Source of the DNA: a virus
Reading direction: 5' to 3' (one strand)
DNA length: 64,000 nucleotides
Virus record (IMG/VR): IMGVR_UViG_3300014627_000002
Span: 1 to 64,000 of that record
Of this stretch, positions 1-64,000 are shown one piece after another. The notes beneath the pieces are model-generated. The model ran no database searches. It worked only from the letters and a program-made list of their open reading frames with translations, and was not told where the DNA came from. The position numbers and the translations under genes were made by a program. Position 1 is the first letter of the stretch. Each line of letters begins with the position of its first letter.

Positions 1-648
1 AATCATGATGCGCTTATATTACCTCCTACCAATATCCCTACCAATAATCCGACATATTATCAGGGCGCTGATAAACGTGTACTCACTGTCTGTCTTGCAC
101 CTTCAGATGGCCTTACATGCGCTGTATTAGGGGATTGCCAATCAAGTGAAACTATTCCTACAAATGTGCCTGATGTTATAGCTGATCGTTATACCCACTA
201 TTATCTATCATGGATTCAAGAAGAAAACGGCGTACAAACAACAGTAACAGCTAAAAAATACTGGACCATTAATGAACGTGCGTTAAGAGGGCTGTTTAAT
301 TCAATCATTGCAATGGGGGGATTGTCTAAACTCGGTGAAAGTAAGAATGGTGAAACACCCGAATACTCACTCTTTACTATGGTAGATGGTCAGTATATTC
401 AAGGTTTTGATAACACCAATACTTTTGAAAGTTTTTATGGATGCATTAAACCCGGGAACTTTAGACCGATGAGTATTAACTTTATTCCAACACCACTTGA
501 TAAAATTACAGAGCTATCGGGTAGCGAGCCTTATGTAGACTACTATCAGCATATTAACAGCTCGAAGAAAATTAAAACTTGTGGTTATCAACCAGTAGTC
601 CACATAGTTGATAATGGAATGGACTATTCTCGCTATCCAGATATTTAA
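1..648 (+). CDS. 3-prime part of a larger virion gene (probable tail fibre / receptor-binding protein); 5-prime end lies outside the window
   Basis: Frame 1 is open from base 1 (NHDALILPPTNIPTNNPTYYQG...) and runs into the listed 166..648 ORF. It ends before a hairpin plus T-tract and lies next to baseplate genes. Confidence 0.5.
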   Translation, partial: NHDALILPPTNIPTNNPTYYQGADKRVLTVCLAPSDGLTCAVLGDCQSSETIPTNVPDVIADRYTHYYLSWIQEENGVQTTVTAKKYWTINERALRGLFNSIIAMGGLSKLGESKNGETPEYSLFTMVDGQYIQGFDNTNTFESFYGCIKPGNFRPMSINFIPTPLDKITELSGSEPYVDYYQHINSSKKIKTCGYQPVVHIVDNGMDYSRYPDI

Positions 649-671
649 TCTGACATGAAGTAGAGATAGAG

Positions 672-697
672 AAACCCGCAGAACAGCGGGTTTTTTG
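672..697 (+). terminator. rho-independent terminator
   Basis: ACCCGC-agaaca-GCGGGT stem-loop followed by TTTTTT. Confidence 0.75.
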
Positions 698-702
698 TTT
701 CA

Positions 703-747
703 GGAATAAGAAAAAAAGTGAAGATCAATAATATTTAAGAATAACTT
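703..747 (+). promoter_or_regulatory. late-operon box (copy 1)
   Basis: GGAATAAGAAAAAAAG at 703. A -10-like AAGAATAA begins exactly 34 nt later. The next ATG is 70 nt from the box start. Confidence 0.5.
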
Positions 748-772
748 TATTCAATTCTCTTGAGTCACTGTT

Positions 773-1309
773 ATGCCACACGAAACTACTATTTTAGAAA
801 ATGAAGTCGGTATTCAATACCAGGGCGTTAAAAATTCGAGCAGTACCCCTAGACAGACTTCAATTGGCGGCTTGATCGTTGGTAAATTCAAACGTGGGCG
901 CTTAGATCGGCCCATGACCATTACTAATGAAAATATCCGTGGTGAACTTGGTCATGACCCTGAAAACCCGCATTACATCGCTGTTCAGGATGCTTTAGCA
1001 TCTGGTGTACCAAGCGTACAAGTACTACGAATATTTGAACCAGTTAATGCACGCTTTTGCGTTAATATCGAGTACTACCGATATGGTTATGACATCCAGG
1101 CTCTTAATAAAAGAGCCGTTTTTGATAGTCTACAAGTTAAAGTCGGCGGCGTAGATTATCCGGTGTATAAAAATTCAATGGATGGTGGCCCGGGAGTTTA
1201 TGCTTCATTAAATGATGGTGGGGTATTAAGCTTATTTGTCAATGTTGAAGGCAGTCCCATCATTATCTGTGCTGCTGAAGAATTTGAAGTCTTAATTAGA
1301 CCTACCTGA
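773..1309 (+). CDS. virion protein with tail-sheath-like N-terminal module (short paralogue A)
   Basis: The first ~90 aa are roughly half identical by eye to ORF 27750..28736 (LENE.GIQ..GV, GL.(I/V)G.FKRGR.D.PMTIT, RG.LGHDP.NP, SGVPS..VLRI). The pattern resembles sheath N-termini. The C-terminus is unrelated. Confidence 0.4.
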   Translation: MPHETTILENEVGIQYQGVKNSSSTPRQTSIGGLIVGKFKRGRLDRPMTITNENIRGELGHDPENPHYIAVQDALASGVPSVQVLRIFEPVNARFCVNIEYYRYGYDIQALNKRAVFDSLQVKVGGVDYPVYKNSMDGGPGVYASLNDGGVLSLFVNVEGSPIIICAAEEFEVLIRPT

Positions 1310-1329
1310 TAATCAGCAGGCTTTAGTTT

Positions 1330-1374
1330 GGAATAACAAAAAAACCTAAATTACAGATAACGCAAAATAGAGCC
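1330..1374 (+). promoter_or_regulatory. late-operon box (copy 2)
   Basis: GGAATAACAAAAAAAC at 1330; AAAATAGAGCC begins at +34 (1364); ATG at 1397. Confidence 0.6.
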
Positions 1375-1396
1375 ATATCTTAAAAGAGTTTGAGCT

Positions 1397-1933
1397 ATGG
1401 CTAAAAAGTTTGTACTTGCTGAATTGTCAGATCAGCATGAGTTTCTTCTTAAAATCAAAGAAATCCTTTCCAAAGCAACACAGCAGATGGTTGCTTTTAT
1501 CGCCGTGGACAAAATGACAAAGAAATCTGGCGTTGCAGTCAAAACGACACATTTTACGTTTGAAGAAGGCCAAGTACTTAGTCTGGTTTTCCGTACCGAC
1601 GGCGATGTAATTCAAACCCGGCTTAATAACACCGTTATTCCACTTTCAAAAGTCATGGATTACGACAAAATGAGTGACTTTAATGCCGGGCTTGAGGATC
1701 TGGCACTCAAGCTCAAGGGAAATCAGGAAAAGTTCAATATTAAGCGCCAGTCGGCCCGCGTCATCATTCCACGGGCTAAAACGCCGTCACTTACAGTTAA
1801 AAAGCGTATTGAACTGACACGCCAGGCATTAGATGAAGCGGCGCAAATCATTGAGAAAAAGAAAGCCCTAATCTCTCAAAAAACTCAGGATCTTCAAGTT
1901 TTAAAGCAGAATGATATGGCAGGTGCGGCATGA
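1397..1933 (+). CDS. hypothetical late protein
   Basis: 178-aa ORF directly behind a late box, with a coiled-coil-like C-terminus. No motif recognised. Confidence 0.6.
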   Translation: MAKKFVLAELSDQHEFLLKIKEILSKATQQMVAFIAVDKMTKKSGVAVKTTHFTFEEGQVLSLVFRTDGDVIQTRLNNTVIPLSKVMDYDKMSDFNAGLEDLALKLKGNQEKFNIKRQSARVIIPRAKTPSLTVKKRIELTRQALDEAAQIIEKKKALISQKTQDLQVLKQNDMAGAA

Positions 1934-2295
1934 AAGTTGATCTAACCTTACTTTATTTATTTATCACTGGAATGGGTGTAATTAATTACGGGCTTTGTCG
2001 ATGGAAATTAGGCCGTGGACTGGCAAAGTATTTTCATAATTTCAGACGTAGCCCGCAATTAAATAATTTTTTTCAGAAAAATGGCTATGAATATATTGTT
2101 GCTCAGGTATGGGCAATTATGGGCATAGTCATCGTTGTATTTAGCGCATTCCGGCTACTTTTCTTACTCGATCTACTAGGTGTGGATACTGGATGTATCT
2201 TGGGCGCTCTCAGCATCCTCTACGCAAAAGATATGCTGTTATGTGCTACAGCGGATTTTGTATTCAAGCGTACTCATAATGAGGTCCCCGGATGA
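1930..2295 (+). CDS. hypothetical membrane protein
   Basis: ATGA overlap with the upstream gene; several hydrophobic segments (LLYLFITGMGVINYGL, VWAIMGIVIVVFSAFRLLFLL). Confidence 0.55.
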   Translation: MKVDLTLLYLFITGMGVINYGLCRWKLGRGLAKYFHNFRRSPQLNNFFQKNGYEYIVAQVWAIMGIVIVVFSAFRLLFLLDLLGVDTGCILGALSILYAKDMLLCATADFVFKRTHNEVPG

Positions 2296-2615
2296 ATTAT
2301 GTGTTTAGCAGCGAAATAATTAAGCGGATTATTGAGCACTGGCTGGCTACCCCGCCAAACGGCTATTTAGGGTACCGCTATGGTCGTAATCTTGCCGAAT
2401 TGCTGTTTCACCCGATGAATGAAGACCGGGCAGATATTCTATTGTCCTGGATAAAGAAGGATATACCTATTTTTCGTAATGCTACTGACGGCGAGCTAAG
2501 TGTCGTGAGTGAAGCAATCGGTATTGACCAAAAACGTTATTACATTCAGTTCGGTGAAATTCAAGTACTGATACCAGACAATCAGGGGGCACAAAAAAAT
2601 GCCGAGTCTTTCTAA
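2292..2615 (+). CDS. baseplate wedge protein, gp25/GpW-like
   Basis: 107 aa and coupled to the J-like gene. HWLATPPNGYLGYRYGRNLAELLFHPMNE resembles the GPW_gp25 core (T..GeR...p.fG..l..llf.p). Confidence 0.5.
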   Translation: MNYVFSSEIIKRIIEHWLATPPNGYLGYRYGRNLAELLFHPMNEDRADILLSWIKKDIPIFRNATDGELSVVSEAIGIDQKRYYIQFGEIQVLIPDNQGAQKNAESF

Positions 2616-4059
2616 ACTTAAAGATATGACGCTCACCACATTACAAAACTATCCGGATATAGCAGCCCGTTATGCAGCTGGGGACCCGACCATTGTTGCG
2701 CCGTTACATGCGATGCAGCACATGCTGGCAGAATTAAGTCGTGAAGTGGATATTTCAGAAATTGAACCATTCGTAAAAAGTCGTGAAGCAACTATTCTGG
2801 CCGATGCAAGTAATAAGGGGATTTTGCCACGTGCTACTCCAACACAGCACTATATTCAAATAGCGAATAAAGGGACTCAGAACGTTGTCTTGCAAAATAA
2901 CCGTGTTATTGAAGATGGCCAGGGGCGGCCGTGGCGTTTGCTTCAGCATGCTGATATACCGGCAGGCGCAGTAGATGTGCAAGTACTGGCTGAACAATCA
3001 GAGATCAGAACAATCAGTTATACGGCTACAGTTTCAGAGCCATTTCATCAATTTCGTTTACCACTTCAAGATGACCTGTTTCTTCACAAATTAAGCGTAA
3101 AAGATCAGGATGATAACCTCTATCAATTTGTTACGCGGTGGATGAATACGGCAGCTGGCCAGCAAGCGATTGTCCTTAAAACCAATACTATGCGCGAAAT
3201 TATATTGGAATTTGGGGACACTGAACGTCTTGGCCGGACCCTGGAAGCAAATACAACACTTAGCATTGATGTGATTGAAACATACGGTGAACTCGATACA
3301 ACCCAGCTCAGAGAAGCCAGCCTGCAGCGGATAAATCTAGCCCATGAAGGTAAGCTGAGCATTAAGTTTAAAAGTGGTGGATTGGTCCGTGCGGGGGCAG
3401 ATCCGCTTAGTATTGATCAGCTTAACTTGCTCGCATCGTATCCGACCCATGATGATAACGCCGTTTTCTTAGGAAACTTTGATGCACTGGTGCGTAAGCA
3501 TTTTATGGCCAGAACTAGCTTTTCTAATGTCTGGAATGAAACGATTCATGAGAAGTATTTTGGTCCGAATATAAAAAACATTAATCACTTATTTGTATGT
3601 GTTCAGCCGAACTATGCAAATGAACTGACTATGATACAAGAAGATATACGGCAGCTAATTAGCTTGGCGGACAACCTCTATAGTGATGACAAAATTGTTT
3701 TTATGCCGATGGTAGAGCGCCCATTCAAGATATTAATTGAAGGTACTTTATCGTCTATTCATGACAAGGAAGCGGTACAAGAGCAGATCAGGACCTTACT
3801 GTTAAGTACCTATGGACTTGGAAAACTGGCCACCAGTTACCATAGCCCCAATGGATTTAATATACAGGCACTTAGCAAGCTGATTACCCGCAATATTGTC
3901 GCCTTTCAGGACCGCCAGAGTGATTTTAAAATCTATGGTGAGGATCTGGCTGCTAATCCGGTCAAGCCCAATGAATGCCTGTTCATGGATAAAGACAGTA
4001 TAACTTTTAAAATTGAGCGCTCTAGTGAAACGGGGGGTAATCTATGGACCGTTCTTTAG
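2599..4059 (+). CDS. baseplate J-like protein
   Basis: 486 aa, placed between the gp25-like and I-like genes. The segment SREATILADASNKGILPRATPTQHYIQIANKG...IPAGAVDVQVLAEQSE fits the J-family pattern. Confidence 0.6.
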   Translation: MPSLSKLKDMTLTTLQNYPDIAARYAAGDPTIVAPLHAMQHMLAELSREVDISEIEPFVKSREATILADASNKGILPRATPTQHYIQIANKGTQNVVLQNNRVIEDGQGRPWRLLQHADIPAGAVDVQVLAEQSEIRTISYTATVSEPFHQFRLPLQDDLFLHKLSVKDQDDNLYQFVTRWMNTAAGQQAIVLKTNTMREIILEFGDTERLGRTLEANTTLSIDVIETYGELDTTQLREASLQRINLAHEGKLSIKFKSGGLVRAGADPLSIDQLNLLASYPTHDDNAVFLGNFDALVRKHFMARTSFSNVWNETIHEKYFGPNIKNINHLFVCVQPNYANELTMIQEDIRQLISLADNLYSDDKIVFMPMVERPFKILIEGTLSSIHDKEAVQEQIRTLLLSTYGLGKLATSYHSPNGFNIQALSKLITRNIVAFQDRQSDFKIYGEDLAANPVKPNECLFMDKDSITFKIERSSETGGNLWTVL

Positions 4060-4667
4060 ACTTACTCTCCCATTATAAAAATTCTTTTACCTACGATGAG
4101 GATAGCCGTCAGTTACAAAGTATTTTTGTTGACTTATTTGACCAGATTTTCGGTGAGCAAATGAGTGATCTTCACTACTATGGCATGCCACATTTAGGCA
4201 GTCCTAAAGTGGTAGAACGCTTTACAAAACAGGATGGTTTAGTGGTTTTACGCCGTCCTACGTCTAGTGATCTTATCATGCGTATTATTTACGCGAACTG
4301 GAAGTCTTTAGCATCAAAACGGGGGTTAGGGTTTTTAGAGTTTGTATTGCAAATGCTGATCGGTGATCAGTGGGAAATACACCGGCTTTATCACAGTATA
4401 GAGCGTGCTGATGTTTATCCCAAATTGGCTATGCCTTACCAGACAGCTAACTCATTCTTAACATCAAGGATTATGATTGATCTTGATCAAGATGTAGATA
4501 TTGAAGAAATCCTTGAGTTTGCGCCTATTTTATTCCGCTTGGTGCCAGCTAATATTGTGCCGACTTTATCTTCAAATGTTGGAATTGAAGACATGGAGCC
4601 ACTTCATATCGGAATTGGCTGTATTCCTTATATGACTGCTAACTTTGCTAGTTTTAGTGATAATTAA
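4044..4667 (+). CDS. tail/baseplate protein (P2 GpI-like by position)
   Basis: 207 aa; overlaps the J-like gene by 16 nt, matching the usual J-I order. No strong motif. Confidence 0.4.
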   Translation: MDRSLDLLSHYKNSFTYDEDSRQLQSIFVDLFDQIFGEQMSDLHYYGMPHLGSPKVVERFTKQDGLVVLRRPTSSDLIMRIIYANWKSLASKRGLGFLEFVLQMLIGDQWEIHRLYHSIERADVYPKLAMPYQTANSFLTSRIMIDLDQDVDIEEILEFAPILFRLVPANIVPTLSSNVGIEDMEPLHIGIGCIPYMTANFASFSDN

Positions 4668-4688
4668 AACTAATGGCTGACGTTATAT

Positions 4689-4696
4689 AAAATTAT
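4689..4696. repeat. target-site duplication (left copy) of IS insertion
   Basis: AAAATTAT immediately outside the left inverted repeat; identical to 6680..6687. Confidence 0.85.
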
Positions 4697-4749
4697 GGCT
4701 CTACGGAATATGATGTGTAAATCTACTCCCTAGAGCATGGTTAAATTTC

Positions 4750-6108
4750 TTAACTTTGTGTGGAATTTAATTCCCCTTTAAGTAACTTATCAAAGCAAGA
4801 ACTACAGTAGCCAAGTCCTATACCAGATACCCCGCCTACAGGCTTGGCTGAACAAATCCGACATACATGAGATTGCTCTATTACTGCAATCAACTCTTCC
4901 TCAGACAAGAAACCTGAAGGTTTAATAATGCTACCAATAATTTGCCTATGGTTATCCTTGAACAATAGTTTGGCTCTTAACATTTCAAAGCTATAACCAC
5001 GACCTTGCCTATTAATAACCTTAGCCACACCGTTCATGGCTTCTGTATAACCATTTGTTAGCGGCTTGTCGAAGTATGCAAGTATTTCCTCTCGCCAGTT
5101 CTTAACTGCTGTTACTAATGGTTTAAAGTCTTTGGCTGTTTTTTTCATCTCTGGCGGGATGATGTCTAGCCATTCATTAAGCACTTGCTCTGCATCTGCC
5201 CGATTGTCTTGGTCGTAGATACAGTAGAACAGCTCTTTAAGATTGTGTGCTATTGCTACGTGTGGTTCGTTTGCAAGCCACATATCAGTGTTATACAGAC
5301 CATGTTCATCTAGGTCTTTGTAACGCATACGAAGCAGTGATTTACGACGCATCCAGTCCTTGCCAATCGCTTTCGTACGATCTTTTGATAATTGAATACG
5401 CACACCATCCATAGCTTGGTTTGCCATGCGGACAACGTGGAACTTATCAACAATGATCGGTGTATTTGGAAATACAGCTCGAATAGCATCTTTGTAGGGC
5501 TTCCACATATCCATGACAAAGCCTTCAATATGTGCATTCCTGTTGCGTTGCAGCCAGTTGGAAACAGCAGCCTTATCGCGTGTATCAAACATGTCGATAT
5601 ATCTACGTTGTTCAACATTCACAACTACAAAGCGTTGCTTGCCATCAATCATGGTTTCGTCAATGCCGATCCAGCCACTTAAATCAGGCTCATACGCTTC
5701 ATTTAGGCGATTAACGTACTCATTTGCTATGGAACGTATGGTCTTATCATCACAACCTATACGCTTTGCAATGTTTACAAAGGTATCGGTAAAGCATTCA
5801 TTTTGAATAATCTCAACGCAACGCTCTGTCATGCGTGTATTTGGCTCAATACCATCAATAGGCTGAATGAACGTACCACCGCAATCTCTGCAACGGTATC
5901 GCTTCAATACAGCCTGAACAATGACAGGTGAGCCACGCACTGGACCATCACGATAAGCCACGGTCTTTGGACCGTGCTTGTAGAAGTGTTCAGAACCACA
6001 TTTTAAACAGCAATCAGGCTGTACCAAGTATTCAGCTTTGATAATTAACTCTTTACCATGCTCAACACTTAATACAGCCCAATTTGAAAGAGCTAGGATG
6101 TCAGTCAT
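4750..6108 (-). CDS. ISL3-family DDE transposase
   Basis: N-terminal zinc-finger (CLKCGS...CRDCGGTF). WIGIDETMIDGKQRFVVVNVEQRRYIDMFDTRDKAAVSNWL resembles the DDE_Tnp_ISL3 core. The gene lies inside the IR-bounded element. Confidence 0.85.
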   Translation of the reverse strand: MTDILALSNWAVLSVEHGKELIIKAEYLVQPDCCLKCGSEHFYKHGPKTVAYRDGPVRGSPVIVQAVLKRYRCRDCGGTFIQPIDGIEPNTRMTERCVEIIQNECFTDTFVNIAKRIGCDDKTIRSIANEYVNRLNEAYEPDLSGWIGIDETMIDGKQRFVVVNVEQRRYIDMFDTRDKAAVSNWLQRNRNAHIEGFVMDMWKPYKDAIRAVFPNTPIIVDKFHVVRMANQAMDGVRIQLSKDRTKAIGKDWMRRKSLLRMRYKDLDEHGLYNTDMWLANEPHVAIAHNLKELFYCIYDQDNRADAEQVLNEWLDIIPPEMKKTAKDFKPLVTAVKNWREEILAYFDKPLTNGYTEAMNGVAKVINRQGRGYSFEMLRAKLLFKDNHRQIIGSIIKPSGFLSEEELIAVIEQSHVCRICSAKPVGGVSGIGLGYCSSCFDKLLKGELNSTQS

Positions 6109-6112
6109 TAAA

Positions 6113-6601
6113 TCAGCCTTGAGCCTCTAATATTGCTGACTTAGCCTCATCCTCTGTATTAAATAGTTTAAATTTCCAAGCTGTACCATATGATGTTTCA
6201 ATAACACCCCAAGCACCATAAAGCTTTTCAGTAGAAATATGAGCGCTGGTATGCTTGTTCACAATCATGATTTCATCATGATCTATGCAATCACCGAGAG
6301 CATCCAGATCATCGCAGGAATTGCAGAAGTTCTCAGGCTCGTTATCATCCTGATAGAAAGAATTAATATTTTCAGAGTTTACTAAAACAAAACCTTCTAA
6401 TTGGTTTTGAGCGTGATCACGACGACCGCAAAGCTCACCAAACTTAATCGCCTTTGTAATGAGTTCTTCTAGCTCATCTTCTTGTTCAGGATTCATGTAA
6501 TGGTTTTCTGAAATAAGAGATTTAAGGTTTTCAATCTCATGATCAAAAAATTCTATTTGATCATTAATTTCGTTATTTGATGTTTGTACAAATGTATTCA
6601 T
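6113..6601 (-). CDS. acidic passenger protein of the IS, N-terminal domain homologous to phage ORF 41793..42275
   Basis: HEIENLKSLISENHYMNPEQEDELEELITKAIKFGELC aligns with SEIDSLKAAFEAAHYLTNTEVEELEEIIDKAIKLGELY. The ORF is co-directional with, and 4 nt upstream of, the transposase. Confidence 0.6.
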   Translation of the reverse strand: MNTFVQTSNNEINDQIEFFDHEIENLKSLISENHYMNPEQEDELEELITKAIKFGELCGRRDHAQNQLEGFVLVNSENINSFYQDDNEPENFCNSCDDLDALGDCIDHDEIMIVNKHTSAHISTEKLYGAWGVIETSYGTAWKFKLFNTEDEAKSAILEAQG

Positions 6602-6679
6602 TATTAATTATTCCACACGTTATTCCGAAATAAGAATATAACACACCTTAATTAATTACACACGTTTTTCCGTAGAGCC

Positions 6680-6687
6680 AAAATTAT
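6680..6687. repeat. target-site duplication (right copy)
   Basis: AAAATTAT immediately outside the right inverted repeat. Confidence 0.85.
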
Positions 6688-6694
6688 AAAGTCA

Positions 6695-6739
6695 GGAATA
6701 TCAAAAAAAGCTCATTTCTAACTTTGTAAAAATATGGCT
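6695..6739 (+). promoter_or_regulatory. late-operon box (copy 3)
   Basis: GGAATATCAAAAAAAG at 6695; AAAATATGGCT at +34. The inverted repeat ATGGCTATA (6734-6742) / TATAGCCAT (6755-6763) includes the ATG at 6762. Confidence 0.6.
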
Positions 6740-6761
6740 ATACCCTTAGTGAGTTATAGCC

Positions 6762-7382
6762 ATGCTTCAAAATTTTATGCCCACACTACGCGATTACGTG
6801 AATGATGAAATCGCTATGCGCAGTTTGGGAGCTGCAATGTTGCAGTCAAATGCCATGATGGTTCCTGAATGTGCTCCCGAACTTGCTTTATTGATTACCA
6901 ATTTTCAGCGTCCCGTTATCACATTCAATGAATCTGCTGATTTCAATGTTGCTGGCGGTGCACAGTTCCATGTACCAGGTGCACCGAAAAACCGCTATGA
7001 AGGTCCGATTCAGATGATTGAAACGGATTTCGGACAGGTGACAGCACTTTCCGAGCTGTTAATGACGATGGGGTCTACAAACTGCATTATTTATGATGGG
7101 CGTCCTGATCGGTACACACAGGCTTATGAGTTGCGTAATTGTAGCTTTACATTTGAACCGCTGGATATTGATGGGGAGGGTGTAAGTAGCATTGTTCGCG
7201 CTTCTGCAACCATGAAATATAACTATACCGGTATTAATGCAGAGCTTGGGTCAGTTGATACTCTTGGCCGTATTATTGGTGCAGATCAGGGTACTAAAGC
7301 GTTATTTGAAAAGGCAAAACAATATCTTGACCTAATTTATGCGGGTAACACCATTATGAATGCAATTAAGGATCTTTATTAA
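6762..7382 (+). CDS. virion structural protein (tail tube or baseplate component, unassigned)
   Basis: 206-aa ORF behind a late box in the tail/baseplate cluster. No diagnostic motif. Confidence 0.4.
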   Translation: MLQNFMPTLRDYVNDEIAMRSLGAAMLQSNAMMVPECAPELALLITNFQRPVITFNESADFNVAGGAQFHVPGAPKNRYEGPIQMIETDFGQVTALSELLMTMGSTNCIIYDGRPDRYTQAYELRNCSFTFEPLDIDGEGVSSIVRASATMKYNYTGINAELGSVDTLGRIIGADQGTKALFEKAKQYLDLIYAGNTIMNAIKDLY

Positions 7383-7825
7383 TGACGGTTTTAAAACCAG
7401 TTCTTAATGGCATTTATCAAAGCAGTGAAGCGGCCAGTATCGCTTCACTGGCTGATGCCTTATTTGCCGAATATGGCCTGCTGGGTTATTCATTGGTCCC
7501 TGAAGATATTTGTACGGCGCTTATCAATGACATGCGATTTTATGCAGGTTGGGAAGCGACTGAGCAACAGGATTTAGGCAAAACAATTAAATTAGATGAA
7601 AACTATCCTGTCGCACTTCATGAATGGGCAGTACTTGAACCGGTCATACGTGCGCACTGTGATTTTATTCACGCTCAACGTATGGAATCTGCTGGCTCAC
7701 AAGGTATGGAACGATTTGGATTGTCTGCCAGTGAAGCAAGCCAAAGTTATCAAAACGCAAAGCTGGAAATGAAAAAAGAAGCTTTTGTTGAACAGCCATT
7801 TACTTTTGACTTTGACGTTAAATAG
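7382..7825 (+). CDS. hypothetical virion-module protein
   Basis: TAATG coupling to the upstream gene; 147 aa. Confidence 0.55.
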   Translation: MTVLKPVLNGIYQSSEAASIASLADALFAEYGLLGYSLVPEDICTALINDMRFYAGWEATEQQDLGKTIKLDENYPVALHEWAVLEPVIRAHCDFIHAQRMESAGSQGMERFGLSASEASQSYQNAKLEMKKEAFVEQPFTFDFDVK

Positions 7826-7832
7826 GTGATCT

Positions 7833-8729
7833 ATGCGTATTACACTGGCAAGCGGTGAAGCGATAGGACAGGACCGTTTAATCACTGGTGTTTTACGCTA
7901 TGACGGTACACCAGTGGTGGCCAGTTTAGAGTTTCAGTGCATTCTAAACGCTGAGTATGACCAAGCCTTGCAAGAAGGAAGTACTCTATTTATTGGTGAT
8001 CAGTATGTAGAGTTCGTGATTATCAAGCGGGCAGGGGTCAATTCTCAATTCATTAAGGATGGCCAGCCGCTAAGTGTGGGTGCCTATATCGCTATATTGA
8101 GTGGTTGTGAAAAATTAATTGTACCTGCTGCTAAAGCAATCATGCTCAAGGATTCGAGTATTGGCTCAGCATTGCGGGCCAGTGGCAATAAGATCAAGGT
8201 GATTGAAGACGTTCCAATTATTAAATATTTTTGTGCGGTTGGAGCTACACCGACTTATGAAATCGCCCGAAAAATGCAAGAAGAAGCGGCTATTCCCTTT
8301 TTGAACACTGAAGGAGGAATTATTATACGGCGTTTGTCTAATGTGATGGATGCAGAACCCAAGCTGCAGGTAAGTGCATCATCTGTTAATTGGGTAAATA
8401 ACACTACCGAATTAAAACATACCATTCCTAATTACTTGTCAGTCAATGCAGATGGTTCAACCATAGAAGGCGAGTTACAAGGCGGGGTTAAAACTGGCTT
8501 CTATCCCAATATGGACGCACGCAGATTAAAGAATCTTAGGACCGTTCTGGTGACACGTGGCACTATTATGCGCTCATATATGCCCAATCTGATGACAGGT
8601 AATGTAATCGCCGTAGATGGCAAGCGCTATTGCATTCTGACAGCAGCACATCGCTATGATACGGGTGTTTTGGGTGGACCTACTGTTTCAGCTTCAAAGT
8701 TATGGATTGCAGAGGTTTTTAACGCATGA
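7833..8729 (+). CDS. baseplate hub-type protein (by position upstream of spike)
   Basis: 298 aa; ATGA overlap with the spike-like gene. Hub then spike is the usual Mu/P2 order. Confidence 0.35.
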   Translation: MRITLASGEAIGQDRLITGVLRYDGTPVVASLEFQCILNAEYDQALQEGSTLFIGDQYVEFVIIKRAGVNSQFIKDGQPLSVGAYIAILSGCEKLIVPAAKAIMLKDSSIGSALRASGNKIKVIEDVPIIKYFCAVGATPTYEIARKMQEEAAIPFLNTEGGIIIRRLSNVMDAEPKLQVSASSVNWVNNTTELKHTIPNYLSVNADGSTIEGELQGGVKTGFYPNMDARRLKNLRTVLVTRGTIMRSYMPNLMTGNVIAVDGKRYCILTAAHRYDTGVLGGPTVSASKLWIAEVFNA

Positions 8730-9265
8730 ATAAAACTTTTTCAGGCGATTATGCCGCGACAATCATAAATTATGACGGTGATAGCCGAACTGCACATATT
8801 TCCATACCAGGTGTAACCGATGGGCTAGATGAAGGTATTGAAGCCACGTTTGCTTATCCAGTTGGCGATGATGACAAGGATACTGAACGCGAAATTCTAC
8901 CAGGTGCAGAATGCTATATTTTTTTCCTGCAAGGGGACCCAGCCAGCCCGGTAATTTGGGCCTATCGTTCACATGGTACCGGTGCCGTAACTGATTATCG
9001 CCGTATCCGGCAAAAGAATATTGAACTGTTGGCCAAAGCAAACATTAGTTTGAAAGCAGAAGATGAAATCGCTTTAAATGCTAAAACTGTTCGTATCGCT
9101 GCTGATACTTTAATTATAGATGCCAAGACTGAGATTTTACGCGCCTTAGACGTTATAGGCCCTTCTAACCTGCAAGGTGAAACGGAAATCGAAGGAAGGA
9201 AGTTCCTGGAACATGACCATGATAAAGTTCAGAGTGGTAATTCAAGGACGGGTAAAGTAGTTTAA
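8726..9265 (+). CDS. baseplate central spike, P2 GpV-like
   Basis: The N-terminal OB-like part is followed by IFFLQGDPASPVIWAY. The repetitive middle ends in EHDHDKVQSGNSRTG, like the HxH metal-binding apex of GpV-type spikes. Confidence 0.6.
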   Translation: MNKTFSGDYAATIINYDGDSRTAHISIPGVTDGLDEGIEATFAYPVGDDDKDTEREILPGAECYIFFLQGDPASPVIWAYRSHGTGAVTDYRRIRQKNIELLAKANISLKAEDEIALNAKTVRIAADTLIIDAKTEILRALDVIGPSNLQGETEIEGRKFLEHDHDKVQSGNSRTGKVV

Positions 9266-9310
9266 GGAATATCAAAAAAACTCATTATTTTAAAGCCGGA
9301 AAATAGAGCC
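9266..9310 (+). promoter_or_regulatory. late-operon box (copy 4)
   Basis: GGAATATCAAAAAAAC at 9266; AAAATAGAGCC at 9300 (+34). AGCCTA (9307-9312) / TAGGCT (9327-9332) plus T6 lies just before the ATG at 9339. Confidence 0.6.
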
Positions 9311-9338
9311 TAGTTATAGACATAATTAGGCTTTTTTA

Positions 9339-10901
9339 ATGAGCAAGGTCGGAACATTTTTATCAGACATATTCTCAAGTCGCCAGGTTGTCCAGCGTAG
9401 TGAAGGCATAGCCACGGTCAATGATATTAATGAGGTTTATGAAAATTTTGAACCTTATTCATTGGGCGTCTATTACGGTGAGCAGTTAAAACGCCGTGAT
9501 CGCAAGACCATCTATACTGAATATAAGATGATGATGCAGGACCCGACCATTCATGCCTGCTTGAATATGCTGGTTGCCGCTGCTTTAGGCGGTCATGAGT
9601 CACGCGGGGAAGTTATCTTTATCCGTCCGGCTGACAAGCTTATGGGTCCAGGTATTCGAGCGAAAGAATTAAGAAAAATGGTGGAAGCGGAAGCGGAACA
9701 CTTACAGAGCTTGATTAATAGAGTGATCTTTTCTTTTGCACGTAATGGCATCGGCTATGGTGATTCATTTGCCCGGGTGTACCCGCAGCGTGGTTATGGA
9801 CTTGCTCATATTTTATGTGATGAAACAGTAGATCCACCATTGATTCAGGCTTTTGAACAAGCTGGCCGGACGGTAGGTTTCCATATTCTTGAAGTCAGTG
9901 ATTATGAAACTCGCCGGCTAACCAAACTTGGTCTACACCAGATGGTCAGAATGAAAATGCAGCGTGTATCTCCATTACCTCAATTTAGGATTGATCACGT
10001 ACTGCACCAGCAACTACTTCAAGAAGATGATTTAACTAGGGTGCCTATTATCCCATCGCCGGTAGGCGGTTCATTTTTGCAAGCGGTTGAGCCCGCATGG
10101 AAAGAATGGATGCTGAGTTTTGCTGCATTAAACAGTCAGCAGATTGCGGATAGTGTAAATAACCAGTTTTTCTCTATGGACGTGTCTGCGATGCCGAAGG
10201 CGGCACGTGAAAAATATAAAATTGGATTACATCAATCACTTTCAGCACTACATGAGAAGGTTAAGAAGGCATTGCAAGGCGGGGAACCCTTATGGCAAAC
10301 GAATTATACGTTTTTGCCATCGTGGGGAGAAAAACAGGTGCTTAATTCATTAGGTGATCTGACCAAACGTGCGGCGCCGTTAAATATGGAACTGGCACTT
10401 ACACATTTAAAGCGGGGTGTTGGTGCACTCGGGCTAGATTTATCCTTAACAGGCTTTATGGAGCTGATTAGTGGCGGTTTAGGCGATGGTGCGACTTTCC
10501 ATACATCTGCTCAGGTCATGCAAAATAGTATTCTTATTCGTCAGGCTGTGACTGATCCTATTATTGATCTCTGTCTTATGCATTTCGCCTATAAATATGG
10601 AACGGTCTATAAACGGGGTGATCTGCCCTTTAAAATTGAGTTCTATAGCGATATTAGTGCGGCTGCAACTGAATCACTCAATAATAAAAATATACGTGCT
10701 AATAACTTGTCTATGACGACAGGGGCCATTCTAGGGCTTAAAGAAATTGAACTGGATGAACATTCAAATTTCCTGCTGTTAACCAATACATTAGGTATGG
10801 ATGATAGCGAAGCACAAGCTCTTTCCAAATCATTAGCGAGGGGAATCAAGGCTAAACAGGATGAACAAAACAATGGCCATGAAGATGATGAGGAAATTTA
10901 A
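9339..10901 (+). CDS. portal protein (probable)
   Basis: 520 aa with an acidic C-terminus (HEDDEEI). YTEYKMMMQDPTIHACLNMLVAAALG resembles the conserved portal N-terminal motif. Preceded by a late box. Confidence 0.5.
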   Translation: MSKVGTFLSDIFSSRQVVQRSEGIATVNDINEVYENFEPYSLGVYYGEQLKRRDRKTIYTEYKMMMQDPTIHACLNMLVAAALGGHESRGEVIFIRPADKLMGPGIRAKELRKMVEAEAEHLQSLINRVIFSFARNGIGYGDSFARVYPQRGYGLAHILCDETVDPPLIQAFEQAGRTVGFHILEVSDYETRRLTKLGLHQMVRMKMQRVSPLPQFRIDHVLHQQLLQEDDLTRVPIIPSPVGGSFLQAVEPAWKEWMLSFAALNSQQIADSVNNQFFSMDVSAMPKAAREKYKIGLHQSLSALHEKVKKALQGGEPLWQTNYTFLPSWGEKQVLNSLGDLTKRAAPLNMELALTHLKRGVGALGLDLSLTGFMELISGGLGDGATFHTSAQVMQNSILIRQAVTDPIIDLCLMHFAYKYGTVYKRGDLPFKIEFYSDISAAATESLNNKNIRANNLSMTTGAILGLKEIELDEHSNFLLLTNTLGMDDSEAQALSKSLARGIKAKQDEQNNGHEDDEEI

Positions 10902-10904
10902 GAA

Positions 10905-11609
10905 ATGGCATTTGATCTAAAGAATTTTAACGAGGTTAATATACTTGGCCAAGCAAAAGACAAGCTGGCCAAGACTGTTAATAAACAGAAAGATCGGCTG
11001 AGCCGAATTGCTCAGGAAAAGTTAGAAACGATTTCAACCCAGGCCATGAGAAAACAGCAATGGTTTGGGCACTCAGCTGAAGACTTCAAACAGCTCTATT
11101 TAGAAATTTATGGATTAGGCCAGCTGTTAAATGCCAATTATTTTGTAGAGTTTGAAGCCTATGAGGACAATGCTACTGCTAATTTACCCTTATTTGCTGA
11201 TGGATTAAGCGGGTACCTGGTCAGTCAGACCAATTTAAACCTACTTCAAGCTGAATTTGAACAGGTCAAAGTGGGGACCATGCAATCTAATCATTTTGTA
11301 GGGATAAGTGAACCTGATTTGCAATTAAGCCTGATTGAAACAGCAGATGCCCGCTTCATGAATACAATCATGGACTGGCGGGATCTTATGGTCAATCCAG
11401 ATGGCACAGCGAATGAACCGGCAAACTATGCCATGATCATAACAATTGGCATGTTTTCCCGTGATTTTGGCCTGCAATATAAGCCTTTTTCACGGCGTTT
11501 TATCGTTGGACCGTCACAGTCCAGCAAAGATGATTTAACCGGACAGGGAACCAGTGAAGTTGCAGAGGTGCCATTTACTTTAACGGTCCTTCGCAATTTC
11601 ATGGAATAA
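10905..11609 (+). CDS. hypothetical head-module protein
   Basis: 234-aa ORF 3 nt after the portal-like gene. Confidence 0.55.
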   Translation: MAFDLKNFNEVNILGQAKDKLAKTVNKQKDRLSRIAQEKLETISTQAMRKQQWFGHSAEDFKQLYLEIYGLGQLLNANYFVEFEAYEDNATANLPLFADGLSGYLVSQTNLNLLQAEFEQVKVGTMQSNHFVGISEPDLQLSLIETADARFMNTIMDWRDLMVNPDGTANEPANYAMIITIGMFSRDFGLQYKPFSRRFIVGPSQSSKDDLTGQGTSEVAEVPFTLTVLRNFME

Positions 11610-11647
11610 CAAAAAATACCGGCTTTTTAATGCGCCAGAATACTCAA
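11603..11647 (+). promoter_or_regulatory. late-operon box (copy 5)
   Basis: GGAATAACAAAAAATA overlaps the stop codon of the upstream gene; AGAATACTC at +34; ATG at 11673. Confidence 0.55.
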
Positions 11648-11672
11648 ATAAATGCATTAAAAGGCCCCAACC

Positions 11673-14600
11673 ATGTTAGAAAACACCCACTTTGTAATTG
11701 ACCATAAAACTGGTGACACAATAAAGCTCATGACACCAGATGGTGTGCTTCTTGACTCATGCGATGCCAATATTGGCCAGTTAAAAGGAGAGCATCGCCA
11801 ATTAAAAGCCATTCTATGTGATGGCGCTTTGCCTTCAGATCAGTGGCAAGTTATGAACGTGGTCAGCGATTCAGGTATGTTTCTGGACCATGTTGCTGTA
11901 AAAGGCGCCGTCAGTGCCGAACAAGCTGAACGTTTATGCACTAAATATCTGCTATCACATGGGACCACGGCCAAGCTTCAGCAGCCTGTATCATTATCAG
12001 ATAGCGGCTTAAAAATCTTTCTGGACAGCGCAACCACTCCAACCGGTACCGCCTATTTGTTAAAAACTGATGCGGCTATCTATGATTCTATGTCTACCTC
12101 AACTAAGGTCCAGTGGAGTGAAGATAATCATGTGCTATCTCATGATGGCCAGTTGTCTAATGTCATGTTCGACATGGCACGCTATGACGTAAACAAAGAA
12201 CTTCTTACCAAAGTTACCCCTCAAGACATTGCCGGCTTGCTGATTGATGATCAGTGTACGATGTTCATGTATGACGCAATGGTCCTGAAATATCGCCAGC
12301 TGGACACGGCCATGCAAAAAATTGCCGAAGCCCTAAAAGCGGCTGGCCATGAAGAATTTTTCGTAAAAAATGTCACACCAATTGAACCATTCAAGCGGCA
12401 AGGCGTGGTCAATGTCGGTGCTATTTTTGAAATGTCGGATACACAGACCGTTACAGTGCTCTTTAATAATCCTGATACAACACCAGCAAAGCTTACTGAC
12501 AGTGATGTGATTACGAGCTGGAAATGGATTTTAAATAAACGTGATGTAACTGCTGTATTGCAGCCACGGGCGGTAGATGCAAAGAAATATCCAATGATTG
12601 CAGGACGTATTTTCCAGCTTCTTGCAAAAAACCATAGCCGTTTTAAGCGAGCTCAGGCAATCCGGGCCAAAGATGAAGCGTTACTCAGTGAGTTAATGAC
12701 CCAGCTTGATGCAACACAGGTTGAGTCACTTACCCTGGATGAACAGCTGAAAAAGCTTAATCAGGAAATTGATCAGATTGGGATCGATAAACAAAAAAAT
12801 ACTGAAGTACTCAAATCTGATAATCCAGGTACTTCAAAAGGAGATCCTGAAAGTAATCCAGATGAAACAATCTATATTTTAAAAAGTTCTAATCCACGTG
12901 CACGGAAACCAGCAGGCAGCATCAAACTAAAAAATAAGAATGGCATATATGATGTGATGTTACAGGACGGCACCGTAGGCGGTGAGTTTATCGGGAATAT
13001 AACCGCCGTGAAAAACTGGCTAATAAGCCGTCTTGCTTCTTTAGGTGATGCGATTGGCGAAAGTGCATCATGGGAGAAAGTTGTAGCACGATTAGAGCTT
13101 AAAACTGGTAATGATGTACTTGATATTGCTGAACAGGCGCCAGAGCTAACAGGTGACGAGTTCGGTGAATTTGATATTGACTTGCCAGAAGATAAAAAAG
13201 CGCTGCGTGAAATAGTGAAGACAGCACTAAAAGAGATGGTGGGCCAGTCTTTCCCATGCCCTGCTTTAAATGCGAATGTTGAAATTCGTACTAATGGGGT
13301 TAAAAAACTAATCAGTATGAGTGGGGATGCGCGCAAACTACAAGCTGTAGCGGCATTAAAAGAGCTTCTGGCAATTGCATATAAGGTAGATGAAAGAAAA
13401 TCTTATGCTGAGCTCACGGAGCGAAATATTGTTGCCTATCACATTATGAGTGCGCCGTTAAAATTAGATCAAGAGTCTTTGAACGTGCTATTTGTGATTC
13501 GTGAGGATGACAAAGGCCACTATCACTATGATCATAAAATTGAAAAATCTGTAGTACAGAATGTAAAAAGCCCGCTATTAGACGGGCTTCTCACAGTAGC
13601 TTTTCCAACGGCGGGAGTGTCACAAGATGATCTTGCTGGACTGACCCACTTAGCAAGCTACCGGCGTAATGACAGTATAGAAAGTGATCATAATATTGTC
13701 AACACCATGTTCGATGATGCGAACGCTGATGATGCCGAAGTGCTCAATATGTTCATCATTGCCGAAGGTCAGGTTGCTGAACCGGAAGATGTGCCTGAAC
13801 CTGCACAGGTGCCAGAGGGCTTTAATCTGGTTAATCCTTCAGATGGTTACTGGCAGCTACGCCGTGAAGGGGTAAACCGCTTTGTAGTCATTATGGGGGA
13901 CAAGAACGGCTATCAGGCCCAAAGCCAGAGCGCGTCTTCAACCATTGTTAAAAGCTTGGATTCAGCAATTGCTTGGGGCGTTACCTTGTTAAACGACCTT
14001 CATCAAGACCTTATGGCCAAGAATGAGCAAGAACAGGATCTTATTAATAACTGGCGTGATCAAATTCCTGCAAATCTTGATAAAGAGCTATTTTTAAAGG
14101 CTTTTGATATGGTGAAGGACCATACCGTTAAACATGAATGGAACTGGAATGATGCCACGATCTTTAATTTCTTGGTTAAATCCTTCGAGCGTTTTGAACA
14201 GGCTCATGCATCTGTCGGTTTTTTCTTTCAGCTATCAAATGAAATTCTAAATAACGGGGTTAATGAGCTAAGCCGCAAGCTATACGCCTTATATACCAAT
14301 GGTGATGTGGTATTAGCTGGCCAAAGCCAAAAAGCAGGTAAAGAACGCATGCAGGAATATGCAAAAACCGTCTTTACTCAAGATCAGCTTGATCAGTATG
14401 AAGCGGATAAGATTCAAGCTGAAAAAGATGAAATCGAAGCAAAAAAAGCAGCTTTAGAACAGGAATTGCGGGAGTCAGTTAAAGTTATCTGGATGAGTAT
14501 ACCGGCAGGTGATCGGGGGATGATGCAAGGCTGGCTTAACAGTGGTTATGACATGGTTCGGGTGAAAAAGGGCGCAACCTATCGTTATCAATTTACCAAT

Positions 14601-14984
14601 CCAGACGGCAGCGCCTACCGGGTCCAAAATCATCCATCTTATAAAAAAGCTGAACAGGCCGCCAAAGCCGCCGATGCTACCTATGGTTCATTGCGTAAAG
14701 CCCTGACTGAATTAGGCATTATTGAGCTGCCTAAAGCTACTGAGCCAGTAAAAGACCCTATTGAAAAGGAAACTAATGCCAATACAGAAACTTCAAATCC
14801 AGAAAATGAAAGCCTGGCATTCCTTAATTCAGTTATTGCCGGTGAAGTCGATTTAAGTGCTGATTCAATTGGTGAACGTCTGGAAAGTATGGCTGAGAAT
14901 CTGGACCCATCCTTAGAACAATTATTTGAGCAAGCTGCTGATGCCTACGCTCAATTTGCAATTAAAAACGCTCAAAGCGTATAA
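11673..14984 (+). CDS. 1103-aa virion-associated 'polyvalent'-type protein, function unknown
   Basis: Huge ORF behind a late box, next to the portal. The segment NVEIRTNGVKKLISMSGDARK...NIVAYHIMSAPLKLDQESLNVLFVIREDDKGHYHYDH recalls domains seen in phage/conjugative polyvalent proteins (recollection, unverified). Confidence 0.45.
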   Translation: MLENTHFVIDHKTGDTIKLMTPDGVLLDSCDANIGQLKGEHRQLKAILCDGALPSDQWQVMNVVSDSGMFLDHVAVKGAVSAEQAERLCTKYLLSHGTTAKLQQPVSLSDSGLKIFLDSATTPTGTAYLLKTDAAIYDSMSTSTKVQWSEDNHVLSHDGQLSNVMFDMARYDVNKELLTKVTPQDIAGLLIDDQCTMFMYDAMVLKYRQLDTAMQKIAEALKAAGHEEFFVKNVTPIEPFKRQGVVNVGAIFEMSDTQTVTVLFNNPDTTPAKLTDSDVITSWKWILNKRDVTAVLQPRAVDAKKYPMIAGRIFQLLAKNHSRFKRAQAIRAKDEALLSELMTQLDATQVESLTLDEQLKKLNQEIDQIGIDKQKNTEVLKSDNPGTSKGDPESNPDETIYILKSSNPRARKPAGSIKLKNKNGIYDVMLQDGTVGGEFIGNITAVKNWLISRLASLGDAIGESASWEKVVARLELKTGNDVLDIAEQAPELTGDEFGEFDIDLPEDKKALREIVKTALKEMVGQSFPCPALNANVEIRTNGVKKLISMSGDARKLQAVAALKELLAIAYKVDERKSYAELTERNIVAYHIMSAPLKLDQESLNVLFVIREDDKGHYHYDHKIEKSVVQNVKSPLLDGLLTVAFPTAGVSQDDLAGLTHLASYRRNDSIESDHNIVNTMFDDANADDAEVLNMFIIAEGQVAEPEDVPEPAQVPEGFNLVNPSDGYWQLRREGVNRFVVIMGDKNGYQAQSQSASSTIVKSLDSAIAWGVTLLNDLHQDLMAKNEQEQDLINNWRDQIPANLDKELFLKAFDMVKDHTVKHEWNWNDATIFNFLVKSFERFEQAHASVGFFFQLSNEILNNGVNELSRKLYALYTNGDVVLAGQSQKAGKERMQEYAKTVFTQDQLDQYEADKIQAEKDEIEAKKAALEQELRESVKVIWMSIPAGDRGMMQGWLNSGYDMVRVKKGATYRYQFTNPDGSAYRVQNHPSYKKAEQAAKAADATYGSLRKALTELGIIELPKATEPVKDPIEKETNANTETSNPENESLAFLNSVIAGEVDLSADSIGERLESMAENLDPSLEQLFEQAADAYAQFAIKNAQSV

Positions 14985-14993
14985 GGTGACGTC

Positions 14994-16301
14994 ATGCTAA
15001 CAGCAGTACAAAAGATTAAATTATCGCGTGAGAGCGTTAGCTTGGTGGCTCAATTAGCTGAGCTAAAGGGCATGGCCAAGATTAAAGCAGCTCGCCGCTT
15101 AAATGAAATTACTGTATTGCTTGGGGGCGGCCAAAAGGCCGACCCATTAACCAAGCAAGGCGCTGATGAATTTCATGAAAATCTGAAAACGGCGATTGGT
15201 CAAGATTCAGGGGTGGACCTCACGCCATTTGAACGGATTGTTCAGAACAATGAAATCACGATTGAAACACTGACAGGTGCAGTGGCATCAACTAAAGCGC
15301 TATTAAATAGCGTAAGTACACCGCCTATTTTTTTGGAAGCTGTAAAAACGGTTACAGCCAAGCTAGAAACGGGTGAGCTCTATGACAGTTTAGGCCATGC
15401 CGCTGTTAGCTTGGCCAATGACATTAATAGCATTATTCAGATGCATGATGTGCTTGCTCAAACGGCCGCAACCAGTGAGTTAAATACAGGGGTAGAACCG
15501 ACTCAAGAGCAGCTGGAAGCAAATCAATATCAAGTCGCTCATATCAAGATTGCAGGCATGGATATAGCTATTGAAAATCCAGCCGGAAGTATCCGCCGTG
15601 GCGTAGATCAGGATGGCCATGCTTGGGAAACTACTATGTCAGCCCATTACGGATATTTTGAGAATACTATGGGTGCCGATGGGGATGAACTTGATGTGTT
15701 TGTCGTACCAGGTATAGATGCAGATTATGATGGCCGTGTATTTGTGGTCCATCAAATTGACAGTAAGGGCAATTTTGATGAGCACAAGATTATCTTGGGT
15801 GTAACATCAAAAGCTACAGCGCTGGCACTTTACCAGGCGCATTATGATGAACATTTTAATAGTGTCGGCAGTATTCATGAATATAGCCTTGAAGATTTTA
15901 AGGCCAAGCTTCAGCAGCCTACTGCACTATTTGACTCATTGCGGCCAATGTTGCTTGATTCATGGGTGAACGATGGCCGTTTTGACCTGTTGCCCATTAA
16001 AAAACTGGACCTGAATGGCCTAGATGATGGGGCTAAAGAGCCAAAGCCTTCAATTAAAGAGCCTATTGTAGTTTTACTGCACGGTAGCAAGTATCTGGTA
16101 ATTCATGGCCGAAAACGTATGGAACTGGCTTTTAAAAATTCTGAGTCATTTATCCCGGCTATTGTGTTTGCTCAAGATCAGGGTTACACCAGAGCTGACG
16201 TGCAAAAGGCGATGAAACAATGTGGCAATGTGGTGCATGCTGAAGCGCTGGCGGCATTGATTGAACATAATGCTGCCAAAAGACTAGAAGCCGCCATATA
16301 A
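14994..16301 (+). CDS. inorganic-pyrophosphatase-fold domain fused to ParB/Srx-like domain
   Basis: IAIENPAGSIRRG...HYGYFENTMGADGDELDVFVV...FVVHQIDSKGNFDEHKIILGV fits the family-I PPase core (DGDPLDV-type). The C-terminal LHGSKYLVIHGRKRMELAF fits the ParB N-domain DGxHR-type motif. Confidence 0.6.
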   Translation: MLTAVQKIKLSRESVSLVAQLAELKGMAKIKAARRLNEITVLLGGGQKADPLTKQGADEFHENLKTAIGQDSGVDLTPFERIVQNNEITIETLTGAVASTKALLNSVSTPPIFLEAVKTVTAKLETGELYDSLGHAAVSLANDINSIIQMHDVLAQTAATSELNTGVEPTQEQLEANQYQVAHIKIAGMDIAIENPAGSIRRGVDQDGHAWETTMSAHYGYFENTMGADGDELDVFVVPGIDADYDGRVFVVHQIDSKGNFDEHKIILGVTSKATALALYQAHYDEHFNSVGSIHEYSLEDFKAKLQQPTALFDSLRPMLLDSWVNDGRFDLLPIKKLDLNGLDDGAKEPKPSIKEPIVVLLHGSKYLVIHGRKRMELAFKNSESFIPAIVFAQDQGYTRADVQKAMKQCGNVVHAEALAALIEHNAAKRLEAAI

Positions 16302-16305
16302 ACAT

Positions 16306-16332
16306 AAAGCCCGCGAAATGCGGGCTTTTTTA
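16306..16332. terminator. bidirectional rho-independent terminator
   Basis: AAAGCCCGC-gaaat-GCGGGCTTTTTT between convergent genes. Confidence 0.8.
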
Positions 16333-16346
16333 TAACTAAAAACTAC

Positions 16347-16661
16347 TCATGCTGGGCGGGTTATAAGATTGTAAGTAGAAAGGTAACTCATATTGGTGTA
16401 CCCGTTTTTGATGAACATATCTTCATGCTTATCGATGAAATACTGTCTTGCCTGAAGGCGTTTTAGCTCGATACTAATATGATTGCGGCTAGATTGTCTT
16501 AACTGCTCATCTTGTAATTTTGTCTGCAGGTCTTTGATCAGGTTTTTATGATGAGCTCTTATTTTCTCAATAAATGCTTCTCTACTTTCTGGTGTATTAG
16601 AACAAACGAGATCCAAGATTACCTCATTGCAGATCGTAAAAAATAGTTTTACCTGGTTCAT
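16347..16661 (-). CDS. hypothetical protein, reverse-oriented
   Basis: 104-aa ORF divergent from the giant gene, with a TGAACA array in its upstream region. Confidence 0.5.
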   Translation of the reverse strand: MNQVKLFFTICNEVILDLVCSNTPESREAFIEKIRAHHKNLIKDLQTKLQDEQLRQSSRNHISIELKRLQARQYFIDKHEDMFIKNGYTNMSYLSTYNLITRPA

Positions 16662-16700
16662 TTTATTTTCCTGTTATGTCATGCCAATAAATATACAAGC

Positions 16701-16736
16701 AAATGAACAAATGAACAATAGAACAAATGAACATTT
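16701..16736. promoter_or_regulatory. TGAACA-repeat array (class A, locus 1)
   Basis: AAATGAACAAATGAACAATAGAACAAATGAACATTT in the divergent intergenic region. Confidence 0.6.
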
Positions 16737-16749
16737 ATAAAAAAGTTTA

Positions 16750-16794
16750 GGAATATGGAAAAAACTGGAAATTTCTACTTCATAAAATGGGGGT
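16750..16794 (+). promoter_or_regulatory. late-operon box (copy 6)
   Basis: GGAATATGGAAAAAAC at 16750; AAAATGGGGG at +34 (16784); ATG at 16821. Confidence 0.55.
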
Positions 16795-16820
16795 GGTTCA
16801 ACCATAAAACAGAGTAGGCT

Positions 16821-19800
16821 ATGCCATTCAACAATACTGCCCGTGCGGGTTTGCAAGTTTTTTCAGATGCTTTATCAGCACTGAAAAACAAAGTTTCCCC
16901 ATCTCATGCACCAACTGGTGTATATGAATTTCAAGATGAGAAAATTACGCCAACCAAGCGCCAGAAGGCAAACAATGCGGCCGTAAGTCTGTTACGGCAA
17001 TTACAGAATGAATCGGGGTTAAAGGCGACAGCTGAACAGAAGGTCACTTTATCGCGGTACACCGGTAAAGGGGGAAATTTAGAAGTAGAAGGGGTAAAGG
17101 GGAGCCAATATGAATACTACACACCGGTCCCTTTAGCTAATGCACTGTGGGACCTCTTAAAAGAACATGGCTTTGACGGCGGCGCCGTACTCGATCCTTG
17201 CGCGGGGACTGGTATTTTTGCAGCTGGCCGACCTGAATCAGTGGTGATGCAGTCCGTAGAGCTTAATGATGTTTCTGGCGGTATTAATGCGTTGGTAAAT
17301 GACCAGGCAAATCACAATGTCATTGTAAGCCCTTTTGAGAAAATCGCTTCTCAGACGCAAGACAATGTTTATGATGCTGTTATTACTAATGTGCCGTTCG
17401 GTTCACGTGGAGATCGGGGCGATAATGCCCGCCATGATATTTATTCAGATGATGATTTAGACTCATACTTTGTTAAACGGTCAATTGACAAATTAAAGCA
17501 CGGTAAACTGGCCGTATTTATTGCTCACCCAAAATTACTTACGGGTGCCGGTCATAAGAAGTTCCGTCAATATATTTCTCTACGTGCTGAACTGGTGGGA
17601 GCATACCGCCTGCCTAACAAGGTATTCCAAGCTACAGGCGCAGATGTAGTAACTGATGTTCTGGTATTTCGCAAACATACTGAAGAACTGACACAGAAAA
17701 TTGAAAACCTATATGACAATGGTTCACTTCAAGTACTTCAAGATTCCCGCATTCTGGATGCCGATATAATTGACGGTCGATATTACAAGGCTGAAGGTCA
17801 AAAAAACGTACTTGGCCAAAGTACGATAGTCAAACATGCAAAATTTAAAACAGATGTAGAAGCTGTTTTAAGTGATGAAAGCCTGCCGAATATCTTAAAA
17901 CTGATTCGCCGTTTTCCAGACAGCCGTATTAATTATGGGATGCTGGAATTAACAGAAATGAAGCCAGTTTTACCGATACAAGAAGGTGATATTCGTGTCA
18001 TCGGCGGCACTACATTTGAATATCAGGATGGTAAATGGATTAGCACAGGCCAGACAGCCACTTATAGTAATGCTGAAAGCTTTAGTAAGGCCCTCACAGC
18101 TTTTATGTCAGGCATGACTTATGTTGATCTGATGGCTTATCAGAGTCATTGTGTGGCATCACATTACAAGTTATCTGCATGGGCTGGCCAGTTAATTGAT
18201 GTAGTACAAAGCACAGGTGTAGAAACTTATGCACACTGGCTGGTCCAGTTTGCACTGTATGAAGCTTTACAGGCCGAAGCCTATAACAGCTATGCTCAGA
18301 ACTATCCTAAGCTTACAAGTGCTTTAAAGGGCATCGCGGGGCAAGTTGGTAAAAAACCATATAAACATGCTTCAGTTAAGACCCTGGTAACGTTTAACAG
18401 TAAGGCTTTCGATAAAAATTCAGCTGATGGCCTGTCAGCCTATTGGTATGGCAGCACTATTGAAATTGCACAGGCACTAGATGCCAAAGGCGCTTATGAA
18501 AATGCAATTTATATGGGTCGTGCTAAAGACTTTATGGTATCCGTTGATGAAATCCGGCAGACCGATCCTAATTTTGACCCATTGGCTAATGAAGATTATG
18601 CAATTTCAGGGGACGGTCAGTATGTCACGTTAAATCGGGACTATTACACGGGCAATCACGGCGAATTTTTACAGCAGATTGATGCACAGATTGAAGCCGC
18701 AACAGATCCTAAAATACGTGCAAAACTGGTCCAGCAACGTAAAAAATCATTTGAGCATGTTGATTATGTCGATGTGGCCAATATTAATTTAGGTTTACGT
18801 GCTACCAACATTGATATACAGGTCAAAAGTGATTTTCTAAGCCTGTATGGTGGGGATGCAGTGACAGTCGATGAAGACGGTCGCATTCGCTTAAAAGACA
18901 AGCAAGAGCCATTAGATCGCATTATCCGCATTATGAAGCGGGACGGGGTGCAAGGTGCTCAACATCGTTGGGTTCAAACGTTCTTCTTAAACCGTATCTT
19001 GGATTCAGTTAATAACAATGTCCGCCTAACATTGAAGGCGAATAAGGATGAAGTATCTAAGCAGGATCATGACCTGGTATTTAAGGCTTTTTTAGAATAT
19101 GCAAATGAGCTAGATGCAACCTTTAGTGCTTATCTAAAAGCCAATATCGGGTTTATGGAAGACCTAGATGCAAAAGTAAATGACCCAATGCATAAAGAAA
19201 TGCAGAGTGAGCTAGATACTTCACCAGTAGAGGTCAAAGGCTTTGCACCTAAGTTTGCAACATTTAAAGCGATGCAGACTTATCAAAATGCAGAAGTACG
19301 CCGTTTAAGTCGCCGTTTTGAAGGAATTACCGGCTTTGATGTAGGTTTGGGTAAGACACTCACTTCAATTGCAGCTGCACAAAACCTGCATAATATTGGC
19401 GTTAAAAAGCGTACCTTGTTTGTGGTTCCATCACATACGATTTCTAAATGGTATCGTGATATGCAAATGTCGTTAGATGATTACAGTGATGTATTAGTCA
19501 TCGGCTTAAAGGGCAATACACTAAGTTCGGTCAATAGTAGCCATTACGGTGCTGACTTAAACCTATTGCTTAGTGAACCCTATCGCAAGATCCTGATTAC
19601 TAGTGATGCTTTCACTATGATTCCGCTACGTGACCGCACCATTGAAAAATATTATGAAAGTAAAAAGGCAAAAATCGATTTTTCAAAAGATAAAGACCGA
19701 GAAAAATGGAACGCATTTATTGGCAAGAAAAAAGAACCACTTCAAAAAGATGTAGGCCGCCTACCATTTTTTGAGGACCTGAATATTGATAGCATCATTT

Positions 19801-22800
19801 TTGATGAAGCGCAGATGTTTAAAAATGGCGATGCCAGTGAAGGTTTTGGAAATTTCCAGTCTATTAAGGGCCTTTCATTATTAGCAGAAGCACAGTTATC
19901 GGACCGGGCAATTTCGGCCAAAATCAAGTCTGAATATGTTCGGGGTACTAACCCGCTTAAAGATGGTGTTGTATTGCTAAGTGCTACACCTGTAACCAAT
20001 AGCCCGTCAGAAATTCTAACCATGCTGTCACTGGCCATAGGTGAGAAGAAAGCTAAAAATATGCTCGGTGGGGCTGCCATTGATTCTGTAGATGACTTTT
20101 TAAGTACTTTTGCTCATACCGAGTCAATTAGTGGGGTGGACCTGCTGGGTGCCGAACGTGCAGATGAAACCTTTACCGGATTTAAGAATGTCGAATTGCT
20201 TAAAAACGTTTTGCATAGTGTTGGAAACATTCAGACAGCGCGGGAAAATGATTTAAAAATTCCGGCTCAAGAAGATGTTAAAACAAATGTCAGTTTAGGT
20301 AGTGAAGACCGCCAGACGCTTGCTGATCTGAAACGTGCATACAACATTGCCCGTCAAATGGGTAAAGGTGGGCCAGTCCTGGCAGATGAAGACGATATTA
20401 AGTTTTTGCATGAAATGATGGGGAAACTTGGCGAATCTGAAACTTTGATCGGGCATCCATTTAACCTGATTACCAAAATGCAAGATTTGATCTTGATGGG
20501 AAGTGAGTCAGTACTTTCCCGAGCGATGTATGTCAATTACCTGCCTGAAGATCAAGAAAAGGCTCAAAAGGTTATTGATGACTTTAACAAAAAGCCAGTG
20601 AAGGTAACGTCTACTCGATCCTTTCCATTGGTTGATAAAGCAGATGTAAAAATCAAAAAACGGGGAAAAACCATAGGTGATGCAGATGAACTTGAGATTA
20701 CCGTTCGTGCTTTCCTTGATGAAGAAAATAACCGCATTGGCTTGACTGCAAACGATACAAAGGCAATTGCAGGACTAATGACCCTGGCAGATAAGGCTAA
20801 ATTAGCCCTTAAACCTAAGCTGTCATCTAAAATGCAGGCACTTATTGATAATGTAAAAACAGAAATGGCTACGCCTAAACATAATGGTCACGCCAAGCAA
20901 ATTATTTTCTGTGACACATTGGCCATGCATCACATTATCAAGCAGGCTTTGATTGAATACTGCGGAGTAGAAAAGTCCCGTATTGCAATTTTAAATGCTG
21001 CAATCAAGCCAGATGGCAGTAACGGCGCTGTTAAAAGTGAAGATGTTCAGGATATTCAGGACGGCTTTGCTACTGATAAATACACCATTGTCATTGCTAA
21101 TAAGAAAGCTGATACCGGTATTGATCTGCAAAAAGGCACCCAGGCTATTCACCATTTAACAACCGGCTGGACACCTGATAGCTTGCAACAGCGTAATGGC
21201 CGTGGTGTACGTCAAGGTAATGAGCAAGAGCGCGTTAATGTGTATATGTATTCAGCAAATGGCTCATTTGATGAATATAAATTGCATGTGATTAATGGTA
21301 AATCAGACTGGATTAATCAGTTAATGAATAAGGGAGCTACCGTATCTGGCACGCTGCAGGTATCTAGTGAGCTTACAGATGATGATTATGACCTGATGAT
21401 TCAGGCAGACAGTGCCGAAGCCATTGAAGGGCTTTTAAAACAGCGTCAGGAACGCGAGAATCAAGCACGTCATGACCGGGCAGTTAAACATACTGATCTG
21501 TTAATCAAAATTGCAAAAAAAGCAGCGTCACAGGCAGACCGTACAGAGTCTAGTGTTGCTCAGGAAATCATTATTAAGGATTACGAAAAGTACATCACTT
21601 TAATGCGCCGTGATGCTAAGGCAGAGGACGCGGCTGAACGTAACCAGATCCTAGAGCAAAAGCAGGCCATTGTAAGTCAGTATGATAGTTATCTGAAAAA
21701 TAACAGTGTTGAAAATTGGGATAGGGGTTTAAAGCGCAAGGCAGAGGAAAAAGGCCAGGCATCACTTTGGTTGTCTTCATTACATCATTCTGGTTTTGAA
21801 GTCGCTGCAACAGAGTTCAGTAAATTAGATGAGCAAGTTTTAAATTCTGATACCTCACTTTCAAGCCGTGCAAAAGCTAGTTTTCAGTCATTAAAACGTA
21901 TGGCAGACAGTACACGTGAACAGCTTTTAAAATATGCAGACAGTCCATTTACTGATGAAGAACGGGCCATGTTACTTGATGGTACCGCCGTTCTTGATGA
22001 GAACCAGCAAATCTTAAAGCATGGTGATCTTTTAAAGGCAGAAGGAAGTAACGGCGCTATATACGGTATGCGTGTTATTGCTGAATCTCAAGACTACTAT
22101 ACTTTCACTGAAAGCTTTGTCCGTAATAGACAACCAATTGAACCGCATGAGCGTGATGCAGCAATTCAAAGCTTTATTGCTTATGAAACACAGTTGCTAA
22201 AAAAGAATGAGGTGTTCAGTTACGGTAGTTTAAATAGCGAAACATTAAACTCAAATAAACGCTTTAGCCGGGTTTATCCAGAGATCCAGACAGCAGTTGA
22301 AGAACAGTTGAAGGCAGAGCATGATAACTGGATTCACCAGAGTAGCGTATACAACAGTCCAGGACTCCAATTGAAGTCCAACCATGCTCTACACTGGCCA
22401 GAAATTACCTTTCCTCAATTCTTTAAAAATAACTTGCAGCTGGCGACTGTTTTTAATGCGCCATTTTCAGGAATCATTGAAAGTATTGAACTCGGTGATG
22501 CAATTGCTCGAGTCAAAATTCCTAACACTAAAGCGGACTTGGTGCAGCGTAAATATCCGATGAATCTAACTCGCTTGGCTGAGCAAATTTTTTCAGTAGC
22601 TGAAACAGAAAAAATTGCGGTAGATTTACAACATGCTGAATCTATTATCAATAATGAATTTATGTATTACTTTGCAGAGAAAGTAGATAAAGCTTTATCT
22701 GCATACTATAAGGGAAGTTTAAAGCTGCTTTATCCGCATCATACAGTCTTGACTGATGACCAAAAGGTAGAGATTGCAGAATATATTTTAGAACATGCTT

Positions 22801-23174
22801 TAAATGGCTTAGTAAGTTCTTATACACATCTAATGGAATGGGTACAGGAAAAGTCTGCATTTAAAGGAATTCTAAAGCTATATGCATTAGATGATAATGA
22901 CCCCGAAGTTATTGTAAAACAGCATGTAAAACTACACGGCGGCATGGGTAAATTTAAGAATATTAAAATTACTGGTGTAGCTTTCTTGGGTACCGGCAGT
23001 TTTGGAGCAGCTTTCAAGTCAACCTATAAAGATGATATGAAGGCGTATGCTGACTCGATCCGTAAGCGTTGTGCTTGGGACAACCGCAATACCCGTTGGG
23101 TAGTTGAACCTGAAGTCATGGTATGGATGATGAAACAGGACTGGTTTAATATGAATGAAGTAGAATTTTACTAA
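16821..23174 (+). CDS. 2117-aa DNA methyltransferase - SF2 (SNF2-like) helicase fusion, P1 DarB-like
   Basis: MTase motif I LDPCAGTGIFAAG (~17190) and motif IV ITNVPFG (~17382). Helicase motifs: GFDVGLGKTL (~19335), IIFDEAQ (~19795), LLSATPVTN, QQRNGRGVRQG (~21185). A late box lies upstream. Confidence 0.75.
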   Translation: MPFNNTARAGLQVFSDALSALKNKVSPSHAPTGVYEFQDEKITPTKRQKANNAAVSLLRQLQNESGLKATAEQKVTLSRYTGKGGNLEVEGVKGSQYEYYTPVPLANALWDLLKEHGFDGGAVLDPCAGTGIFAAGRPESVVMQSVELNDVSGGINALVNDQANHNVIVSPFEKIASQTQDNVYDAVITNVPFGSRGDRGDNARHDIYSDDDLDSYFVKRSIDKLKHGKLAVFIAHPKLLTGAGHKKFRQYISLRAELVGAYRLPNKVFQATGADVVTDVLVFRKHTEELTQKIENLYDNGSLQVLQDSRILDADIIDGRYYKAEGQKNVLGQSTIVKHAKFKTDVEAVLSDESLPNILKLIRRFPDSRINYGMLELTEMKPVLPIQEGDIRVIGGTTFEYQDGKWISTGQTATYSNAESFSKALTAFMSGMTYVDLMAYQSHCVASHYKLSAWAGQLIDVVQSTGVETYAHWLVQFALYEALQAEAYNSYAQNYPKLTSALKGIAGQVGKKPYKHASVKTLVTFNSKAFDKNSADGLSAYWYGSTIEIAQALDAKGAYENAIYMGRAKDFMVSVDEIRQTDPNFDPLANEDYAISGDGQYVTLNRDYYTGNHGEFLQQIDAQIEAATDPKIRAKLVQQRKKSFEHVDYVDVANINLGLRATNIDIQVKSDFLSLYGGDAVTVDEDGRIRLKDKQEPLDRIIRIMKRDGVQGAQHRWVQTFFLNRILDSVNNNVRLTLKANKDEVSKQDHDLVFKAFLEYANELDATFSAYLKANIGFMEDLDAKVNDPMHKEMQSELDTSPVEVKGFAPKFATFKAMQTYQNAEVRRLSRRFEGITGFDVGLGKTLTSIAAAQNLHNIGVKKRTLFVVPSHTISKWYRDMQMSLDDYSDVLVIGLKGNTLSSVNSSHYGADLNLLLSEPYRKILITSDAFTMIPLRDRTIEKYYESKKAKIDFSKDKDREKWNAFIGKKKEPLQKDVGRLPFFEDLNIDSIIFDEAQMFKNGDASEGFGNFQSIKGLSLLAEAQLSDRAISAKIKSEYVRGTNPLKDGVVLLSATPVTNSPSEILTMLSLAIGEKKAKNMLGGAAIDSVDDFLSTFAHTESISGVDLLGAERADETFTGFKNVELLKNVLHSVGNIQTARENDLKIPAQEDVKTNVSLGSEDRQTLADLKRAYNIARQMGKGGPVLADEDDIKFLHEMMGKLGESETLIGHPFNLITKMQDLILMGSESVLSRAMYVNYLPEDQEKAQKVIDDFNKKPVKVTSTRSFPLVDKADVKIKKRGKTIGDADELEITVRAFLDEENNRIGLTANDTKAIAGLMTLADKAKLALKPKLSSKMQALIDNVKTEMATPKHNGHAKQIIFCDTLAMHHIIKQALIEYCGVEKSRIAILNAAIKPDGSNGAVKSEDVQDIQDGFATDKYTIVIANKKADTGIDLQKGTQAIHHLTTGWTPDSLQQRNGRGVRQGNEQERVNVYMYSANGSFDEYKLHVINGKSDWINQLMNKGATVSGTLQVSSELTDDDYDLMIQADSAEAIEGLLKQRQERENQARHDRAVKHTDLLIKIAKKAASQADRTESSVAQEIIIKDYEKYITLMRRDAKAEDAAERNQILEQKQAIVSQYDSYLKNNSVENWDRGLKRKAEEKGQASLWLSSLHHSGFEVAATEFSKLDEQVLNSDTSLSSRAKASFQSLKRMADSTREQLLKYADSPFTDEERAMLLDGTAVLDENQQILKHGDLLKAEGSNGAIYGMRVIAESQDYYTFTESFVRNRQPIEPHERDAAIQSFIAYETQLLKKNEVFSYGSLNSETLNSNKRFSRVYPEIQTAVEEQLKAEHDNWIHQSSVYNSPGLQLKSNHALHWPEITFPQFFKNNLQLATVFNAPFSGIIESIELGDAIARVKIPNTKADLVQRKYPMNLTRLAEQIFSVAETEKIAVDLQHAESIINNEFMYYFAEKVDKALSAYYKGSLKLLYPHHTVLTDDQKVEIAEYILEHALNGLVSSYTHLMEWVQEKSAFKGILKLYALDDNDPEVIVKQHVKLHGGMGKFKNIKITGVAFLGTGSFGAAFKSTYKDDMKAYADSIRKRCAWDNRNTRWVVEPEVMVWMMKQDWFNMNEVEFY

Positions 23175-23186
23175 GGCGGTACTACA

Positions 23187-23627
23187 ATGATTAATAAATT
23201 TTTGCCAGATATTGAAGGCTTAAAAGATATAACCGCTAATGTGCGTAGCACGCTGGCCAGCCGTGGTATTACTGATGAGATCAGCACGGTAGTTGCAAAT
23301 ATGCAAAAAAATGCAGAGTTGCAGGCAGTAAAGGGAATAGATACCTGGTTAAGCTACGGTGTTTATTTGCCTGCTGTTGAGCGTGTGATTGCACTTAATT
23401 CGGGTGAGTCTGAAGAAGATTTCTTTGCACGTACGCAATATCCCGTCAATGTAGTGGAAGCCTATACAGTAAAAGAAGATAGTCTGGCGACTTTAATAGC
23501 CGCTGATCAATACAGTCAGCTACATAAAAGTACTATGCCAAAAAATACCGCAGTATGGTGCCTAGATGAAGATGGACAGCACTATATTAACTTGCTTGAA
23601 TATGAAAACCGTATGAAAGCAATCTAA
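23187..23627 (+). CDS. hypothetical protein
   Basis: 146-aa ORF 12 nt after the giant gene, followed by a terminator. Confidence 0.6.
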   Translation: MINKFLPDIEGLKDITANVRSTLASRGITDEISTVVANMQKNAELQAVKGIDTWLSYGVYLPAVERVIALNSGESEEDFFARTQYPVNVVEAYTVKEDSLATLIAADQYSQLHKSTMPKNTAVWCLDEDGQHYINLLEYENRMKAI

Positions 23628-23638
23628 TATTAATCTCA

Positions 23639-23668
23639 GGAAAGCCCGTATAACACGGGTCTTCTTTT
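23639..23668 (+). terminator. rho-independent terminator
   Basis: GAAAGCCCGT-ataa-CACGGGTCTTCTTTT. Confidence 0.65.
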
Positions 23669-23670
23669 AG

Positions 23671-23695
23671 GTTTAAATGAACAAATGAACAAATA
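23671..23695. promoter_or_regulatory. TGAACA-repeat array (class A, locus 2)
   Basis: GTTTAAATGAACAAATGAACAAATA immediately after the terminator. Confidence 0.55.
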
Positions 23696-23814
23696 CTCAT
23701 TCTAAAGACTGATGGTTAGATTCTAACAATGTATATTAAATCATCAAGGCAGGGATTACGGCCCTAGACCTTTTATAAGCACTATCTAAGCGCTAGCAGA
23801 AAAAGGAAAGGTCA

Positions 23815-23859
23815 GGAATAGTAAATTTCTGGCTTTTTTTAATATGTTTAAATGTTCAA
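23815..23859 (+). promoter_or_regulatory. late-operon box, weak copy
   Basis: GGAATAGTAAATTT lacks the A-run; TAAATGTT at +34; ATG at 23887. Confidence 0.3.
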
Positions 23860-23874
23860 TTGAACAAATGAAGG
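23844..23874. promoter_or_regulatory. TGAACA-repeat array (class A, locus 3)
   Basis: ATGTTTAAATGTTCAATTGAACAAATGAAGG; contains the perfect 14-bp palindrome TGTTCAATTGAACA (23853-23866). Confidence 0.55.
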
Positions 23875-23886
23875 AATAAACAAATT

Positions 23887-24171
23887 ATGCGTGAAGCGAA
23901 AGATCATCCTAATTTTAGTGAGATCCTTCAGTATGGCCATACTGTTGAAGCCGACATTGCAATGTTTATGAATGGCGAATTTTGGCAGTATTACAAGCGG
24001 GGGGACTTTAGCACTAAAAACTATTGGTATTGTCTACCAGTACGCAACGGGCAGGCTCTTGGCTGGCGAAATGGCTATGTTGCATGTATGAACCAGCTAA
24101 AAGATTTTTATATAAATATGGGTAAAAAAGTTGAGCTTATAGAAATCAGGAATAAGGAAAAAACCTCATAA
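23887..24171 (+). CDS. hypothetical protein
   Basis: 94-aa ORF with RBS-like AAGGAA upstream. Confidence 0.55.
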   Translation: MREAKDHPNFSEILQYGHTVEADIAMFMNGEFWQYYKRGDFSTKNYWYCLPVRNGQALGWRNGYVACMNQLKDFYINMGKKVELIEIRNKEKTS

Positions 24172-24193
24172 GGTAAATAGACAAAAATAGCCC
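24149..24193 (+). promoter_or_regulatory. late-operon box (copy 7)
   Basis: GGAATAAGGAAAAAAC at 24149; AAAAATAGCCC at +34. AGCCCTA (24189-24195) / TAGGGCT (24204-24210) plus T-run abuts the ATG at 24216. Confidence 0.6.
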
Positions 24194-24215
24194 TATAAAT
24201 TAATAGGGCTTTTTT

Positions 24216-24989
24216 ATGGCTTTTATAAAACCGAAGATTGTGAACCAGGCTAAGCCAAGTACACAGTATGAAAATAAAAGCGATTGGGGGAACTTGTCAG
24301 ATGTATACAAGATGCGCATTCGCTTATGTGATAAAGAGGGAAACCTACTTGATCAATACGCTCAGCAAATCGTTGGAGTCGCCGTAGATGGCGATATATC
24401 CATAGATAATCAGTACAGCACACCATTTGAAAATTCAAATCCTGAACATCGATTACCTACTATGATGGGGATGCTGCAATCTGGTGATTGGGTAAATACG
24501 CTAGAGATCGGCTTATCAAATGTATTTGGCATAGAGCTTAGCCAGGATAAGAAAGAATCTATTAACGCATTAGAAGGCCGGAGCAACTTAACTAAGGTTA
24601 ATTCTACTCAGATATTTGTTGCAACCCAGCCAATTACAATTTCTACCACACTGTATTTTTCAGCTTGGCGTAGCGCAAAAATAGAAGTCGAACAGCAAGT
24701 AGCCTTACTTAAACAGTGGGCTTTACCCAACAAATTAGCTGACGGCAGCATTTTAGCCAGTGCGCTAGAAGATAAATCATTACTTTCATTATTTCCTTCT
24801 GAAGTACCGCCGTATGTGTCGATCTACTACGGAGGTAAGAAATATACCCCCTTATTAATTCAAAGCGTATCTGAACCATTAGTCGTGCCTATGACTGAAG
24901 ACGGGGACCGTCTAGCGCTGCAGGTACCAGTCACATTTGTATCCCGTACAGCCTGGGATAAAGACAATATTTCTAAAATTTATTTATAA
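24216..24989 (+). CDS. hypothetical virion protein
   Basis: 257-aa ORF behind a late box. No motif recognised. Confidence 0.55.
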   Translation: MAFIKPKIVNQAKPSTQYENKSDWGNLSDVYKMRIRLCDKEGNLLDQYAQQIVGVAVDGDISIDNQYSTPFENSNPEHRLPTMMGMLQSGDWVNTLEIGLSNVFGIELSQDKKESINALEGRSNLTKVNSTQIFVATQPITISTTLYFSAWRSAKIEVEQQVALLKQWALPNKLADGSILASALEDKSLLSLFPSEVPPYVSIYYGGKKYTPLLIQSVSEPLVVPMTEDGDRLALQVPVTFVSRTAWDKDNISKIYL

Positions 24990-24998
24990 GGTGAATCT

Positions 24999-25715
24999 AT
25001 GGCTTTTCCATTATTAACAATTGGCAATGAAAAATATCAGCTAAATAATATCCTGTTAATGGACTTATTGGAGCTGGCAAAACTTAACCCCCAACATTAT
25101 GAACATCAACTTACTCAGATTTTATCTACAGCTGTGGGGGATATTAAACAAGTCCAATCCATGACTGTGCATGAGCGTTATGCAGTATTTTTAAAATATT
25201 TATCAAAGACTGAAAAACACAGTTTAGATAGCTCTATTAATATTGATGATTATTTAGTAAAGGATTTATCTGATTTTAATCGAAACCGGGTAACTGGAAA
25301 AAATAATGTTAGTGTCCGTCATTTAACTGGTGTAGATGCAGAAGCTTTAGAAATAGGCTGTGAATATACAGATGATTGGATACTTGGTGAAATGGCTATC
25401 ACTATTGGTTGCGATTATCTGCCTGCCCTAGATATTGAATATTCAGTAGATTATGCAGGAAATATCATACATAACCGCATAGAAAAATTAAAAAAACTAG
25501 ATATAGATGAGTTTAATGAACTCATGGATGATTATTTAGAAGCAAAGGATCAACTTAAAAAACTGGTTAATATTAGTTTTGATGATGGCATTGTTTTAGA
25601 CAAAATTAATGGGGGTGCAGATGACGCTCCTGTTCGATTTCGCCCTCATACCGCCCTCTCAGGACACGCAAGAAAGCTTTTATCAATTGCTATTAAAGCG
25701 CGCTCAAAATCTTAG
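24999..25715 (+). CDS. hypothetical protein
   Basis: 238-aa ORF, 9 nt after the previous gene. Confidence 0.55.
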   Translation: MAFPLLTIGNEKYQLNNILLMDLLELAKLNPQHYEHQLTQILSTAVGDIKQVQSMTVHERYAVFLKYLSKTEKHSLDSSINIDDYLVKDLSDFNRNRVTGKNNVSVRHLTGVDAEALEIGCEYTDDWILGEMAITIGCDYLPALDIEYSVDYAGNIIHNRIEKLKKLDIDEFNELMDDYLEAKDQLKKLVNISFDDGIVLDKINGGADDAPVRFRPHTALSGHARKLLSIAIKARSKS

Positions 25716-25920
25716 TATTGATTCTGATATTCCATTAAATGAAGTTTTGAAGATGCCTTTTTGGTTTTTAGATTCATTTTATAAAGATGGAGCTTGGAAT
25801 ATCAAAAAAGTGCATAAAGAAAATCATGATCAAATCGTGGGTAATGTTTTTCAGTACCTTCAAAATATACAAGGACTACTGAAAAGCGTTTCTATTTCGT
25901 TTTCAAGGAAACCGCGATGA
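25621..25920 (+). CDS. hypothetical protein overlapping the 3-prime end of the previous gene
   Basis: ORF in another frame from 25609. The second ATG at 25621 is preceded by GGGGGTG. ATGA overlap with the following membrane-protein gene. Confidence 0.4.
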   Translation: MTLLFDFALIPPSQDTQESFYQLLLKRAQNLSIDSDIPLNEVLKMPFWFLDSFYKDGAWNIKKVHKENHDQIVGNVFQYLQNIQGLLKSVSISFSRKPR

Positions 25921-26426
25921 TTGGTCGTATTAGTTGGATGTATAGTTTGCTGTGGCGGTTACTGTGGTGCGCGTTTCCATTCGTCACTGAATACGCTTCA
26001 GCAGCTATAAGCGCGTCCCATAACACATCTAATGTGAGTATGTTGAGCAATGAAAGTGTGCGCAACATAGCAAGCAATTACAGTGACAGTTTGCTCACCC
26101 TGGCATGTATTTTTTTCTTGGGTATAGGGACTATGGTGGGTTATTTTCACCCTACTCCCAAGTATGGTTTAAAGCCCTACCCCAAGTTCATAAAAGTCCT
26201 TATATCCGTAGGTATGGGGAGCCTTGCTTTTTTATATTATCTCGAAACTAACCAACAAATTACGCCTGCCGTATGCATTTATGTGGCAGGCGTTTCTTTT
26301 GTAGGTCCCGCAATTATTCACTTAATCCATGCGGCTGCAATTAAGGGCACTAGTCTTAATACTGGTGTAACTGATGAAGACTTGGACCGCATTAATCGAA
26401 GCTTTCAAGATGAGGACCCAAAATAA
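25917..26426 (+). CDS. holin-like membrane protein
   Basis: About three hydrophobic segments and a charged C-terminus (DEDLDRINRSFQDEDPK); two genes upstream of the endolysin. Confidence 0.5.
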   Translation: MIGRISWMYSLLWRLLWCAFPFVTEYASAAISASHNTSNVSMLSNESVRNIASNYSDSLLTLACIFFLGIGTMVGYFHPTPKYGLKPYPKFIKVLISVGMGSLAFLYYLETNQQITPAVCIYVAGVSFVGPAIIHLIHAAAIKGTSLNTGVTDEDLDRINRSFQDEDPK

Positions 26427-26695
26427 TGGAACTCAAAATATTTCTTTGTTTGGCGGTTATGCTTTTCACAGTAATTGCACTCTTTATACCCGATAAGATT
26501 ATCAATACTGTTTCTTATAACCGCAATCTTGCTGCTGTTTTAATCATTCTTGCGTCATCTGCATTCTTAGTAAATATGAATATGACGGGATTTGTATTAA
26601 CGCTAATCCTGGCATTTGGATGCTGTATTCACTGGCTTAGTTGTTTTGTTGCTAACACCGGTAAAAGTAAGGAATTTAATCATGACAGACATTAA
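26426..26695 (+). CDS. holin/antiholin-like small membrane protein
   Basis: 89 aa with three hydrophobic segments and a basic C-terminus (GKSKEFNHDRH); overlaps the endolysin start. Confidence 0.55.
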   Translation: MELKIFLCLAVMLFTVIALFIPDKIINTVSYNRNLAAVLIILASSAFLVNMNMTGFVLTLILAFGCCIHWLSCFVANTGKSKEFNHDRH

Positions 26696-27584
26696 TAAGT
26701 CACTTAAAGAAATCCAAAAACTTTTAGGTTCGATAGGATTATATACGGGAGCAATTGATGGTTTTTGGGGATGGGGTAGCTATAATGCGATTTTAACCCT
26801 TTCAGCCCTGTGTAAACCTAATTCTAAGTCTTCTAAAATCAAGTCCAGTGATATTAAAAATATTTCTAAAGAGATACAAAAAATATTGGTAGAACATCAT
26901 CAATATTTTGGTGTTATTGATGGAATATTCGGAAAAAACTCAATTGCCGGTTTAAATAATCTTATTCCAGCGCCTAAAGTTACTGAGGAAAGTTTAAAGA
27001 AAATCTATAAAAACTGCTCACCAGGCTTTGCTGATTTTATTAATTCTTTTGCTGCACAGTATCAGTTGAACACTAAAGCGGATCTATGTGCTTTTCTGGC
27101 CAATAATATTCATGAGTCATCTGGCTTTACCAGCTTGCGTGAAAATATGAATTATCGCCCTGCCCGCTTATTAGAAGTTTTCCCGAAGTATTTTAAAACA
27201 CTGGCAGAAGCGACAGACGTAGTAAAACGTGGGCCTATAGCTATTGCTGACGTGGTATACGGTGGCCGCATGGGTAACGGACGTAACAATGGAGATGGAT
27301 ATAAGTACCGTGGTGGCGGCTGTAATCATTTAACCGGTTTAGATAACTATACCCTTTGCAGTATTGGTATAGGACTAGGTAATCAGCTTGTTGATAATCC
27401 GGATCTTATTACCCAGCCTGAATATGCGGTTAAATCAGCTTACTGGTTCTGGAATAAAAACCGCTGTAGCCGGGTAGCTAATCAAGGTAATTTTGAAGCA
27501 GCTTGCAGAATTGTAAATGGTGGAACTAACGGTCTGTCTGAACGTCATGCCCTACATATTAAAGCCTGGTCTGTCCTGTTTTAA
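26682..27584 (+). CDS. endolysin: two PG_binding_1 repeats + glycoside hydrolase family 19 (chitinase-like) domain
   Basis: LGSIGLYTGAIDGFWGWGSYNAI and YFGVIDGIFGKNSIAGL are PG-binding repeats. FLANNIHESSGF...GNGRNNGDGYKYRGGGCNHLTGLDNY...AYWFWNKN...VNGGTNGLSERH is GH19/COG3179-like. The ATG at 26682 has a TAAGGAA RBS. Confidence 0.85.
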   Translation: MTDINKSLKEIQKLLGSIGLYTGAIDGFWGWGSYNAILTLSALCKPNSKSSKIKSSDIKNISKEIQKILVEHHQYFGVIDGIFGKNSIAGLNNLIPAPKVTEESLKKIYKNCSPGFADFINSFAAQYQLNTKADLCAFLANNIHESSGFTSLRENMNYRPARLLEVFPKYFKTLAEATDVVKRGPIAIADVVYGGRMGNGRNNGDGYKYRGGGCNHLTGLDNYTLCSIGIGLGNQLVDNPDLITQPEYAVKSAYWFWNKNRCSRVANQGNFEAACRIVNGGTNGLSERHALHIKAWSVLF

Positions 27585-27624
27585 GTTTCTGAAAGCTAAG
27601 ATTTATCTGTTTTTTTCAAATTAG

Positions 27625-27660
27625 ACGTGAACCGACCGGATGGATGGTTCACGTTTTTAG
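27625..27660 (+). terminator. rho-independent terminator
   Basis: ACGTGAACC-N13-GGTTCACGTTTTT. Confidence 0.75.
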
Positions 27661-27661
27661 C

Positions 27662-27679
27662 TTATGCGTATTTGCATAA
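27662..27679. promoter_or_regulatory. TATGCG/GCATA palindrome (class B operator-like, locus 1)
   Basis: TTATGCG-TATT-TGCATAA. Confidence 0.5.
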
Positions 27680-27749
27680 TAGAAATATTGATATTCATGT
27701 CTTTTTTAAATCAACGAAACTGCTATAAGTTTCAAGGTAGTTTAGAGCT

Positions 27750-28736
27750 ATGACATACACAACAGAATACTTAGAAAATGAAGCCGGTATACAAAATAAC
27801 GGTGTCACCATACTGAATGATCAAAAAATTGAATTACAAGTTTCTGGCTTGGTCATTGGCCAATTTAAGCGTGGCCGCTTTGACAAACCCATGACAATCA
27901 CAAGTGCAAATGTACGCGGTACTCTTGGCCATGATCCACGCAACCCGTGGTACCAAATTATTGTTGATGCCATAGATTCAGGTGTACCAAGTATTGAAGT
28001 TTTGCGTATACCAGGTAACTACTACAATTATGAAGATGTTGAGCCAGAACCAGAACCAATCTGGCAACCGTGGCAATTTGACCAAGAAATTTCTATTAAC
28101 AGCAATATGGCGAGATATACAGCTTCTAAAACCAACGGTAAGCAATTAGCAAGCAGTTATGCCGAAATAGATTTAATAGCTGCTCTGGTACGCTCATTTT
28201 CTGATATAGATATGCAACAGTGGCAAGCTGTGAAAGATGCAGCAAATCAATTGACAGGTGTGAATGATTGGGTTTTAGATCCGGCGAATAATCGCGTTAA
28301 ATATTATGAAAAAGTAAGTACTGGTAAGTATGGCTGGGTTGAAGTTAATAATGATACTGATCCCAAACACATTTCAGCTACTCTTGCATGTCAATTTTAT
28401 GCTTCTAAACTAAAAAGAACGTACGCTCGAACTTATCAATTTTCTGATCGAAATGCGTTTTGTTATGATGTTAAAAATGATCTTTATGTTCAATTAGCTC
28501 GTACTCTTCAACCCCCGATTGTTGAAGAACAAGAAAGATATTTACCTCTCGATGTTGTAGCGCAAAAAGTCATCTCTAATGCTGAGTCACTGGACCAGGG
28601 TATTTCTCTTTTAGCAGAAACCTATATAGAAACCGTCGCGAAAAGTATTTTTAACAGTGACCAGTCAAAGCAATTTGTGAAACAAGATGATCTGGTATTG
28701 CAATTTGAAGAAAACAAGGTGATTGAAAATTTATAG
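27750..28736 (+). CDS. virion protein with tail-sheath-like N-terminal module (paralogue B, 328 aa)
   Basis: The N-terminal ~90 aa are shared with ORF 773..1309. The C-terminal 240 aa are unrelated to it. Confidence 0.4.
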   Translation: MTYTTEYLENEAGIQNNGVTILNDQKIELQVSGLVIGQFKRGRFDKPMTITSANVRGTLGHDPRNPWYQIIVDAIDSGVPSIEVLRIPGNYYNYEDVEPEPEPIWQPWQFDQEISINSNMARYTASKTNGKQLASSYAEIDLIAALVRSFSDIDMQQWQAVKDAANQLTGVNDWVLDPANNRVKYYEKVSTGKYGWVEVNNDTDPKHISATLACQFYASKLKRTYARTYQFSDRNAFCYDVKNDLYVQLARTLQPPIVEEQERYLPLDVVAQKVISNAESLDQGISLLAETYIETVAKSIFNSDQSKQFVKQDDLVLQFEENKVIENL

Positions 28737-28750
28737 AAACCTAGAAAGAC

Positions 28751-28784
28751 AAAAGCCCTAAATGGCGGTCATTTAGGGCTTTTG
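28751..28784 (+). terminator. rho-independent terminator
   Basis: AAAGCCCTAAAT-ggcggtc-ATTTAGGGCTTTT. Confidence 0.75.
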
Positions 28785-28940
28785 AAGTCTGTATTCAGCG
28801 ATAAATACAAACCTAACAAGACGAGAGAATTTTATCACAGAAAACAAAGATGTAAACGTTATTTTTTGTATGAAGCGACAACAGAAGTCGTACATTTCTA
28901 AAAGAGGTTTTAATATTTCATAGGCTAAAAAAAAACCATT

Positions 28941-28968
28941 CGCATAATCATTATGCATTAATGCATAA
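28941..28968. promoter_or_regulatory. class B operator-like palindromes (locus 2)
   Basis: CGCATAATCATTATGCATTAATGCATAA (GCATAAT-C-ATTATGC). Confidence 0.45.
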
Positions 28969-28974
28969 AAGTAA

Positions 28975-29100
28975 GAAACCTTTATTTCTATTTTAGCTGC
29001 TATTTAATACATGTTATTCAAGTTTTAAATTTAAATTTAAAAAAATAATTGGCTTTTAATATAATAATAGCTTTTGTAGTATTTTAAGTCCGCTGTAACC
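28975..29100. other. A+T-rich segment of plasmid origin (oriV)
   Basis: Long A/T runs (TTTAAATTTAAATTTAAAAAAATAATT...) immediately upstream of the iterons. Confidence 0.5.
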
Positions 29101-29127
29101 CTTGTGCTGCAAAGCTTACAGGATATT

Positions 29128-29201
29128 AAAAGATAGTTTTTCCGAGTTATAAAGATAGTTTTTCCGATGTGGATAACTCATTAAAAGATAGTTTTTCCGA
29201 G
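29128..29201 (+). repeat. oriV iterons (3 direct copies, starts 29128, ~29150, 29183) upstream of rep
   Basis: AAAAGATAGTTTTTCCGAG occurs three times (the middle copy ends CCGAT), spaced 22 and 33 bp. Partial or inverted copies GATAGTTTGTAGA and GACTATCTTT follow at 29208-29231. Confidence 0.85.
29168..29176 (-). promoter_or_regulatory. consensus DnaA box
   Basis: TGTGGATAA is the reverse complement of TTATCCACA; it sits between iterons 2 and 3. Confidence 0.6.
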
Positions 29202-29279
29202 CAGCAGGATAGTTTGTAGATTGACTATCTTTCAAGGTTAATTTATAAAGGATCTAAAAATGAAGTACACCGGATAAAA

Positions 29280-30203
29280 ATGAAAATGCAGAGTCGGCTT
29301 GTAGTTAAAGATAATGCACTGATAGATGCAAGCTTTAACTTAACCCTTATTGAACAGCGTTTAATGCTATTGGCTATTGTTGAAGCCAGGGAACTATCAA
29401 CACTCACCCCATCTATACCCGTAGAAGTCACTGTAAAGAGCTATATTGAACAATATAAAGTAAAAGAGAGCACTGCATACGAAACATTGTTTGATGCGTG
29501 TAAAACGCTAAGACGGCGTGAATTTAGCTATATAGACCGTTATAAGAATAGTGATGCTGTTTCTACTGCAGGTTGGGTGAATAAAGTCACTTATGTAAAG
29601 TCTAAGGGCATAGTGGTTTTATATCTAAGTGAAGAAGTGATCAGCATGATCAGCCGGTTAGAAGAACAATTTACTCGTTACCATTTAGAGCAGGTTTCAG
29701 ATTTTAATAGTAAATATAGCATTCGACTCTATGAAGTGGTTATCAAGTGGTTAGCAGCTGGTAAAACTGGAAAGATTGCTATCAATGATCTACGTGCACG
29801 GCTGGGACTGCAAGATACTGAATATAAAACCATGAGCCTGTTTAAAACTAATGTGCTTGATAAGGCAGTTGATGAAATTAACGCTAAAACAGACGTGCGG
29901 GTAAAGTATGATCAGTATAGATCAGGCCGAACAATTAGCCATTTTTCCTTTACGTTGAAAGAGAAACGTGTAATTAAAACAGTTAAGGATGCTAAACAGT
30001 ATCAGTTTGAATTATCAGCAAAACAGGTTGATTTTTTTGCAAATAAACTTGCTTCTGACCCTAATTTCGGTAGCCAGTATGCAAAAGTTGGGGAAAGCGT
30101 TGAAGACTTTGAGATCCGAGTAAAAGGACAGTTAGCTCAAAAGACCTATTGTGCTAAGTATTCTGAGCATTTAATTCGTTTAGGTTATATCGAAAAAACT
30201 TAA
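29280..30203 (+). CDS. Rep_3-family plasmid replication initiator
   Basis: LVVKDNALIDASFNLTLIEQRLMLLAIVEARE is the typical Rep_3 N-terminal signature; the gene is flanked by iterons. Confidence 0.85.
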   Translation: MKMQSRLVVKDNALIDASFNLTLIEQRLMLLAIVEARELSTLTPSIPVEVTVKSYIEQYKVKESTAYETLFDACKTLRRREFSYIDRYKNSDAVSTAGWVNKVTYVKSKGIVVLYLSEEVISMISRLEEQFTRYHLEQVSDFNSKYSIRLYEVVIKWLAAGKTGKIAINDLRARLGLQDTEYKTMSLFKTNVLDKAVDEINAKTDVRVKYDQYRSGRTISHFSFTLKEKRVIKTVKDAKQYQFELSAKQVDFFANKLASDPNFGSQYAKVGESVEDFEIRVKGQLAQKTYCAKYSEHLIRLGYIEKT

Positions 30204-30250
30204 ATTAATTTTTGGTTAAAAATCTTTTTATATCAAAAAGATTGCTTGGT

Positions 30251-30317
30251 AAAAGATAGTTTTTCCGAGTAAATAAAAGATAGTTTTTCCGAGTGAATAA
30301 AAGATAGTTTTTCCGAG
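30251..30317 (+). repeat. second iteron array (3 tandem 24-bp units) downstream of rep
   Basis: AAAAGATAGTTTTTCCGAG at 30251, 30275 and 30299, identical to the upstream iterons. Confidence 0.85.
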
Positions 30318-30333
30318 TGGATTTAAAGCCGTT

Positions 30334-31023
30334 TTAACTGTCTTTGTTTAGCAGATTTCTATTAAGCACCTGCTTCACTGTTTTTGCATACCAGAGCCCG
30401 CCATGCTTGCTTTTAATAGCCTGTTTATTCAGTGATGATGCTATTTTTCTATATCCAAAACCCTGTTGTTTAAGCTCAAGCATAAGCGTTATGGTCTGTT
30501 GTTCATCCGGGTTCTGCACCAGGTTATCTTCTTCTTTGTCATATCCATACGGCACATGCGAGTACACCTTGTCATTTGCACGTAAATAGTCAATAACCAG
30601 CTTTGTACGCTCAGATATTTGGTCGCGTTCAAACTGGTTGAGTACTGCCAGAATGCTAAATACCATTCTGCCCGTGGCGCCAGTAGTATCAATATTTTCA
30701 GATAGGCTAACCATATCAGCGCCAGTTTTATTGATGTACTCAGCTATTGATAAGGTATCGATAGTATTACGGCTAACCCGGGAAAGGCTATAAAAGACAA
30801 ATACCATGTCTTTCTCTAATGAATTTAAGGCTTCTTTTAATTTTGGCCGGTTAATAACTTTCTTTCCTGAAATCCCTTCATCAATAAAAATCTGGACCAA
30901 TTCATAATTATGAAAATTGGCCCATTGTTTGATTTTTTCAGTTTGTGCTTCTAATGAAAGTCCATCTTGTGCCTGTTTCAGTGTGCTCACACGTACATAG
31001 CCGATAGCTTTTCTCTTAATCAC
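30334..31023 (-). CDS. serine recombinase (resolvase-type, probable multimer resolution)
   Basis: AIGYVRVSTLKQAQDGLSLEAQ is the catalytic-serine motif. The C-terminal PYGY...QQGFGYRKIASSLN is recombinase/HTH-like. 229 aa. Confidence 0.8.
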   Translation of the reverse strand: MIKRKAIGYVRVSTLKQAQDGLSLEAQTEKIKQWANFHNYELVQIFIDEGISGKKVINRPKLKEALNSLEKDMVFVFYSLSRVSRNTIDTLSIAEYINKTGADMVSLSENIDTTGATGRMVFSILAVLNQFERDQISERTKLVIDYLRANDKVYSHVPYGYDKEEDNLVQNPDEQQTITLMLELKQQGFGYRKIASSLNKQAIKSKHGGLWYAKTVKQVLNRNLLNKDS

Positions 31024-31027
31024 GTCC

Positions 31028-31309
31028 TTACTGTCCCTTATATTTCTCTAATCCATCTTTCAAGAACTGGTTAAGCGCTTCTCTACGAGTCTTAAATTTA
31101 CGTGAATTAACTACGAACAGGTCCAGTTCCTGTTTTGTATCTGCATCACAGTCCCAATTCACACGGACCGTTTCTGCACTAGCTGCGGCCTTTTTACTTG
31201 GCGCTGTAGTGTCTTCAGCAGGGCTATCGTTTTGTGCAAACTCTTTAGCTTCTGCAAAACGGTTTTTAGCACCTGGTTTAGCAATTGCCTGGCGTGGTTT
31301 TGTCGTCAT
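31028..31309 (-). CDS. small ParG-like (ribbon-helix-helix) partition/centromere-binding protein
   Basis: 93 aa, immediately downstream of parA. It has a disordered basic N-terminus and an RHH-like C-terminus (VRVNWDCDADTKQELDLFVVNSRKFKTRREALNQFLKDGL). Confidence 0.45.
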   Translation of the reverse strand: MTTKPRQAIAKPGAKNRFAEAKEFAQNDSPAEDTTAPSKKAAASAETVRVNWDCDADTKQELDLFVVNSRKFKTRREALNQFLKDGLEKYKGQ

Positions 31310-31314
31310 GTTTA

Positions 31315-31959
31315 CTACCCTTGTTTAAGTGCCTTTAAAACTTCTTTACCAAAGTCTTGAAACTGTTGTTTAGCTTTCTGGTGATTATGAATCAGTGCAT
31401 GTTTTCCAAGTCCAATGACTTCTTCATAAGCTACATAATTTGAGATCGGGACCGGTATTTCTGGATAACCAAAAGTTTCTAATGCTGCTTCACGTATCTC
31501 GTTAGATTTAGACGTGTTTTTAAACCTATTCCAGACAATACGCAAATTAACTTTTTTGTCTTTAGCTTCTAGTGCCTTAGTAATAAGTTCAGCCATATCA
31601 CTTACTGCCCACAGATCAGGGGAAGTGGCTGCCATAGGAAGTAATACCAGGTCGCTGATATAAAGGATCGCGTTCATGATTTCAGCCATACGCGGCGGTG
31701 AATCAATTACTACATAGTCATACTTGCCTTCAGCAGCTTCAAGAACCTGCATAAGTTCATCAAGATTACGAGCTGTTTCACAGGTCAGTTTTGGATGCTC
31801 AAACATACTGCACCAGGCAGACAATGTACCTTGCGGTAAGTCGGCATCAACTGCCAGAACTGTCTTTTTCTTTTCAAGAAGGAACCCGCATAGATTCGCT
31901 GATAAAGTGGACTTACCGGCCCCACCCTTTAATTGTAAGAATGAAATATATTGTGTCAT
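31315..31959 (-). CDS. parA: ParA/Soj-type partition ATPase
   Basis: Deviant Walker A LQLKGGAGKSTLSANL, and VVIDSPP. The ATG at 31959 has an AGGGAA RBS. The listed start at 31998 is a TTG inside the repeat array. Confidence 0.85.
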   Translation of the reverse strand: MTQYISFLQLKGGAGKSTLSANLCGFLLEKKKTVLAVDADLPQGTLSAWCSMFEHPKLTCETARNLDELMQVLEAAEGKYDYVVIDSPPRMAEIMNAILYISDLVLLPMAATSPDLWAVSDMAELITKALEAKDKKVNLRIVWNRFKNTSKSNEIREAALETFGYPEIPVPISNYVAYEEVIGLGKHALIHNHQKAKQQFQDFGKEVLKALKQG

Positions 31960-31967
31960 GGGTTCCC

Positions 31968-32025
31968 TGTTTATTTGTTTAAATGAAAAAATGTTCAAAT
32001 GAACTAAAATTCATTTGAACATTTT
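31968..32025. promoter_or_regulatory. TGAACA-repeat array (class A, locus 4): candidate par operator/centromere
   Basis: TGTTTATTTGTTTAAATGAAAAAATGTTCAAATGAACTAAAATTCATTTGAACATTTT. It contains the perfect inverted repeat ATGTTCAAATGAA-N6-TTCATTTGAACAT (31991-32022). Confidence 0.6.
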
Positions 32026-32058
32026 AGGTGAAAAAAAACGAAATTACAAATTAGGAAA

Positions 32059-32961
32059 TTATATCTTCAAGAACTCCGTAAATTCTTTATAAATTTGAGT
32101 AAGTTGAGCGTGTGTTAAGGTTTCAAATGAAAGATTACGATTCTTCAAAACATCACTCAAACGGTTATTATGCGGTCTCATAAATTCATCGACTTTATTT
32201 TTAAAGCTGAGTGAAGCTAAGCGATTTTCTGATTGTGGCGGCGGTGCATTATGCTGATTGTTCTGTACTTCATTTTCATAATGATCTTGACCATTATCAT
32301 GAGTTGTTTCAGTTGGAATAGAAAATGACTGCAGGTAAAGATACTTTTGAGCCATTGAAGCCGCTTTTGATGTAGCTTTATCGCCACTATCATTAGCTTC
32401 ACCAGTAAACATGCATTCAATTCTGGACCCATCTTCAGCTGAGAAAAAAATGAATCGAATTGAAAGGCAGGTTTTAAAAATAATATCACCATACTTGTTC
32501 TGGTATTTACTCACTGTCATTTGCTCAGTATGTGGAATACAAACAAGTTTATGCTCAGCCATAAGTGGCGAAATTACGTTATAAAGATCATCAATACTGC
32601 GATAGCTAAAGTCATATTTTTTATCATTGCTATTTGACTTTTTAGTACCGTTAGTAGAATTAGTACTCTTAGTAGGATTGGTACTACGGGATTTGCTTAC
32701 TCCACCCATTTCAATAATTTTTTGCTGTATTGCATTAAGTGCAGTTAACACAGCAAAACCCTTTTCAAAAAAGAACTTCGGCGCTTCTGCACTTACCAGT
32801 TTAACCATTTCCACAGCTTCATTTGCATTCAATGTAACTGGCTGAGTTTGATTGTTCTTAGCCTGACTATTTATGGCCGGTTGACTTGATGCCTGTTTTT
32901 TTGGAGCTGGAGCATATTGCTGGTCGCTAAATGGATCTGGATATTGGTTATAAGCATTCAT
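32059..32961 (-). CDS. Erf-like single-strand annealing protein
   Basis: LTALNAIQQKI...KKYDFSYRSIDDLYNVISPLMAEHKL...GEANDSGDKATSKAASMAQKYLYLQSF fits the ERF-family pattern. The N-terminus is Q/N/S-rich. Confidence 0.55.
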   Translation of the reverse strand: MNAYNQYPDPFSDQQYAPAPKKQASSQPAINSQAKNNQTQPVTLNANEAVEMVKLVSAEAPKFFFEKGFAVLTALNAIQQKIIEMGGVSKSRSTNPTKSTNSTNGTKKSNSNDKKYDFSYRSIDDLYNVISPLMAEHKLVCIPHTEQMTVSKYQNKYGDIIFKTCLSIRFIFFSAEDGSRIECMFTGEANDSGDKATSKAASMAQKYLYLQSFSIPTETTHDNGQDHYENEVQNNQHNAPPPQSENRLASLSFKNKVDEFMRPHNNRLSDVLKNRNLSFETLTHAQLTQIYKEFTEFLKI

Positions 32962-32975
32962 TATTTTTGATCTCC

Positions 32976-33344
32976 TTATTCAACATCACTTGGAAGTCTT
33001 TTTTCTAAAAAAGCTTGATGCTGTTCAAGCACCATGTCTTGTGCATCGGCTTCAATATCAATGGCACGGCCAACAAGCATAAATAGAACAACAAAAGTCG
33101 CGATGCCTAATGGCACCAGTGCATAACGGCCAAGCCGTTCTAGTTGTTCTTTAGTAGGGATAACCTGACGGACTAAACACAATGAGTAAACCAAAGCATA
33201 TAGCAGCACTATGGCTAAATAAGTTTGAATGTTTTGCGCCCAACGTTTTAAGGCATCACGGCTTGGAGCCGTTTGAATAAAAGCATTCACAAGATTTGCA
33301 CGAATGGTATTAAGTCTTAATTTTTCGTTAGTTAAAGTTTTCAT
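32976..33344 (-). CDS. hypothetical two-TM membrane protein
   Basis: Hydrophobic segments YLAIVLLYALVYSLCLV and LVPLGIATFVVLFMLV; first gene of the leftward operon. Confidence 0.55.
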   Translation of the reverse strand: MKTLTNEKLRLNTIRANLVNAFIQTAPSRDALKRWAQNIQTYLAIVLLYALVYSLCLVRQVIPTKEQLERLGRYALVPLGIATFVVLFMLVGRAIDIEADAQDMVLEQHQAFLEKRLPSDVE

Positions 33345-33376
33345 AACAACCGCCTATATTTTGTCTTGTAACAACA

Positions 33377-33414
33377 TTATGCGCAAACGCATAAAAATAT
33401 GCAATAGCGCATAA
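33377..33414. promoter_or_regulatory. class B operator-like palindromes (locus 3)
   Basis: TTATGCG-CAAA-CGCATAA (33377-33394), then ATATGCAATAGCGCATAA. Confidence 0.6.
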
Positions 33415-33454
33415 AATATTTTATATAAGCTGGTTTATAAGAATAATTCGCATT

Positions 33455-33486
33455 AAAAAAGGACGGTTAAAAAACCGTCCTTTTTT
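33455..33486. terminator. bidirectional rho-independent terminator
   Basis: AAAAAA-GGACGGTT-aaaa-AACCGTCC-TTTTTT. Confidence 0.8.
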
Positions 33487-33509
33487 GTAAATTTATGTAC
33501 TTTGCTTTA

Positions 33510-34295
33510 TCAATACTTATTCGTAACGAATAGAACACGCCCTAAAATCTGGAAAGTTGGGTCATTTTCAGTATTGACAGTGTATTCAGGAAAATTTTCC
33601 TGTTTGGCTCTTACTCGAATGCTGCCATCAGGTTCAAGAAATAAAGTACGCACATATTTATTTTTACCATGCTTAATTACAAAGTAATCACCATTGGTAC
33701 TCGGTGTAACTTCTTCCTCCTTCAAGTTAAAAGTGACAGCTGCGCCGGGTGTAATTTCGGGTGCATTTGCACGATCTTCAGAATAGACAAATCGTAGATC
33801 GTTATGTGAAATATTATCGCTTACTAGCTGAGCCGCTATCATAATTGTTGAATCTCTACCCGCGTTTTTATCTTTGAGTGCATTAGGATTATTCGCATCC
33901 TCATACATGCGCACAAGAATAAAATTTTCGTCAGATATGCGCAAGGTATTATCTTGAACTTTTACAATAATGTCTTGCTGTTCAAGTCCTGCAAGCCACT
34001 CACTATTTAATCCGAGGGCTTTTGCGATATTGGGAATGAAGCGGGATTTCTTGGTTTTCCCCATAATGATACGGCTAATTGTGGCTTGTTCTACATCGGC
34101 TAATTTTGCTAATTCATCCTGCGTAAGCCCCGATTCATCAAGGGCAAGTTCTAATCTGACTGAGGACAATGGACGATCCGTATTGAGTTGCCCAAACCCC
34201 TTTTTAACATAGTCAATAGTCTTGTCATCTTTAATATTTATTCGAGATGACAGAGAAGCCTCATCAACCGGATTCGGCTGTACGTTAATATCCAT
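33510..34295 (-). CDS. cI-like prophage repressor (XRE HTH + LexA/S24-like C-terminal fold)
   Basis: HTH: LTQDELAKLADVEQATISRIIMGKT. The C-terminal GDYFVIKHGKNKYVRTLFLEPDGSIRVRAKQENFPEY...ILGRVLFV parallels the lambda cI C-domain. The gene is divergent from a Cro-like gene. Confidence 0.75.
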   Translation of the reverse strand: MDINVQPNPVDEASLSSRINIKDDKTIDYVKKGFGQLNTDRPLSSVRLELALDESGLTQDELAKLADVEQATISRIIMGKTKKSRFIPNIAKALGLNSEWLAGLEQQDIIVKVQDNTLRISDENFILVRMYEDANNPNALKDKNAGRDSTIMIAAQLVSDNISHNDLRFVYSEDRANAPEITPGAAVTFNLKEEEVTPSTNGDYFVIKHGKNKYVRTLFLEPDGSIRVRAKQENFPEYTVNTENDPTFQILGRVLFVTNKY

Positions 34296-34357
34296 TCTTA
34301 TTTAAACCTCAAAAACCCATACGCAAAAGATTAAAAGCCATGTCATTTCAGGCTTTC

Positions 34358-34473
34358 TTTCATAATTATGCAATAAAAAAATGAAAGTTCAATTAAGCCA
34401 AGAACTACGTCAAGCATCAAAGTGCTTGCTAAAATATTCGCTTGCGCATAATATTTATGCTAATGAGCATAAT
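34358..34473. promoter_or_regulatory. immunity switch region with class B operators
   Basis: CATAATTATGCA (34361-), GCGCATAATATTTATGC (34444-34460) and ATGAGCATAAT lie between the divergent cI-like and Cro-like genes. There is also a CAAGCA-N6-TGCTTG hairpin (34411-34428). Confidence 0.6.
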
Positions 34474-34508
34474 TTAATGATAAGTTAATGTTTTTAGATA
34501 GAGGAAAT

Positions 34509-34814
34509 ATGCGAAAGCGAATTTATGAAATTATTCCGGACATTGGAAAGGCAAAAGTTGATGCCTTCTGTGCCGCTTATAATATTTACTTTAGAAATCA
34601 AAAAGATGCAGGCGATATTTTAAAAGTTGGTCAAGCCACTATTAGCCGGTACTTAGAGGGATCTATTTTGGTACCGATGGAGGTCGCCGTGCGATTTGAA
34701 AAACACACGAATGGCTTGGTCAGTACAGACTCAATTTTCTTTGATTACAAAGAATACAAATATGATTTAAAGCAAAAGGAGAGAGAAATACAAAACCACA
34801 AGAAAAGCGCTTAA
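34509..34814 (+). CDS. Cro/CII-like HTH regulator
   Basis: LKVGQATISRYLEG is HTH-like. The ATG at 34509 has a GAGGAA RBS. First rightward gene opposite the repressor. Confidence 0.5.
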   Translation: MRKRIYEIIPDIGKAKVDAFCAAYNIYFRNQKDAGDILKVGQATISRYLEGSILVPMEVAVRFEKHTNGLVSTDSIFFDYKEYKYDLKQKEREIQNHKKSA

Positions 34815-34880
34815 CAAGATTACCTGTTAAGTACAGGTTGCAACACAAGAAACAAGACAGTTACACAGCGGAAATACAAC

Positions 34881-35918
34881 ATGACAAGTTTAGCGATAGG
34901 CGACATTTTAGGTATGTCGTCAGAACCTTATGCAGCCGATAGTAGACCTAAAAATATTACAAGGGCACTGCATAACCGGGAAAACCCCTATACCTTGCTT
35001 TCAAATAAGTTATTGCGTGATACATCGATCCGTCATTCGGACCGTGGACTGATGGCGCAATTACTATCTTGGTCCGATTATCACAATGTTTGCATTCAAG
35101 CCTTGGTCAAAAAAAGTGTAGAAGGCCGTGATGCTATTCGCGGAATGATAGATCGGCTAATCACTGCAGGTTACATACGCATGCAACAAACAAAAAGTGA
35201 AGATGGCCGCTTTGACAAAGTGGTGTATCAGCTTTTTGAAGAATCTACTGGTGCGATAGTGGCTAACCTGGATTTAACTGGAATAGAAGAAAATCAGGAT
35301 GATCCAGCGGCGGCACAATTAGATTTATTTGAATGCGAGTTAGTAATGATGGAAAACCAGGATAAAACCGGTAATGTGAACCAGTCCGCAAACGGAAAAG
35401 CCGTAAACGGAAAACACGACACTAATAATAACTATGATTCAAGAAATACTAATTTTAATAGTAATAAGCATGAATCTGGATTTGTTGAAAAGAAAAGTGA
35501 AAAGGAAACCAAAGAGAGTCTATTAAACAAATGGCCGTTAGATATTAAAAATTCACAGGTAGTGGCCCGTTTAGGTATGGCAGGTTTGAACTCTTTTGTT
35601 CCTGATCAAGAAACATTGAATCGTTACTTGATTGACTTCAATCAACAGCATGAAAAATATAAAGCTTTAAGTGATTCACAACGTCTGAATAACTTCACTT
35701 CATATTTGGTTCGTATTAAGCACACGCCAGTTGAATACACAAAACATTTAGCTCGGCTTCGTGCTCTTGGCTTTGATGTTCAAATGCCTGTCCGCAAGAC
35801 TGAAAGAAAAGCATCGCAAAGAGTCCAGACTAATCAGGCCAATGTAAATCCATTTCCGGTGAGTTCTAACCAGGCGATTGTTCCCCCAGCTGCACATATC
35901 TCTTTTGAGGGATTTTAA
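34881..35918 (+). CDS. replication initiator/organiser (lambda O- or DnaD-like winged helix)
   Basis: GRDAIRGMIDRLITAGYIRMQQTKSEDGRFDKVVYQLFE is a winged-helix pattern. The gene lies directly upstream of the DnaC-like loader. Confidence 0.5.
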   Translation: MTSLAIGDILGMSSEPYAADSRPKNITRALHNRENPYTLLSNKLLRDTSIRHSDRGLMAQLLSWSDYHNVCIQALVKKSVEGRDAIRGMIDRLITAGYIRMQQTKSEDGRFDKVVYQLFEESTGAIVANLDLTGIEENQDDPAAAQLDLFECELVMMENQDKTGNVNQSANGKAVNGKHDTNNNYDSRNTNFNSNKHESGFVEKKSEKETKESLLNKWPLDIKNSQVVARLGMAGLNSFVPDQETLNRYLIDFNQQHEKYKALSDSQRLNNFTSYLVRIKHTPVEYTKHLARLRALGFDVQMPVRKTERKASQRVQTNQANVNPFPVSSNQAIVPPAAHISFEGF

Positions 35919-35919
35919 G

Positions 35920-36894
35920 ATGGGAGTATCACTTATGAAAACATTGGAATTGAAATGTGAGCTTCACGGTGAATACCAAAAATATATCACTGATGCAGAT
36001 AAAGCTTGTCCGCATTGTAGAAGTGAAATGGCTCAAAAACAGCAAGATCAATATATTGAGAATACCAAGCCGTTAAATGGCCTTTTTCTTGATCTCACGA
36101 TTGCTTGTGATGTGCATGGTCCACAGATCGTACAGGTGCCAAAGTTTCTTGCTGACAAGCTAAGCCATTGTCCTAAATGCGTTCAAGCCAAACGTGAGCA
36201 GAAGCTTCAGAAGAAAATTGAAAAACGAGCAAGTGAAATCATCGAGCAGGCGGGAATACCGTTAAACAGTATTGGCCATACTTTTTCCCAAGCTGACCGT
36301 AGCAAAAGTATTAAACAAACAGCAATTATTGAACGCCTGATTACCTATATTCAGGATATTACTGCCAGAGGTGATAGTACTGGTGCCAAGAATATTATGC
36401 TGAGTGGCAACATGGGTACCGGAAAGACTTATTTTGCTTCAATACTTCTGCAAAATATTATTGTTCGGGCATGTGAAAAAGCATTGAGTGATGAATCGAA
36501 TATCAGATTTAAAGGCGGCTTGGCTATTCAATTTATTAGTGAACAAGCATTGCAATCGGCCATTACTGCAACTTGGTCAGACAAGTCTGAAACAACCAAA
36601 CAACTTTATGAGCGCCTTTCAAGTAAAGCCATTCTATGTATTGACGATGTAGGTACCGTTAGCAGTACTCAGACGCACTTGCTTGATGCATACGCTGCAA
36701 TTCTTGATGAACGTTACAAACGTAACCTGCCGACCATTATCACCTCAAATATGACTCATGAGGGCCTAAAGCTGGCTATTGGGGCCCGAGCAGCTGACCG
36801 CTTTTTAGAAAAGAACAGGGTAATCGTTGCTAACTTTGATTGGCACGGGTACCGGACGGCGCAAGAAGGCACAAACGAAATCGAATTTTTTTAA
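35920..36894 (+). CDS. DnaC/IstB-like AAA+ helicase loader with N-terminal Cys-rich region
   Basis: Walker A LSGNMGTGKTYFA and Walker B ILCIDDVG, plus CPHC...CPKC pairs. The ATG at 35920 has a GAGGGA RBS. Confidence 0.7.
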   Translation: MGVSLMKTLELKCELHGEYQKYITDADKACPHCRSEMAQKQQDQYIENTKPLNGLFLDLTIACDVHGPQIVQVPKFLADKLSHCPKCVQAKREQKLQKKIEKRASEIIEQAGIPLNSIGHTFSQADRSKSIKQTAIIERLITYIQDITARGDSTGAKNIMLSGNMGTGKTYFASILLQNIIVRACEKALSDESNIRFKGGLAIQFISEQALQSAITATWSDKSETTKQLYERLSSKAILCIDDVGTVSSTQTHLLDAYAAILDERYKRNLPTIITSNMTHEGLKLAIGARAADRFLEKNRVIVANFDWHGYRTAQEGTNEIEFF

Positions 36895-36908
36895 ATAAGG
36901 GCTAAATC

Positions 36909-37829
36909 ATGAGTAATTCTTTAAGAAATGAAAAGATTCAAAAGTGGACATTAGCCCGTAAAGGCCGCATGTCGTTACTTGCTTCACTTTTAGAAATGGA
37001 CAAGCAACTGCTATATCGCATGGTTACAGACTTTCGCCTATCAACTCATTTGATTAATGAGATTGAAAAAAAGCAAAAGGAAGTAGAAGGTCTGGAAGTT
37101 GAATGTATTCGCGAGTTTGACTATCTCAAGCGTTTTGCTGCTAAAGGACATGGCAGGATTGCAAAGCTGGCGCAAAAGATGGGTGAACCGACTCATAGAA
37201 TGTATGGACTGGTTAAAGCAACGGGTGATTCACGTTATCTGCTAATCCAGTACGGTACACAGCAGGTTATGAAAGCTGTCACTGAAATCGAACGTGAGTT
37301 TAAAGGCCGTTATAACAAAGGTCAGATAAATATAAAGGATTTTCTAACTAAAGAGGTACGCGGTAAAAACTACACATTAAAGGAAATTGAGTGTCTAGCT
37401 GGAAAATTTAAAGAACACGCCGACTTTGCCAATCATGATGCAGCGGTTATTTGTCAGAAAATAGGTGAAGACAAATACAAGGTCCTATCAATGGGCTTTG
37501 ATACTCAGCTGCCGGAACTATGTCAATCACATATATGCGAAAAGGAAAATCCGCATATTCATGCATTAACAATGGCTGTATTAAACCTGCATCGGGAGCC
37601 AGTTAAAGAAACAGGGGAGCTTATAGCATTTGGCCATAGTGCGCCGTGTCCGTCTTGTGCCAAGCGTCTTAATAAAAGGGGCATTGCTCAAGTCTATTGC
37701 TATTTTGAACCTGAATTACTTGATGGGCTTGTTCTTTTGGCTAAAAACCGAGTCCCCGTTATCAAAATAAACCTAGTAAATTCAACATTTAAACAGATTA
37801 ACAAGGAACTGTTACATGATGCTGCTTAG
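36909..37829 (+). CDS. protein with C-terminal cytidine-deaminase-like zinc motif (catalytic Glu position is Leu)
   Basis: HIHALTMAVLNL followed 27 aa later by APCPSCAKRLNKRGIAQVYCY, compared with the CDA-fold H-A-E-x-x-A ... P-C-x-x-C-a..i...GI..V.y. Confidence 0.4.
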   Translation: MSNSLRNEKIQKWTLARKGRMSLLASLLEMDKQLLYRMVTDFRLSTHLINEIEKKQKEVEGLEVECIREFDYLKRFAAKGHGRIAKLAQKMGEPTHRMYGLVKATGDSRYLLIQYGTQQVMKAVTEIEREFKGRYNKGQINIKDFLTKEVRGKNYTLKEIECLAGKFKEHADFANHDAAVICQKIGEDKYKVLSMGFDTQLPELCQSHICEKENPHIHALTMAVLNLHREPVKETGELIAFGHSAPCPSCAKRLNKRGIAQVYCYFEPELLDGLVLLAKNRVPVIKINLVNSTFKQINKELLHDAA

Positions 37830-37838
37830 GAGAAAGCA

Positions 37839-38144
37839 ATGTTTGATTGTTATTTACGCGGGATTTACAAGGATGCCCTTCACCGGCAACTTGTCGCACT
37901 TTGTGAAGGCATAGAGTCAGCTGAAACAATTGTATTTAACAGTGAGAAAAATTCACGTTATTACGATTTAGAAAATGGCCGTTATGTGTATGCAGTGGAT
38001 GGTGTGGACCAATATGGAGTAACTGTAGTGAGTTACATCAAGAAAGGTTTAGTAAGAAAAGAGGAAAGAATTTTCCCTAACTTGATTGATCTTCACTCAT
38101 TAAAGGCAGCGATTAGCTCATTTAGATTGGCTAAGCGTAAATAA
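37839..38144 (+). CDS. hypothetical protein
   Basis: 101-aa ORF with AGGAGAAAG RBS. Confidence 0.6.
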   Translation: MFDCYLRGIYKDALHRQLVALCEGIESAETIVFNSEKNSRYYDLENGRYVYAVDGVDQYGVTVVSYIKKGLVRKEERIFPNLIDLHSLKAAISSFRLAKRK

Positions 38145-38171
38145 CCTCTAACGGTTTTTTTATGTCCGTAT

Positions 38172-38209
38172 GTTATGCGAATTAGTATAATTTTAACAAT
38201 TCGCATAAC
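38172..38209. promoter_or_regulatory. class B operator pair bracketing a TATAAT (locus 5)
   Basis: GTTATGCGAATT-agTATAATtttaac-AATTCGCATAAC, a perfect 12-bp inverted repeat. Confidence 0.65.
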
Positions 38210-38286
38210 AATGGGGATAAAATTAAAGATATACACAAATTATTTACATAATTTTGCATAAAAACAGTTTTATTAGGGGCTTTTAA

Positions 38287-39075
38287 GTGGAACTGGAAAA
38301 GGAAAATTTTACTTTAATGCATGGTGATTGTCTGGAATTGCTCAAGACCTTGCCAAGTGAAAGTATTGATATGATCTTGTGTGATTTGCCGTATGGAACG
38401 ACCTGTTGCAGCTGGGACGTTATTATACCGCTAGAGCCATTATGGGCCGAATATGAGCGTGTAATTAAACCGAATGGGGCAATTGTACTTTTTGCTGCCC
38501 AGCCCTTTACCTCTATATTAGCCTGTTCAAATTTAAAATTATTTCGCTATGAGTGGATTTACGAAAAGCCAGCAGCTACAGGCTTTATGAATGCTAAAAA
38601 GCAGCCAATGCGTGCTCATGAAAATATCCTGGTATTTTATAAACGTCAGCCTACCTATAACCCTATTAAAACGCATGGCCACAAACGCCAGACAGCGAAA
38701 CGTAGGGATATTGGTTCAGAACATTATGGAAAGCAGCTAAAGATCCAGGCATACGACTCAACTGAACGCTATCCGAGATCGGTCCAGATATTTAGTTCTG
38801 ATAAGCAAAAACAGGCATTTCACCCTACCCAAAAACCCGTCGCTATCTGTGAATACCTTATTCGCACCTATACAAATCCAGGTGAAACAGTACTTGATAA
38901 TACGATGGGCAGCGGTACCACTGGTGTAGCGTGTGTAAACACTGGACGTAAGTTCATTGGTATGGAGCAAAAGCAGGAATATTTTGATATAGCCCATGAA
39001 CGCTTAACAGCTGCAATTGTTGAGCGAGATATAGTTCAGCAGCCGGATCTGTTTGGAGAATCAGCAGTCGCATGA
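38287..39075 (+). CDS. orphan DNA methyltransferase (N6A/N4C, beta class)
   Basis: Motif IV ILCDLPYGT precedes motif I VLDNTMGSGTTGVACVNTGRKFIGME. No nuclease gene is adjacent. Confidence 0.8.
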   Translation: MELEKENFTLMHGDCLELLKTLPSESIDMILCDLPYGTTCCSWDVIIPLEPLWAEYERVIKPNGAIVLFAAQPFTSILACSNLKLFRYEWIYEKPAATGFMNAKKQPMRAHENILVFYKRQPTYNPIKTHGHKRQTAKRRDIGSEHYGKQLKIQAYDSTERYPRSVQIFSSDKQKQAFHPTQKPVAICEYLIRTYTNPGETVLDNTMGSGTTGVACVNTGRKFIGMEQKQEYFDIAHERLTAAIVERDIVQQPDLFGESAVA

Positions 39076-39530
39076 ATATGTCCAATCATCAATTATTCGG
39101 TATGGCAGAAAGCCGTACTGATATATGGGCTACACCGCAAGACTTCTTTGATAAGCTAAATAAGGTTTTCAGCTTTAATTTAGATGTATGTGCTTTACCA
39201 GAAAATGCTAAGTGTGCACGCTTTTTTAGTCCGGCTGAAGATGGTTTAAAACAGGAATGGACTGGCATTTGCTGGATGAATCCGCCGTATGGACGTGAAA
39301 TCATTGAATGGATTCAGAAGGCTGCACATACTGCCAAGCAAGGGCATACAGTCGTTGCACTGGTACCAGTTCGGACAGATGCAAGATGGTGGCAAGACTA
39401 CTGTTTAAATCGAGAGATACATTTTATCCGGGGCCGTTTAAAGTTTGGTGGTTCAACTTCTAATGCGCCGTTTGGGTGTGCAGTTGTAGTCTTTAGGCCC
39501 TGTTTAGATGATGTTGATTGGACCAAATGA
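39072..39530 (+). CDS. phage N6-adenine DNA methyltransferase (small Dam-type family)
   Basis: IWATPQDFFDKLNKVFSFNLDVCA...WTGICWMNPPYGREIIEWIQKA...ALVPVRTDARWW. Confidence 0.8.
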   Translation: MNMSNHQLFGMAESRTDIWATPQDFFDKLNKVFSFNLDVCALPENAKCARFFSPAEDGLKQEWTGICWMNPPYGREIIEWIQKAAHTAKQGHTVVALVPVRTDARWWQDYCLNREIHFIRGRLKFGGSTSNAPFGCAVVVFRPCLDDVDWTK

Positions 39531-39557
39531 AAAGCCCGCATTACGCGGGCTCTTTCT
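39530..39557. terminator. bidirectional terminator
   Basis: AAAGCCCGC-attac-GCGGGCTCTTTC between convergent genes. Confidence 0.7.
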
Positions 39558-39946
39558 TACTTATATGAACATACTACATACGCCAGTTGATCATATCTAG
39601 ATCCTGGTTCGGTATCTAACCAGCCTGTAGATTGTTCCATTCTTTTGAGGACCTTATCTGTAGAGCTAAAAATAGTAAATTTATCCACTCTAAAGCGGTC
39701 ATTTTCACAGTCAAAGCTATTCAGTGAAAGCATATACTGCCCTTTTTTCATTATTTCAGAATCTTGTTCAGCTTTTATCACAAACCAAGCTTGACGCTTG
39801 GTGTGCCTGCCGTCTAAGTATTTCATGTCTTTTAAATTGACAGAATAGTTACTTTCGCCGTCTGAGCCTATTTCCTCCCAGGCATACGCCTGTAATGAAA
39901 CAAAGCAGAGAACCCCCACAAAAATCTTAATTAAAGTTTTATTCAT
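39557..39946 (-). CDS. secreted surface-adhesin-E-like protein (moron)
   Basis: Signal peptide MNKTLIKIFVGVLCFVSLQAYA. WEEIG...YSVNLKDMKY...AWFVIK...LNSFDCENDRF...GWLDTEPGSRYDQLAYVVC fits the small protein-E-like family pattern. Reverse orientation. Confidence 0.5.
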   Translation of the reverse strand: MNKTLIKIFVGVLCFVSLQAYAWEEIGSDGESNYSVNLKDMKYLDGRHTKRQAWFVIKAEQDSEIMKKGQYMLSLNSFDCENDRFRVDKFTIFSSTDKVLKRMEQSTGWLDTEPGSRYDQLAYVVCSYK

Positions 39947-40014
39947 TCGTTTTAGCTATGTCGTTAAAAGCATGAATATGATACTTGGTTAAAAATTAAT
40001 TAAAAAATTCTATT

Positions 40015-40053
40015 GCGCATAAATATGCATTTAAATATACTCTTTCGCATAAG
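40015..40053. promoter_or_regulatory. class B operator-like sites (locus 6)
   Basis: GCGCATAAATATGCAT and TCGCATAAG. Confidence 0.5.
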
Positions 40054-40163
40054 TTTCTAGGAGTTTATGATAATTAGATTATTTGTAATTTTTTATATGT
40101 CCTAATACTTACAGTTCACTATTTAATTAGATTAAACAAAACACCGGATATTCTAATTAACTC

Positions 40164-40207
40164 AAATGTTTAAATGAACAAAAGAACATTTAAACAAATA
40201 AACAAAC
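40164..40207. promoter_or_regulatory. TGAACA-repeat array (class A, locus 5)
   Basis: AAATGTTTAAATGAACAAAAGAACATTTAAACAAATAAACAAAC (TGTTTAAATG / CATTTAAACA inverted). Confidence 0.55.
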
Positions 40208-40449
40208 TTAATGAGATAAGTATGAATCAAGTAGCCGTTTTTTTTCATCATCAATCAAATTTGAATAACGCCCTTCAGGAAAACAATGGCGATGCATATC
40301 GCAAGATTATGATGCAGGCTGAAAAGCCAGTAATTGAACATACTTTGGTTATTTGTCGTGGCAACCAGACCAAAGCTGCTGAAATGCTGGGCTTAAACCG
40401 TGGCACGCTTCGTAAAAAAATGAAAGAACACGGCTTTATGAAGGCTTGA
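40174..40449 (+). CDS. Fis-family small DNA-binding protein
   Basis: The C-terminal RGNQTKAAEMLGLNRGTLRKKMKEHG is a Fis-type HTH. The first ATG lies inside the repeat array, so the true start may be the ATG at 40222. Confidence 0.65.
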   Translation: MNKRTFKQINKLNEISMNQVAVFFHHQSNLNNALQENNGDAYRKIMMQAEKPVIEHTLVICRGNQTKAAEMLGLNRGTLRKKMKEHGFMKA

Positions 40450-40453
40450 ACTT

Positions 40454-41395
40454 ATGTCAATACAGATCAGTGAAGAAGACTATAAACAGGCGGTTGATGT
40501 AATTCGCCAAACTGGTAGCGGCAGCGTGTCCAACCTGCAGCGTCACTTGAATTGGGGTTATGCCCGTGCAGCAGCCTGCGTTGAGCGTATGCAGGATGAA
40601 TACATTGTTAGTGAAATGAGTACTCAAGGCCGCCGTGAAGTTTATCCTGAAGAATTACACGGGTTATGGCAGGAAAACCAGCAATTAAAACAGGAATTAA
40701 CTGGCTTAAAAGATCGGTTGTCTGAACAAGAAAGGACTCAAGAGGGTTCAGAATGGATTTCAGTTAAGCACTATTTACCGCCAGAAGGTGCAGAAGTATT
40801 AATTCACGATTTTGGTCAAGTACGACAAGCGACCCGTGCTTCTAATTTTGCAGGTGGCTTTAAAGAGAGGAATTGCCGTGGTTGGCAAGCAAGCTATAGG
40901 GTATCTCATTGGATGCCTAAAAGCATAAGACTCCCTGAAGAATTTCATTTTTATTATGAAAATGATGAACGGGGAGAAGTCATAGATCATGAAAAAGAGA
41001 TCAAAGCATACGTTATATCGCTAATTAGACGCGGAGTTATATCAGAAGCTGAAATAGGTTTTTCCTTTAATCCTGTATTAAATGCTTTTGAATCAAAACA
41101 CTTATCTGACTGGTTCATTAGACAAATAAATTTTGGCTGGCATGTTTGGAAAAGTGCAAAAGCAGAATATAGCTTGGTGCTTGAACTCGAAAAAGGACGC
41201 TTCATTGAATGCGATCTGAAAGAGCTTTTATTTTCTTCTCTTAAATCATCAAAGATTTTAAAAACCAAACAAAATTGGGTGCACGTCATGCACATGCTTG
41301 CTAAGGGTTCAATTGCTTCACAGCGAATTTGCACGGCATTAAATGTAAATCCAGAAGGTACAAAATTTGAAGCTGAGAGCCCAGCAAATGACTGA
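40454..41395 (+). CDS. FtsK-gamma-like winged helix + DUF551-like domain protein
   Basis: YKQAVDVIRQTGSGSVSNLQRHLNWGYARAAACVERMQDEYIV is FtsK-gamma-like. WISVKHYLPPEGAEVLIHD...SHWMP is DUF551-like. Confidence 0.5.
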   Translation: MSIQISEEDYKQAVDVIRQTGSGSVSNLQRHLNWGYARAAACVERMQDEYIVSEMSTQGRREVYPEELHGLWQENQQLKQELTGLKDRLSEQERTQEGSEWISVKHYLPPEGAEVLIHDFGQVRQATRASNFAGGFKERNCRGWQASYRVSHWMPKSIRLPEEFHFYYENDERGEVIDHEKEIKAYVISLIRRGVISEAEIGFSFNPVLNAFESKHLSDWFIRQINFGWHVWKSAKAEYSLVLELEKGRFIECDLKELLFSSLKSSKILKTKQNWVHVMHMLAKGSIASQRICTALNVNPEGTKFEAESPAND

Positions 41396-41759
41396 ACTTG
41401 AATTAAAGCTTTTAAAACTAAGCGAAGGGAAATCTGTTGAGTTCGCTTCAGAGTACGGCCTTTTGATACCTGAAATTATTAAAACGCTGAATGTGCACAG
41501 TGCTCCGGAAAAATTTGCCCTGGTGCCTATAGAAATGACCAGACCTATGAAGGATGCACTTGGTTTTATGTGCTTTCAACTGATAGGCGTGGCAAATCTT
41601 TACCGTAATTGTGGACACGAAATTGCCCGTAAAGCTGAAGAAGAACAAGCATTTTTCTTGTTTAAGTTCTTATTGCTGGCTGTCGAGCATGGAGAGAAAT
41701 GGCGCCAGGTACTTGATGAAGAAATTAAGGGCATGCTTGATGATCATAAAGATCAGTAA
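41388..41759 (+). CDS. hypothetical protein
   Basis: The ATG at 41388 overlaps the upstream stop; the listed 41367 start is a TTG. Confidence 0.55.
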   Translation: MTELELKLLKLSEGKSVEFASEYGLLIPEIIKTLNVHSAPEKFALVPIEMTRPMKDALGFMCFQLIGVANLYRNCGHEIARKAEEEQAFFLFKFLLLAVEHGEKWRQVLDEEIKGMLDDHKDQ

Positions 41760-41792
41760 GCCTTAATAAACCTATATATAGTGGAATATAGA

Positions 41793-42275
41793 ATGAATAT
41801 TGAAGAAAGTATTAAACAGTTAGATAGTGAAATAGACTCATTAAAAGCAGCTTTTGAAGCAGCACATTACCTTACTAATACTGAGGTAGAAGAACTGGAA
41901 GAAATTATTGATAAAGCTATAAAGCTTGGTGAGCTGTATTCAAAAAATGCTGTCGGACAAAACGGTAATGCAAAATTCTTCAGCCATGATTTTAACGGTG
42001 ATGGATTTAAATATCACGATTCACTAGATGAAGCTAAGGCTGATGCAGAAGCAGGTATTGAGCATTACCGTGATCAAGTCGCTGATGGCCGGCATATTGC
42101 AGAAATGGGCGAGTTTAATGAGCTGTGTTATGGCGTGGTAATAGAAAAATCATACTGGACCGTTAGTGATGTTGTGAATAAAGAACATCATGCGGCTGAT
42201 CAATACACTAAATACGAAACGGGCACTGAAATTTTAGAGCTAGGTTTAGCCGCACCAGTGGAGTCTGAAAAATGA
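41793..42275 (+). CDS. acidic protein, homologue of the IS passenger ORF
   Basis: Shares the EELEE(I/L)I.KAIK.GEL N-terminal domain with 6113..6601. The listed start at 41781 is a GTG. Confidence 0.6.
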   Translation: MNIEESIKQLDSEIDSLKAAFEAAHYLTNTEVEELEEIIDKAIKLGELYSKNAVGQNGNAKFFSHDFNGDGFKYHDSLDEAKADAEAGIEHYRDQVADGRHIAEMGEFNELCYGVVIEKSYWTVSDVVNKEHHAADQYTKYETGTEILELGLAAPVESEK

Positions 42276-42733
42276 TGAGTAAAGAAGCTGATAGCGCTAT
42301 TGCAATACCTGATTTCTTAAAAAAGATGAAAGGACCGGAACGCTGGGAATGGTTTGAGCATCAAAAAGATATTATGGCTAAAACTGTTTTATTAGATGGA
42401 AGTCTTGAGCTTTGGGGAGAGCTCTTACAGGGCTTTGTTTATATGTTGCGGCTTGATGAATTAAGGCATTGTGAATATATCACTATGCATCATAACGCCG
42501 TGGTAGTGGCTACTTGTGCTGTTATTGAAAAAGATAATGATGCTTCTAAGAGCTGGCTTTTAGAAATGCTTAACCGAGCTGATTCTTATAGTTGGCAGAT
42601 ATATGAGAATGCTCAAGAATTTTTCGACAAAAGATATTTACCTCACGCTTCAAGCCAAGCTGAACATCGAGAAAATATAAAGAAGCTCAACTTAATTGAG
42701 CAAGAAGATGCGTTGAAATTTGATGAGTCCTAA
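42272..42733 (+). CDS. hypothetical protein
   Basis: ATGA overlap with the upstream gene; 153 aa. Confidence 0.6.
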   Translation: MMSKEADSAIAIPDFLKKMKGPERWEWFEHQKDIMAKTVLLDGSLELWGELLQGFVYMLRLDELRHCEYITMHHNAVVVATCAVIEKDNDASKSWLLEMLNRADSYSWQIYENAQEFFDKRYLPHASSQAEHRENIKKLNLIEQEDALKFDES

Positions 42734-42881
42734 AAGCATGTTTAATTTACTCCCGCATGAATTGGTGATTGATAATTTTACTGGCGGTGGCGGCACCAGT
42801 ACCGGGCTAGAGCTTGCGCTTAACCGCCCGGTAGATATTGCAATCAACCATGACCCTAAAGCATTGGCTAGTGCAAGCTAA
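42723..42881 (+). pseudogene. 5-prime remnant (52 codons) of a C5-cytosine DNA methyltransferase
   Basis: MSPKSMFNLLPHELVIDNFTGGGGTSTGLELALNRPVDIAINHDPKAL matches motif I (F.GGGG) and the AINHD..A region of phage Dcm-type enzymes. It ends at a stop followed by the 14-bp palindrome CTTCATGCATGAAG. Confidence 0.65.
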
Positions 42882-42937
42882 CTTCATGCATGAAGCTGCA
42901 TTCATGGGCGCTGCCTAGAAAAAACCCTTAACGACAT

Positions 42938-42996
42938 ATTGTTCATTTAAATAATCTATGTTTAAATGAACAAATGTTCAAATGAACAAATAAACA
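42938..42996. promoter_or_regulatory. TGAACA-repeat array (class A, locus 6)
   Basis: TTGTTCATTTAAA-N9-TTTAAATGAACAA (42939-42973), then ATGTTCAAATGAACAAATAAACA. Confidence 0.6.
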
Positions 42997-43011
42997 TAAC
43001 AGGGGGTTAGA

Positions 43012-43329
43012 ATGTTTAATATTGATGAAATGCTGGAATTTGAAAGAAATAACTTTACCCGGGCGCTTTATACCTTGCCTGTTTTGAACGATGGCCAGCT
43101 ATTTCTTTGTGGTAGTTGCGATATTCGTAACGATGTAAAACCGGTGCCTTTCAAGCACGTGTACCAGCGCTCTATAGACCCAAGCACAGGGCAGGGGGGT
43201 GAGAAGTTTGAAACCGTGTATGTATCTGAATGCTGTAAAGGCGATCTGGTGGTATGGGATGCGTATGTTTGTGACTTTGTAGATATTGCACCAGAACATT
43301 ATGTGAGTGACCAGGCGGGTGAGGGCTAA
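43012..43329 (+). CDS. Cys-rich hypothetical protein
   Basis: GGGGG RBS; CGSC and SECCKG pairs. Confidence 0.6.
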   Translation: MFNIDEMLEFERNNFTRALYTLPVLNDGQLFLCGSCDIRNDVKPVPFKHVYQRSIDPSTGQGGEKFETVYVSECCKGDLVVWDAYVCDFVDIAPEHYVSDQAGEG

Positions 43330-43332
43330 AGG

Positions 43333-43539
43333 ATGAAAACTATCTATGCCTTGATCTGTGTAATTAGTGTTTTGCTCGCTGTAAACAAATTTACTGCTGG
43401 CCAGTTAATTGCACCCGGTTATCACGATTTTAGTAATGCGCATTCTTATGAGCCAAAAAGTAAAGGCTTGATGGCTTATGAATGCAATGAAAAGGTTGGT
43501 CAGCTTCTTATGAAGTTACAACCTGCCAATACAGTTTAA
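43333..43539 (+). CDS. small membrane/secreted protein
   Basis: N-terminal hydrophobic segment IYALICVISVLLAV. Confidence 0.5.
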   Translation: MKTIYALICVISVLLAVNKFTAGQLIAPGYHDFSNAHSYEPKSKGLMAYECNEKVGQLLMKLQPANTV

Positions 43540-43548
43540 GAGGTATTT

Positions 43549-43920
43549 ATGACTGCTAAATATCTGGCACTGAAATTGAATAAAAACCTGAAGTCGGTTC
43601 AGGTCAGTGGCCAATGGCTAATCATGGACGGCGACAAGGAAGTGGCTAAGTCTTATTCGCCACAATCCGCATGGAATGATGCCTATAACAAACTTGCTGA
43701 AAAGCAGTTTAAAACGGGTGATCTGGTCGTAATGGAAAACTGCCTTGAAGCATCGCGTTATGTGGATAAGGTTTGGAAATGTCGATCTGATAGTTTTAAG
43801 GCCGCCAGCGGTGATTTCGCCGTATTTCTTGAGAATTTTGGTGGCTATTTTTGTTGTGAGTTTCTACGGCCAGCAACCAGTCTGGAACAGCACAATTTTT
43901 TAAATGGTGGTGAAGCATGA
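43549..43920 (+). CDS. hypothetical protein
   Basis: 123-aa ORF with GAGG RBS. Confidence 0.6.
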   Translation: MTAKYLALKLNKNLKSVQVSGQWLIMDGDKEVAKSYSPQSAWNDAYNKLAEKQFKTGDLVVMENCLEASRYVDKVWKCRSDSFKAASGDFAVFLENFGGYFCCEFLRPATSLEQHNFLNGGEA

Positions 43921-44306
43921 GGCATGGGACCGTAAGTGGTTATAAATATCATCGTTGCAGATGTTCATTGTGTCTAAAAGCGGTATATGACTATAACAAA
44001 AAGCTCAAAGTAGACAGAAAAAGTAAGCCTAAGTTTGTTTATCCAAAGCCTTTAGCTCATGGTACGGCAAATGCTTATAGCTACCATAATTGCCGTTGTG
44101 AGTTATGCCAGGCATTTATACGGGGTTATCGAATGGGGCTGAAAATCAGAAATGCAGAGCCTTCTACTGCTACACCTACGGAACCTGAATACTTTCAGCT
44201 CAAACATGAATGCGGGACAGCAAGCGCTTACTCATTTGGCTGTAAATGTGAGCTTTGTTTAACCCAGGGACGTGAACTCTACCTGCAGTCGGTGAAAGCA
44301 GCATGA
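43917..44306 (+). CDS. triple [H/C]GT-x3-Y-x4-C-x-C-x2-C repeat protein (copy 1)
   Basis: Three repeat units: HGTVSGYKYHRCRCSLC, HGTANAYSYHNCRCELC, CGTASAYSFGCKCELC. Paralogue of 60219..60632. Confidence 0.65.
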   Translation: MRHGTVSGYKYHRCRCSLCLKAVYDYNKKLKVDRKSKPKFVYPKPLAHGTANAYSYHNCRCELCQAFIRGYRMGLKIRNAEPSTATPTEPEYFQLKHECGTASAYSFGCKCELCLTQGRELYLQSVKAA

Positions 44307-44956
44307 AAAACAGATTTTACTTAACGTCATCACATGGCTACTTAGGATCTAACGTGGTGTGGCACCGTCATAATGAACAGGGTTACACCACGGATATTGA
44401 CCAGGCCCATGTATATACCAGAGAAGAAGCACAACAGGCATGGTCTGAATCTTGGGGTGAGTCAGAAGCAATTTCAGCCGATCATGTTGATGCTCTTGCT
44501 GTCTGGAAGGTGGATTGCCAATACATTCCAAAAGTAACACAGCCATTTACTGATATTCATAACACCTATGTTGCTTTTGAAAAGGGGAAATGGGATGGCA
44601 ACGATGTTCACTGGGTAATTTCAGAAAGACTAAGTACTTCTACTGACTTTGATCTGGCTTATGTCATGGGTGTGGACCGTGCTAAAGAGCTTGGCAGCAA
44701 CTTTATTGTTATTCCTTTCAGTATGGCAGATAACGTAAAACGCCGTACTTTTGATCATATAAAAATAAATAGGCGTGTAATGGTCCAGGGTGCGGGGTTA
44801 AAAGCATGTCACAAAATTAAGCAGGACCGGCGACGTAAAGAAAACCCAATGACCCGTTTTCATTGTCCTGCATGCGGTCGTATCAGCTGGCAGCATAATC
44901 CTTATGATTTTGATGGTTGTAAGAACGTTCATTGTAGTGAGTGGTCTACCTTATGA
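44303..44956 (+). CDS. hypothetical protein with C-terminal zinc ribbon
   Basis: FHCPACGRISW...CKNVHC; ATGA overlap upstream. Confidence 0.6.
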   Translation: MKNRFYLTSSHGYLGSNVVWHRHNEQGYTTDIDQAHVYTREEAQQAWSESWGESEAISADHVDALAVWKVDCQYIPKVTQPFTDIHNTYVAFEKGKWDGNDVHWVISERLSTSTDFDLAYVMGVDRAKELGSNFIVIPFSMADNVKRRTFDHIKINRRVMVQGAGLKACHKIKQDRRRKENPMTRFHCPACGRISWQHNPYDFDGCKNVHCSEWSTL

Positions 44957-45666
44957 GCTCTAAAAAACGTAATAAGAAGTATGACCCGAATAAAGGGAAA
45001 CGGTTGGAGCAGGCTAAGGCACGTAAGAATCAGATTGAAGCCAATGAAATATATGAGCTGGAACAAGAATACGTTTCACATGCAGTAAAGGCTTACATAG
45101 AAGCCAAAGAAATTGAAGAACAGGATCTTATTTCCCGTTACCCGAATGCTACGACCTGTCCTTATCACATAACTATTGGTGCTTATAGTTATCAGTCCTT
45201 AGCAATTGCAATCATATTGCAAAGTATTCAGGACCCGATTGCTTATGAAATGGCTGCTGATGTGCACCTTATTCATACCTATAAGGAAGGTGATGAAATA
45301 AAAACGGGTGAGTTAAAAACAGTTGAGTTTCGCCGTGATGTACCTGGTATGAGTTACTTGGAATTTCACAAGGGTAAAGCTGATGCAATTATTCCTTTAG
45401 GGCATGGATTAAAGAAAAAGGGCTGGAAAGGGCTAGATGCCGAAATTGCTGCCGAAATTGAAAGTAGGCCGGATTTGACTGACGAATATTCTATAGAAAT
45501 GATTCAGTCTTATATGAAAGCTGAAGCACGTTTTTTAAGTGTAGAGCGTTATCTGGAATTTAAGGAAGTACTTGAATGGGTTGAGCGAGGAACCGCCGAA
45601 CAAAACCTACGGTCACTGTGGATAGCAGAACAAGAAGCTATAGAGAAGCAAAACCATGACAAATAA
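44953..45666 (+). CDS. hypothetical protein
   Basis: The ATG at 44953 overlaps the upstream stop (ATGA). Confidence 0.6.
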   Translation: MSSKKRNKKYDPNKGKRLEQAKARKNQIEANEIYELEQEYVSHAVKAYIEAKEIEEQDLISRYPNATTCPYHITIGAYSYQSLAIAIILQSIQDPIAYEMAADVHLIHTYKEGDEIKTGELKTVEFRRDVPGMSYLEFHKGKADAIIPLGHGLKKKGWKGLDAEIAAEIESRPDLTDEYSIEMIQSYMKAEARFLSVERYLEFKEVLEWVERGTAEQNLRSLWIAEQEAIEKQNHDK

Positions 45667-45844
45667 CAATCACCAGGTAAATAAGACCAGTTTATTGAAG
45701 GTTAAGCGTATACCGCGGCATGGAATAGCGGCCAGACGTCTTTTAAGAAATGGCGTTAAATGGCCTTGCTGTCCGTTCTGTGGCAGTGACATTCATAGTT
45801 CGGAAATCGGGTTAAAAGGGGAGTGCAAGCATGTCAGTGAATAA
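45656..45844 (+). CDS. small Cys-rich protein
   Basis: WPCCPFCGS...GECKH. Confidence 0.45.
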   Translation: MTNNNHQVNKTSLLKVKRIPRHGIAARRLLRNGVKWPCCPFCGSDIHSSEIGLKGECKHVSE

Positions 45845-46715
45845 GCAGCGGACGGGTCTTGAAGCAATTGGCTGGAATGGACAAGTAATTACGGCACTTG
45901 ATGTATGTGTTTGTGTGGATACTGAACGCGGATCTGGTAATGATTTCTTAATCTATCCAATGTTCTTTTTTGATTCAAATCATCCTGAATATAAGAAGAA
46001 TACTTTTGCCCGCTGTGTGCAGCCACAAATTAGCTTGTATCCGGGGACATATAACGCAGATATATTGAGGAAAGCTGAACCTGAAGAACTGGCCATAGGG
46101 CGCCGTATTTATAAAAACGCTGATGATTTAAAAAAGGCTGCTGGCGTACAGGCTGAATCGGTACATATAGATTGTGATTTTGAAAAGTTGAACGCCTTTT
46201 TTGAAATCTATAAAGACTCTTTGCATTACCAGGCACGTAAAGAAAAACGGCCAGATTGGACGGATATAGCTTTATTTGGTTATTGCCCGGACTCTGATGA
46301 TTTTGTAGACCCTAGAGCCAGTGACGCTTATATGGTGTTTAAGGCGCAACAAGAAAAATTAGACTGGTTATTAGGTGGAATCGAAATGGCTATACACCAG
46401 GCAAAGTCAATTGAGCGCAATGGGGATATAAGCATAAATAGCTATAGAACTATTAAATCTAAGATGCGTTTATATGATTTCTTAATAACACTTCGTAAGA
46501 CCCCAAAAAGGCATAAGAGTAAGTTTGCTGATCTGGTTAGAAGAACTTTAGTTTTAGAAGGTGAAGCGAGAAAAGTACAAACTATTCGAGATAAGCTTTA
46601 CGAGCTAATTTGCCAGTTTGAAAGCTTTGGTATTACCGGGATTAGTGCTGATACCCGTAGTGCTTATTTTGATGCCAAGCATAAAGTTCAAGAACTTCAA
46701 GAAATCTTATTTTAG
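45831..46715 (+). CDS. hypothetical protein
   Basis: 294-aa ORF overlapping its upstream neighbour. Confidence 0.6.
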   Translation: MSVNKQRTGLEAIGWNGQVITALDVCVCVDTERGSGNDFLIYPMFFFDSNHPEYKKNTFARCVQPQISLYPGTYNADILRKAEPEELAIGRRIYKNADDLKKAAGVQAESVHIDCDFEKLNAFFEIYKDSLHYQARKEKRPDWTDIALFGYCPDSDDFVDPRASDAYMVFKAQQEKLDWLLGGIEMAIHQAKSIERNGDISINSYRTIKSKMRLYDFLITLRKTPKRHKSKFADLVRRTLVLEGEARKVQTIRDKLYELICQFESFGITGISADTRSAYFDAKHKVQELQEILF

Positions 46716-46727
46716 AGGGTACGCTGT

Positions 46728-47363
46728 ATGAATCAATTTCAGCCTGGCGATGTGGTTGCTCATAAAGATTCTCCTGGTGAAGAATGGGTAGTTACTGGTT
46801 TTTCAAACAATCATGTTGCGTTTAAGTCTAATGCACAAGGTTATCCGCCCCCGTGTTCATTTTGGACCATATATTCACCTTCAAAAGATTTGAGCCTGAT
46901 TAGAAAAGCAGAAGGAAGTGATCCAGTTGTATTAAGTGAGGAAAATCAGCCGCGGCCTATTGATCAGCAGTTAAGTACATTCCGTGCATGGTTTTTAAAA
47001 AAGTATCCCTATAGCGAAGATTACTTTCAGCTCACTTATTTTAATCATGAGCTCGGTTTTTTTTGTACGGATCAGAAAAATAACCCGGATGCTACAGATG
47101 CAGCTTGGGTCCTTAGAGCTTCGTTTGAGGTATGGCAATATTTGCAATCAGAAATACAAAGCTTAAAAGAGCAGGCTAAAGAAAGAGAGCATGTTATTGA
47201 CCGAACGTTAGATCATGTCACAAGACAAATTGAAAACTTTAAGCAGCTCAAGGAACAAGAATCTAATATGCACATCAGGAATTGGTGGCAAGCGAAAGTG
47301 CTGCAGGTATTAAGACCAGTGAAACGAATGCTTGAGAATACCCTTGGAGGTGATCATGTGTAA
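46728..47363 (+). CDS. hypothetical protein (SH3/KOW-like N-terminus)
   Basis: FQPGDVVAHKDSPGEEWVVTG; coiled-coil C-terminus. Confidence 0.55.
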   Translation: MNQFQPGDVVAHKDSPGEEWVVTGFSNNHVAFKSNAQGYPPPCSFWTIYSPSKDLSLIRKAEGSDPVVLSEENQPRPIDQQLSTFRAWFLKKYPYSEDYFQLTYFNHELGFFCTDQKNNPDATDAAWVLRASFEVWQYLQSEIQSLKEQAKEREHVIDRTLDHVTRQIENFKQLKEQESNMHIRNWWQAKVLQVLRPVKRMLENTLGGDHV

Positions 47364-47434
47364 GCTTTGCGGAAGGTCAAAAGGCGGTCATTGTTGTGGC
47401 TATTGCGGTTGGTGTCCAGGTAGAGGAATTAAGT

Positions 47435-47632
47435 ATGAACAATCCTTTCTCAGTCGGTGATCTGGTAAAGCATGAAGTAGATATTTGGCCAGAACCTCAC
47501 GGTTCCCTTAAAGTAATCCATATCAAGAATGATGTATTAGCCGCCGTAGACAGTAGAGGACAAAAGTTTATAGGCAGTTCCAGTTGCTTTAAATTTATTG
47601 GAAAATTTACAACGCCCCGAGTGTTGGGCTAA
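47435..47632 (+). CDS. small SH3/KOW-like protein
   Basis: FSVGDLVKHEVD...LKVIHIKND. The ATG at 47435 has a GAGGAA RBS. Confidence 0.5.
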   Translation: MNNPFSVGDLVKHEVDIWPEPHGSLKVIHIKNDVLAAVDSRGQKFIGSSSCFKFIGKFTTPRVLG

Positions 47633-47719
47633 CTGATTATTAAATAGCCTAAGCTTAGATTTTATCCTAGAAAATAAAGCCGCAACCAGCGATAAAAACT
47701 TGAATATTTCACCTAAGAA

Positions 47720-47746
47720 AAGACCCGCTATCATGGCGGGTTTTTA
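47720..47746 (+). terminator. rho-independent terminator
   Basis: ACCCGC-tatcatg-GCGGGTTTTT. Confidence 0.75.
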
Positions 47747-47754
47747 TTACCTAA

Positions 47755-47909
47755 CGCATTAAAATATGCGAATTAGCATAATATGTAGGTTATAACCTCT
47801 ATATTATGCATATTGATTAACAAATAGACTACTAAAAGCCTGAATATAGTAAATAAGAATATACAGAATCGCATAAATTAATTAACATTTATACATAAAA
47901 GCATAAAAC
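47755..47909. promoter_or_regulatory. cluster of class B operator-like sites (locus 7)
   Basis: CGCATTAAAATATGCGAATTAGCATAAT, TATTATGCATATTG, TCGCATAAA and GCATAAAAC upstream of the 47921 operon. Confidence 0.55.
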
Positions 47910-47920
47910 TAGGGTAATGC

Positions 47921-48373
47921 ATGCGAAGCAAGCGCCGTTGGAGTTCAAAGGACTTAACCTCTAAACCAAGTCAAGCGAAAAAGGCTACTTTAAATACGGC
48001 GGAATATGCCAGAGCTACAGTGAAAGAAACAAAAATTCAGCAGGGCTTAATTGAGGAATTGGCTTTCCATAAGTACAACGGCAATCCACTGCTTAATTAT
48101 ATTTATGCAATACCCAACGGTGATAAGCGTGCAATTTCAGTGGCCAAACGTTTAAAGGCTGAAGGCGTTAAACCAGGTGTACCAGACCTGCATTGTTTTG
48201 TGGCTAAGCCGCCATATCACAGTCTTTATATTGAAATGAAAACCGAAGTAGGGGACCTGTCACCAGAACAGAAAGAAGTTATTCCAATGTTGCGTGCAGA
48301 AGGCCATAAAGTTGTGGTTTGTCGTAGTGCAGAGCAAGCAAAAATCGAACTCTTTAAATATTTGGGTATATAA
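47921..48373 (+). CDS. VRR-NUC domain nuclease
   Basis: GVKPGVPDLHCF...SLYIEMKTEVGDLSPEQKEVIPMLRAEGHKVVVCRS is the D-ExK pattern of VRR-NUC. Confidence 0.7.
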   Translation: MRSKRRWSSKDLTSKPSQAKKATLNTAEYARATVKETKIQQGLIEELAFHKYNGNPLLNYIYAIPNGDKRAISVAKRLKAEGVKPGVPDLHCFVAKPPYHSLYIEMKTEVGDLSPEQKEVIPMLRAEGHKVVVCRSAEQAKIELFKYLGI

Positions 48374-48375
48374 CG

Positions 48376-49044
48376 ATGAATATGCAGACTGAAGACAAAG
48401 AAGCTTTTTTTGATGAAAAAAGACTGATCACAGTCGTTGGCATCAATTGTTTACGTGCACGGGAAATTGCTGGCTTAACCCGTAAAGAAGCCCAGGCACG
48501 TATTTTTAGATATAAAAACCCGGATATGTTTGCTAACCGGATATGCGAGATCGAAACCGGCAACAAGAAAATTGATCTTAAAATTCTATATCGCATGTGC
48601 GTTGAGTACTCATGCAGTGCTGACTATCTGTTGGGCCTAAGCAATGACTTTGAGCGTAACCTGGCATCGTCTTATTCAGGTATGGTTTTTAATTCGGTCC
48701 GTGGTAGCGTTTTGGAAATGACTGAGCGTGTTTGTACGCAAATGTCAGAGATCGTGCGCTTTCTGCCGCCGTTTCAGGGGGAATTATTAAAAAACAGTGC
48801 CAAGAATACAGTAGATACTATAGATCAGCATTTGCATGATCTGGCGTTTAAGGGCTCTTATCCGGATATTGTTGATGCTTATAATGATTTAAAGGCGAAG
48901 GTTCAGATGTTTGATACCTTCTTTGCTAAGCAGATGCGGATTATGGAGTTAAATATGCTGGACCAGTTAAATCATAAGGATGATGAACTTTCTAGCCGTA
49001 CTATGACCGACTATACTGCATTGCCTGTACCTGAGAAGTGTTAA
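48376..49044 (+). CDS. XRE-family HTH regulator with 120-aa C-terminal extension
   Basis: LRAREIAGLTRKEAQARIF...ICEIETGNKKIDLKILYRMCVEYSCSADYLLGLSND. Confidence 0.6.
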   Translation: MNMQTEDKEAFFDEKRLITVVGINCLRAREIAGLTRKEAQARIFRYKNPDMFANRICEIETGNKKIDLKILYRMCVEYSCSADYLLGLSNDFERNLASSYSGMVFNSVRGSVLEMTERVCTQMSEIVRFLPPFQGELLKNSAKNTVDTIDQHLHDLAFKGSYPDIVDAYNDLKAKVQMFDTFFAKQMRIMELNMLDQLNHKDDELSSRTMTDYTALPVPEKC

Positions 49045-49048
49045 TTGA

Positions 49049-50170
49049 ATGGCCAAGACTCAAGAACCGGATGCGATTAGCAAACGCCATGACACTGATC
49101 TATGGCGTGAAATACGCAAGCTTTATGAGTCAAAGACTAAACCTACTTATGACAAAATTAAGGCAATTCTGGTTGCTGAGTTCCAGTTAGAAAAATTCCC
49201 ATCAAAAAGCACAGTTGAACGCCGTGTGAAAGATGAGGGCTGGAAACGTGCCAGAGTCGGCACAGATCCATTATCAAATCGCTTTGATGAAACCTTCTGG
49301 AAGTGTGTTAAAACCATTTATGAAAGCAATCCTAAGCTGTCATATAAGCAGCTGCGGGACATGGTTCAAAATGAACTTCAATGCTCCGAGTTCCCATCTG
49401 CCCAGGCTATTACCGCCAAAGCCAAGAGAGAAGACTGGAAGTATCTGAATAATCTGGTAAAAATAGCTGACACAGACTTAAAAAAAATCAAAACCATCGT
49501 CAAAAATCAGATAATTCAGGACCGTGAAGATGACGGCGAAGATGATGAAAATTATGATGAAGATCAAGAGTTTAATATCTTCACTGACCCTAAAGCGATT
49601 GAAGCCAGAAAAATAGCCGAATTTGAAAAAGACAAACTCAAAAACCTCACAATGGCGGCGAATGATAAGCGCCAGAAACTTGCTGATGTAATCCTGATTT
49701 CACGGAAACGCATGCGCACGATGAACTATGTAGGGGATATGTTTTCTGATCGTCTGCTAGAACTGTATGTCATGCAGAACAGCGATGCATTTAAAGAAGT
49801 TTGCCCGCCTGAACTAATGGACCAGATTAGCCGGGACCAAAAAAAACTAAGCGGCTTACTGGCTGCATATAACGAGCTGTCATTTAACCGCCGTGAAAGT
49901 ATCAAGTTTGAGCTGTCTTTATACGGCGTACAGATGGATGACCTGCGCGATGCTGACAATGAAGGCCGGATAAAGAACCTTGAAGATAACAGCGCGTATG
50001 AAGCCCAACGTCAGCGCCTACGTGATGAAGAAAAGGAAATTGCTGAACGTATAGCACGCATTGAATCTGGTGCCCTTGAGCATGAGATTAATGAACGTAT
50101 TCAAAAACAGATGGATGAAATGAATGAAGAAGAAGAAATTATAGAAGCTGAATTTCAAGAAATGGAATAA
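49049..50170 (+). CDS. DNA-binding-type protein with tandem ~65-aa repeats (possible small terminase or late regulator)
   Basis: Repeats WREIRKLYESKTKPTYDKIKA...FPSKSTVERRVKDEGWKR and FWKCVKTIYESNPKLSYKQLRD...FPSAQAITAKAKREDWK; acidic coiled-coil C-terminus. Confidence 0.3.
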   Translation: MAKTQEPDAISKRHDTDLWREIRKLYESKTKPTYDKIKAILVAEFQLEKFPSKSTVERRVKDEGWKRARVGTDPLSNRFDETFWKCVKTIYESNPKLSYKQLRDMVQNELQCSEFPSAQAITAKAKREDWKYLNNLVKIADTDLKKIKTIVKNQIIQDREDDGEDDENYDEDQEFNIFTDPKAIEARKIAEFEKDKLKNLTMAANDKRQKLADVILISRKRMRTMNYVGDMFSDRLLELYVMQNSDAFKEVCPPELMDQISRDQKKLSGLLAAYNELSFNRRESIKFELSLYGVQMDDLRDADNEGRIKNLEDNSAYEAQRQRLRDEEKEIAERIARIESGALEHEINERIQKQMDEMNEEEEIIEAEFQEME

Positions 50171-50183
50171 GTTTTGTGAGTTT

Positions 50184-50218
50184 GGCCTAGTTACCTGCAG
50201 TGACTAGGCTTTTTTTTA
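50184..50218 (+). terminator. rho-independent terminator
   Basis: GCCTAGT-N11-ACTAGGCTTTTTTTT. Confidence 0.8.
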
Positions 50219-50219
50219 T

Positions 50220-50264
50220 GGAATAACGAAAAAAGCCAGTGGACCGCACCGCTGATAATTGGCT
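50220..50264 (+). promoter_or_regulatory. late-operon box (copy 8)
   Basis: GGAATAACGAAAAAAG at 50220; GATAATTGG at +34; ATG at 50290. Confidence 0.55.
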
Positions 50265-50289
50265 CAAGCATACTGAATGAGCTGATTTT

Positions 50290-52395
50290 ATGGCACTTAA
50301 CTCCAATGAAAGCGGGTTCCTGATCGGGCAACGGCGTTTAAAAGAAATGTCTGAGGGTATTAGTCAGACAAAAGACAATACCAAACAGATCCTTGATGTA
50401 TTACTGGCCAGCCTGAATGAGCTAAAGGAAACACTAAAGCAGAACAATGCCAGCACAGAGCGCAATCTATCCAGAAATAAACGGCGTAAGGCCCGTGATG
50501 CATCTGGTGAAGATGAACCGGGAGTACCGCGTAGACCAGCACGTAATTCCGAGCAGCCAAGTCCTGAGCCAGCCACTCCACGGCGCCGTGCTATTGATTC
50601 CACTGAACCTGTTGAAATAGATCATCGCCAGCCTGCTAGAGAAGCAGATCAGGATAGTGGTACACGTCCGGGCAATTCTTATAGAGATAATCCTAATAGC
50701 GTACAGAATCGGGCAGCAGCGGCCCGTGAGCGCGATTCAAGAGGTCGCTTTATCGGGGCAAACGGTGAAGAAAAAAGTACCGTTATAAAATCCTTAAAGG
50801 ACCTGCTTGGTAATGTGTCGGGTGGCGGGGACTTTAGTGGTATCGATCCAACTCTGGATGCCCTGGGTGAATTAAAAAGTGTGGTATCCCCGATAGGGAA
50901 TGTATTTTCCCGTATGAGTGCCAAAGCCATAGGCGTGTTTGCTGGTCGTGCACGTAGACGCCGTAATGATGAGGTATTACCGGCAGAGCAGGTAAGAGCT
51001 AATACAGAACAGAGAAGGGGAGATACGCGCCGTAACAAGCTGCTAGAGCGCTTAATTGATGCGGTACGGCGTAATGGTGGCGGCCGGCTAGGTAATCTGG
51101 TCGGTGGCCGTGGCATGTTGGGTATGCTGCTGGGTGGTGGCAAGGCACTCCTTAAACGATTGCCGTTTATAGGTGCCCTGCTAGGTGGTGGCATGCTTGC
51201 TAAGGATTGGGGCAAGTTAGATAGCGGTGAGAAAGGAAAAGGCTTAGGCAAGCTGGTAGGCACTATTGCTGGGGGTATGCTGGGTTCATTGCTCGGTCCG
51301 GCCGGTACTTTTGCTGGGGGTATGCTGGGGAATTATCTCGGCGGCATTTTTGGTGAAAAAGTCGGGGAGTGGACTGATAGCCTGCAAAATATAGATTTTG
51401 CTAAAATTTTTAAAGATGCATTAAAAAGTATAGGGGATTTAAAGGAAAAAGCTGCAAATAGTCCTTTCATGATTCCGTTCCGTGCGGCTGGTCAGATGTA
51501 TGACGGCGCTAAAGGTTATTTGTCTGAAAAGTTTGGTGGTAATGCAGGCAGCCAGGATATGACCGCCGTATCAGGTAAACAAAAAGAACGACAACTGGCC
51601 ATGTATAAGGCTTTGCGAAATGCTGGTTTTAGTCATGAGCAGTCATTGGCTATTGGCGGCGAGATCGGCCGTGAAAATGACTATAGCGATAAGATGTTTA
51701 GTACCCATACTGACCCGGCTAAAGATAGAAATGGAAAAAGCATTAAGAACGGCGGTGTATTGAGCTGGAATAGAGAGCGTTATGCCAAGTTCTCAAAATT
51801 CATGCGGGACCGTGGATTAATGGATGCCAATGGCAAGATGCCTGAAACCCAAGCAACGCTAAACGCTCAAGCCGAATTTATTAAGCAGGAAATGGGTTCT
51901 AAGGAATATAGCAAGGTCATGAAAGACTTTCTGAATAATCCGAACCAAGACCCTAAGAAGGCTGCTGAAGACCTGGCAAAGTATATCGGCTGGGCCCGTG
52001 GACAGACCACAATTCAGGGTGAGCATGGACGTGTACCATTTAATTCCGCCGTACATGAGCGCAAGATCAATGGTTATATCGACTTGGGTGCAGAGATCGT
52101 TAAAAAGGACCAAGCCAAAACCGCAAGTATTGTTGCGCCTACTGGTCAAGCGGTCCCAGCTAAGCAGCTGCCTGCTGCTAAACAGCCAGCCCAATCACCA
52201 CAAATTTTTAAACCTGGCGCCAATCGGCCCGCACCTGTCAAGGTTCCCGCAGTAACACCCGAGCTTACTAAAATCGGCAACCAGTTTAAGTCAGTGTCTA
52301 CGGTTCCTGCTGCAAGTGACGTAAATATCAGTCAAAACGTATCAGACCGCGGAATGGCACATATTTTAAGCGGTGGTTTAGGTTTTGGGGAGTAA
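50290..52395 (+). CDS. 701-aa virion-associated muralytic protein (tape-measure or ejection protein) with Gly-zipper membrane segments and tail-lysozyme-like domain
   Basis: GMLGMLLGGGKALL...GALLGGGMLA...GGMLGSLLGPAGTFAGGMLGNYLGGIFG are the Gly-rich segments. ERQLAMYKALRNAGFSHEQSLAIGGEIGRENDY...GGVLSWNRERY...LNAQAEFIKQEM is lysozyme-like. A late box lies upstream. Confidence 0.55.
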   Translation: MALNSNESGFLIGQRRLKEMSEGISQTKDNTKQILDVLLASLNELKETLKQNNASTERNLSRNKRRKARDASGEDEPGVPRRPARNSEQPSPEPATPRRRAIDSTEPVEIDHRQPAREADQDSGTRPGNSYRDNPNSVQNRAAAARERDSRGRFIGANGEEKSTVIKSLKDLLGNVSGGGDFSGIDPTLDALGELKSVVSPIGNVFSRMSAKAIGVFAGRARRRRNDEVLPAEQVRANTEQRRGDTRRNKLLERLIDAVRRNGGGRLGNLVGGRGMLGMLLGGGKALLKRLPFIGALLGGGMLAKDWGKLDSGEKGKGLGKLVGTIAGGMLGSLLGPAGTFAGGMLGNYLGGIFGEKVGEWTDSLQNIDFAKIFKDALKSIGDLKEKAANSPFMIPFRAAGQMYDGAKGYLSEKFGGNAGSQDMTAVSGKQKERQLAMYKALRNAGFSHEQSLAIGGEIGRENDYSDKMFSTHTDPAKDRNGKSIKNGGVLSWNRERYAKFSKFMRDRGLMDANGKMPETQATLNAQAEFIKQEMGSKEYSKVMKDFLNNPNQDPKKAAEDLAKYIGWARGQTTIQGEHGRVPFNSAVHERKINGYIDLGAEIVKKDQAKTASIVAPTGQAVPAKQLPAAKQPAQSPQIFKPGANRPAPVKVPAVTPELTKIGNQFKSVSTVPAASDVNISQNVSDRGMAHILSGGLGFGE

Positions 52396-52427
52396 AAGTA
52401 TAAAACTTAGCATACAATATACACAAA

Positions 52428-52453
52428 CGCATATTTAACCATTATAAATATGC
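52428..52453. promoter_or_regulatory. class B operator-like palindrome (locus 8)
   Basis: CGCATATTTA-accatta-TAAATATGC, with 9-bp perfect arms. Confidence 0.55.
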
Positions 52454-52469
52454 TAAAAGGTATATTAGT

Positions 52470-52709
52470 ATGAGTGATGAAATTGTTTTTAGTGGCTATG
52501 CGCGGTGTAAGCACTGCCTTAACTACAAGATGACTTACCTAGTCAAAGGCGGTTGCGAGCAATGTAACCGCCGTGAACTGGAATATGGTGTAGTGCATAA
52601 AGGAGATTTTATTCATTACAGTGAATTGCTTCACAGGATAGAGAATGGCGAAGCGTTTATTGACGGCTCTAATTACAGCCTTCCCATAACTAAAAGAAGT
52701 TTTGATTAA
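52470..52709 (+). CDS. zinc-ribbon protein
   Basis: CKHC...CEQC. Confidence 0.55.
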   Translation: MSDEIVFSGYARCKHCLNYKMTYLVKGGCEQCNRRELEYGVVHKGDFIHYSELLHRIENGEAFIDGSNYSLPITKRSFD

Positions 52710-52757
52710 GGTCCATGACGGACCTTGAGTAAGTAAAAAAACAAGCAGAGATCATTC

Positions 52758-53099
52758 ATGAAAAAAGCAGCAGTTGAAGTTAGTTTGAAAGATACCCCTG
52801 AAAATACAGCTTTATCAGTATTTGAGGGCATTATCGCACCACTCATAAAGTCAAAAGTTGCAGCAAGCGGACAAGAGCAAGGTACTGAATTATTCCATGA
52901 TTTGTTTTATGTCCTTGCCCGTTTCTATTTAGACACGAATGGTGCTGAAAGTGCACAGGATCTACACCAGGTCATTGCAAATGCTACTGACGATTTACCA
53001 GCCGATGATGGTGCTCAGCCAAGCGAAGAACCGCAGATGACAGATGAAGTTCAATCTGATGAAGATTTTCATGAGCCCGAGCAAAACAAAGCAAATTAA
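52758..53099 (+). CDS. acidic hypothetical protein
   Basis: 113 aa with a D/E-rich C-terminal tail (DDLPADDGAQPSEEPQMTDEVQSDEDFHEPE). Confidence 0.6.
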   Translation: MKKAAVEVSLKDTPENTALSVFEGIIAPLIKSKVAASGQEQGTELFHDLFYVLARFYLDTNGAESAQDLHQVIANATDDLPADDGAQPSEEPQMTDEVQSDEDFHEPEQNKAN

Positions 53100-53150
53100 T
53101 GATTCATCCCAAAGATCAATTTACGCAAGATTGGGTAGAGGAAATAACCG

Positions 53151-53636
53151 GTGAAAGATACCAATACATTGACCTGCAGCGTGGAACGCATGCTGATCGA
53201 GCTTCACAGTCCAGTGAAGATAGCGGCTTTGCTCAAGCAAATGCCGCCAAACGCAAACTATATCGCCGTAAATCGGTACAAATGCGGCTCAATTTTTTAT
53301 CAAGTCATTGCTAACAGCATCTTGGTTGATCATCTGAATGGCGCCGGCTGGGGTGTGACTAATCAGAAAACAATTGATGAGCTCGATAGTGTGCTTCAGA
53401 AGATTGGTTTTTTCCTGGTCCATATTCCTTTACTCGAAAAAGAACTTTCACTGGTCAATATAGAAAGTAATTTGAAAATCGATAAGTTTTATCTTCTTGA
53501 GCAGCAAGTTGCTACCCGTATCGAAACTGTGAGCTTACGCCGTGATGATGAACGTGAGTGTCAAGAATACTGGCGCGGACAGGTTGATGCATTTGAAATC
53601 ACAAAACACATGATTAAAAGCGCAATGGCCAGTTAA
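53151..53636 (+). CDS. hypothetical protein
   Basis: GTG start with a GAGGAA RBS 6 nt upstream. Preferred over the overlapping 53099..53314 ORF. Confidence 0.55.
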   Translation: MKDTNTLTCSVERMLIELHSPVKIAALLKQMPPNANYIAVNRYKCGSIFYQVIANSILVDHLNGAGWGVTNQKTIDELDSVLQKIGFFLVHIPLLEKELSLVNIESNLKIDKFYLLEQQVATRIETVSLRRDDERECQEYWRGQVDAFEITKHMIKSAMAS

Positions 53637-53656
53637 GGCCGTACAGGGGTTATAAG

Positions 53657-54694
53657 ATGGGATATTCAGTATATGATCAGAAAATTAACGGCGTAGAGCG
53701 TGATGCCGGTTATGGTGTACCAGCATATTGTGATCATCCGGGATGCTTTGAGGTCATCGACCGTGGTATGGGTTATGCTTGTTGCGGTGATCCATTGCAT
53801 ACGGCGAGTTGTGGGGGCTTCTACTGTAAAGAACATAGATACCAATTAGTCTATCAAGATGATCTTCAAGAAATGAGTGATGAAGATCTTAAACGCTTAG
53901 GTATCGATTCACGTGAAGAACGAGCACATGATGAAGATGACGGCATTATCCGCTGTATTCACCAGCCAATTGAACTTAAAACAACTAAAGAGTGGGCTGA
54001 CCATATCGAACAGGATGAATCATGGCAGACATGGCGCAACAAGTTCCCTGAAGATTTTAAAAAGCTGCAAGCTGATGCTGCTTTCTGGCATGCAAAGGCA
54101 CAAGAACAGCATGATAATGACGCCGTAGACCTTTTTGCCACAAAAATGAAGGAGAAGTTAGCCCAAGCACGGGCTAAGGGTCGCAGCGGATGGCAAACAT
54201 GCGAGAAGGACCTTTTCTCAACCATGTTTGTAGAGCATCTATTTAAAAATAATGAAAACAACTTGTTTGACCTGGCTAATCTTTTGATGTTCTACGAACA
54301 CCTGAACGGCGATACACAAGGGCTACTTGAAGAAATCTGTAAGTGTATTCAAGCCATAGCAGCAGAAAAGCCAGCAAAGGCACTTATCTTTAATGTTGAC
54401 CACGGAAATATGTCAATTGGGTTCCGTACTTCTTTTAATGAGCATATAGAGAAAATAGCCCAAATCCTTAAAGAAAAAATTGGTGTAGATGCCGTTCTGG
54501 TGAATAACAATGCCGGCATATTTCAAATAAATGAAACGGCAGTTTTGTCCAAACATAATAATGTTTTTCAAAAGAAGGGAGAGCCTTGTAAACACTATTC
54601 CACAGAAATGTTTCTTAACGGCCAAGCCAGATGTTTTAACTGTGACTGCATAGTGAATGAGAAGCGCGAGATCATCCGGGGTGAGCATGGATAG
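53657..54694 (+). CDS. Cys-rich hypothetical protein
   Basis: N-terminal YCDHPGCFEVIDRGMGYACCGDPLHTASCGGFYCKEH. The C-terminal ARCFNCDCIVNEKREII is shared with the 56033 ORF. Confidence 0.6.
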   Translation: MGYSVYDQKINGVERDAGYGVPAYCDHPGCFEVIDRGMGYACCGDPLHTASCGGFYCKEHRYQLVYQDDLQEMSDEDLKRLGIDSREERAHDEDDGIIRCIHQPIELKTTKEWADHIEQDESWQTWRNKFPEDFKKLQADAAFWHAKAQEQHDNDAVDLFATKMKEKLAQARAKGRSGWQTCEKDLFSTMFVEHLFKNNENNLFDLANLLMFYEHLNGDTQGLLEEICKCIQAIAAEKPAKALIFNVDHGNMSIGFRTSFNEHIEKIAQILKEKIGVDAVLVNNNAGIFQINETAVLSKHNNVFQKKGEPCKHYSTEMFLNGQARCFNCDCIVNEKREIIRGEHG

Positions 54695-54797
54695 TATTTA
54701 TGATGCATGTATTTTGGCTATTGTCTTGGTGCTTATTATAGCGTTTGGCATGGGCTTTCTTGCTTGCTGGATTATGTTTGCTTACGGGCTTATGTGA
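54687..54797 (+). CDS. 36-aa single-TM micropeptide (below ORF-track cutoff)
   Basis: MDSIYDACILAIVLVLIIAFGMGFLACWIMFAYGLM; overlaps the upstream stop and ends 8 nt before the next start. Confidence 0.4.
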   Translation: MDSIYDACILAIVLVLIIAFGMGFLACWIMFAYGLM

Positions 54798-54805
54798 GGG
54801 TGAGC

Positions 54806-55342
54806 ATGAATAAAGATGCATTCATAGCTAAAGTTCTAGCAGTTACTCCAGACCACTTAATTCTTAATGTTATGAAAGGGTATGCAGAGCAAATTGTAGA
54901 TGATAGCAATTATTGGAATTTGCTAGGCACAGCTTGGAAAGTAAGTGGTTCGTTTGAACATCAAGACCAGTGGATTGAACTGTTTCAAAGTAAACGGCGT
55001 AACCGTCAAAAAATCATGAAAACCAGCGAACGTAGAGAGTTCTCAAGACTTCCTAATATTGTAACGGCCTATCGTGCCTACACACATGCAGATGAGTTAA
55101 AGCATTCAATCTGCTGGTCACTGGATCTGGCATTCGTAAAGCAATATGCCGAAAAAACAGGGCGTAAAGTTGCGGTAATGCAATTCAATAAGGCGAATAT
55201 TTTTGCATATTTTAATCGCCGTAAAGAGTCTGAAATTCTGGTATGGCGTGGTATCGATGACTCATTTCCAGGTACACGTCAGAAAGCAGAAGAACATATA
55301 AACAATGGTGCCAGATTGACTAAGCATCAAATAACCTTGTGA
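54806..55342 (+). CDS. protein with tentative ADP-ribosyltransferase (R-S-ExE) signature
   Basis: VTAYRAY ... ICWSLDLAFVKQYA ... FNRRKESEILVWRG, in the order and context of R / S-x-(S/T) / E-x-E-(I/V)-L of R-S-E clade ARTs. The ATG at 54806 has a GAGGGTGAG RBS. Confidence 0.35.
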   Translation: MNKDAFIAKVLAVTPDHLILNVMKGYAEQIVDDSNYWNLLGTAWKVSGSFEHQDQWIELFQSKRRNRQKIMKTSERREFSRLPNIVTAYRAYTHADELKHSICWSLDLAFVKQYAEKTGRKVAVMQFNKANIFAYFNRRKESEILVWRGIDDSFPGTRQKAEEHINNGARLTKHQITL

Positions 55343-55360
55343 AAAATAGGAAAAGTAGTA

Positions 55361-55888
55361 ATGGCATATTTTCAAATAGTAGACGCGGATCTTATGCAGC
55401 AAGTAGAAGCCCAGCTCGCAGAACGTGATGCACTTCAGGAGCGAATTGAGAAATTCGCCAAGTTGATTGGTGTAAAAAGTTACAACATGGAAAATTCGCT
55501 ATTTTCAGGTTTGTACCTTGTCGCTGTTGGTGTAAAGCGTTGTGATGAAAAGGACATAGATTTAACAAAGTGGCGCAAATTGAAAACCAAAAATCCAGAT
55601 TACTTCAAACTGGTACCGCGTAAATCGAATAAAGAGTTTGCCAAACTTTATGAAGACAATTTTCCTGAAGAACAATTTTCATATTGGCCAATGCTCAAAA
55701 TGATCTTAAAGAATAATGATTACTGTCCATTTACCAAAGGTGGCATAGGGTTATTTCATGCACCTGGTAAATACGTGATTCTCGATACAACGGCGCCGTA
55801 TGGGTTTGCACCTGGTATAAAAGAAATTACTGAGAGTGAGTATTTTTCTATTCGTGCTGAAGTGAGTAAGGAACCGGAAAATGGCTGA
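55361..55888 (+). CDS. hypothetical protein
   Basis: 175-aa ORF 18 nt after the ART-like gene. Confidence 0.6.
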   Translation: MAYFQIVDADLMQQVEAQLAERDALQERIEKFAKLIGVKSYNMENSLFSGLYLVAVGVKRCDEKDIDLTKWRKLKTKNPDYFKLVPRKSNKEFAKLYEDNFPEEQFSYWPMLKMILKNNDYCPFTKGGIGLFHAPGKYVILDTTAPYGFAPGIKEITESEYFSIRAEVSKEPENG

Positions 55889-56036
55889 ATATATGGCCTT
55901 ATGGTTCATAGTTGTAGGTACTCTGGCCGCTTTCAGTATCCAAACAGATAAGTCAGGTTATTTCAACTCTTTACTGGTGACATTAACCGCCATATGTTTT
56001 GGCTTTGCTACTTATATTGGGAGCATCCAGGGATGA
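55881..56036 (+). CDS. 51-aa two-TM micropeptide (below ORF-track cutoff)
   Basis: MAEYMALWFIVVGTLAAFSIQTDKSGYFNSLLVTLTAICFGFATYIGSIQG; overlaps both neighbours (ATGGCTGA and GGATGA). Confidence 0.4.
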   Translation: MAEYMALWFIVVGTLAAFSIQTDKSGYFNSLLVTLTAICFGFATYIGSIQG

Positions 56037-56236
56037 GTATGTCTGAGTGGACAGTAATTAAAGTAGTCTGTGTGAAGTGTGGCCACTATTTAACGGGATG
56101 CTATTGTGATCATTTTGGTAAGGATTGTATGCACTTAAATGTTGGTGAGTATGGGAGTAATGGACTGGCTGAGTGCTTTAATTGCAAGAAATGGATAAAT
56201 AAAGATAGAGAGGCTGTGAAAGATTTCGATGATTGA
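56033..56236 (+). CDS. small Cys-rich protein
   Basis: CVKCGHYLTGCYCDH...AECFNCKKWINKDREAV. The start is taken at the ATG coupled to the upstream micropeptide stop. Confidence 0.5.
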   Translation: MSMSEWTVIKVVCVKCGHYLTGCYCDHFGKDCMHLNVGEYGSNGLAECFNCKKWINKDREAVKDFDD

Positions 56237-56483
56237 ACTCCTTATTCAATTAGCTTTGATTCTGTTTCTAGTAATTGCTTATATTCTAGTTGGGCTATAT
56301 TTCAATTACCTTAGAAAAGATAAAGTTTTAAGCGCATTTACATGGATTATCTTCATGGGGGTAATTGGAGGTTATACCCAAACTTTTTCAATTACGGCGC
56401 TCACTGATTGGAATGATTTGTGGTGCATCTTTGCATTTAGTTATTTATTTATTTATGAAGCACCTGATTGGGTAAAGTCGTGA
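56229..56483 (+). CDS. small membrane protein
   Basis: 84 aa with three hydrophobic segments. Confidence 0.55.
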   Translation: MIELLIQLALILFLVIAYILVGLYFNYLRKDKVLSAFTWIIFMGVIGGYTQTFSITALTDWNDLWCIFAFSYLFIYEAPDWVKS

Positions 56484-56722
56484 TGCCAAGTAAAGTAAGA
56501 ACCTTAAATCAAGAAGATTGGAAACGTACACAGCTAAGAATGCCACAAGAGCAATATCAGACAGTGGCTGGTTACGCTGAGAAAAACAATCTTTCCCTTA
56601 ATTCAGCAATCTTAGAGCTGCTGGAAAAAGCTGTAGATTTAGACAGTGATGTGAGTGTAAGCGACTCATCTATTACAAAAATAGCCGATAAGGTTATCGA
56701 GCGTATAAGGGGCCATAACTAA
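56483..56722 (+). CDS. Arc/MetJ-type ribbon-helix-helix protein
   Basis: TQLRMPQEQYQTVAGYAEKNNLSLNSAILELLEKA; TGATG coupling to the upstream gene. Confidence 0.55.
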   Translation: MPSKVRTLNQEDWKRTQLRMPQEQYQTVAGYAEKNNLSLNSAILELLEKAVDLDSDVSVSDSSITKIADKVIERIRGHN

Positions 56723-56745
56723 AATCTGTAAAGAAAGATTGAAAT

Positions 56746-56778
56746 AGGGCCAGTAGAAATACTGGCCCTTTAATTTTA
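56746..56778 (+). terminator. rho-independent terminator
   Basis: GGGCCAGT-agaaat-ACTGGCCCTTTAATTTT. Confidence 0.7.
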
Positions 56779-56823
56779 GGAATAGAAAAAAAACTGATTT
56801 TTCAGCTTCACCAAAATAAGCCT
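56779..56823 (+). promoter_or_regulatory. late-operon box (copy 9)
   Basis: GGAATAGAAAAAAAAC at 56779; AAAATAAGCC at +34. AGCCTTTTA (56819-) / TAAAAGGGCT (-56856) lies before the ATG at 56862. Confidence 0.55.
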
Positions 56824-56861
56824 TTTAGAAGTCAAAGACGCAAAACTAAAAGGGCTATTTT

Positions 56862-57572
56862 ATGACTGGTATATTGATTGTGATTGGATTCTTCTTTGCT
56901 TTATTTATTGGGAGCCGGTTAGGTAAACGTAGCGTTGCGCACGATTGCCAAGATTACGGCGGTTTTACTTATGGCGATTATTTTTATGAGTGTATAGTCC
57001 GTCCGATTGACGAGCCAGAATACGGCCTACCAGACGCTATAGCTGAACACTCAAAAGCAGATATAAACCCATTTGCAGAAAACACACTGGATAAAGTGAA
57101 ATTCTTAAAACAGAGTACTAAAGATAGTCTGGCCAAAGGTGAATCATCCGGTTTGGCCATATTTCCTGATGGTATGTTTACTGATCAAAAAGAAGAACAT
57201 GATTGTTTACACTGTCAGAGTGATGCTAATGAGCTATCACGCCGTATGATTCTATGTAAGGACTGTGGCAATAAACGCTGTCCAAAGGCTCAGAATCATC
57301 GTTTTAATTGCACTGGTAGCAATGTTACGGGCCAGATCGGTAATGTGGATTCTACGGCGGACCAGAAGCGCTTAGACGGCTCTAGTATTGTTCATCAAAC
57401 TGTACTTCACGATATTGGTGCAAGTTCATACCAGGCGAATACATTTAAATCCGATTCAACTTATAAAGATGAACCACGTTGTTCAGGTCCATCTGTTGAT
57501 TCAGGTTCAAACAGTTCTAGTGATTCATATAGTTCGTGTGACTCAAGCAGTTCCAGCAGTTATAGCGATTAA
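56862..57572 (+). CDS. late membrane-anchored Cys-rich protein with Ser-rich C-terminus
   Basis: N-terminal TM GILIVIGFFFALFIG; CLHCQ...CKDCGNKRCP; the tail is SGSNSSSDSYSSCDSSSSSSYSD. Confidence 0.55.
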   Translation: MTGILIVIGFFFALFIGSRLGKRSVAHDCQDYGGFTYGDYFYECIVRPIDEPEYGLPDAIAEHSKADINPFAENTLDKVKFLKQSTKDSLAKGESSGLAIFPDGMFTDQKEEHDCLHCQSDANELSRRMILCKDCGNKRCPKAQNHRFNCTGSNVTGQIGNVDSTADQKRLDGSSIVHQTVLHDIGASSYQANTFKSDSTYKDEPRCSGPSVDSGSNSSSDSYSSCDSSSSSSYSD

Positions 57573-57598
57573 TCTTACTATTTAATGAATGGACCCTT

Positions 57599-57781
57599 AT
57601 GGCTAATACATCAATCATGCGGCCTACTGATGCAAGTCACTTCTTTACAGCATTAAGTGGCCAGACTCGCTACTTCAAAATAGAAGACGGTAAGCTGATG
57701 TGCTGGTATGAAGAACTTCAAGAATGGAAATATCCAATAGCAGCAAACTACCTGATGAAAAACATACAGTTAATCAAGTAG
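57599..57781 (+). CDS. hypothetical small protein
   Basis: 60-aa ORF followed by a terminator. Confidence 0.45.
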   Translation: MANTSIMRPTDASHFFTALSGQTRYFKIEDGKLMCWYEELQEWKYPIAANYLMKNIQLIK

Positions 57782-57804
57782 TCAGTTAAAATCCAGATCA
57801 ATAT

Positions 57805-57829
57805 GACCCGCCGTGTGCGGGTTTTATTT
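57805..57829 (+). terminator. rho-independent terminator
   Basis: ACCCGC-cgtgt-GCGGGTTTTATTT. Confidence 0.75.
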
Positions 57830-57869
57830 CATGTTTAAATGAACAAATAAACAAATGAACAATAAAATC
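57830..57869. promoter_or_regulatory. TGAACA-repeat array (class A, locus 7)
   Basis: CATGTTTAAATGAACAAATAAACAAATGAACAATAAAATC. Confidence 0.55.
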
Positions 57870-57911
57870 TATTTGATATAAATATTCTTTATCGTATTAT
57901 TCTATGTAATA

Positions 57912-57960
57912 TTATGCGCATTAGTATAAAATAAGACATATTTTATAATTTAATGCATTA
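57912..57960. promoter_or_regulatory. class B operator-like sites (locus 9)
   Basis: TTATGCGCATTAGTATAAA (compare TATGCGAATTAGTATAAT at 38175) and the palindrome TAATGCATTA. Confidence 0.55.
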
Positions 57961-57996
57961 TTTTTGCCGTTCTAACGGCGCAATGGAAACAAGACA

Positions 57997-58689
57997 ATGA
58001 AACAGCAATTTATTGCAGCAATGCAAAGCTTGGCAGATGGAGAAACTATTTTTCCTGCTAATAGTGAATTTTGGGAAAAGATTTTTAATGAAATCGATAG
58101 CGGCAAATTAAACAATATTCAACGAGAATGGGATTTGGTGTACCGCACTATTGCTTTTCTTAATCGCACTCACTATGTAGCTGCTAAAGATTCAGCACTT
58201 GAACCCTATTCAGGCCGAAAACCGGTTGAAAATCTTGAAGTAGCCATAAGCCGTATGCTTTTAACGGCTATTGAGTACCGGCTACAACAAAAGAGCGTGG
58301 CAGTTATTTGTGATTCTCATGAAGAAAAACGCCGTTTTCAGCAGAAGTATGAAAACCTTCTTTTAAAAATAGGTTCACAAGAATTAGAAGAATATAGGGA
58401 TGTGAATATTTTAGATGCAAAAGGTGGCATTGACTTTCTGGTCTATCAAGATTCTTTGAAATTTGACTGGCAGCAGATGCGTATACAGGGTTCTTACTGC
58501 ACCTGTCTGGTATCGCCGTTTTTGATTCGTAACCGTTTTTCAAGCCAATTCCACGCTTATAACCGTTTTATGCATTGGCAGGCTCTCAGTCCTTTCGTAA
58601 TGAAAGCAATGTGGTGGGAACACAATCCAAGTATATCTTTAGCTCGTCTTAATAAGACTGATCTGCCTAAAAACGGCGGTGAGGTATGA
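57997..58689 (+). CDS. hypothetical protein
   Basis: 230-aa ORF, first gene of an operator-controlled operon. Confidence 0.6.
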   Translation: MKQQFIAAMQSLADGETIFPANSEFWEKIFNEIDSGKLNNIQREWDLVYRTIAFLNRTHYVAAKDSALEPYSGRKPVENLEVAISRMLLTAIEYRLQQKSVAVICDSHEEKRRFQQKYENLLLKIGSQELEEYRDVNILDAKGGIDFLVYQDSLKFDWQQMRIQGSYCTCLVSPFLIRNRFSSQFHAYNRFMHWQALSPFVMKAMWWEHNPSISLARLNKTDLPKNGGEV

Positions 58690-58898
58690 AATATCAGATT
58701 GACGATAAGGTTGTTTTTAAAAGTAAAAGAAGGACTCCAAAAATCTGGACTGTAAAAGGAGATACAAACTGGCGGCCTAATCATATCTTGTTGAGCAATT
58801 CAGAAGACGGGTTGCTTCATCCCCACCATGAGGACGAAGTACGTCTAATCACAGATGAGGAGCAGAAAGCAGGTAGGCGGTTAGGAGGTAAGGTGTGA
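58686..58898 (+). CDS. small SH3/KOW-like protein
   Basis: ATGA overlap; YQIDDKVVFKSKRRTPKIWTVKG. Confidence 0.5.
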   Translation: MKYQIDDKVVFKSKRRTPKIWTVKGDTNWRPNHILLSNSEDGLLHPHHEDEVRLITDEEQKAGRRLGGKV

Positions 58899-59158
58899 AT
58901 CTAATTGAAAAATGCGGTGGACAAGGCCCAGCCGAAATAATTGCCGCTTTAGTGCTCTCAACTGTTGCATGCCCTGAAGGATATTTCCCTCAATTACAAA
59001 AATACTTTTCTGTAGTTGATGGCCATGTGTACCTCTACCACGAGAAAGAACGTCAATTTCTACCATATATGGATTTAGATAAGGTTTATCTCGACTACGT
59101 GTGGCTGAAAGATCTTAAAGCAGAACTCGAAGCATGTATGCAGGACGGTGCGGCATGA
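58895..59158 (+). CDS. hypothetical protein (MNLIE family)
   Basis: GTG start with a GGAGG RBS. The N-terminus MNLIEKCGG is shared with the truncated ORF at 61916. Confidence 0.5.
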   Translation: MNLIEKCGGQGPAEIIAALVLSTVACPEGYFPQLQKYFSVVDGHVYLYHEKERQFLPYMDLDKVYLDYVWLKDLKAELEACMQDGAA

Positions 59159-60222
59159 ATAAGATTTTATTTGGTGATTGCCGTGAAGTTATGGCCCGGC
59201 TGATTGATCAAGATATAAAGATTCAGACCTGTATTACTTCGCCGCCGTATTATGGCTTGCGTGATTATGGTGTAGATGGGCAGCTTGGACTCGAAGCCAG
59301 TGTAGATGAATACGTTCAGAATATGGTTGAAGTATTCCGGCTGGTACGTGAGCTGCTGCATGATGATGGCACACTTTGGTTAAATCTTGGTGACAGTTAT
59401 GCAGGTTCCGGACGTGGTATGTCGAAAAAGGGGCTTAATGATGGAAAAAACCTTAAAACTAAGGGCTTGATATTACCTAGACAGAATATAGCGGAATCAA
59501 ATTTAAAGCCGAAGGACTTAATTGGTATTCCGTGGCGAGTCGCTTTTGCTTTACAGGCAGATGGCTGGTTTTTGCGACAAGATATAATTTGGCATAAACC
59601 TAACCCAATGCCAGAAAGCGTAACTGATCGCTGTGTTAAAGCACATGAATATATATTTCTTTTTAGCAAAGCTCGTAAATATTTCTTTGATCATGAGTCT
59701 ATTAAAGAACCCCTAGCCGAAAGTTCACTAAAACGTATATCTCAAGATATTGAAAAACAGGCGGGGAGTAGTCGCGTTCCAGGTAAAACTAATGGACCAA
59801 TGAAAGCAGTATTTAGAAGTAGTGGTAACAAGGCTCGCCGTTCCGGGACTGATCGTGGCTGTCCAGAGAATACAGGAAGTAATGTATGTGGCTCAATTCC
59901 CTGGGAGGGCATAACCAGAAATAAACGTAGTGTATGGACTGTCTCCAAAAAACCTTATAGCGGTGCGCATTTTGCAACATTTCCAATAGATTTAATTGAA
60001 CCATGTGTTCTTGCAGGATCTCGAGAGAATGATCTTGTACTTGATCCGTTTATGGGGTCTGGAACCACGGCGGCAGCGGCATTAAAACATGGGCGTAAAT
60101 ATGTCGGCTGTGAGTTAAATGAGCTGTACGGTCAGCTACAACAGGAACGTTTAAAAAAGTTGAATGAGGAAATTAAGTCTATTTCAAAACAACAAGACTT
60201 ATTAGGTGGCATCACTTTATGA
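59155..60222 (+). CDS. orphan DNA methyltransferase (N4C/N6A, beta class, SPPY type)
   Basis: Motif IV ITSPPYYGLRDYG and motif I VLDPFMGSGTTAAAALKHGRKYVGCE. The ATG at 59155 overlaps the upstream stop. Confidence 0.8.
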   Translation: MNKILFGDCREVMARLIDQDIKIQTCITSPPYYGLRDYGVDGQLGLEASVDEYVQNMVEVFRLVRELLHDDGTLWLNLGDSYAGSGRGMSKKGLNDGKNLKTKGLILPRQNIAESNLKPKDLIGIPWRVAFALQADGWFLRQDIIWHKPNPMPESVTDRCVKAHEYIFLFSKARKYFFDHESIKEPLAESSLKRISQDIEKQAGSSRVPGKTNGPMKAVFRSSGNKARRSGTDRGCPENTGSNVCGSIPWEGITRNKRSVWTVSKKPYSGAHFATFPIDLIEPCVLAGSRENDLVLDPFMGSGTTAAAALKHGRKYVGCELNELYGQLQQERLKKLNEEIKSISKQQDLLGGITL

Positions 60223-60632
60223 GAAACCAGAATTTAAGGAAAGAAGTTAGGCACGGGATATTGAGTGGTTATCAACATTATGGCTGCCGTTGTGATCTTT
60301 GTAAAAAAGCAAAAAAAGAATATGAAAAGCAACGTGTCTTGAAGAAAGTGCCAGAACTGGTTGGACCTAAACCTATAAAACACGGGACAGGTACGGCGTA
60401 CTCATATCACGGTTGTCGTTGTGAGGTTTGTTGCGCATATCACAGGGGCTATCAACGGTATTTGTATTTACAGAGGAAATCTCATGAAAACCTGCCAGAT
60501 GAAAAGTTGCTGGAACCCTTAAATGAAATCAATAACCCATGTGGAACTGCTGAAAGTTATTCATTCGGATGCTCATGCAATCAGTGTTTAACAGAAGGTC
60601 GTCAATTATGGTTAAAACAGGCGGTAATGTAA
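60219..60632 (+). CDS. triple [H/C]GT-x3-Y-x4-C-x-C-x2-C repeat protein (copy 2)
   Basis: Three repeat units: HGILSGYQHYGCRCDLC, HGTGTAYSYHGCRCEVC, CGTAESYSFGCSCNQC. ATGA-coupled to the methyltransferase. Confidence 0.65.
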   Translation: MRNQNLRKEVRHGILSGYQHYGCRCDLCKKAKKEYEKQRVLKKVPELVGPKPIKHGTGTAYSYHGCRCEVCCAYHRGYQRYLYLQRKSHENLPDEKLLEPLNEINNPCGTAESYSFGCSCNQCLTEGRQLWLKQAVM

Positions 60633-61168
60633 TGGATTTTCAGAAAGAAACAGAAGCGTTTTTAAGCAAACAACCGAAGGAAATAGCTCGAATATTTTCA
60701 TTAATTGAGTTTTGCGAAAGTTTGAATATTTTTCGTTTTAAAGAAGCCAACACTAAATTGGACTTAGGCGTGGATTTACATATTCTTAATTACGGTTGGA
60801 GTATGTGGCAAGCCAGAGCCCAACCAGAACCGACTCTTTTAGAAAATGACTGCATGATTGATCAGGTATGGTTTATGAAGGGTACGCCAGTAATAAATTT
60901 AATTAAACATGCTGAAGGCGTTTATCAGGCTGAAGTAGCTACTCAAAACTCAAAAATTGAGTTTGGTACTGATGATAATAAAATTTGGTGGGCGCATGAC
61001 GTTCCTTTCTACGGTCGGGTACAGCTAGAGCGTTTTGAAGAACACGGCATGACCGAGTGGGATATTCACTTCAACGAATGTTGGCAGGGACCATTTGACT
61101 CTAAGGCCAAAGCCATAGAGCACTTAGAGACGTGCATTGCAGAACAGCGCCAGGAACAGGGGGCTTAA
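60632..61168 (+). CDS. hypothetical protein
   Basis: TAATG coupling; start taken at MDFQKE. Confidence 0.55.
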   Translation: MDFQKETEAFLSKQPKEIARIFSLIEFCESLNIFRFKEANTKLDLGVDLHILNYGWSMWQARAQPEPTLLENDCMIDQVWFMKGTPVINLIKHAEGVYQAEVATQNSKIEFGTDDNKIWWAHDVPFYGRVQLERFEEHGMTEWDIHFNECWQGPFDSKAKAIEHLETCIAEQRQEQGA

Positions 61169-61170
61169 TA

Positions 61171-61479
61171 ATGAAAGCGACTGAGTTTGTTAAGGAATTT
61201 GGGTGGGAACGTGCGAAAAGAGAAGTTGCATTGATTGGAACGATTGCAGTTATTACAGGTGATCGAAACTGGTTGTCTGACTTAAAACGCCTTGTCGAGA
61301 GTCATGAGCTTGTCATTGTTTGGCGAATGCCTGAAGCCTGGAGCGGGGATTACGATGGGGATGTGAATGGCTTAGAGGGCGCAAATATGTACTTGGAAAT
61401 GTACGGTAATTATGAGTTGGTGGGGGAAGAATTGGAGCGATTTAAACAAGCCATCGCAGACGTGGAGGCATGCCAATGA
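61171..61479 (+). CDS. hypothetical protein
   Basis: The ATG at 61171 has an AGGGGG RBS. Confidence 0.55.
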   Translation: MKATEFVKEFGWERAKREVALIGTIAVITGDRNWLSDLKRLVESHELVIVWRMPEAWSGDYDGDVNGLEGANMYLEMYGNYELVGEELERFKQAIADVEACQ

Positions 61480-61919
61480 TTAAACAATTAGAACCAGCAG
61501 AAATTATCCGTGATCAATACGGTTTTTGGATTCATCCAGTATTCAGTGAATATTTGAATCGTGTAATTGGTGATACTGAGTGTATGACAGGCGAACAGCA
61601 TGAAGAATTAAAACGTTATTTTAATGTTGAATTTTCAAAGGTTGAAATGGAGTTTGATGCTCCAGAAGAAATCGCTAGTCGTTATTGGGATCATGAAGAA
61701 CTTGAAGCAGTCGCTTGCTGGAATCCAAATAAACCTAAAGGAGATTGTGATTGGTTTTTAGTGTCAATCAACGACACAGAGGATGGCCCCGTAGCTTGGT
61801 GGGCTAAACCTAAAAACACTATAGATAGCTTTATTAATGACGGCGGTTTTGACCAAGCATTTAAAGATGTATTTGATTTGCCTGACTCAGTTAAGCAAAG
61901 TTTGAAGGAAGTATCATGA
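61470..61919 (+). CDS. hypothetical protein
   Basis: 149-aa ORF overlapping its upstream neighbour. Confidence 0.6.
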   Translation: MPMIKQLEPAEIIRDQYGFWIHPVFSEYLNRVIGDTECMTGEQHEELKRYFNVEFSKVEMEFDAPEEIASRYWDHEELEAVACWNPNKPKGDCDWFLVSINDTEDGPVAWWAKPKNTIDSFINDGGFDQAFKDVFDLPDSVKQSLKEVS

Positions 61920-62011
61920 ATCTGATTGAGCAATTGGGTGGATATGATTTTGTTAAGGTAGCCATGTTCTGCACAGTAAGGATGAAAACATCCTATAACT
62001 TATTAAAGTAA
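61916..62011 (+). pseudogene. 31-codon truncated paralogue of the MNLIE-family gene
   Basis: MNLIEQLGGYDFVKVAMFCTVRMKTSYNLLK compared with MNLIEKCGGQGPAEII... (58895). ATGA-coupled; similarity is lost after ~10 codons. Confidence 0.35.
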
Positions 62012-62141
62012 GTTGCTAACCATCCCAACCTTCATAAGCTTTGAGGGTTGGCACAGATATATGAGATTGAGCTTTGTAGTTCATTAGCGTATGTCTTATA
62101 AGATATACAGCAGTATATTATAAAAAAATAAAATTTCTTAA

Positions 62142-62399
62142 TTAATAAGTATGCTTTTCTAATGTACTAATTCGTTTAATTAATGACTCTTTAGAAACTT
62201 CTAGCTTAGCTACTATCTCTTCAAGATTGGATATCCTGTTTATTAAACTATTGGACTGATCATTATCTTGAAAAGTTGTTTCAAGCCGCAGAATAAGCTC
62301 AGTAGTTAATGTTCTCCCATTTTCCTTAGCGGCTTGATCCAGCTTATCTTTTAATTCGGCAGGGATTCTAAAATTAACTTGGGGGTCGGTGCGTGCCAT
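62142..62399 (-). CDS. Arc-like ribbon-helix-helix repressor with coiled-coil tail
   Basis: DPQVNFRIPAELKDKLDQAAKENGRTLTTELILRLE closely parallels P22 Arc (PQFNLRWPREVLDLVRKVAEENGRSVNSEI). Reverse orientation. Confidence 0.7.
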   Translation of the reverse strand: MARTDPQVNFRIPAELKDKLDQAAKENGRTLTTELILRLETTFQDNDQSNSLINRISNLEEIVAKLEVSKESLIKRISTLEKHTY

Positions 62400-62494
62400 A
62401 TATAAGTTCTAAAAAAATATAAATAGAATATAATGTGCTATAAAGAAATAGTCAAAAATAAATGTGCACCAAGAATAAACAATTCAAAAAATCA

Positions 62495-62539
62495 GGAATA
62501 GCTTTTAAACGCCGTTTTTATCTTGGCCAGAATATAGTC
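62495..62539 (+). promoter_or_regulatory. late-operon box, weak copy
   Basis: GGAATAGCTTTTAAAC has no A-run after the box; AGAATATAG at +34; start at 62551. Confidence 0.3.
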
Positions 62540-62550
62540 ATCCCATACAG

Positions 62551-63075
62551 GTGATGACTATGTTTAACGTAATCAAGAATCTTAAAGACTCAATAACCCT
62601 TATTTTGGTGCTGGTCCTGATTGGGCTTGTAGTGATTTCAATGACTACATGCTCACATTACAGGGACGCCGTAGCTGATCTTGAAGCTATAGCAAAACAG
62701 CAGATTGAACAAAATAAAGTATTGAAACTTCAATACCAGGCAGAAGCTTTACTTAAAGAGCTGGCTTGGAAAGAAAAGGAACGGCAAGCTTATGAAAAAT
62801 TCACTCAAGAACTTCAGACTATCAGCGCTTACTACACTGGTAATAAGCAGCTTCTTGATCGGTTGCAGTACAACACCACAGAAACCATCAAATATCTGTC
62901 CACAATGGAACCACAAGCCCGTGAGGACTACGTTAAGGCCCAATCAGACGGCGCTATCGAAGGTACAGCCTTACTTGTTGAAGCAGATCGAATTGCAAGA
63001 GAGTACGATGCAGAAATCGAAAGAATAATTAAGAGCTGTTCAAGTGGTGAAGACCCGCCACAAGATCAGGAATAG
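62551..63075 (+). CDS. i-spanin (Rz-like)
   Basis: N-terminal TM ITLILVLVLIGLVVISM followed by a long coiled coil; contains an embedded lipoprotein ORF. Confidence 0.7.
   Translation: MMTMFNVIKNLKDSITLILVLVLIGLVVISMTTCSHYRDAVADLEAIAKQQIEQNKVLKLQYQAEALLKELAWKEKERQAYEKFTQELQTISAYYTGNKQLLDRLQYNTTETIKYLSTMEPQAREDYVKAQSDGAIEGTALLVEADRIAREYDAEIERIIKSCSSGEDPPQDQE
62792..63028 (+). CDS. o-spanin (Rz1-like lipoprotein) embedded in +1 frame of Rz
   Basis: Signal peptide plus lipobox LVISSFLIGC|S. The mature part is Pro-rich (TTPQKPSNICPQWNHKPVRTTLRP). The ORF lies entirely inside 62551..63075. Confidence 0.7.
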   Translation: MKNSLKNFRLSALTTLVISSFLIGCSTTPQKPSNICPQWNHKPVRTTLRPNQTALSKVQPYLLKQIELQESTMQKSKE

Positions 63076-63113
63076 AAAAAAAAGCGATTTTCTGTATCAA
63101 CCACAATAGCCCT
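63069..63113 (+). promoter_or_regulatory. late-operon box (copy 10)
   Basis: GGAATAGAAAAAAAAG overlaps the Rz stop codon; ACAATAGCCC at +34. TAGCCCTA (63107-63114) / TAGGGCTA (63128-63135) plus TTTT lies before the ATG at 63141. Confidence 0.6.
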
Positions 63114-63140
63114 AGATAGAAATTATTTAGGGCTATTTTC

Positions 63141-64000
63141 ATGGCTGGACGTAAAACAAAACCGATTACTTTTAATCTCGCTGATCGTGGTCGCCAGTAC
63201 ACCGGTCAGGACCGTAGTAACGTAAGCCTGAAAGCATGGATTGATGTGTTCAATTCCAATGAAACACAGGAAATGATTGAAACAGGCAGTATGCTCGGCT
63301 ATTACGGTCATCAAGTCCGTATGCTGTTCGGCCTGACACCGCCAGAAACCGTACTGGTAGATGGCAAGTTGATTACCATTAGTCCCGCCGTGCGCACGAT
63401 TGAATTACATGCTGATCAGGACGGCAATGTTACCCATCGTGAAGAATTTTTAGATACGCCAGAGGGTGAATATGCACTACAAAAATATAAGGCTCGGGTA
63501 GGTGGTTTTAGCTTTGCGCATGATTATGTAGGCAGGGGTGGAGTAGTTATCCCGACATCATGCGGGGGCGCTGACTATGTTTTACAGCCCAACTATGCCG
63601 GCAATATCGGTGACGGCGTATTACTGGATGGAGTGCTTAAAGAAGGCTCTATACGCAATCTGATGGAGCTGGACCTGCTTCAGATGTATGACAGTATCCA
63701 TGAAACTAATTTTGCATTGCATTTAGCAGATAGCAATATGATGCGTGCAATCGAAAGTGAGAACAAACTTCTTGAATTTCAGGAAAATGAAAAGCGCCGC
63801 AAACAGTTAGTAGGGCAAAAAGAACAGAACCTACTTGATTCAGCTTTATGTCAAACAGTAAGTCTTGATGAATACATGCAGCATGGTAAAGCCTTCATTG
63901 CAGACGGCGTAAATGTCGTAACGAGTATTGAACCGAAGGAGAGTGAACCACACGACAGTAAGTTCAAGATCCGGACTGGCATTTTCGGTATGTTCGGATA
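63141..64000 (+). CDS. 5-prime part of a head-morphogenesis gene (prohead protease/scaffold-type, tentative); runs off the window
   Basis: Open frame from the ATG at 63141 to the window end (MAGRKTKPITFNL...GSMLGYYGHQVRMLFG...), absent from the ORF track because no stop is reached. Late box upstream; coiled-coil region ENKLLEFQENEKRRKQL. Confidence 0.35.
   Translation, partial: MAGRKTKPITFNLADRGRQYTGQDRSNVSLKAWIDVFNSNETQEMIETGSMLGYYGHQVRMLFGLTPPETVLVDGKLITISPAVRTIELHADQDGNVTHREEFLDTPEGEYALQKYKARVGGFSFAHDYVGRGGVVIPTSCGGADYVLQPNYAGNIGDGVLLDGVLKEGSIRNLMELDLLQMYDSIHETNFALHLADSNMMRAIESENKLLEFQENEKRRKQLVGQKEQNLLDSALCQTVSLDEYMQHGKAFIADGVNVVTSIEPKESEPHDSKFKIRTGIFGMFG

Follow-up and report, generated by a model that had tools for sequence, protein, structure and literature searches.

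Repeated leader cassettes of a P1-related Acinetobacter phage-plasmid: probably an undescribed type of late-gene promoter, nested in hairpins

Overview

The window, the whole 64,000-nt stretch of viral DNA that was analysed, contains a repeated, rigidly spaced leader cassette ahead of late-type operons, as had been proposed in an earlier reading of this DNA (the sequence-only reading). The cassette is most likely a late-gene promoter of an undescribed type. In the best reading, the cassettes are σ70-type −10 promoters that lack a −35 element and depend for their activation on a phage protein bound at about −45 to −31. The whole model, in which the activator-dependent late promoter of a distant P1-type phage-plasmid is nested in a hairpin, is considered rather probable. 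Judged by its sequence, the window belongs to an Acinetobacter phage-plasmid that is a distant relative of P1; the kinship is seen in DarB-like, Hdf-like and PmgG-like proteins and in the portal protein, which is 23% identical to P1 Prt. A literature search found no paper on late transcription in this phage-plasmid family.

Structure and statistics of the cassette

The plus strand of the window carries ten strong copies of the box, (T/C)A-GGAATA-NN-A6–7, all at the coordinates listed in the sequence-only reading, and one weaker copy. In all 11, an nAnAAT hexamer begins 34–35 nt past the first G, and the start of an open reading frame lies 56–83 nt from the box, the distance reported earlier. 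The hexamer spacing had been described as exactly 34 nt; it is indeed rigid, with a wobble of 1 nt (34 or 35). Among the 53 occurrences of GGAATA in the window, nAnAAT starts at position 34 in nine cases and at position 35 in four; the counts at other offsets are mostly 0 or 1, with a maximum of 3 at offset 62. The boxes frequently overlap the stop codon of the preceding gene.

The motif is enriched far above chance. With at most one mismatch, GGAATANNAAAAA has 17 matches against 4.6 expected, a number reached in none of 100 shuffled controls. A weight matrix of 46 columns, built from the ten strong sites, recovers those ten, the weaker copy at 62495 (15.9 bits) and a minus-strand match at 39757; on shuffled sequence the same matrix yields 0.08 matches. 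An exact box at 25796, which is intragenic and has no −10 element, is probably a chance occurrence.

Cassettes along the window

All the cassettes lie on the plus strand. The focal cassette (9266..9341), 5′ of the portal gene, has the box GGAATATCAAAAAAA at 9266–9280, the −10 hexamer GAAAAT at 9299–9304, a predicted start at about 9311 and its ATG at 9339. Its hairpin (9305–9317 / 9322–9334) has a GC core (9307–9312 / 9327–9332), and the first bases of the T-run (9332–9337) are inside the 3′ arm. The cassette at 703..775 (box 703–717, −10 AAGAAT 737–742, ATG 773) has an intrinsic terminator directly 5′ of the box and no strong hairpin 3′ of it. The cassette of the Hdf-like gene (1330..1399; box 1330–1344, −10 CAAAAT 1363–1368) contains a hairpin (1371–1402) whose 3′ arm covers the AUG (1397). 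That of the tail-tube gene (6695..6764; box 6695–6709, −10 AAAAAT 6728–6733) is similarly built; the AUG (6762) is within the 3′ arm of the hairpin (6733–6764), for which compensatory substitutions are found in relatives.

Downstream of the portal gene, the cassette of the 1103-aa protein gene (11603..11675; box 11603–11617, ATG 11673) has a long hairpin (11621–11634 / 11653–11666) with the −10 element CAGAAT (11636–11641) in its loop and an AAAGG SD-like motif inside its 3′ arm; covariation extends over six genomes. The cassette 5′ of the DarB-like 2117-aa protein gene (16750..16823; box 16750–16764, −10 TAAAAT 16783–16788, ATG 16821) is without a strong hairpin in the window; in its WCHA55 orthologue a hairpin flanks the −10. 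The PmgG-like gene and the lysis cluster follow the cassette at 24149..24218 (box 24149–24163, −10 AAAAAT 24183–24188), where the hairpin (24189–24196 / 24203–24210) is succeeded by T6 and the ATG at 24216.

The first late cassette past the early/middle operon (50220..50292) precedes a gene for a 701-aa tail-lysozyme-like protein. A terminator (50184–50210) lies 5′ of its box, the −10 is GATAAT (50254–50259), the ATG is at 50290, and a weak hairpin overlaps the 3′ half of the −10 hexamer and runs on downstream. The cassette at 56779..56864 (−10 CAAAAT 56812–56817) likewise has a terminator (56746–56769) 5′ of the box, so that its downstream hairpin (56819–56827 / 56847–56856, then ATTTT and the ATG at 56862) is partly redundant as an insulator. 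The cassette at 63069..63143 (box 63069–63083, −10 CACAAT 63102–63107, ATG 63141) has a hairpin at 63105–63118 / 63124–63137 (core 63107–63114 / 63128–63135), followed by TTTTC.

Of the two weak copies proposed in the sequence-only reading, one stands. This cassette (62495..62562) has GGAATA without the A-run, the −10 CAGAAT at 62528–62533 and a hairpin over the candidate starts GTG 62551, ATG 62554 and ATG 62560; it is identical in the close relatives L022–L024. The other (23815..23889) is doubtful: it falls below the weight-matrix threshold, GGAATA again has no A-run, the hexamer TTAAAT lacks the key A, and a strong SD (AAGGA) is present with the ATG at 23887. The statement that all downstream genes are of virion or lysis type was too broad, the exceptions being the genes of the Hdf-like protein, the DarB-like protein and a 236-aa protein without assigned function.

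Relatives and conservation

About ten related Acinetobacter phage-plasmids keep the cassette architecture 5′ of their orthologous virion genes. The box, the −10 and their spacing are preserved 5′ of the orthologous tail-tube, portal, 1103-aa, DarB-like and PmgG-like genes; genomes with those orthologous cassettes are WCHA55, defluvii, soli, L011–L018 and L022–L024. Orthologues of the portal cassette at 9266 are present in WCHA55, L011, L012, L013, L015, L018, defluvii and soli. In the distant prophage ABMM1 (portal 37% identical), the box is TGGAAC(C/T), at an equal distance; promoters are not mentioned in the ABMM1 paper. A megablast search with 8 kb against a phage collection gave no near relative; other searches brought up relatives from Xanthomonas, Pseudomonas and Burkholderia. 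The ‘AB’ phage-plasmid group (Pfeifer et al.) was considered and set aside, as its members form a different family, about 110 kb in size and related to SSU5.

Promoter and translation signals

The A-rich element behaves as a −10 (nAnAAT), as had been suggested; the hexamer retains A−11, A−9, A−8 and T−7 of the σ70 −10. The earlier observation that no σ70 −35 occurs at the proper distance is also borne out: the A-run occupies that place, and a promoter scan of the window placed no −35/−10 pair on a box. The annotations of three complete relatives and the Pfam listings contain neither a sigma factor gene nor one for RNA polymerase. An ECF-type reading, with GGAAC as the −35, was rejected for its 28-nt spacer, which is too long, and because nothing is conserved 16–17 nt past the box; a σ54 reading was rejected for the missing GC at −12.

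The first cistrons, previously called SD-less, do possess weak AGG, GGG or GAG motifs 6–10 nt upstream of the start; the claim holds to the extent that these are weaker than the signals of other genes. The predicted anti-SD duplex is −3.2 kcal/mol for box-led first cistrons vs −4.8 kcal/mol for other genes (p = 0.004).

Geometry and covariation of the hairpins

The five pairs of hairpin arms listed in the sequence-only reading are all exact inverted repeats followed by T-rich tails. A simple promoter/terminator scan missed most cassette hairpins and was therefore not used for counts; an Rfam scan of the whole window gave no family match. The hairpin set comprised 67 sites over the window and its relatives, orthologues included, so the sites are not independent; the predicted start was placed, by assumption, 7 nt past the hexamer. 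A hairpin of at least 6 bp is present at 58 of the 67 sites, and in 57 of these 58 the 5′ arm begins upstream of the predicted start. At 15 sites the 5′ arm is complete before the −10 ends and is therefore absent from that promoter's transcript; at nearly all the others it begins 0–3 nt past the −10. The hairpin is not obligatory: in three or four cassettes of the window (703, 16750, 50220) coupling by a hairpin is slight or absent. The label ‘terminator’ fits a subset, because a clear U-run (at least 4 T in the 8-nt tail) is found in only 19 of the 58 hairpins, with at least 5 T in eight and fewer than 4 T in 39.

Arm sequences vary between the sites of one genome and show covariation from genome to genome, with compensatory double substitutions at three pairs in the tail-tube leader and at five in the 1103-aa leader. 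G–U-type pairs are tolerated as well: in the 1103-aa leader GU/UG appears in three and two sequences at two pairs, and in the tail-tube leader UG appears in three sequences at one pair.

Folding predictions indicate that the region upstream pairs with the leader (ΔΔG −10.4 vs −4.1 kcal/mol with the upstream parts shuffled). This effect is confined to box-led genes (−9.5 vs −4.8 and −3.2 for two control sets; p = 0.005 and 8e-5). Over the 67 sites, the predicted unpaired probability of the ribosome site is 0.32 in read-through RNA vs 0.57 in promoter-initiated RNA (Wilcoxon p = 1e-11). Sequestration of the SD or AUG in read-through RNA is predicted at most sites, not all.

Proposed mechanism

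The mechanism proposed here builds on the motif, its spacing and conservation, the covarying hairpins and the way they are placed around the −10, and the weak Shine–Dalgarno signals; it posits where transcription starts, which proteins are the activator, that expression is late, and the outcome in termination or occlusion. Host RNA polymerase with σ70 would read nAnAAT as the −10, and a phage activator would bind GGAATA (about −45 to −40) and the A-run (about −37 to −31), recruiting or positioning the polymerase. The 5′ arm of the hairpin would start just past the −10 or upstream of it, sometimes with the −10 in the loop, and the 3′ arm would bear the weak Shine–Dalgarno or the AUG, or end in a U-run beside the AUG. 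RNA reading through from upstream would fold the hairpin, and the result would be termination or an occluded ribosome site. Promoter-initiated RNA would begin inside or beyond the 5′ arm and form no hairpin, leaving a short, open, translatable leader of roughly 14–38 nt (mostly 21–28). With read-through RNA shut off and promoter RNA escaping, each late unit would need its own promoter and be expressed solely from that activator-dependent promoter. The sequence-only reading had taken a left arm upstream of +1 as counting against a translational role; the argument runs the other way, as this is the predicted geometry and the core of the likeliest mechanism.

Candidate activators

The best candidates for the activator are the putative products of two adjacent genes on the plus strand. 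The candidate late activator (48376..49044, 222 aa) has an N-terminal XRE-type HTH resembling restriction–modification controller (C) proteins; nothing interpretable was found beyond that HTH. Its gene is kept in every examined genome with this promoter type, always adjoining the first late cassette; the ABMM1 proteins corresponding to the candidate pair are named gp68 and gp69 in the GenBank record. The candidate co-activator or DNA-binding partner (49049..50170, 373 aa) is predicted to consist of two tandem three-helix (HTH-like) repeats and a long coiled coil, and its gene is the last one ahead of the first late box. The pair is syntenic with that box and, besides the CI-like repressor, comprises the sole non-structural genes common to five complete genomes. 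For the 373-aa protein, Foldseek against the PDB returned coiled-coil noise only, a PDB profile search nothing significant, and Pfam across 34 members nothing above threshold; for either protein, no relative of known function was detected beyond the HTH fold.

XRE-type HTH domains usually bind palindromes as dimers. The asymmetric box sits badly with this habit, which counts against the activator reading.

Other possible regulators were rejected on their distribution. Among the relatives, only WCHA55 has a Fis-like HTH_8 protein such as that at 40174–40449, and the Arc-like proteins at 56468–56722 and, on the minus strand, 62142–62399, likewise shared by WCHA55 only, were discounted as core activators.

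A wider formulation is more tentative. A new two-protein activator, pairing an XRE-like HTH protein with one of the double-HTH/coiled-coil kind, may possibly serve late transcription across a broad lineage of P1-related temperate phages and phage-plasmids that takes in the Acinetobacter elements and possibly Xanthomonas phage Rb1. It would work from a GGAA-type box some 45 bp upstream, on promoters systematically nested in hairpins that terminate transcription or occlude the ribosome site. The combination would amount to a genome-wide ‘promoter-inside-its-own-insulator’ design, with every late unit strictly dependent on its own promoter.

Alternative explanations

The boxes might be late promoters and the hairpins simply terminators or 3′-end stabilisers of the preceding operon, with no translational role, their overlap with the next promoter being due to the compact genome. 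Several hairpins are indeed GC-cored with U-runs (9266, 24149, 63069), the type-B hairpins of defluvii 12777, soli 43450 and WCHA55 9498 resemble canonical terminators with T7–8 tails, and the box often lies over the stop codon of the upstream gene. This explanation is nevertheless unlikely: 39 of the 58 hairpins have no U-run, many 3′ arms hold an AUG or an SD-like motif (6695, 1330, 62495, the 11603 family), the cassette at 56779 already has a terminator 5′ of its box, and the position of the 5′ arm is linked to the −10, though a terminator could sit anywhere in the gap.

It is quite improbable that the box is read by a host factor or a remodelled sigma, an appropriation like that by T4 AsiA/MotA, and not by a classical DNA-binding activator encoded at 48376–50170. 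The A-run is at the −35 position, P1 late transcription requires host SspA, and the 48376–50170 proteins are putative activators; however, within one host genus the box varies with the phage lineage (GGAATA vs GGAAC), which points to a phage-encoded specificity factor, and no AsiA- or MotA-like match was found.

Antitermination of the lambda Q/N kind, with a start upstream of the hairpin, termination at the hairpin and U-run, and read-through allowed by a box-loaded phage factor, had been suggested from the order of promoter-like element, hairpin with T-run and gene, which recalls PR′–tR′ in having a promoter-proximal hairpin and T-run ahead of late genes. It is very improbable here. Unlike lambda, the genome has many cassettes (at least 11 rather than one), the hairpin lies over the predicted start and there is no long leader; the 5′ arm is upstream of the −10 at 15 sites and, at nearly all the others, 0–3 nt past it, too close for a preceding σ70 start; a U-run is found in only 19 of 58 hairpins; and no Q-like protein or Q homologue was annotated or detected.

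Least credible of all is action of the inverted repeats as DNA, either as repressor operators over the start, as once proposed, or as cruciforms exposing a single-stranded −10: although the repeats overlap the −10 and start region and the −10 is in the loop at type-B sites, the hexamer is outside the loop at type-A sites, the arms are unrelated between sites of one genome and undergo compensatory substitutions between genomes, which indicates structure and not a common operator or shared protein-binding sequence, and the tolerance of G–U-type pairs fits RNA, not DNA.

Implications

If the activator-dependent, hairpin-nested promoter model is correct, it offers a concrete promoter model (box, spacing and −10) and two candidate regulators for a family of Acinetobacter phage-plasmids and prophages that includes the isolated phage ABMM1, infecting A. 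baumannii. The model would bear on how plasmid prophages silence lethal late genes; it may be of use for annotating transcription units in such elements and for constructing insulated, activator-dependent expression cassettes for Acinetobacter.

Comparison with known systems

The promoters of N4 virion RNA polymerase are recognised by a giant virion enzyme and have a conserved stem of 5–7 bp with a 3-nt loop. An N4-type hairpin promoter was rejected: no RNA polymerase gene was found, and the stems and loops vary in length and sequence. Of the giant proteins, that of 2117 aa is DarB-like and that of 1103 aa is unrelated to polymerases.

The phage late or middle promoters activated by Mu C/Mor, P2 Ogr and T4 MotA are similar: they lack a −35, their −10 is weak or partial, and a phage protein binds over the −35 region or upstream of it. 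The sites of C, Mor and Ogr are dyad-symmetric and differently placed (TGT-N12-ACA at −55 in P2), and MotA has its box at −30. The GGAATA box, in contrast, is asymmetric, with its centre near −40 and an unrelated sequence, and no homologue of these activators was detected.

The late promoters of P1 (LPsit, LPdar, LPs and others), activated by Lpa (gp10) with host SspA, are likewise multiple and dispersed, combine a −10 with an activator box upstream of it, lack a −35, and serve virion and lysis operons. In P1, however, the box is AAGTGACTT, 9 bp long, with its centre at −22 and a distance of 4 bp to the −10, whereas here GGAATA-NN-A7 lies at about −45 to −31; the −22 position is unconserved in the window, and comparison with the P1 boxes of the annotated record confirmed that the cassette sequence is unlike them. 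No Lpa homologue was detected: a phmmer search with P1 Lpa among all six-frame ORFs gave a best E-value of 0.06, and hhalign of Lpa against the two candidate activator families gave probabilities of 0.4% and 0.3%. In P1 LPsit and LPdar, the −10 and start region are in the 5′ arm of a hairpin and the SD is in the 3′ arm; this nesting is occasional in P1 and pervasive here.

In T4 genes e, soc, 49, I-TevI and segB, and in mobE of Aeh1, a late promoter is located in the 5′ strand of a helix that sequesters the SD or AUG; the helix keeps long transcripts silent, and those initiated at the promoter, which are without the 5′ strand, are translated (PMC3014915, PMC2988022). The T4 promoter is the gp55-dependent TATAAATA and the arrangement affects a handful of genes, whereas the cassettes described here have a σ70-type −10 with a distal box, and the design is predicted at most late promoters of the genome, often merged with a terminator. 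The resemblance to T4 is one of mechanism, not of family; if the model holds, nearly every late promoter of this phage-plasmid would use the trick of T4 gene e and I-TevI by default, often fused to a terminator.

Cassette structure and spacing

The late-gene cassette, composed of a GGAATA box with an A-run, a spacer and an nAnAAT hexamer ahead of an ORF start, often with a hairpin, is real, conserved and previously undescribed. Ten strong boxes are located on the plus strand, at 703, 1330, 6695, 9266, 11603, 16750, 24149, 50220, 56779 and 63069. These positions, the distance of 56–83 nt from box to ORF start and five hairpins that are exact inverted repeats agree with an earlier sequence-only reading, whose description was largely correct. 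Alignment of the sites gives the consensus (T/C)A-GGAATA-NN-A6-7, followed by a variable spacer and nAnAAT. In the window, GGAATANNAAAAA occurs 17 times with at most one mismatch, against 4.6 expected; a weight matrix for the whole cassette matches only the ten sites, a weaker copy at 62495 and one minus-strand site, with 0.08 matches in shuffles. The second weak copy, at 23815, is doubtful, having the hexamer TTAAAT and no A-run. Among the 53 GGAATA sequences of the window, the hexamer starts at position 34 in nine and at position 35 in four, while most other offsets show none or one and the next highest count is 3 (offset 62); the spacing is fixed, with a 1-nt wobble instead of the exact 34 nt reported for all twelve copies. 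The first cistrons, described as lacking a Shine–Dalgarno (SD) sequence, do have SD-like motifs, though weak ones, and weaker than those of other genes (−3.2 vs −4.8 kcal/mol, p = 0.004).

Many cassettes contain a third, semi-conserved element directly behind the A-run, around positions 16–26: a GC-rich core of 4–6 nt and then T5 (A6-GCGCC-T5). It is found at 67133 in the WCHA55 plasmid, 9928 and 7372 in the related sequences L013 and L015, 9180 and 20473 in the A. defluvii plasmid and elsewhere, and in weaker form at 11603 and 56779 of the window; it might be a bend of the A-tract/T-tract kind or belong to the activator's site. Two further box-like matches are probably due to chance: an intragenic box, GGAATATCAAAAAA, at 25796 (plus strand) with no −10 at the correct distance, and a 16.2-bit matrix match at 39757 (minus strand) inside gene 39557–39946.

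Genomic context and early region

The window has a GC content of about 40%, and its plus strand carries most genes. PHROG matches include a portal, a tail-tube protein, a PmgG-like head protein, an Hdf-like protein and a 2117-aa DarB-like methylase/helicase. With P1 Prt, the portal shares only about 23% identity, compared with 48–69% for proteins of four non-mobilizable Acinetobacter plasmids of 71–83 kb and 37% for its match in the temperate A. baumannii phage vB_AbaM_ABMM1 (ABMM1). By sequence, the element is therefore assigned as a distant P1-type Acinetobacter phage-plasmid. It is not a member of the ‘AB’ phage-plasmid group of Pfeifer et al. (~110 kb). MAG record DALZHD010000015.1 is a near-identical contig.

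The upstream regions of early genes in the window have no GGAATA box and contain a different motif. TTATGCG(C/A)AT(T/A)A-like palindromes adjoin good sigma70-type −10 elements upstream of 27750, 34488, 38287, 40174, 47921 and 57997; they look like scattered operators of the CI-like repressor (33510–34295, minus strand), resembling the C1 operators of P1, which are dispersed. The early region also encodes a 91-aa Fis-family (HTH_8) DNA-binding protein (40174–40449, plus strand), shared, among the relatives compared, with the WCHA55 plasmid only. The plus-strand proteins 773–1309 and 27750–28736 have an N-terminal domain of about 88 aa in common and different C-terminal parts; both match the same ORFs in WCHA55, the A. 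soli plasmid and ABMM1 (45–56% identity over 84–140 aa), and a late box precedes 773–1309 only.

Conservation among relatives

The cassette architecture is present upstream of orthologous late genes in all relatives examined. There are at least 12 sites in the WCHA55 plasmid, eight in the A. defluvii plasmid and ten in the A. soli plasmid, where the A-run is lost and GGAATA and the hexamer are kept; the architecture recurs at loci of A. lwoffii, Acinetobacter sp. ANC 3813, an A. avistercoris MAG, an IMG/VR contig and metagenome contigs. ABMM1 has TGGAAC(C/T) as its box, with the distance to CAAAAT-type hexamers unchanged; beyond these, too, come a hairpin, a T-run and the ATG. The comparison reduces the core to GGAA(T/C)-N~28-nAnAAT, the A-run being a clade-specific addition.

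Xanthomonas phage Rb1, a relative with 67% GC, has GGAA(A/T/C)-N28-32-AnAAT five times on the gene strand (690, 19021, 26903, 40049 and 46554) and not once on the opposite strand, with 0.5 expected per strand; promoters of this type may occur far outside Acinetobacter. Three mosaic close relatives (L022–L024) are identical to the window at 62495 and 56779 from (A)TCA-GGAATA onward and differ upstream, and therefore cassettes may coincide with recombination-module boundaries.

Promoter class and candidate activator

The hexamer retains the sigma70 −10 positions A-11, A-9, A-8 and T-7. Setting it at −12 to −7 puts GGAATA near −45 to −40 and the A-run near −37 to −31. No −35 hexamer is present at the cassettes, and GGAATA with the hexamer was rejected as a sigma70-family −35/−10 pair, the 28-nt gap being too long. 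Neither the annotations of three complete relatives nor the Pfam hits listed include a sigma factor or RNA polymerase gene. The design is best matched by a classical activator-dependent phage late promoter.

Gene-by-gene comparison of five complete genomes showed that all five have, besides their virion genes and a CI-like repressor, just two genes in common: 48376–49044 (222 aa) and 49049–50170 (373 aa). In each, a nuclease gene is followed by these two genes and then directly by the first late cassette. An XRE-type HTH forms the N-terminal part of the 222-aa protein, which is closest to restriction–modification controller proteins (Foldseek E = 1e-3, target TM-score 0.83); its family reaches ABMM1 (hhalign 98%) and, for the HTH part, Rb1 (94%), with synteny kept. 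In Rb1, the homologue again lies downstream of a Holliday-junction resolvase gene. For the 373-aa protein, the predicted fold is two tandem three-helix bundles and then a long coiled coil; the duplicated unit of about 60 aa carries the motif W..Y...FPS.RTV.RRA.KE.W, and neither PDB nor Pfam holds a match to the protein. Both proteins are restricted to this group. Phylogenetic profile, position and fold make the pair a candidate late activator. That a host factor or a remodelled sigma reads the box instead is unlikely: the box varies with phage lineage inside one host genus, which points to a phage-encoded specificity factor.

Leader hairpins and proposed mechanism

At 58 of the 67 curated sites, one hairpin of 6 bp or more dominates. 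In 57 of the 58, its 5′ arm starts before the position at which the −10 predicts transcription to begin, usually 0–3 nt past the hexamer. At 15 sites, the entire arm lies upstream of the hexamer's end, with the −10 in the loop at several (for example the family of the 1103-aa gene in six genomes, A. defluvii 12777, A. soli 43450 and WCHA55 9498). The 3′ arm covers the AUG or stops a few nucleotides short of it.

When sites were divided at the predicted start, pairing of the upstream part with the leader had a ddG of −10.4 kcal/mol, against −4.1 for shuffled upstream parts (z below −2 at 58% of sites). This effect is specific to box-led genes in the window (−9.5, against −4.8 at other intergenic starts, p = 0.005, and −3.2 at internal starts, p = 8e-5). 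The ribosome site is predicted to be unpaired at 0.32 in read-through RNA arriving from upstream and at 0.57 in promoter-initiated RNA (p = 1e-11).

From this geometry, we propose that the end of the early/middle operon supplies a phage activator, which attaches to the GGAATA/A-run box and brings in host holoenzyme at a promoter that has a −10 only. Transcription would begin inside or past the 5′ arm, so that late mRNA would have a short open leader, translated despite its weak SD. Read-through RNA would fold the hairpin and be terminated if a U-run follows, or otherwise be translationally silent; each late unit would thereby be insulated and reliant on its own promoter. A left arm upstream of +1, which had been named as grounds for rejecting a translational role, is instead the likely mechanism.

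The hairpins might be terminators that overlap promoters merely for compactness. A clear U-run follows only 19 of the 58; many without one cover the AUG, and 56779 already has a separate terminator upstream, making this reading rather unlikely. Arm sequences are unlike between sites and covary between genomes. The tail-tube leader (cassette 6695) shows double changes of GC to AU, AU to GC and AU to CG without a broken pair in the main stem, and the leader of the 1103-aa gene (cassette 11603) has double changes at five pairs. This combination indicates selection for pairing and not for a common operator sequence. Q-type antitermination and a DNA operator, both raised earlier, are not supported; these readings, a cruciform and a 5′-terminal stabiliser hairpin conflict with the 5′ arm's position relative to the −10 or with arm diversity.

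Comparison with known late promoters

The P1 version of a late promoter was rejected: the P1 box, AAGTGACTT, sits at −22, whereas the cassette box lies at about −45 to −31, and no homologue of the P1 late activator Lpa is present in the window. Two P1 late promoters (AF234172, minus strand) do share the promoter-in-hairpin design. At LPsit (46608–46626), the −10 lies within the 5′ arm of an 11-bp hairpin with a GAGG SD in the 3′ arm (ddG z = −5.6); at LPdar (31212–31230), a CCTCCT/AGGAGG anti-SD/SD helix begins right after the −10. The remaining P1 late promoters examined do not share it. The same logic is known from T4 genes e, soc, 49 and I-TevI, in which late promoters are embedded in the DNA that specifies the 5′ side of an inhibitory helix (PMC3014915, PMC2988022). 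The cassette is best read as a novel form of activator-dependent phage late promoter, joined genome-wide to a promoter-in-hairpin arrangement of which a few T4 genes are the known examples.

What the first reader, a model, noticed from the sequence alone, without database searches (positions are those of the whole stretch)
11673..23174. Late-expressed block of giant proteins next to the portal: a Dar-like / polyvalent-protein counter-defence cargo
**Contents.** Three large ORFs occupy 11.5 kb directly after the portal module: a 1103-aa protein, a 435-aa PPase-ParB fusion and a 2117-aa MTase-helicase. The first and last each carry their own late-operon box (11603 and 16750), so they appear co-regulated with virion genes.

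**Motifs in the 2117-aa protein.** It combines an N6-adenine-type MTase (LDPCAGTG, NVPFG) with a complete SF2 helicase motif set (GLGKT, DEAQ, SAT, QxxGRxxR).

**Interpretation.** This is the domain combination known for phage P1 DarB. DarB is packaged in the capsid, injected with the DNA and protects it from type I restriction in cis. The same combination appears in the multi-domain polyvalent proteins described for phages and conjugative elements. About 1200 residues of the giant protein, and essentially all of the 1103-aa protein, carry no motif I can recognise. The actual activities and targets are open.
Basis: partly seen in the sequence, partly recalled or inferred. Interest (0 to 1): 0.8.

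Follow-up and report, generated by a model that had tools for sequence, protein, structure and literature searches.

The report
Dar-type anti-restriction head-protein locus
This block is the distant counterpart, in an Acinetobacter-type relative of phage P1, of P1's Dar system, whose proteins are packed in the phage head and injected with the DNA to blunt host restriction; it is a diverged, domain-shuffled member of a known kind, not a new kind of system.

Summary
The three ORFs sit at the stated coordinates, every quoted motif is present, and profile searches confirm the MTase and SF2/SNF2 helicase.

The Dar / polyvalent-protein interpretation is supported and can be made sharper:
- **1103-aa protein.** Far from motif-free, it is a DarA relative (Pfam DarA_N, LPD3). 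The only significant PDB matches of its AlphaFold model are P1 DarA in the P1 head cryo-EM maps.
- **435-aa protein.** It has a weakly DdrA-like N-terminus, a polyvalent-type InPase and a C-terminal ParB/sulfiredoxin-fold domain.
- **2117-aa protein.** It is a DarB homologue (36% identity to P1 DarB over the first ~400 residues, same motif I and NVPFG).

The system reaches beyond the stated range, with a probable Ulx at 23187-23627 and an Hdf homologue at 1397-1933.

A recurrent box (GGAATANNRAAAAA) lies about 70 nt upstream of ten genes, including portal, tail, hdf-like, darA-like and darB. That makes co-regulation with virion genes plausible, but the timing is untested.

In Acinetobacter relatives the first two proteins keep conserved ends and swap their middle modules. 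DarB and Ulx are present in some relatives and absent in others.

Packaging, injection and anti-restriction activity are inferred by homology. Verdict: new member of a known kind, moderate interest.

The parts
1397..1933 (+). Hdf-like protein (178 aa), the partner of DarA in P1. It has its own GGAATAACAAAAAA box at 1330-1343.
   Evidence: phrog_1620 'Hdf-like antirestriction', E 1.2e-32. blastp to P1 Hdf gives E 4e-7 against all window ORFs and 2.5e-9 pairwise. Pfam DarA_N is weak, E 2.4e-4, below cut-off. Box.
9339..10901 (+). Portal protein (context). It has the same box at 9266-9279.
   Evidence: phrog_1497, E 5e-164. blastp to P1 Prt, E 1.5e-30. Box.
11603..11616 (+). Recurrent promoter-like box, 70 nt upstream of the darA-like ATG.
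11673..14984 (+). DarA-related polyvalent head protein (1103 aa).
   Evidence: Pfam DarA_N and LPD3. PDB sequence hit to P1 DarA, 9ukm_I, E 1.8e-11. AF2 model with mean pLDDT 72.5. The only significant Foldseek PDB hits are P1 DarA, 9vz0_I at E 2e-6 and 9ukm_I at E 2e-5. The BFVD top hit is 'Internal head protein', E 5.6e-14.
11673..12242 (+). N-terminal beta-rich plus helical domain (aa 1-190) of the DarA-related protein. P1 DarA has no counterpart. It is conserved in all 102 retrieved homologues.
   Evidence: pLDDT about 85-94. Coverage profile. P1 DarA_N starts at aa 66 and here at aa 198.
12264..12632 (+). DarA_N domain (aa 198-320), followed by a long helix (aa 306-377). This is the putative capsid-binding core.
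   Evidence: PF18788, E 5.8e-28. Conserved D256 and N288-K-R290, the 'NX+' motif of Iyer et al.. Aligned to P1 DarA residues 129-234.
13188..13529 (+). LPD3 domain (aa 506-619), inside module B (aa ~486-700). About 40 homologues carry this module, at different positions.
   Evidence: PF18798, E 2.8e-18. Module mapping. pLDDT about 85-95.
13800..14792 (+). Module C (aa 710-1040). Function and fold class are unknown. Only about 14-17 homologues carry it.
   Evidence: No Pfam hit. The profile against PDB gives only a doubtful penicillin-acylase hit, E 0.0025. No significant Foldseek PDB match.
14805..14981 (+). Conserved helical tail (aa 1045-1103) at the extreme C-terminus, found in nearly all homologues whatever their length (607-1854 aa).
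   Evidence: pLDDT 85-90.
14994..16301 (+). 435-aa protein with three parts: a DdrA-like N-terminus, an InPase domain and a ParB/Srx-fold domain. It starts 10 nt after the darA-like stop and has no box of its own.
14994..15179 (+). N-terminal ~50-60 aa with a weak likeness to the DdrA N-terminus. The first ~45 aa are conserved in the second-gene proteins of L006 and L008-L010, which carry a long insert; L001 and L005 conserve the whole N-terminal ~165 aa; L011 shows no N-terminal match.
   Evidence: phrog_1855 'DdrA-like', E 8.9e-5, aa 1-62. hhalign of aa 2-49 against P1 DdrA 3-50 gives E 0.004 and probability 8%. Pairwise blastp finds nothing. Synteny.
15507..15911 (+). Polyvalent-type inorganic-pyrophosphatase (InPase) domain, aa 172-306. 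The acidic motifs GADGDELD (aa 227) and DEHK (aa 262) are invariant in the family.
   Evidence: PF18823, E 6.6e-46. Invariant columns. Positions.
15975..16298 (+). ParB/sulfiredoxin-fold domain (aa ~328-435) with an invariant G-x-x-R-x-x-x-A box (HGRKR at aa 371). It is not a Pfam ddrB-ParB member.
   Evidence: Negative hhalign against a ddrB-ParB alignment.
16306..16328 (.). GC-rich hairpin with T-runs on both sides. It is the likely terminator of the darA-like/InPase unit and of the convergent 104-aa ORF.
   Evidence: One search lists it on the - strand. On the + strand the sequence GCCCGCGAAATGCGGGCTTTTTT is read directly.
16750..16763 (+). The same box, 71 nt upstream of the darB ATG. It is conserved before darB in plasmid NZ_CP032280.
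16821..23174 (+). DarB homologue (2117 aa): an N6-adenine MTase plus an SNF2-type SF2 helicase plus a lineage-specific C-terminus.
   Evidence: phrog_11801, 1718 bits. blastp to P1 DarB, E 6e-64 and 5e-62. tblastn. Alignment.
17106..17717 (+). MTase domain (aa 96-299), with motif I LDPCAGTG and motif IV NVPFG, as in P1 DarB.
   Evidence: PF02384, E 4.4e-12..
19278..21218 (+). SF2/SNF2 helicase core (aa 820-1466) carrying GLGKT, DEAQ, SAT and QRNGRGVR.
   Evidence: PF00176, E 8.5e-10, and PF00271, E 7.4e-6. Positions.
21741..23171 (+). DarB C-terminal region (aa 1641-2117). It is narrowly distributed and of unknown function.
   Evidence: Only 5 relatives at E<=1e-3 among 1.84 billion representatives. 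41% identity in L001 and L005, against 61-69% for the rest of DarB. No similarity to the P1 DarB C-terminus by hhalign. No Pfam hit.
23187..23627 (+). Probable Ulx homologue (146 aa), 13 nt after the darB stop. A hairpin follows at 23644-23660.
   Evidence: phrog_1629 'Ulx-like', E 5.8e-4. Pairwise blastp to P1 Ulx, E 0.003. hhalign, E 0.0012 and probability 20%. Same length (146 aa) and same position as P1 ulx. It co-occurs with darB in relatives. Hairpin.

Best explanation
The block is the Dar (defence against restriction) module of a phage-plasmid that is distantly related to P1 and carries a Rep3-type initiator. Its closest relatives are Acinetobacter plasmids and contigs.

**Proposed mechanism, by homology with P1.**
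1. The DarA-related protein and the Hdf-like protein bind the inner face of the capsid. They nucleate the loading of the other Dar proteins.
2. The DdrA-like/InPase/ParB-fold protein and DarB, the latter helped by Ulx, are packed into the head.
3. All are ejected with the DNA and act early on or near the incoming genome, blunting host restriction before phage genes are expressed.

**Transcription.** Two units are each headed by the box that also precedes the morphogenetic operons:
- box 11603, darA-like, the 435-aa gene, hairpin at 16306
- box 16750, darB, ulx, hairpin at 23644

**Shown here.**
- Homology to P1 DarA by sequence, profile and fold.
- Homology to P1 DarB by sequence and profile.
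- The Hdf homologue.
- Intact catalytic motifs in the MTase, helicase and InPase domains.
- The ParB/Srx fold of the 435-aa C-terminus.
- The shared upstream box.
- Conserved synteny next to the portal gene.
- Modular exchange of the middle domains between conserved ends.

**Inferred.** Packaging, co-ejection, late timing, and the target (type I R-M or something else).
For: **DarB**
- Domain and family matches.
- Direct comparison with P1 DarB.
- 36% identity over the first ~400 aa, with shared YYTP, AGTG and NVPFG motifs.

**DarA**
- Pfam domains.
- Sequence match to solved P1 DarA, 9ukm_I at E 1.8e-11.
- AF2 model.
- The only significant PDB fold hits are P1 DarA.
- BFVD hits are internal head and polyvalent proteins.

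**Other components**
- Hdf.
- Ulx.
- InPase.
- ParB/Srx fold.

**Regulation and context**
- The box is shared with the portal, tail-tube-like, PmgG-like, Pro-like and hdf-like genes. It is conserved before darB in a relative.
- The order portal, 234-aa gene, darA-like, second protein, with or without darB-ulx, is kept in seven Acinetobacter loci.

**P1 literature**
- Six Dar proteins are found in the virion, and the N-terminal 30 aa of DarB are a capsid-targeting signal: PMC9024508.
- 55 DarA-Hdf pairs sit on the inner capsid surface and are lost on DNA ejection: PMC12810830.
- DarA-N, InPase, LPD3 and the MTase-helicase dyad are polyvalent-protein domains predicted to be delivered with the DNA: PMC5512222.
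Against: - No experiment exists for this element.
- Similarity to P1 is distant. Of the 58 P1 proteins compared, only 8 find a blastp match in the window at E<=1e-3: BplA, Tub, PmgM, Prt, Pro, Hdf, DarA and DarB.
- No Lpa homologue is seen in the 64 kb, so 'late' rests on the box alone.
- The NCBIfam DarA equivalog model scores 46 bits against a cut-off of 350. The protein shares the DarA core but is not an equivalog.
- No DdrB or ddrB-ParB homologue was found.
- The DdrA and Ulx assignments are weak (E 1e-3 to 1e-5).
- DarB and Ulx are missing from several otherwise syntenic relatives, so that half of the system is dispensable.
- How DarB acts is unknown even in P1.
Confidence: 0.72

Rival explanations
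1. The locus is mainly a capsid-morphogenesis and early-life-cycle module. DarA-like and Hdf-like would act as head-size or stability factors. The enzymatic domains (InPase, ParB-fold, MTase-helicase) would support early replication or transcription, for example by clearing pyrophosphate, and would not counter host defences.
For: In P1, DarA and Hdf determine head size and stabilise the capsid (PMC12810830; PMC9024508). Iyer et al. offer PPi clearance as one reading of InPase. The locus sits between portal and baseplate genes and shares their box.
Against: The same P1 proteins are genetically required for protection from type I restriction. DarB and Ulx are dispensable across relatives, as accessory counter-defence genes usually are. 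The middle modules turn over rapidly, which is typical of conflict genes.
Confidence: 0.15
2. The 2117-aa MTase-helicase is a defence or self-modification enzyme, of the DISARM DrmD/DrmMI, BREX or type ISP R-M kind. It would be expressed from the resident phage-plasmid to protect the lysogen and would not be an injected counter-defence protein.
For: Partial matches to DrmD, BrxH and DpdE helicase lobes and to type I/II MTase models (NCBIfam; PADLOC). The best solved-structure sequence hit is a type I R-M methyltransferase subunit, E 5e-4.
Against: The scores are far below family thresholds: DrmD 51.5 bits against a cut-off of 610, and 57 bits in PADLOC. The DarB PHROG scores 1718 bits. No nuclease domain and no partner defence genes are adjacent. 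The gene has the virion-operon box and an Ulx-like gene downstream. Homology with P1 DarB includes the N-terminal region.
Confidence: 0.05
3. These are polyvalent proteins of a conjugative element, delivered through a type IV secretion system and not through a phage head.
For: [quoted passage not shown] Many tblastn hits to the 2117-aa protein lie on conjugative plasmids.
Against: The window encodes portal, baseplate, tail-tube-like and PmgG-like proteins, and none of the proteins scanned here matched a relaxase or T4SS family. [quoted passage not shown]
Confidence: 0.02

Closest known systems
Phage P1 Dar system (Hdf, DarA, DdrA, DdrB, DarB, Ulx)
   Same: Homologues of Hdf, the DarA core and DarB are present, with a probable Ulx directly after darB. 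darB lies close to the portal gene, as in P1. The MTase motifs I and IV are identical in type to those of P1 DarB. The DarA core matches the solved P1 DarA by fold.
   Different: - All components except hdf are gathered in one co-directional block after the portal. In P1, darB-ulx and hdf-darA-ddrA-ddrB are separate operons.
- The DarA relative is 1103 aa against 639 aa. It has an extra 190-aa N-terminal domain, LPD3, an unknown 330-aa module and a clade-specific tail. It has no Pfam DarA_C.
- DdrA and DdrB are replaced by one 435-aa protein (DdrA-like N-terminus, InPase, ParB/Srx fold).
- The DarB C-terminal ~480 aa are unrelated to those of P1 DarB.
- Overall protein identity is only about 25-36%.
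Polyvalent proteins of phages (Iyer, Burroughs, Anand, de Souza & Aravind 2017, PMC5512222)
   Same: The domain vocabulary is the same: DarA-N, LPD3, InPase, a ParB-superfamily domain and the MTase-SF2 helicase dyad. The locus lies beside packaging and head genes. Domains are shuffled between relatives.
   Different: The domains are spread over three medium-to-large proteins; no single polypeptide carries them all. No processing metallopeptidase domain was detected in Pfam scans. The ParB-fold domain is not the catalogued ddrB-ParB family.
ddrB-ParB ... InPase proteins of A. baumannii prophages and Vibrio P1-like plasmids (e.g. P0071, 704 aa; P0097, 614 aa)
   Same: The InPase domain is related (39-45% identity), and a ParB-superfamily domain sits in the same polypeptide.
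   Different: The order is reversed. In those proteins ParB is N-terminal and InPase C-terminal; here InPase comes first and the ParB fold is C-terminal. The two ParB-type domains show no profile similarity to each other.
Phage T4 internal proteins (IPI*, IPII, IPIII; Alt)
   Same: The concept is shared: head-packaged proteins ejected with the DNA to disarm host restriction. In both T4 IPIII and P1 DarB, capsid targeting uses a short N-terminal signal.
   Different: No sequence or fold relationship was found. The T4 proteins are small inhibitors or ADP-ribosyltransferases, not MTase-helicases.

Membership tests
P1-type Dar system | Head protein with a DarA_N core that binds the inner capsid surface | tested here: met
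   PF18788, E 5.8e-28. PDB 9ukm_I by sequence, E 1.8e-11. Foldseek 9vz0_I at E 2e-6 and 9ukm_I at E 2e-5, the only significant PDB hits. Capsid binding itself was not tested.
P1-type Dar system | Hdf partner protein | tested here: met
   Window 1397-1933: phrog_1620, E 1.2e-32; blastp to P1 Hdf, E 4e-7.
P1-type Dar system | DarB: an N6-adenine MTase fused to an SF2 helicase in a protein of ~2000 aa or more | tested here: met
P1-type Dar system | Ulx encoded directly downstream of darB | tested here: inconclusive
   A 146-aa ORF lies 13 nt after darB and has the same length as P1 Ulx. The scores are weak: PHROG E 5.8e-4, blastp E 0.003, hhalign E 0.0012 with probability 20%.
P1-type Dar system | DdrA | tested here: inconclusive
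   Only the N-terminal ~50 aa of the 435-aa protein resemble DdrA: phrog_1855 E 8.9e-5 and hhalign E 0.004 with probability 8%. blastp finds nothing.
P1-type Dar system | DdrB (ddrB-ParB domain protein) | tested here: not met
   No blastp hit in the window. No PF18763 hit, even at E<=10. hhalign of the C-terminal domain against a ddrB-ParB alignment gives probability 0.4%.
P1-type Dar system | Proteins packaged in the virion, ejected with the DNA, and protecting it in cis from type I restriction | not testable with these tools
   This needs virion proteomics and plating assays.
NCBIfam NF052326 anti_RE_DarA (equivalog) | Full-length score at or above 350 bits | tested here: not met
   46 bits, with only aa 247-363 matched.
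Phage-type polyvalent proteins (Iyer et al. 2017) | Two or more catalogued effector or LPD domains in one polypeptide, encoded beside virion or packaging genes | tested here: met
   DarA_N plus LPD3; InPase plus a ParB fold; MTase plus helicase. The locus is adjacent to the portal. BFVD hits are to LPD3 and PolyVal proteins.
Phage-type polyvalent proteins (Iyer et al. 2017) | Processing metallopeptidase domain. This is frequent in the family but not obligatory. | tested here: not met
   No peptidase family appears in the Pfam scans.
ParB/sulfiredoxin superfamily (C-terminus of the 435-aa protein) | ParB/Srx fold with a GxxR nucleotide-binding box | tested here: met
   Profile against PDB: the top 8 hits are ParB/Noc/Spo0J, E 0.012-0.14. 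Foldseek: the top 50 are all ParB/Srx members, best E 1.5e-3 with probability ~1. G67, R70 and A74 are invariant. The E-values are modest.
DISARM DrmD and BREX helicases | Family-level score and partner genes | tested here: not met
   DrmD scores 51.5 bits against a cut-off of 610. PADLOC gives partial hits of at most 57 bits. No partner genes are nearby.

The most novel reading that the evidence does not exclude
The two proteins after the portal may work as a cargo-swapping delivery chassis.

**The pattern.** A conserved capsid-anchoring N-terminus frames interchangeable effector modules:
- In the DarA-related protein this is the DarA_N core, paired with a conserved ~55-aa C-terminal tail.
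- In the second protein it is a conserved ~45-aa N-terminal leader.

**Candidate new effectors.** Several pieces have confident or conserved structure but no known relative:
- the aa 1-190 domain of the 1103-aa protein
- module C (aa 710-1040) of the same protein
- the DarB C-terminus (aa 1641-2117)

These could be new anti-defence effectors aimed at systems other than type I R-M. For example, the InPase and ParB/Srx pair might destroy nucleotide-derived immune signals or their precursors.
Probability: 0.25. Interest if true: 0.65.

Novelty: new member of a known kind. Interest (0 to 1): 0.38.

Why it matters
Dar is one of the few known systems in which a phage pre-loads its capsid with enzymes to defeat host immunity, and how it works is still unknown even in P1.

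A diverged Acinetobacter version offers natural comparative material for working out which parts load cargo and which parts act on the host:
- It keeps DarA, Hdf, DarB and probably Ulx.
- It replaces DdrA and DdrB with an InPase/ParB-fold protein.
- It swaps the middle modules between conserved ends.

It is also relevant to engineering Acinetobacter phages that can overcome restriction barriers.

It does not reveal a new principle. The domains and the concept were catalogued in 2017, and NCBI already names some relatives 'DarA-related'.

Tried and rejected
1. **Nucleotide similarity.** Megablast of the 11.5 kb against the phage and plasmid collections found nothing. The element has no close sequenced relative there; only protein-level matches exist.
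2. **Is the ParB-like domain the catalogued ddrB-ParB?** Rejected. Pfam is negative, blastp to the P1 DdrB N-terminus finds nothing, and hhalign gives probability 0.4%.
3. **Module C of the 1103-aa protein.** There is no Pfam hit. The PDB profile gives only a doubtful penicillin-acylase match. There is no significant fold match. It remains unassigned.
4. **Is the C-terminal tail of the 1103-aa protein homologous to the P1 DarA C-terminus or penton-binding region?**
   - phmmer second domain: i-Evalue 74.
   - hhalign: probability 0.6%.
   - blastp: E 5.4.
   - None of these supports the link.
5. **DarB C-terminus.**
   - The word-index search gave 2 hits.
   - The exhaustive HMMER search gave 5.
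   - hhalign finds no similarity to the P1 DarB C-terminus.
   - One weak hit (E 5e-4) is to a PsbP/DcrB-repeat protein. This is only a lead.
6. **Lpa (late activator) homologue.** The blastp of 48 further P1 proteins (Lpa among them) against the window ORFs returned only BplA, Tub and PmgM; the 10 add Prt, Pro, Hdf, DarA and DarB, and there is no Lpa.
7. **Genome-collection scan.** The first scan, with the single 435-aa protein, found nothing. The second, with an alignment, gave 10 loci.
8. **Defence-system reading of DarB.** Rejected on scores.

Full report
**1. Observation**

They follow a portal gene at 9339-10901 (phrog_1497, E 5e-164) and a 234-aa ORF.

Every motif quoted for the giant protein is present:
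- LDPCAGTG at aa 124
- NVPFG at aa 190
- GLGKT at aa 842
- DEAQ at aa 995
- SAT at aa 1054
- QRNGRGVR at aa 1457

Pfam confirms N6_Mtase (E 4e-12), SNF2-rel_dom (E 8.5e-10) and Helicase_C (E 7e-6).

The 'late-operon box' is a real recurrent element.
- GGAATANNRAAAAA has 11 exact copies, all on the + strand. With one mismatch allowed there are 16 matches against 2.3 expected, and none of 100 shuffles reaches that.
- Ten copies lie 67-83 nt upstream of a start codon. An AAAATA-like element follows about 20 nt downstream of the box.
- The genes served are a tail-tube-like gene (6762), the portal (9339), a PmgG-like gene (24216), a 701-aa ORF with weak tail-lysozyme matches (50290), a Pro-like gene (63141), two ORFs of unknown function (773, 56862), the hdf-like gene (1397), the darA-like gene (11673) and darB (16821).
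- The box is also found 74 nt before the darB orthologue of plasmid NZ_CP032280.
- Co-regulation with virion genes is therefore a reasonable inference. 'Late' timing itself is untested, and no homologue of the P1 late activator Lpa was found by blastp.

**2. What the element is**

The window is part of a 76,032-bp contig, DALYXN010000016.1, of NCBI assembly GCA_031982845.1. It encodes a Rep3-type initiator (29280-30203) and an ISL3 transposase (4750-6108, - strand). It also encodes myovirus morphogenetic proteins that fall in the same PHROG families as P1 proteins, including baseplate, tail tube, portal and PmgG-like.

There is no nucleotide-level relative in the phage or plasmid collections. 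At protein level the nearest relatives of the giant protein are on Acinetobacter plasmids: NZ_CP032280 at 58.7% identity and NZ_CP029389 at 52.7%, both full length. Related loci found by the 435-aa family are mostly from Acinetobacter species.

Similarity to P1 itself is distant. Of the 58 P1 proteins compared, only 8 find a blastp match at E<=1e-3: BplA, Tub, PmgM, Prt, Pro, Hdf, DarA and DarB.

**3. The 2117-aa protein is a DarB homologue**

- It scores 1718 bits against phrog_11801 over aa 18-1638 and also matches the 'DarB-like antirestriction' PHROG.
- blastp to P1 DarB gives E 6e-64 and 5e-62.
- The first ~400 residues are 36% identical to P1 DarB, with the YYTP motif, motif I (AGTG) and the unusual motif IV NVPFG all shared.
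- Matches to defence-system helicases (DrmD, BrxH, DpdE) are partial and far below threshold: 51.5 bits against a cut-off of 610, and at most 57 bits in PADLOC.

The last ~480 residues (aa 1641-2117) behave differently.
- There is no Pfam hit.
- Only five relatives reach E<=1e-3 among 1.84 billion representatives.
- Identity to the two Acinetobacter orthologues is 41%, against 61-69% for the rest of the protein.
- There is no profile similarity to the C-terminus of P1 DarB.

**4. The 1103-aa protein is a DarA relative with extra modules**

- Pfam finds DarA_N (aa 198-320, E 6e-28) and LPD3 (aa 506-619, E 3e-18).
- The best solved-structure match by sequence is P1 DarA, 9ukm_I, at E 1.8e-11.
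- An AlphaFold2 model built on 77 homologues has mean pLDDT 72.5. The confident blocks are 1-190, 200-377, 490-630 and 1043-1102, with 715-1020 moderate.
- The model finds only two significant PDB matches, both P1 DarA in the P1 head cryo-EM maps: 9vz0_I at E 2e-6, and 9ukm_I at E 2e-5 with 310 alignment columns against a 303-residue target.
- In BFVD the top hit is an 'Internal head protein' (E 5.6e-14), followed by LPD3 and PolyVal proteins.
- The conserved Asp and the N-x-basic motif described for DarA-N are present: D256 and N288-K-R290.
- It is not an equivalog of P1 DarA. NCBIfam gives 46 bits against a cut-off of 350.

Comparison with 102 homologues of 607-1854 aa shows a modular build:

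| Module | Residues | Distribution among homologues |
|---|---|---|
| A (includes DarA_N) | 1 to ~480 | all |
| B (LPD3) | ~486-700 | about 40, at different positions |
| C | 710-1040 | about 14-17 |
| Helical tail | 1045-1103 | nearly all, at the extreme C-terminus |

Module C has no Pfam, PDB-sequence or PDB-fold relative. Other family members carry DarA_C, ddrB-ParB, InPase or PF18796 in place of these modules.

**5. The 435-aa protein**

- **InPase.** PF18823 matches aa 172-306 at E 7e-46. The acidic motifs GADGDELD and DEHK are invariant across the family.
- **C-terminal domain.** Pfam does not recognise the last 125 residues, and they are unrelated to ddrB-ParB by hhalign.
  - A profile of 18 homologues places only ParB/Noc/Spo0J N-domains at the top of the PDB list (E 0.012-0.14), aligned on the GxxR box.
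  - A model with mean pLDDT 81 has 50 of its top 50 Foldseek PDB matches in the ParB/Srx superfamily (Noc, ParB, SbnI, PadC, KorB, SerK, sulfiredoxin). The best E is 1.5e-3 and the probability is about 1.
  - I accept 'PPase-ParB fusion' in the sense of a ParB/Srx fold.
- **N-terminus.** The first ~50 residues weakly resemble P1 DdrA: phrog_1855 at E 9e-5, and hhalign of aa 2-49 against DdrA 3-50 at E 0.004 with probability 8%. The first ~45 residues are conserved in the second-gene proteins of L006 and L008-L010, which carry a long insert; L001 and L005 conserve the whole N-terminal ~165 aa; L011 shows no N-terminal match.
- **Related architectures.** In Vibrio P1-like plasmids and A. baumannii prophages, InPase is combined with a true ddrB-ParB domain in the opposite order.

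**6. Other Dar components and the shape of the locus**

An Hdf homologue lies at 1397-1933 (phrog_1620, E 1e-32; blastp to P1 Hdf, E 4e-7) and has its own box.

A 146-aa ORF lies 13 nt after darB. It has the same length and position as P1 ulx. It gives weak but consistent matches (PHROG E 6e-4, blastp E 0.003, hhalign E 0.0012).

No DdrB homologue exists in the window.

The block is two transcription units:
- box 11603, darA-like, the 435-aa gene (10-nt gap, no box), hairpin at 16306-16328
- box 16750, darB, ulx-like, hairpin at 23644-23660

Between the two units sits a 104-aa minus-strand ORF with no family match. It is absent from relatives.

Across seven Acinetobacter loci the order portal, 222-234-aa gene, darA-like, second protein is conserved. 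darB and ulx are present together in L001, L005 and the window, and absent together in L006 and L008-L011.

**7. Mechanism**

[quoted passage not shown] Fifty-five DarA-Hdf pairs line the inner capsid at penton-hexon junctions, contact DNA, and are gone after complete DNA ejection. Loss of DarA or Hdf removes all other Dar proteins. The system protects against type I R-M (PMC12810830).

By homology, I propose the following sequence here:
1. The DarA-related and Hdf-like proteins form the capsid-bound platform.
2. The 435-aa protein and DarB, the latter with Ulx, are loaded.
3. All leave with the DNA.
4. They act at the earliest stage of infection.

This work shows the homologies, folds, intact catalytic motifs, shared box and synteny. 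Packaging, ejection, timing and target are inferred.

The conserved-ends, variable-middle pattern suggests that the ends carry the assembly or loading information and the middles are exchangeable effectors. That is a hypothesis.

**8. Comparison, novelty and verdict**

The closest known system is the P1 Dar system, and the closest concept is the phage-type polyvalent protein of Iyer et al. 2017. This locus differs from P1 in four ways:
- It is consolidated in one place.
- The DarA relative is enlarged.
- DdrA and DdrB are replaced by an InPase/ParB-fold protein.
- DarB has an unrelated C-terminus.

None of these goes beyond the known principle, and NCBI already labels some relatives 'defense against restriction DarA-related protein'. 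I rate it a new member of a known kind, with interest 0.38. The residual interest lies in the unassigned modules and in what the InPase/ParB pair acts on.

Noticed in passing
window 16347-16661 (- strand): A 104-aa ORF lies between the two Dar transcription units and is convergent with the darA-like/InPase unit. It has no match in Pfam, PHROGs, NCBIfam or PADLOC. It has a good sigma70-like promoter (TTGGCA-16-TAAAAT, 16687-16660). It is absent from the same gap in relatives L001 and L005, so it looks like a lineage-specific insertion of unknown function.
   Followed up: partly
window 16700-16733, 23675-23691, 42964-42995 and 57837-57861; weaker copies at 23858, 31989 and 40172: Clusters of an 8-bp tandem unit (AAATGAAC) occur only on the + strand and in intergenic regions. 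The 10-mer CAAATGAACA occurs 6 times against 0.44 expected. One cluster lies just upstream of the darB box and one just downstream of ulx, so the two flank the dispensable darB-ulx module. They may be dispersed operator sites, as with the C1 operators of P1. They are not conserved at the same places in relatives.
   Followed up: partly
window 4750-6108 (- strand), with the ORF at 6113-6601: An ISL3-family transposase (DDE_Tnp_ISL3, E 2e-57) is inserted between a 207-aa ORF that follows the baseplate gene and the tail-tube gene, on the opposite strand to the virion genes. It may interrupt the tail operon.
   Followed up: no
window 10905-11609: The 234-aa gene directly after the portal sits where P1 has the pro protease gene. 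It gives weak tail-tube matches instead (phrog_1842, E 4e-5; blastp to P1 Tub, E 3e-4). The Pro-like gene lies at 63141 to the end of the window.
   Followed up: no
L006 7544-10891 (Acinetobacter sp. ANC 3813); L008, L009 and L010: In these relatives the second gene is expanded to about 1000-1100 aa. The ~45-aa N-terminal leader and the InPase-ParB C-terminus are kept, and a large unexamined insert lies between them. These same elements lack darB and ulx.
   Followed up: partly
window 22716-22940 (DarB aa 1966-2040): The exhaustive search gave one weak hit (E 4.8e-4) to a 983-aa protein made of PsbP/DcrB repeats. This hints at a PsbP/Mog1-like fold in the DarB C-terminus. It is unconfirmed.
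   Followed up: partly
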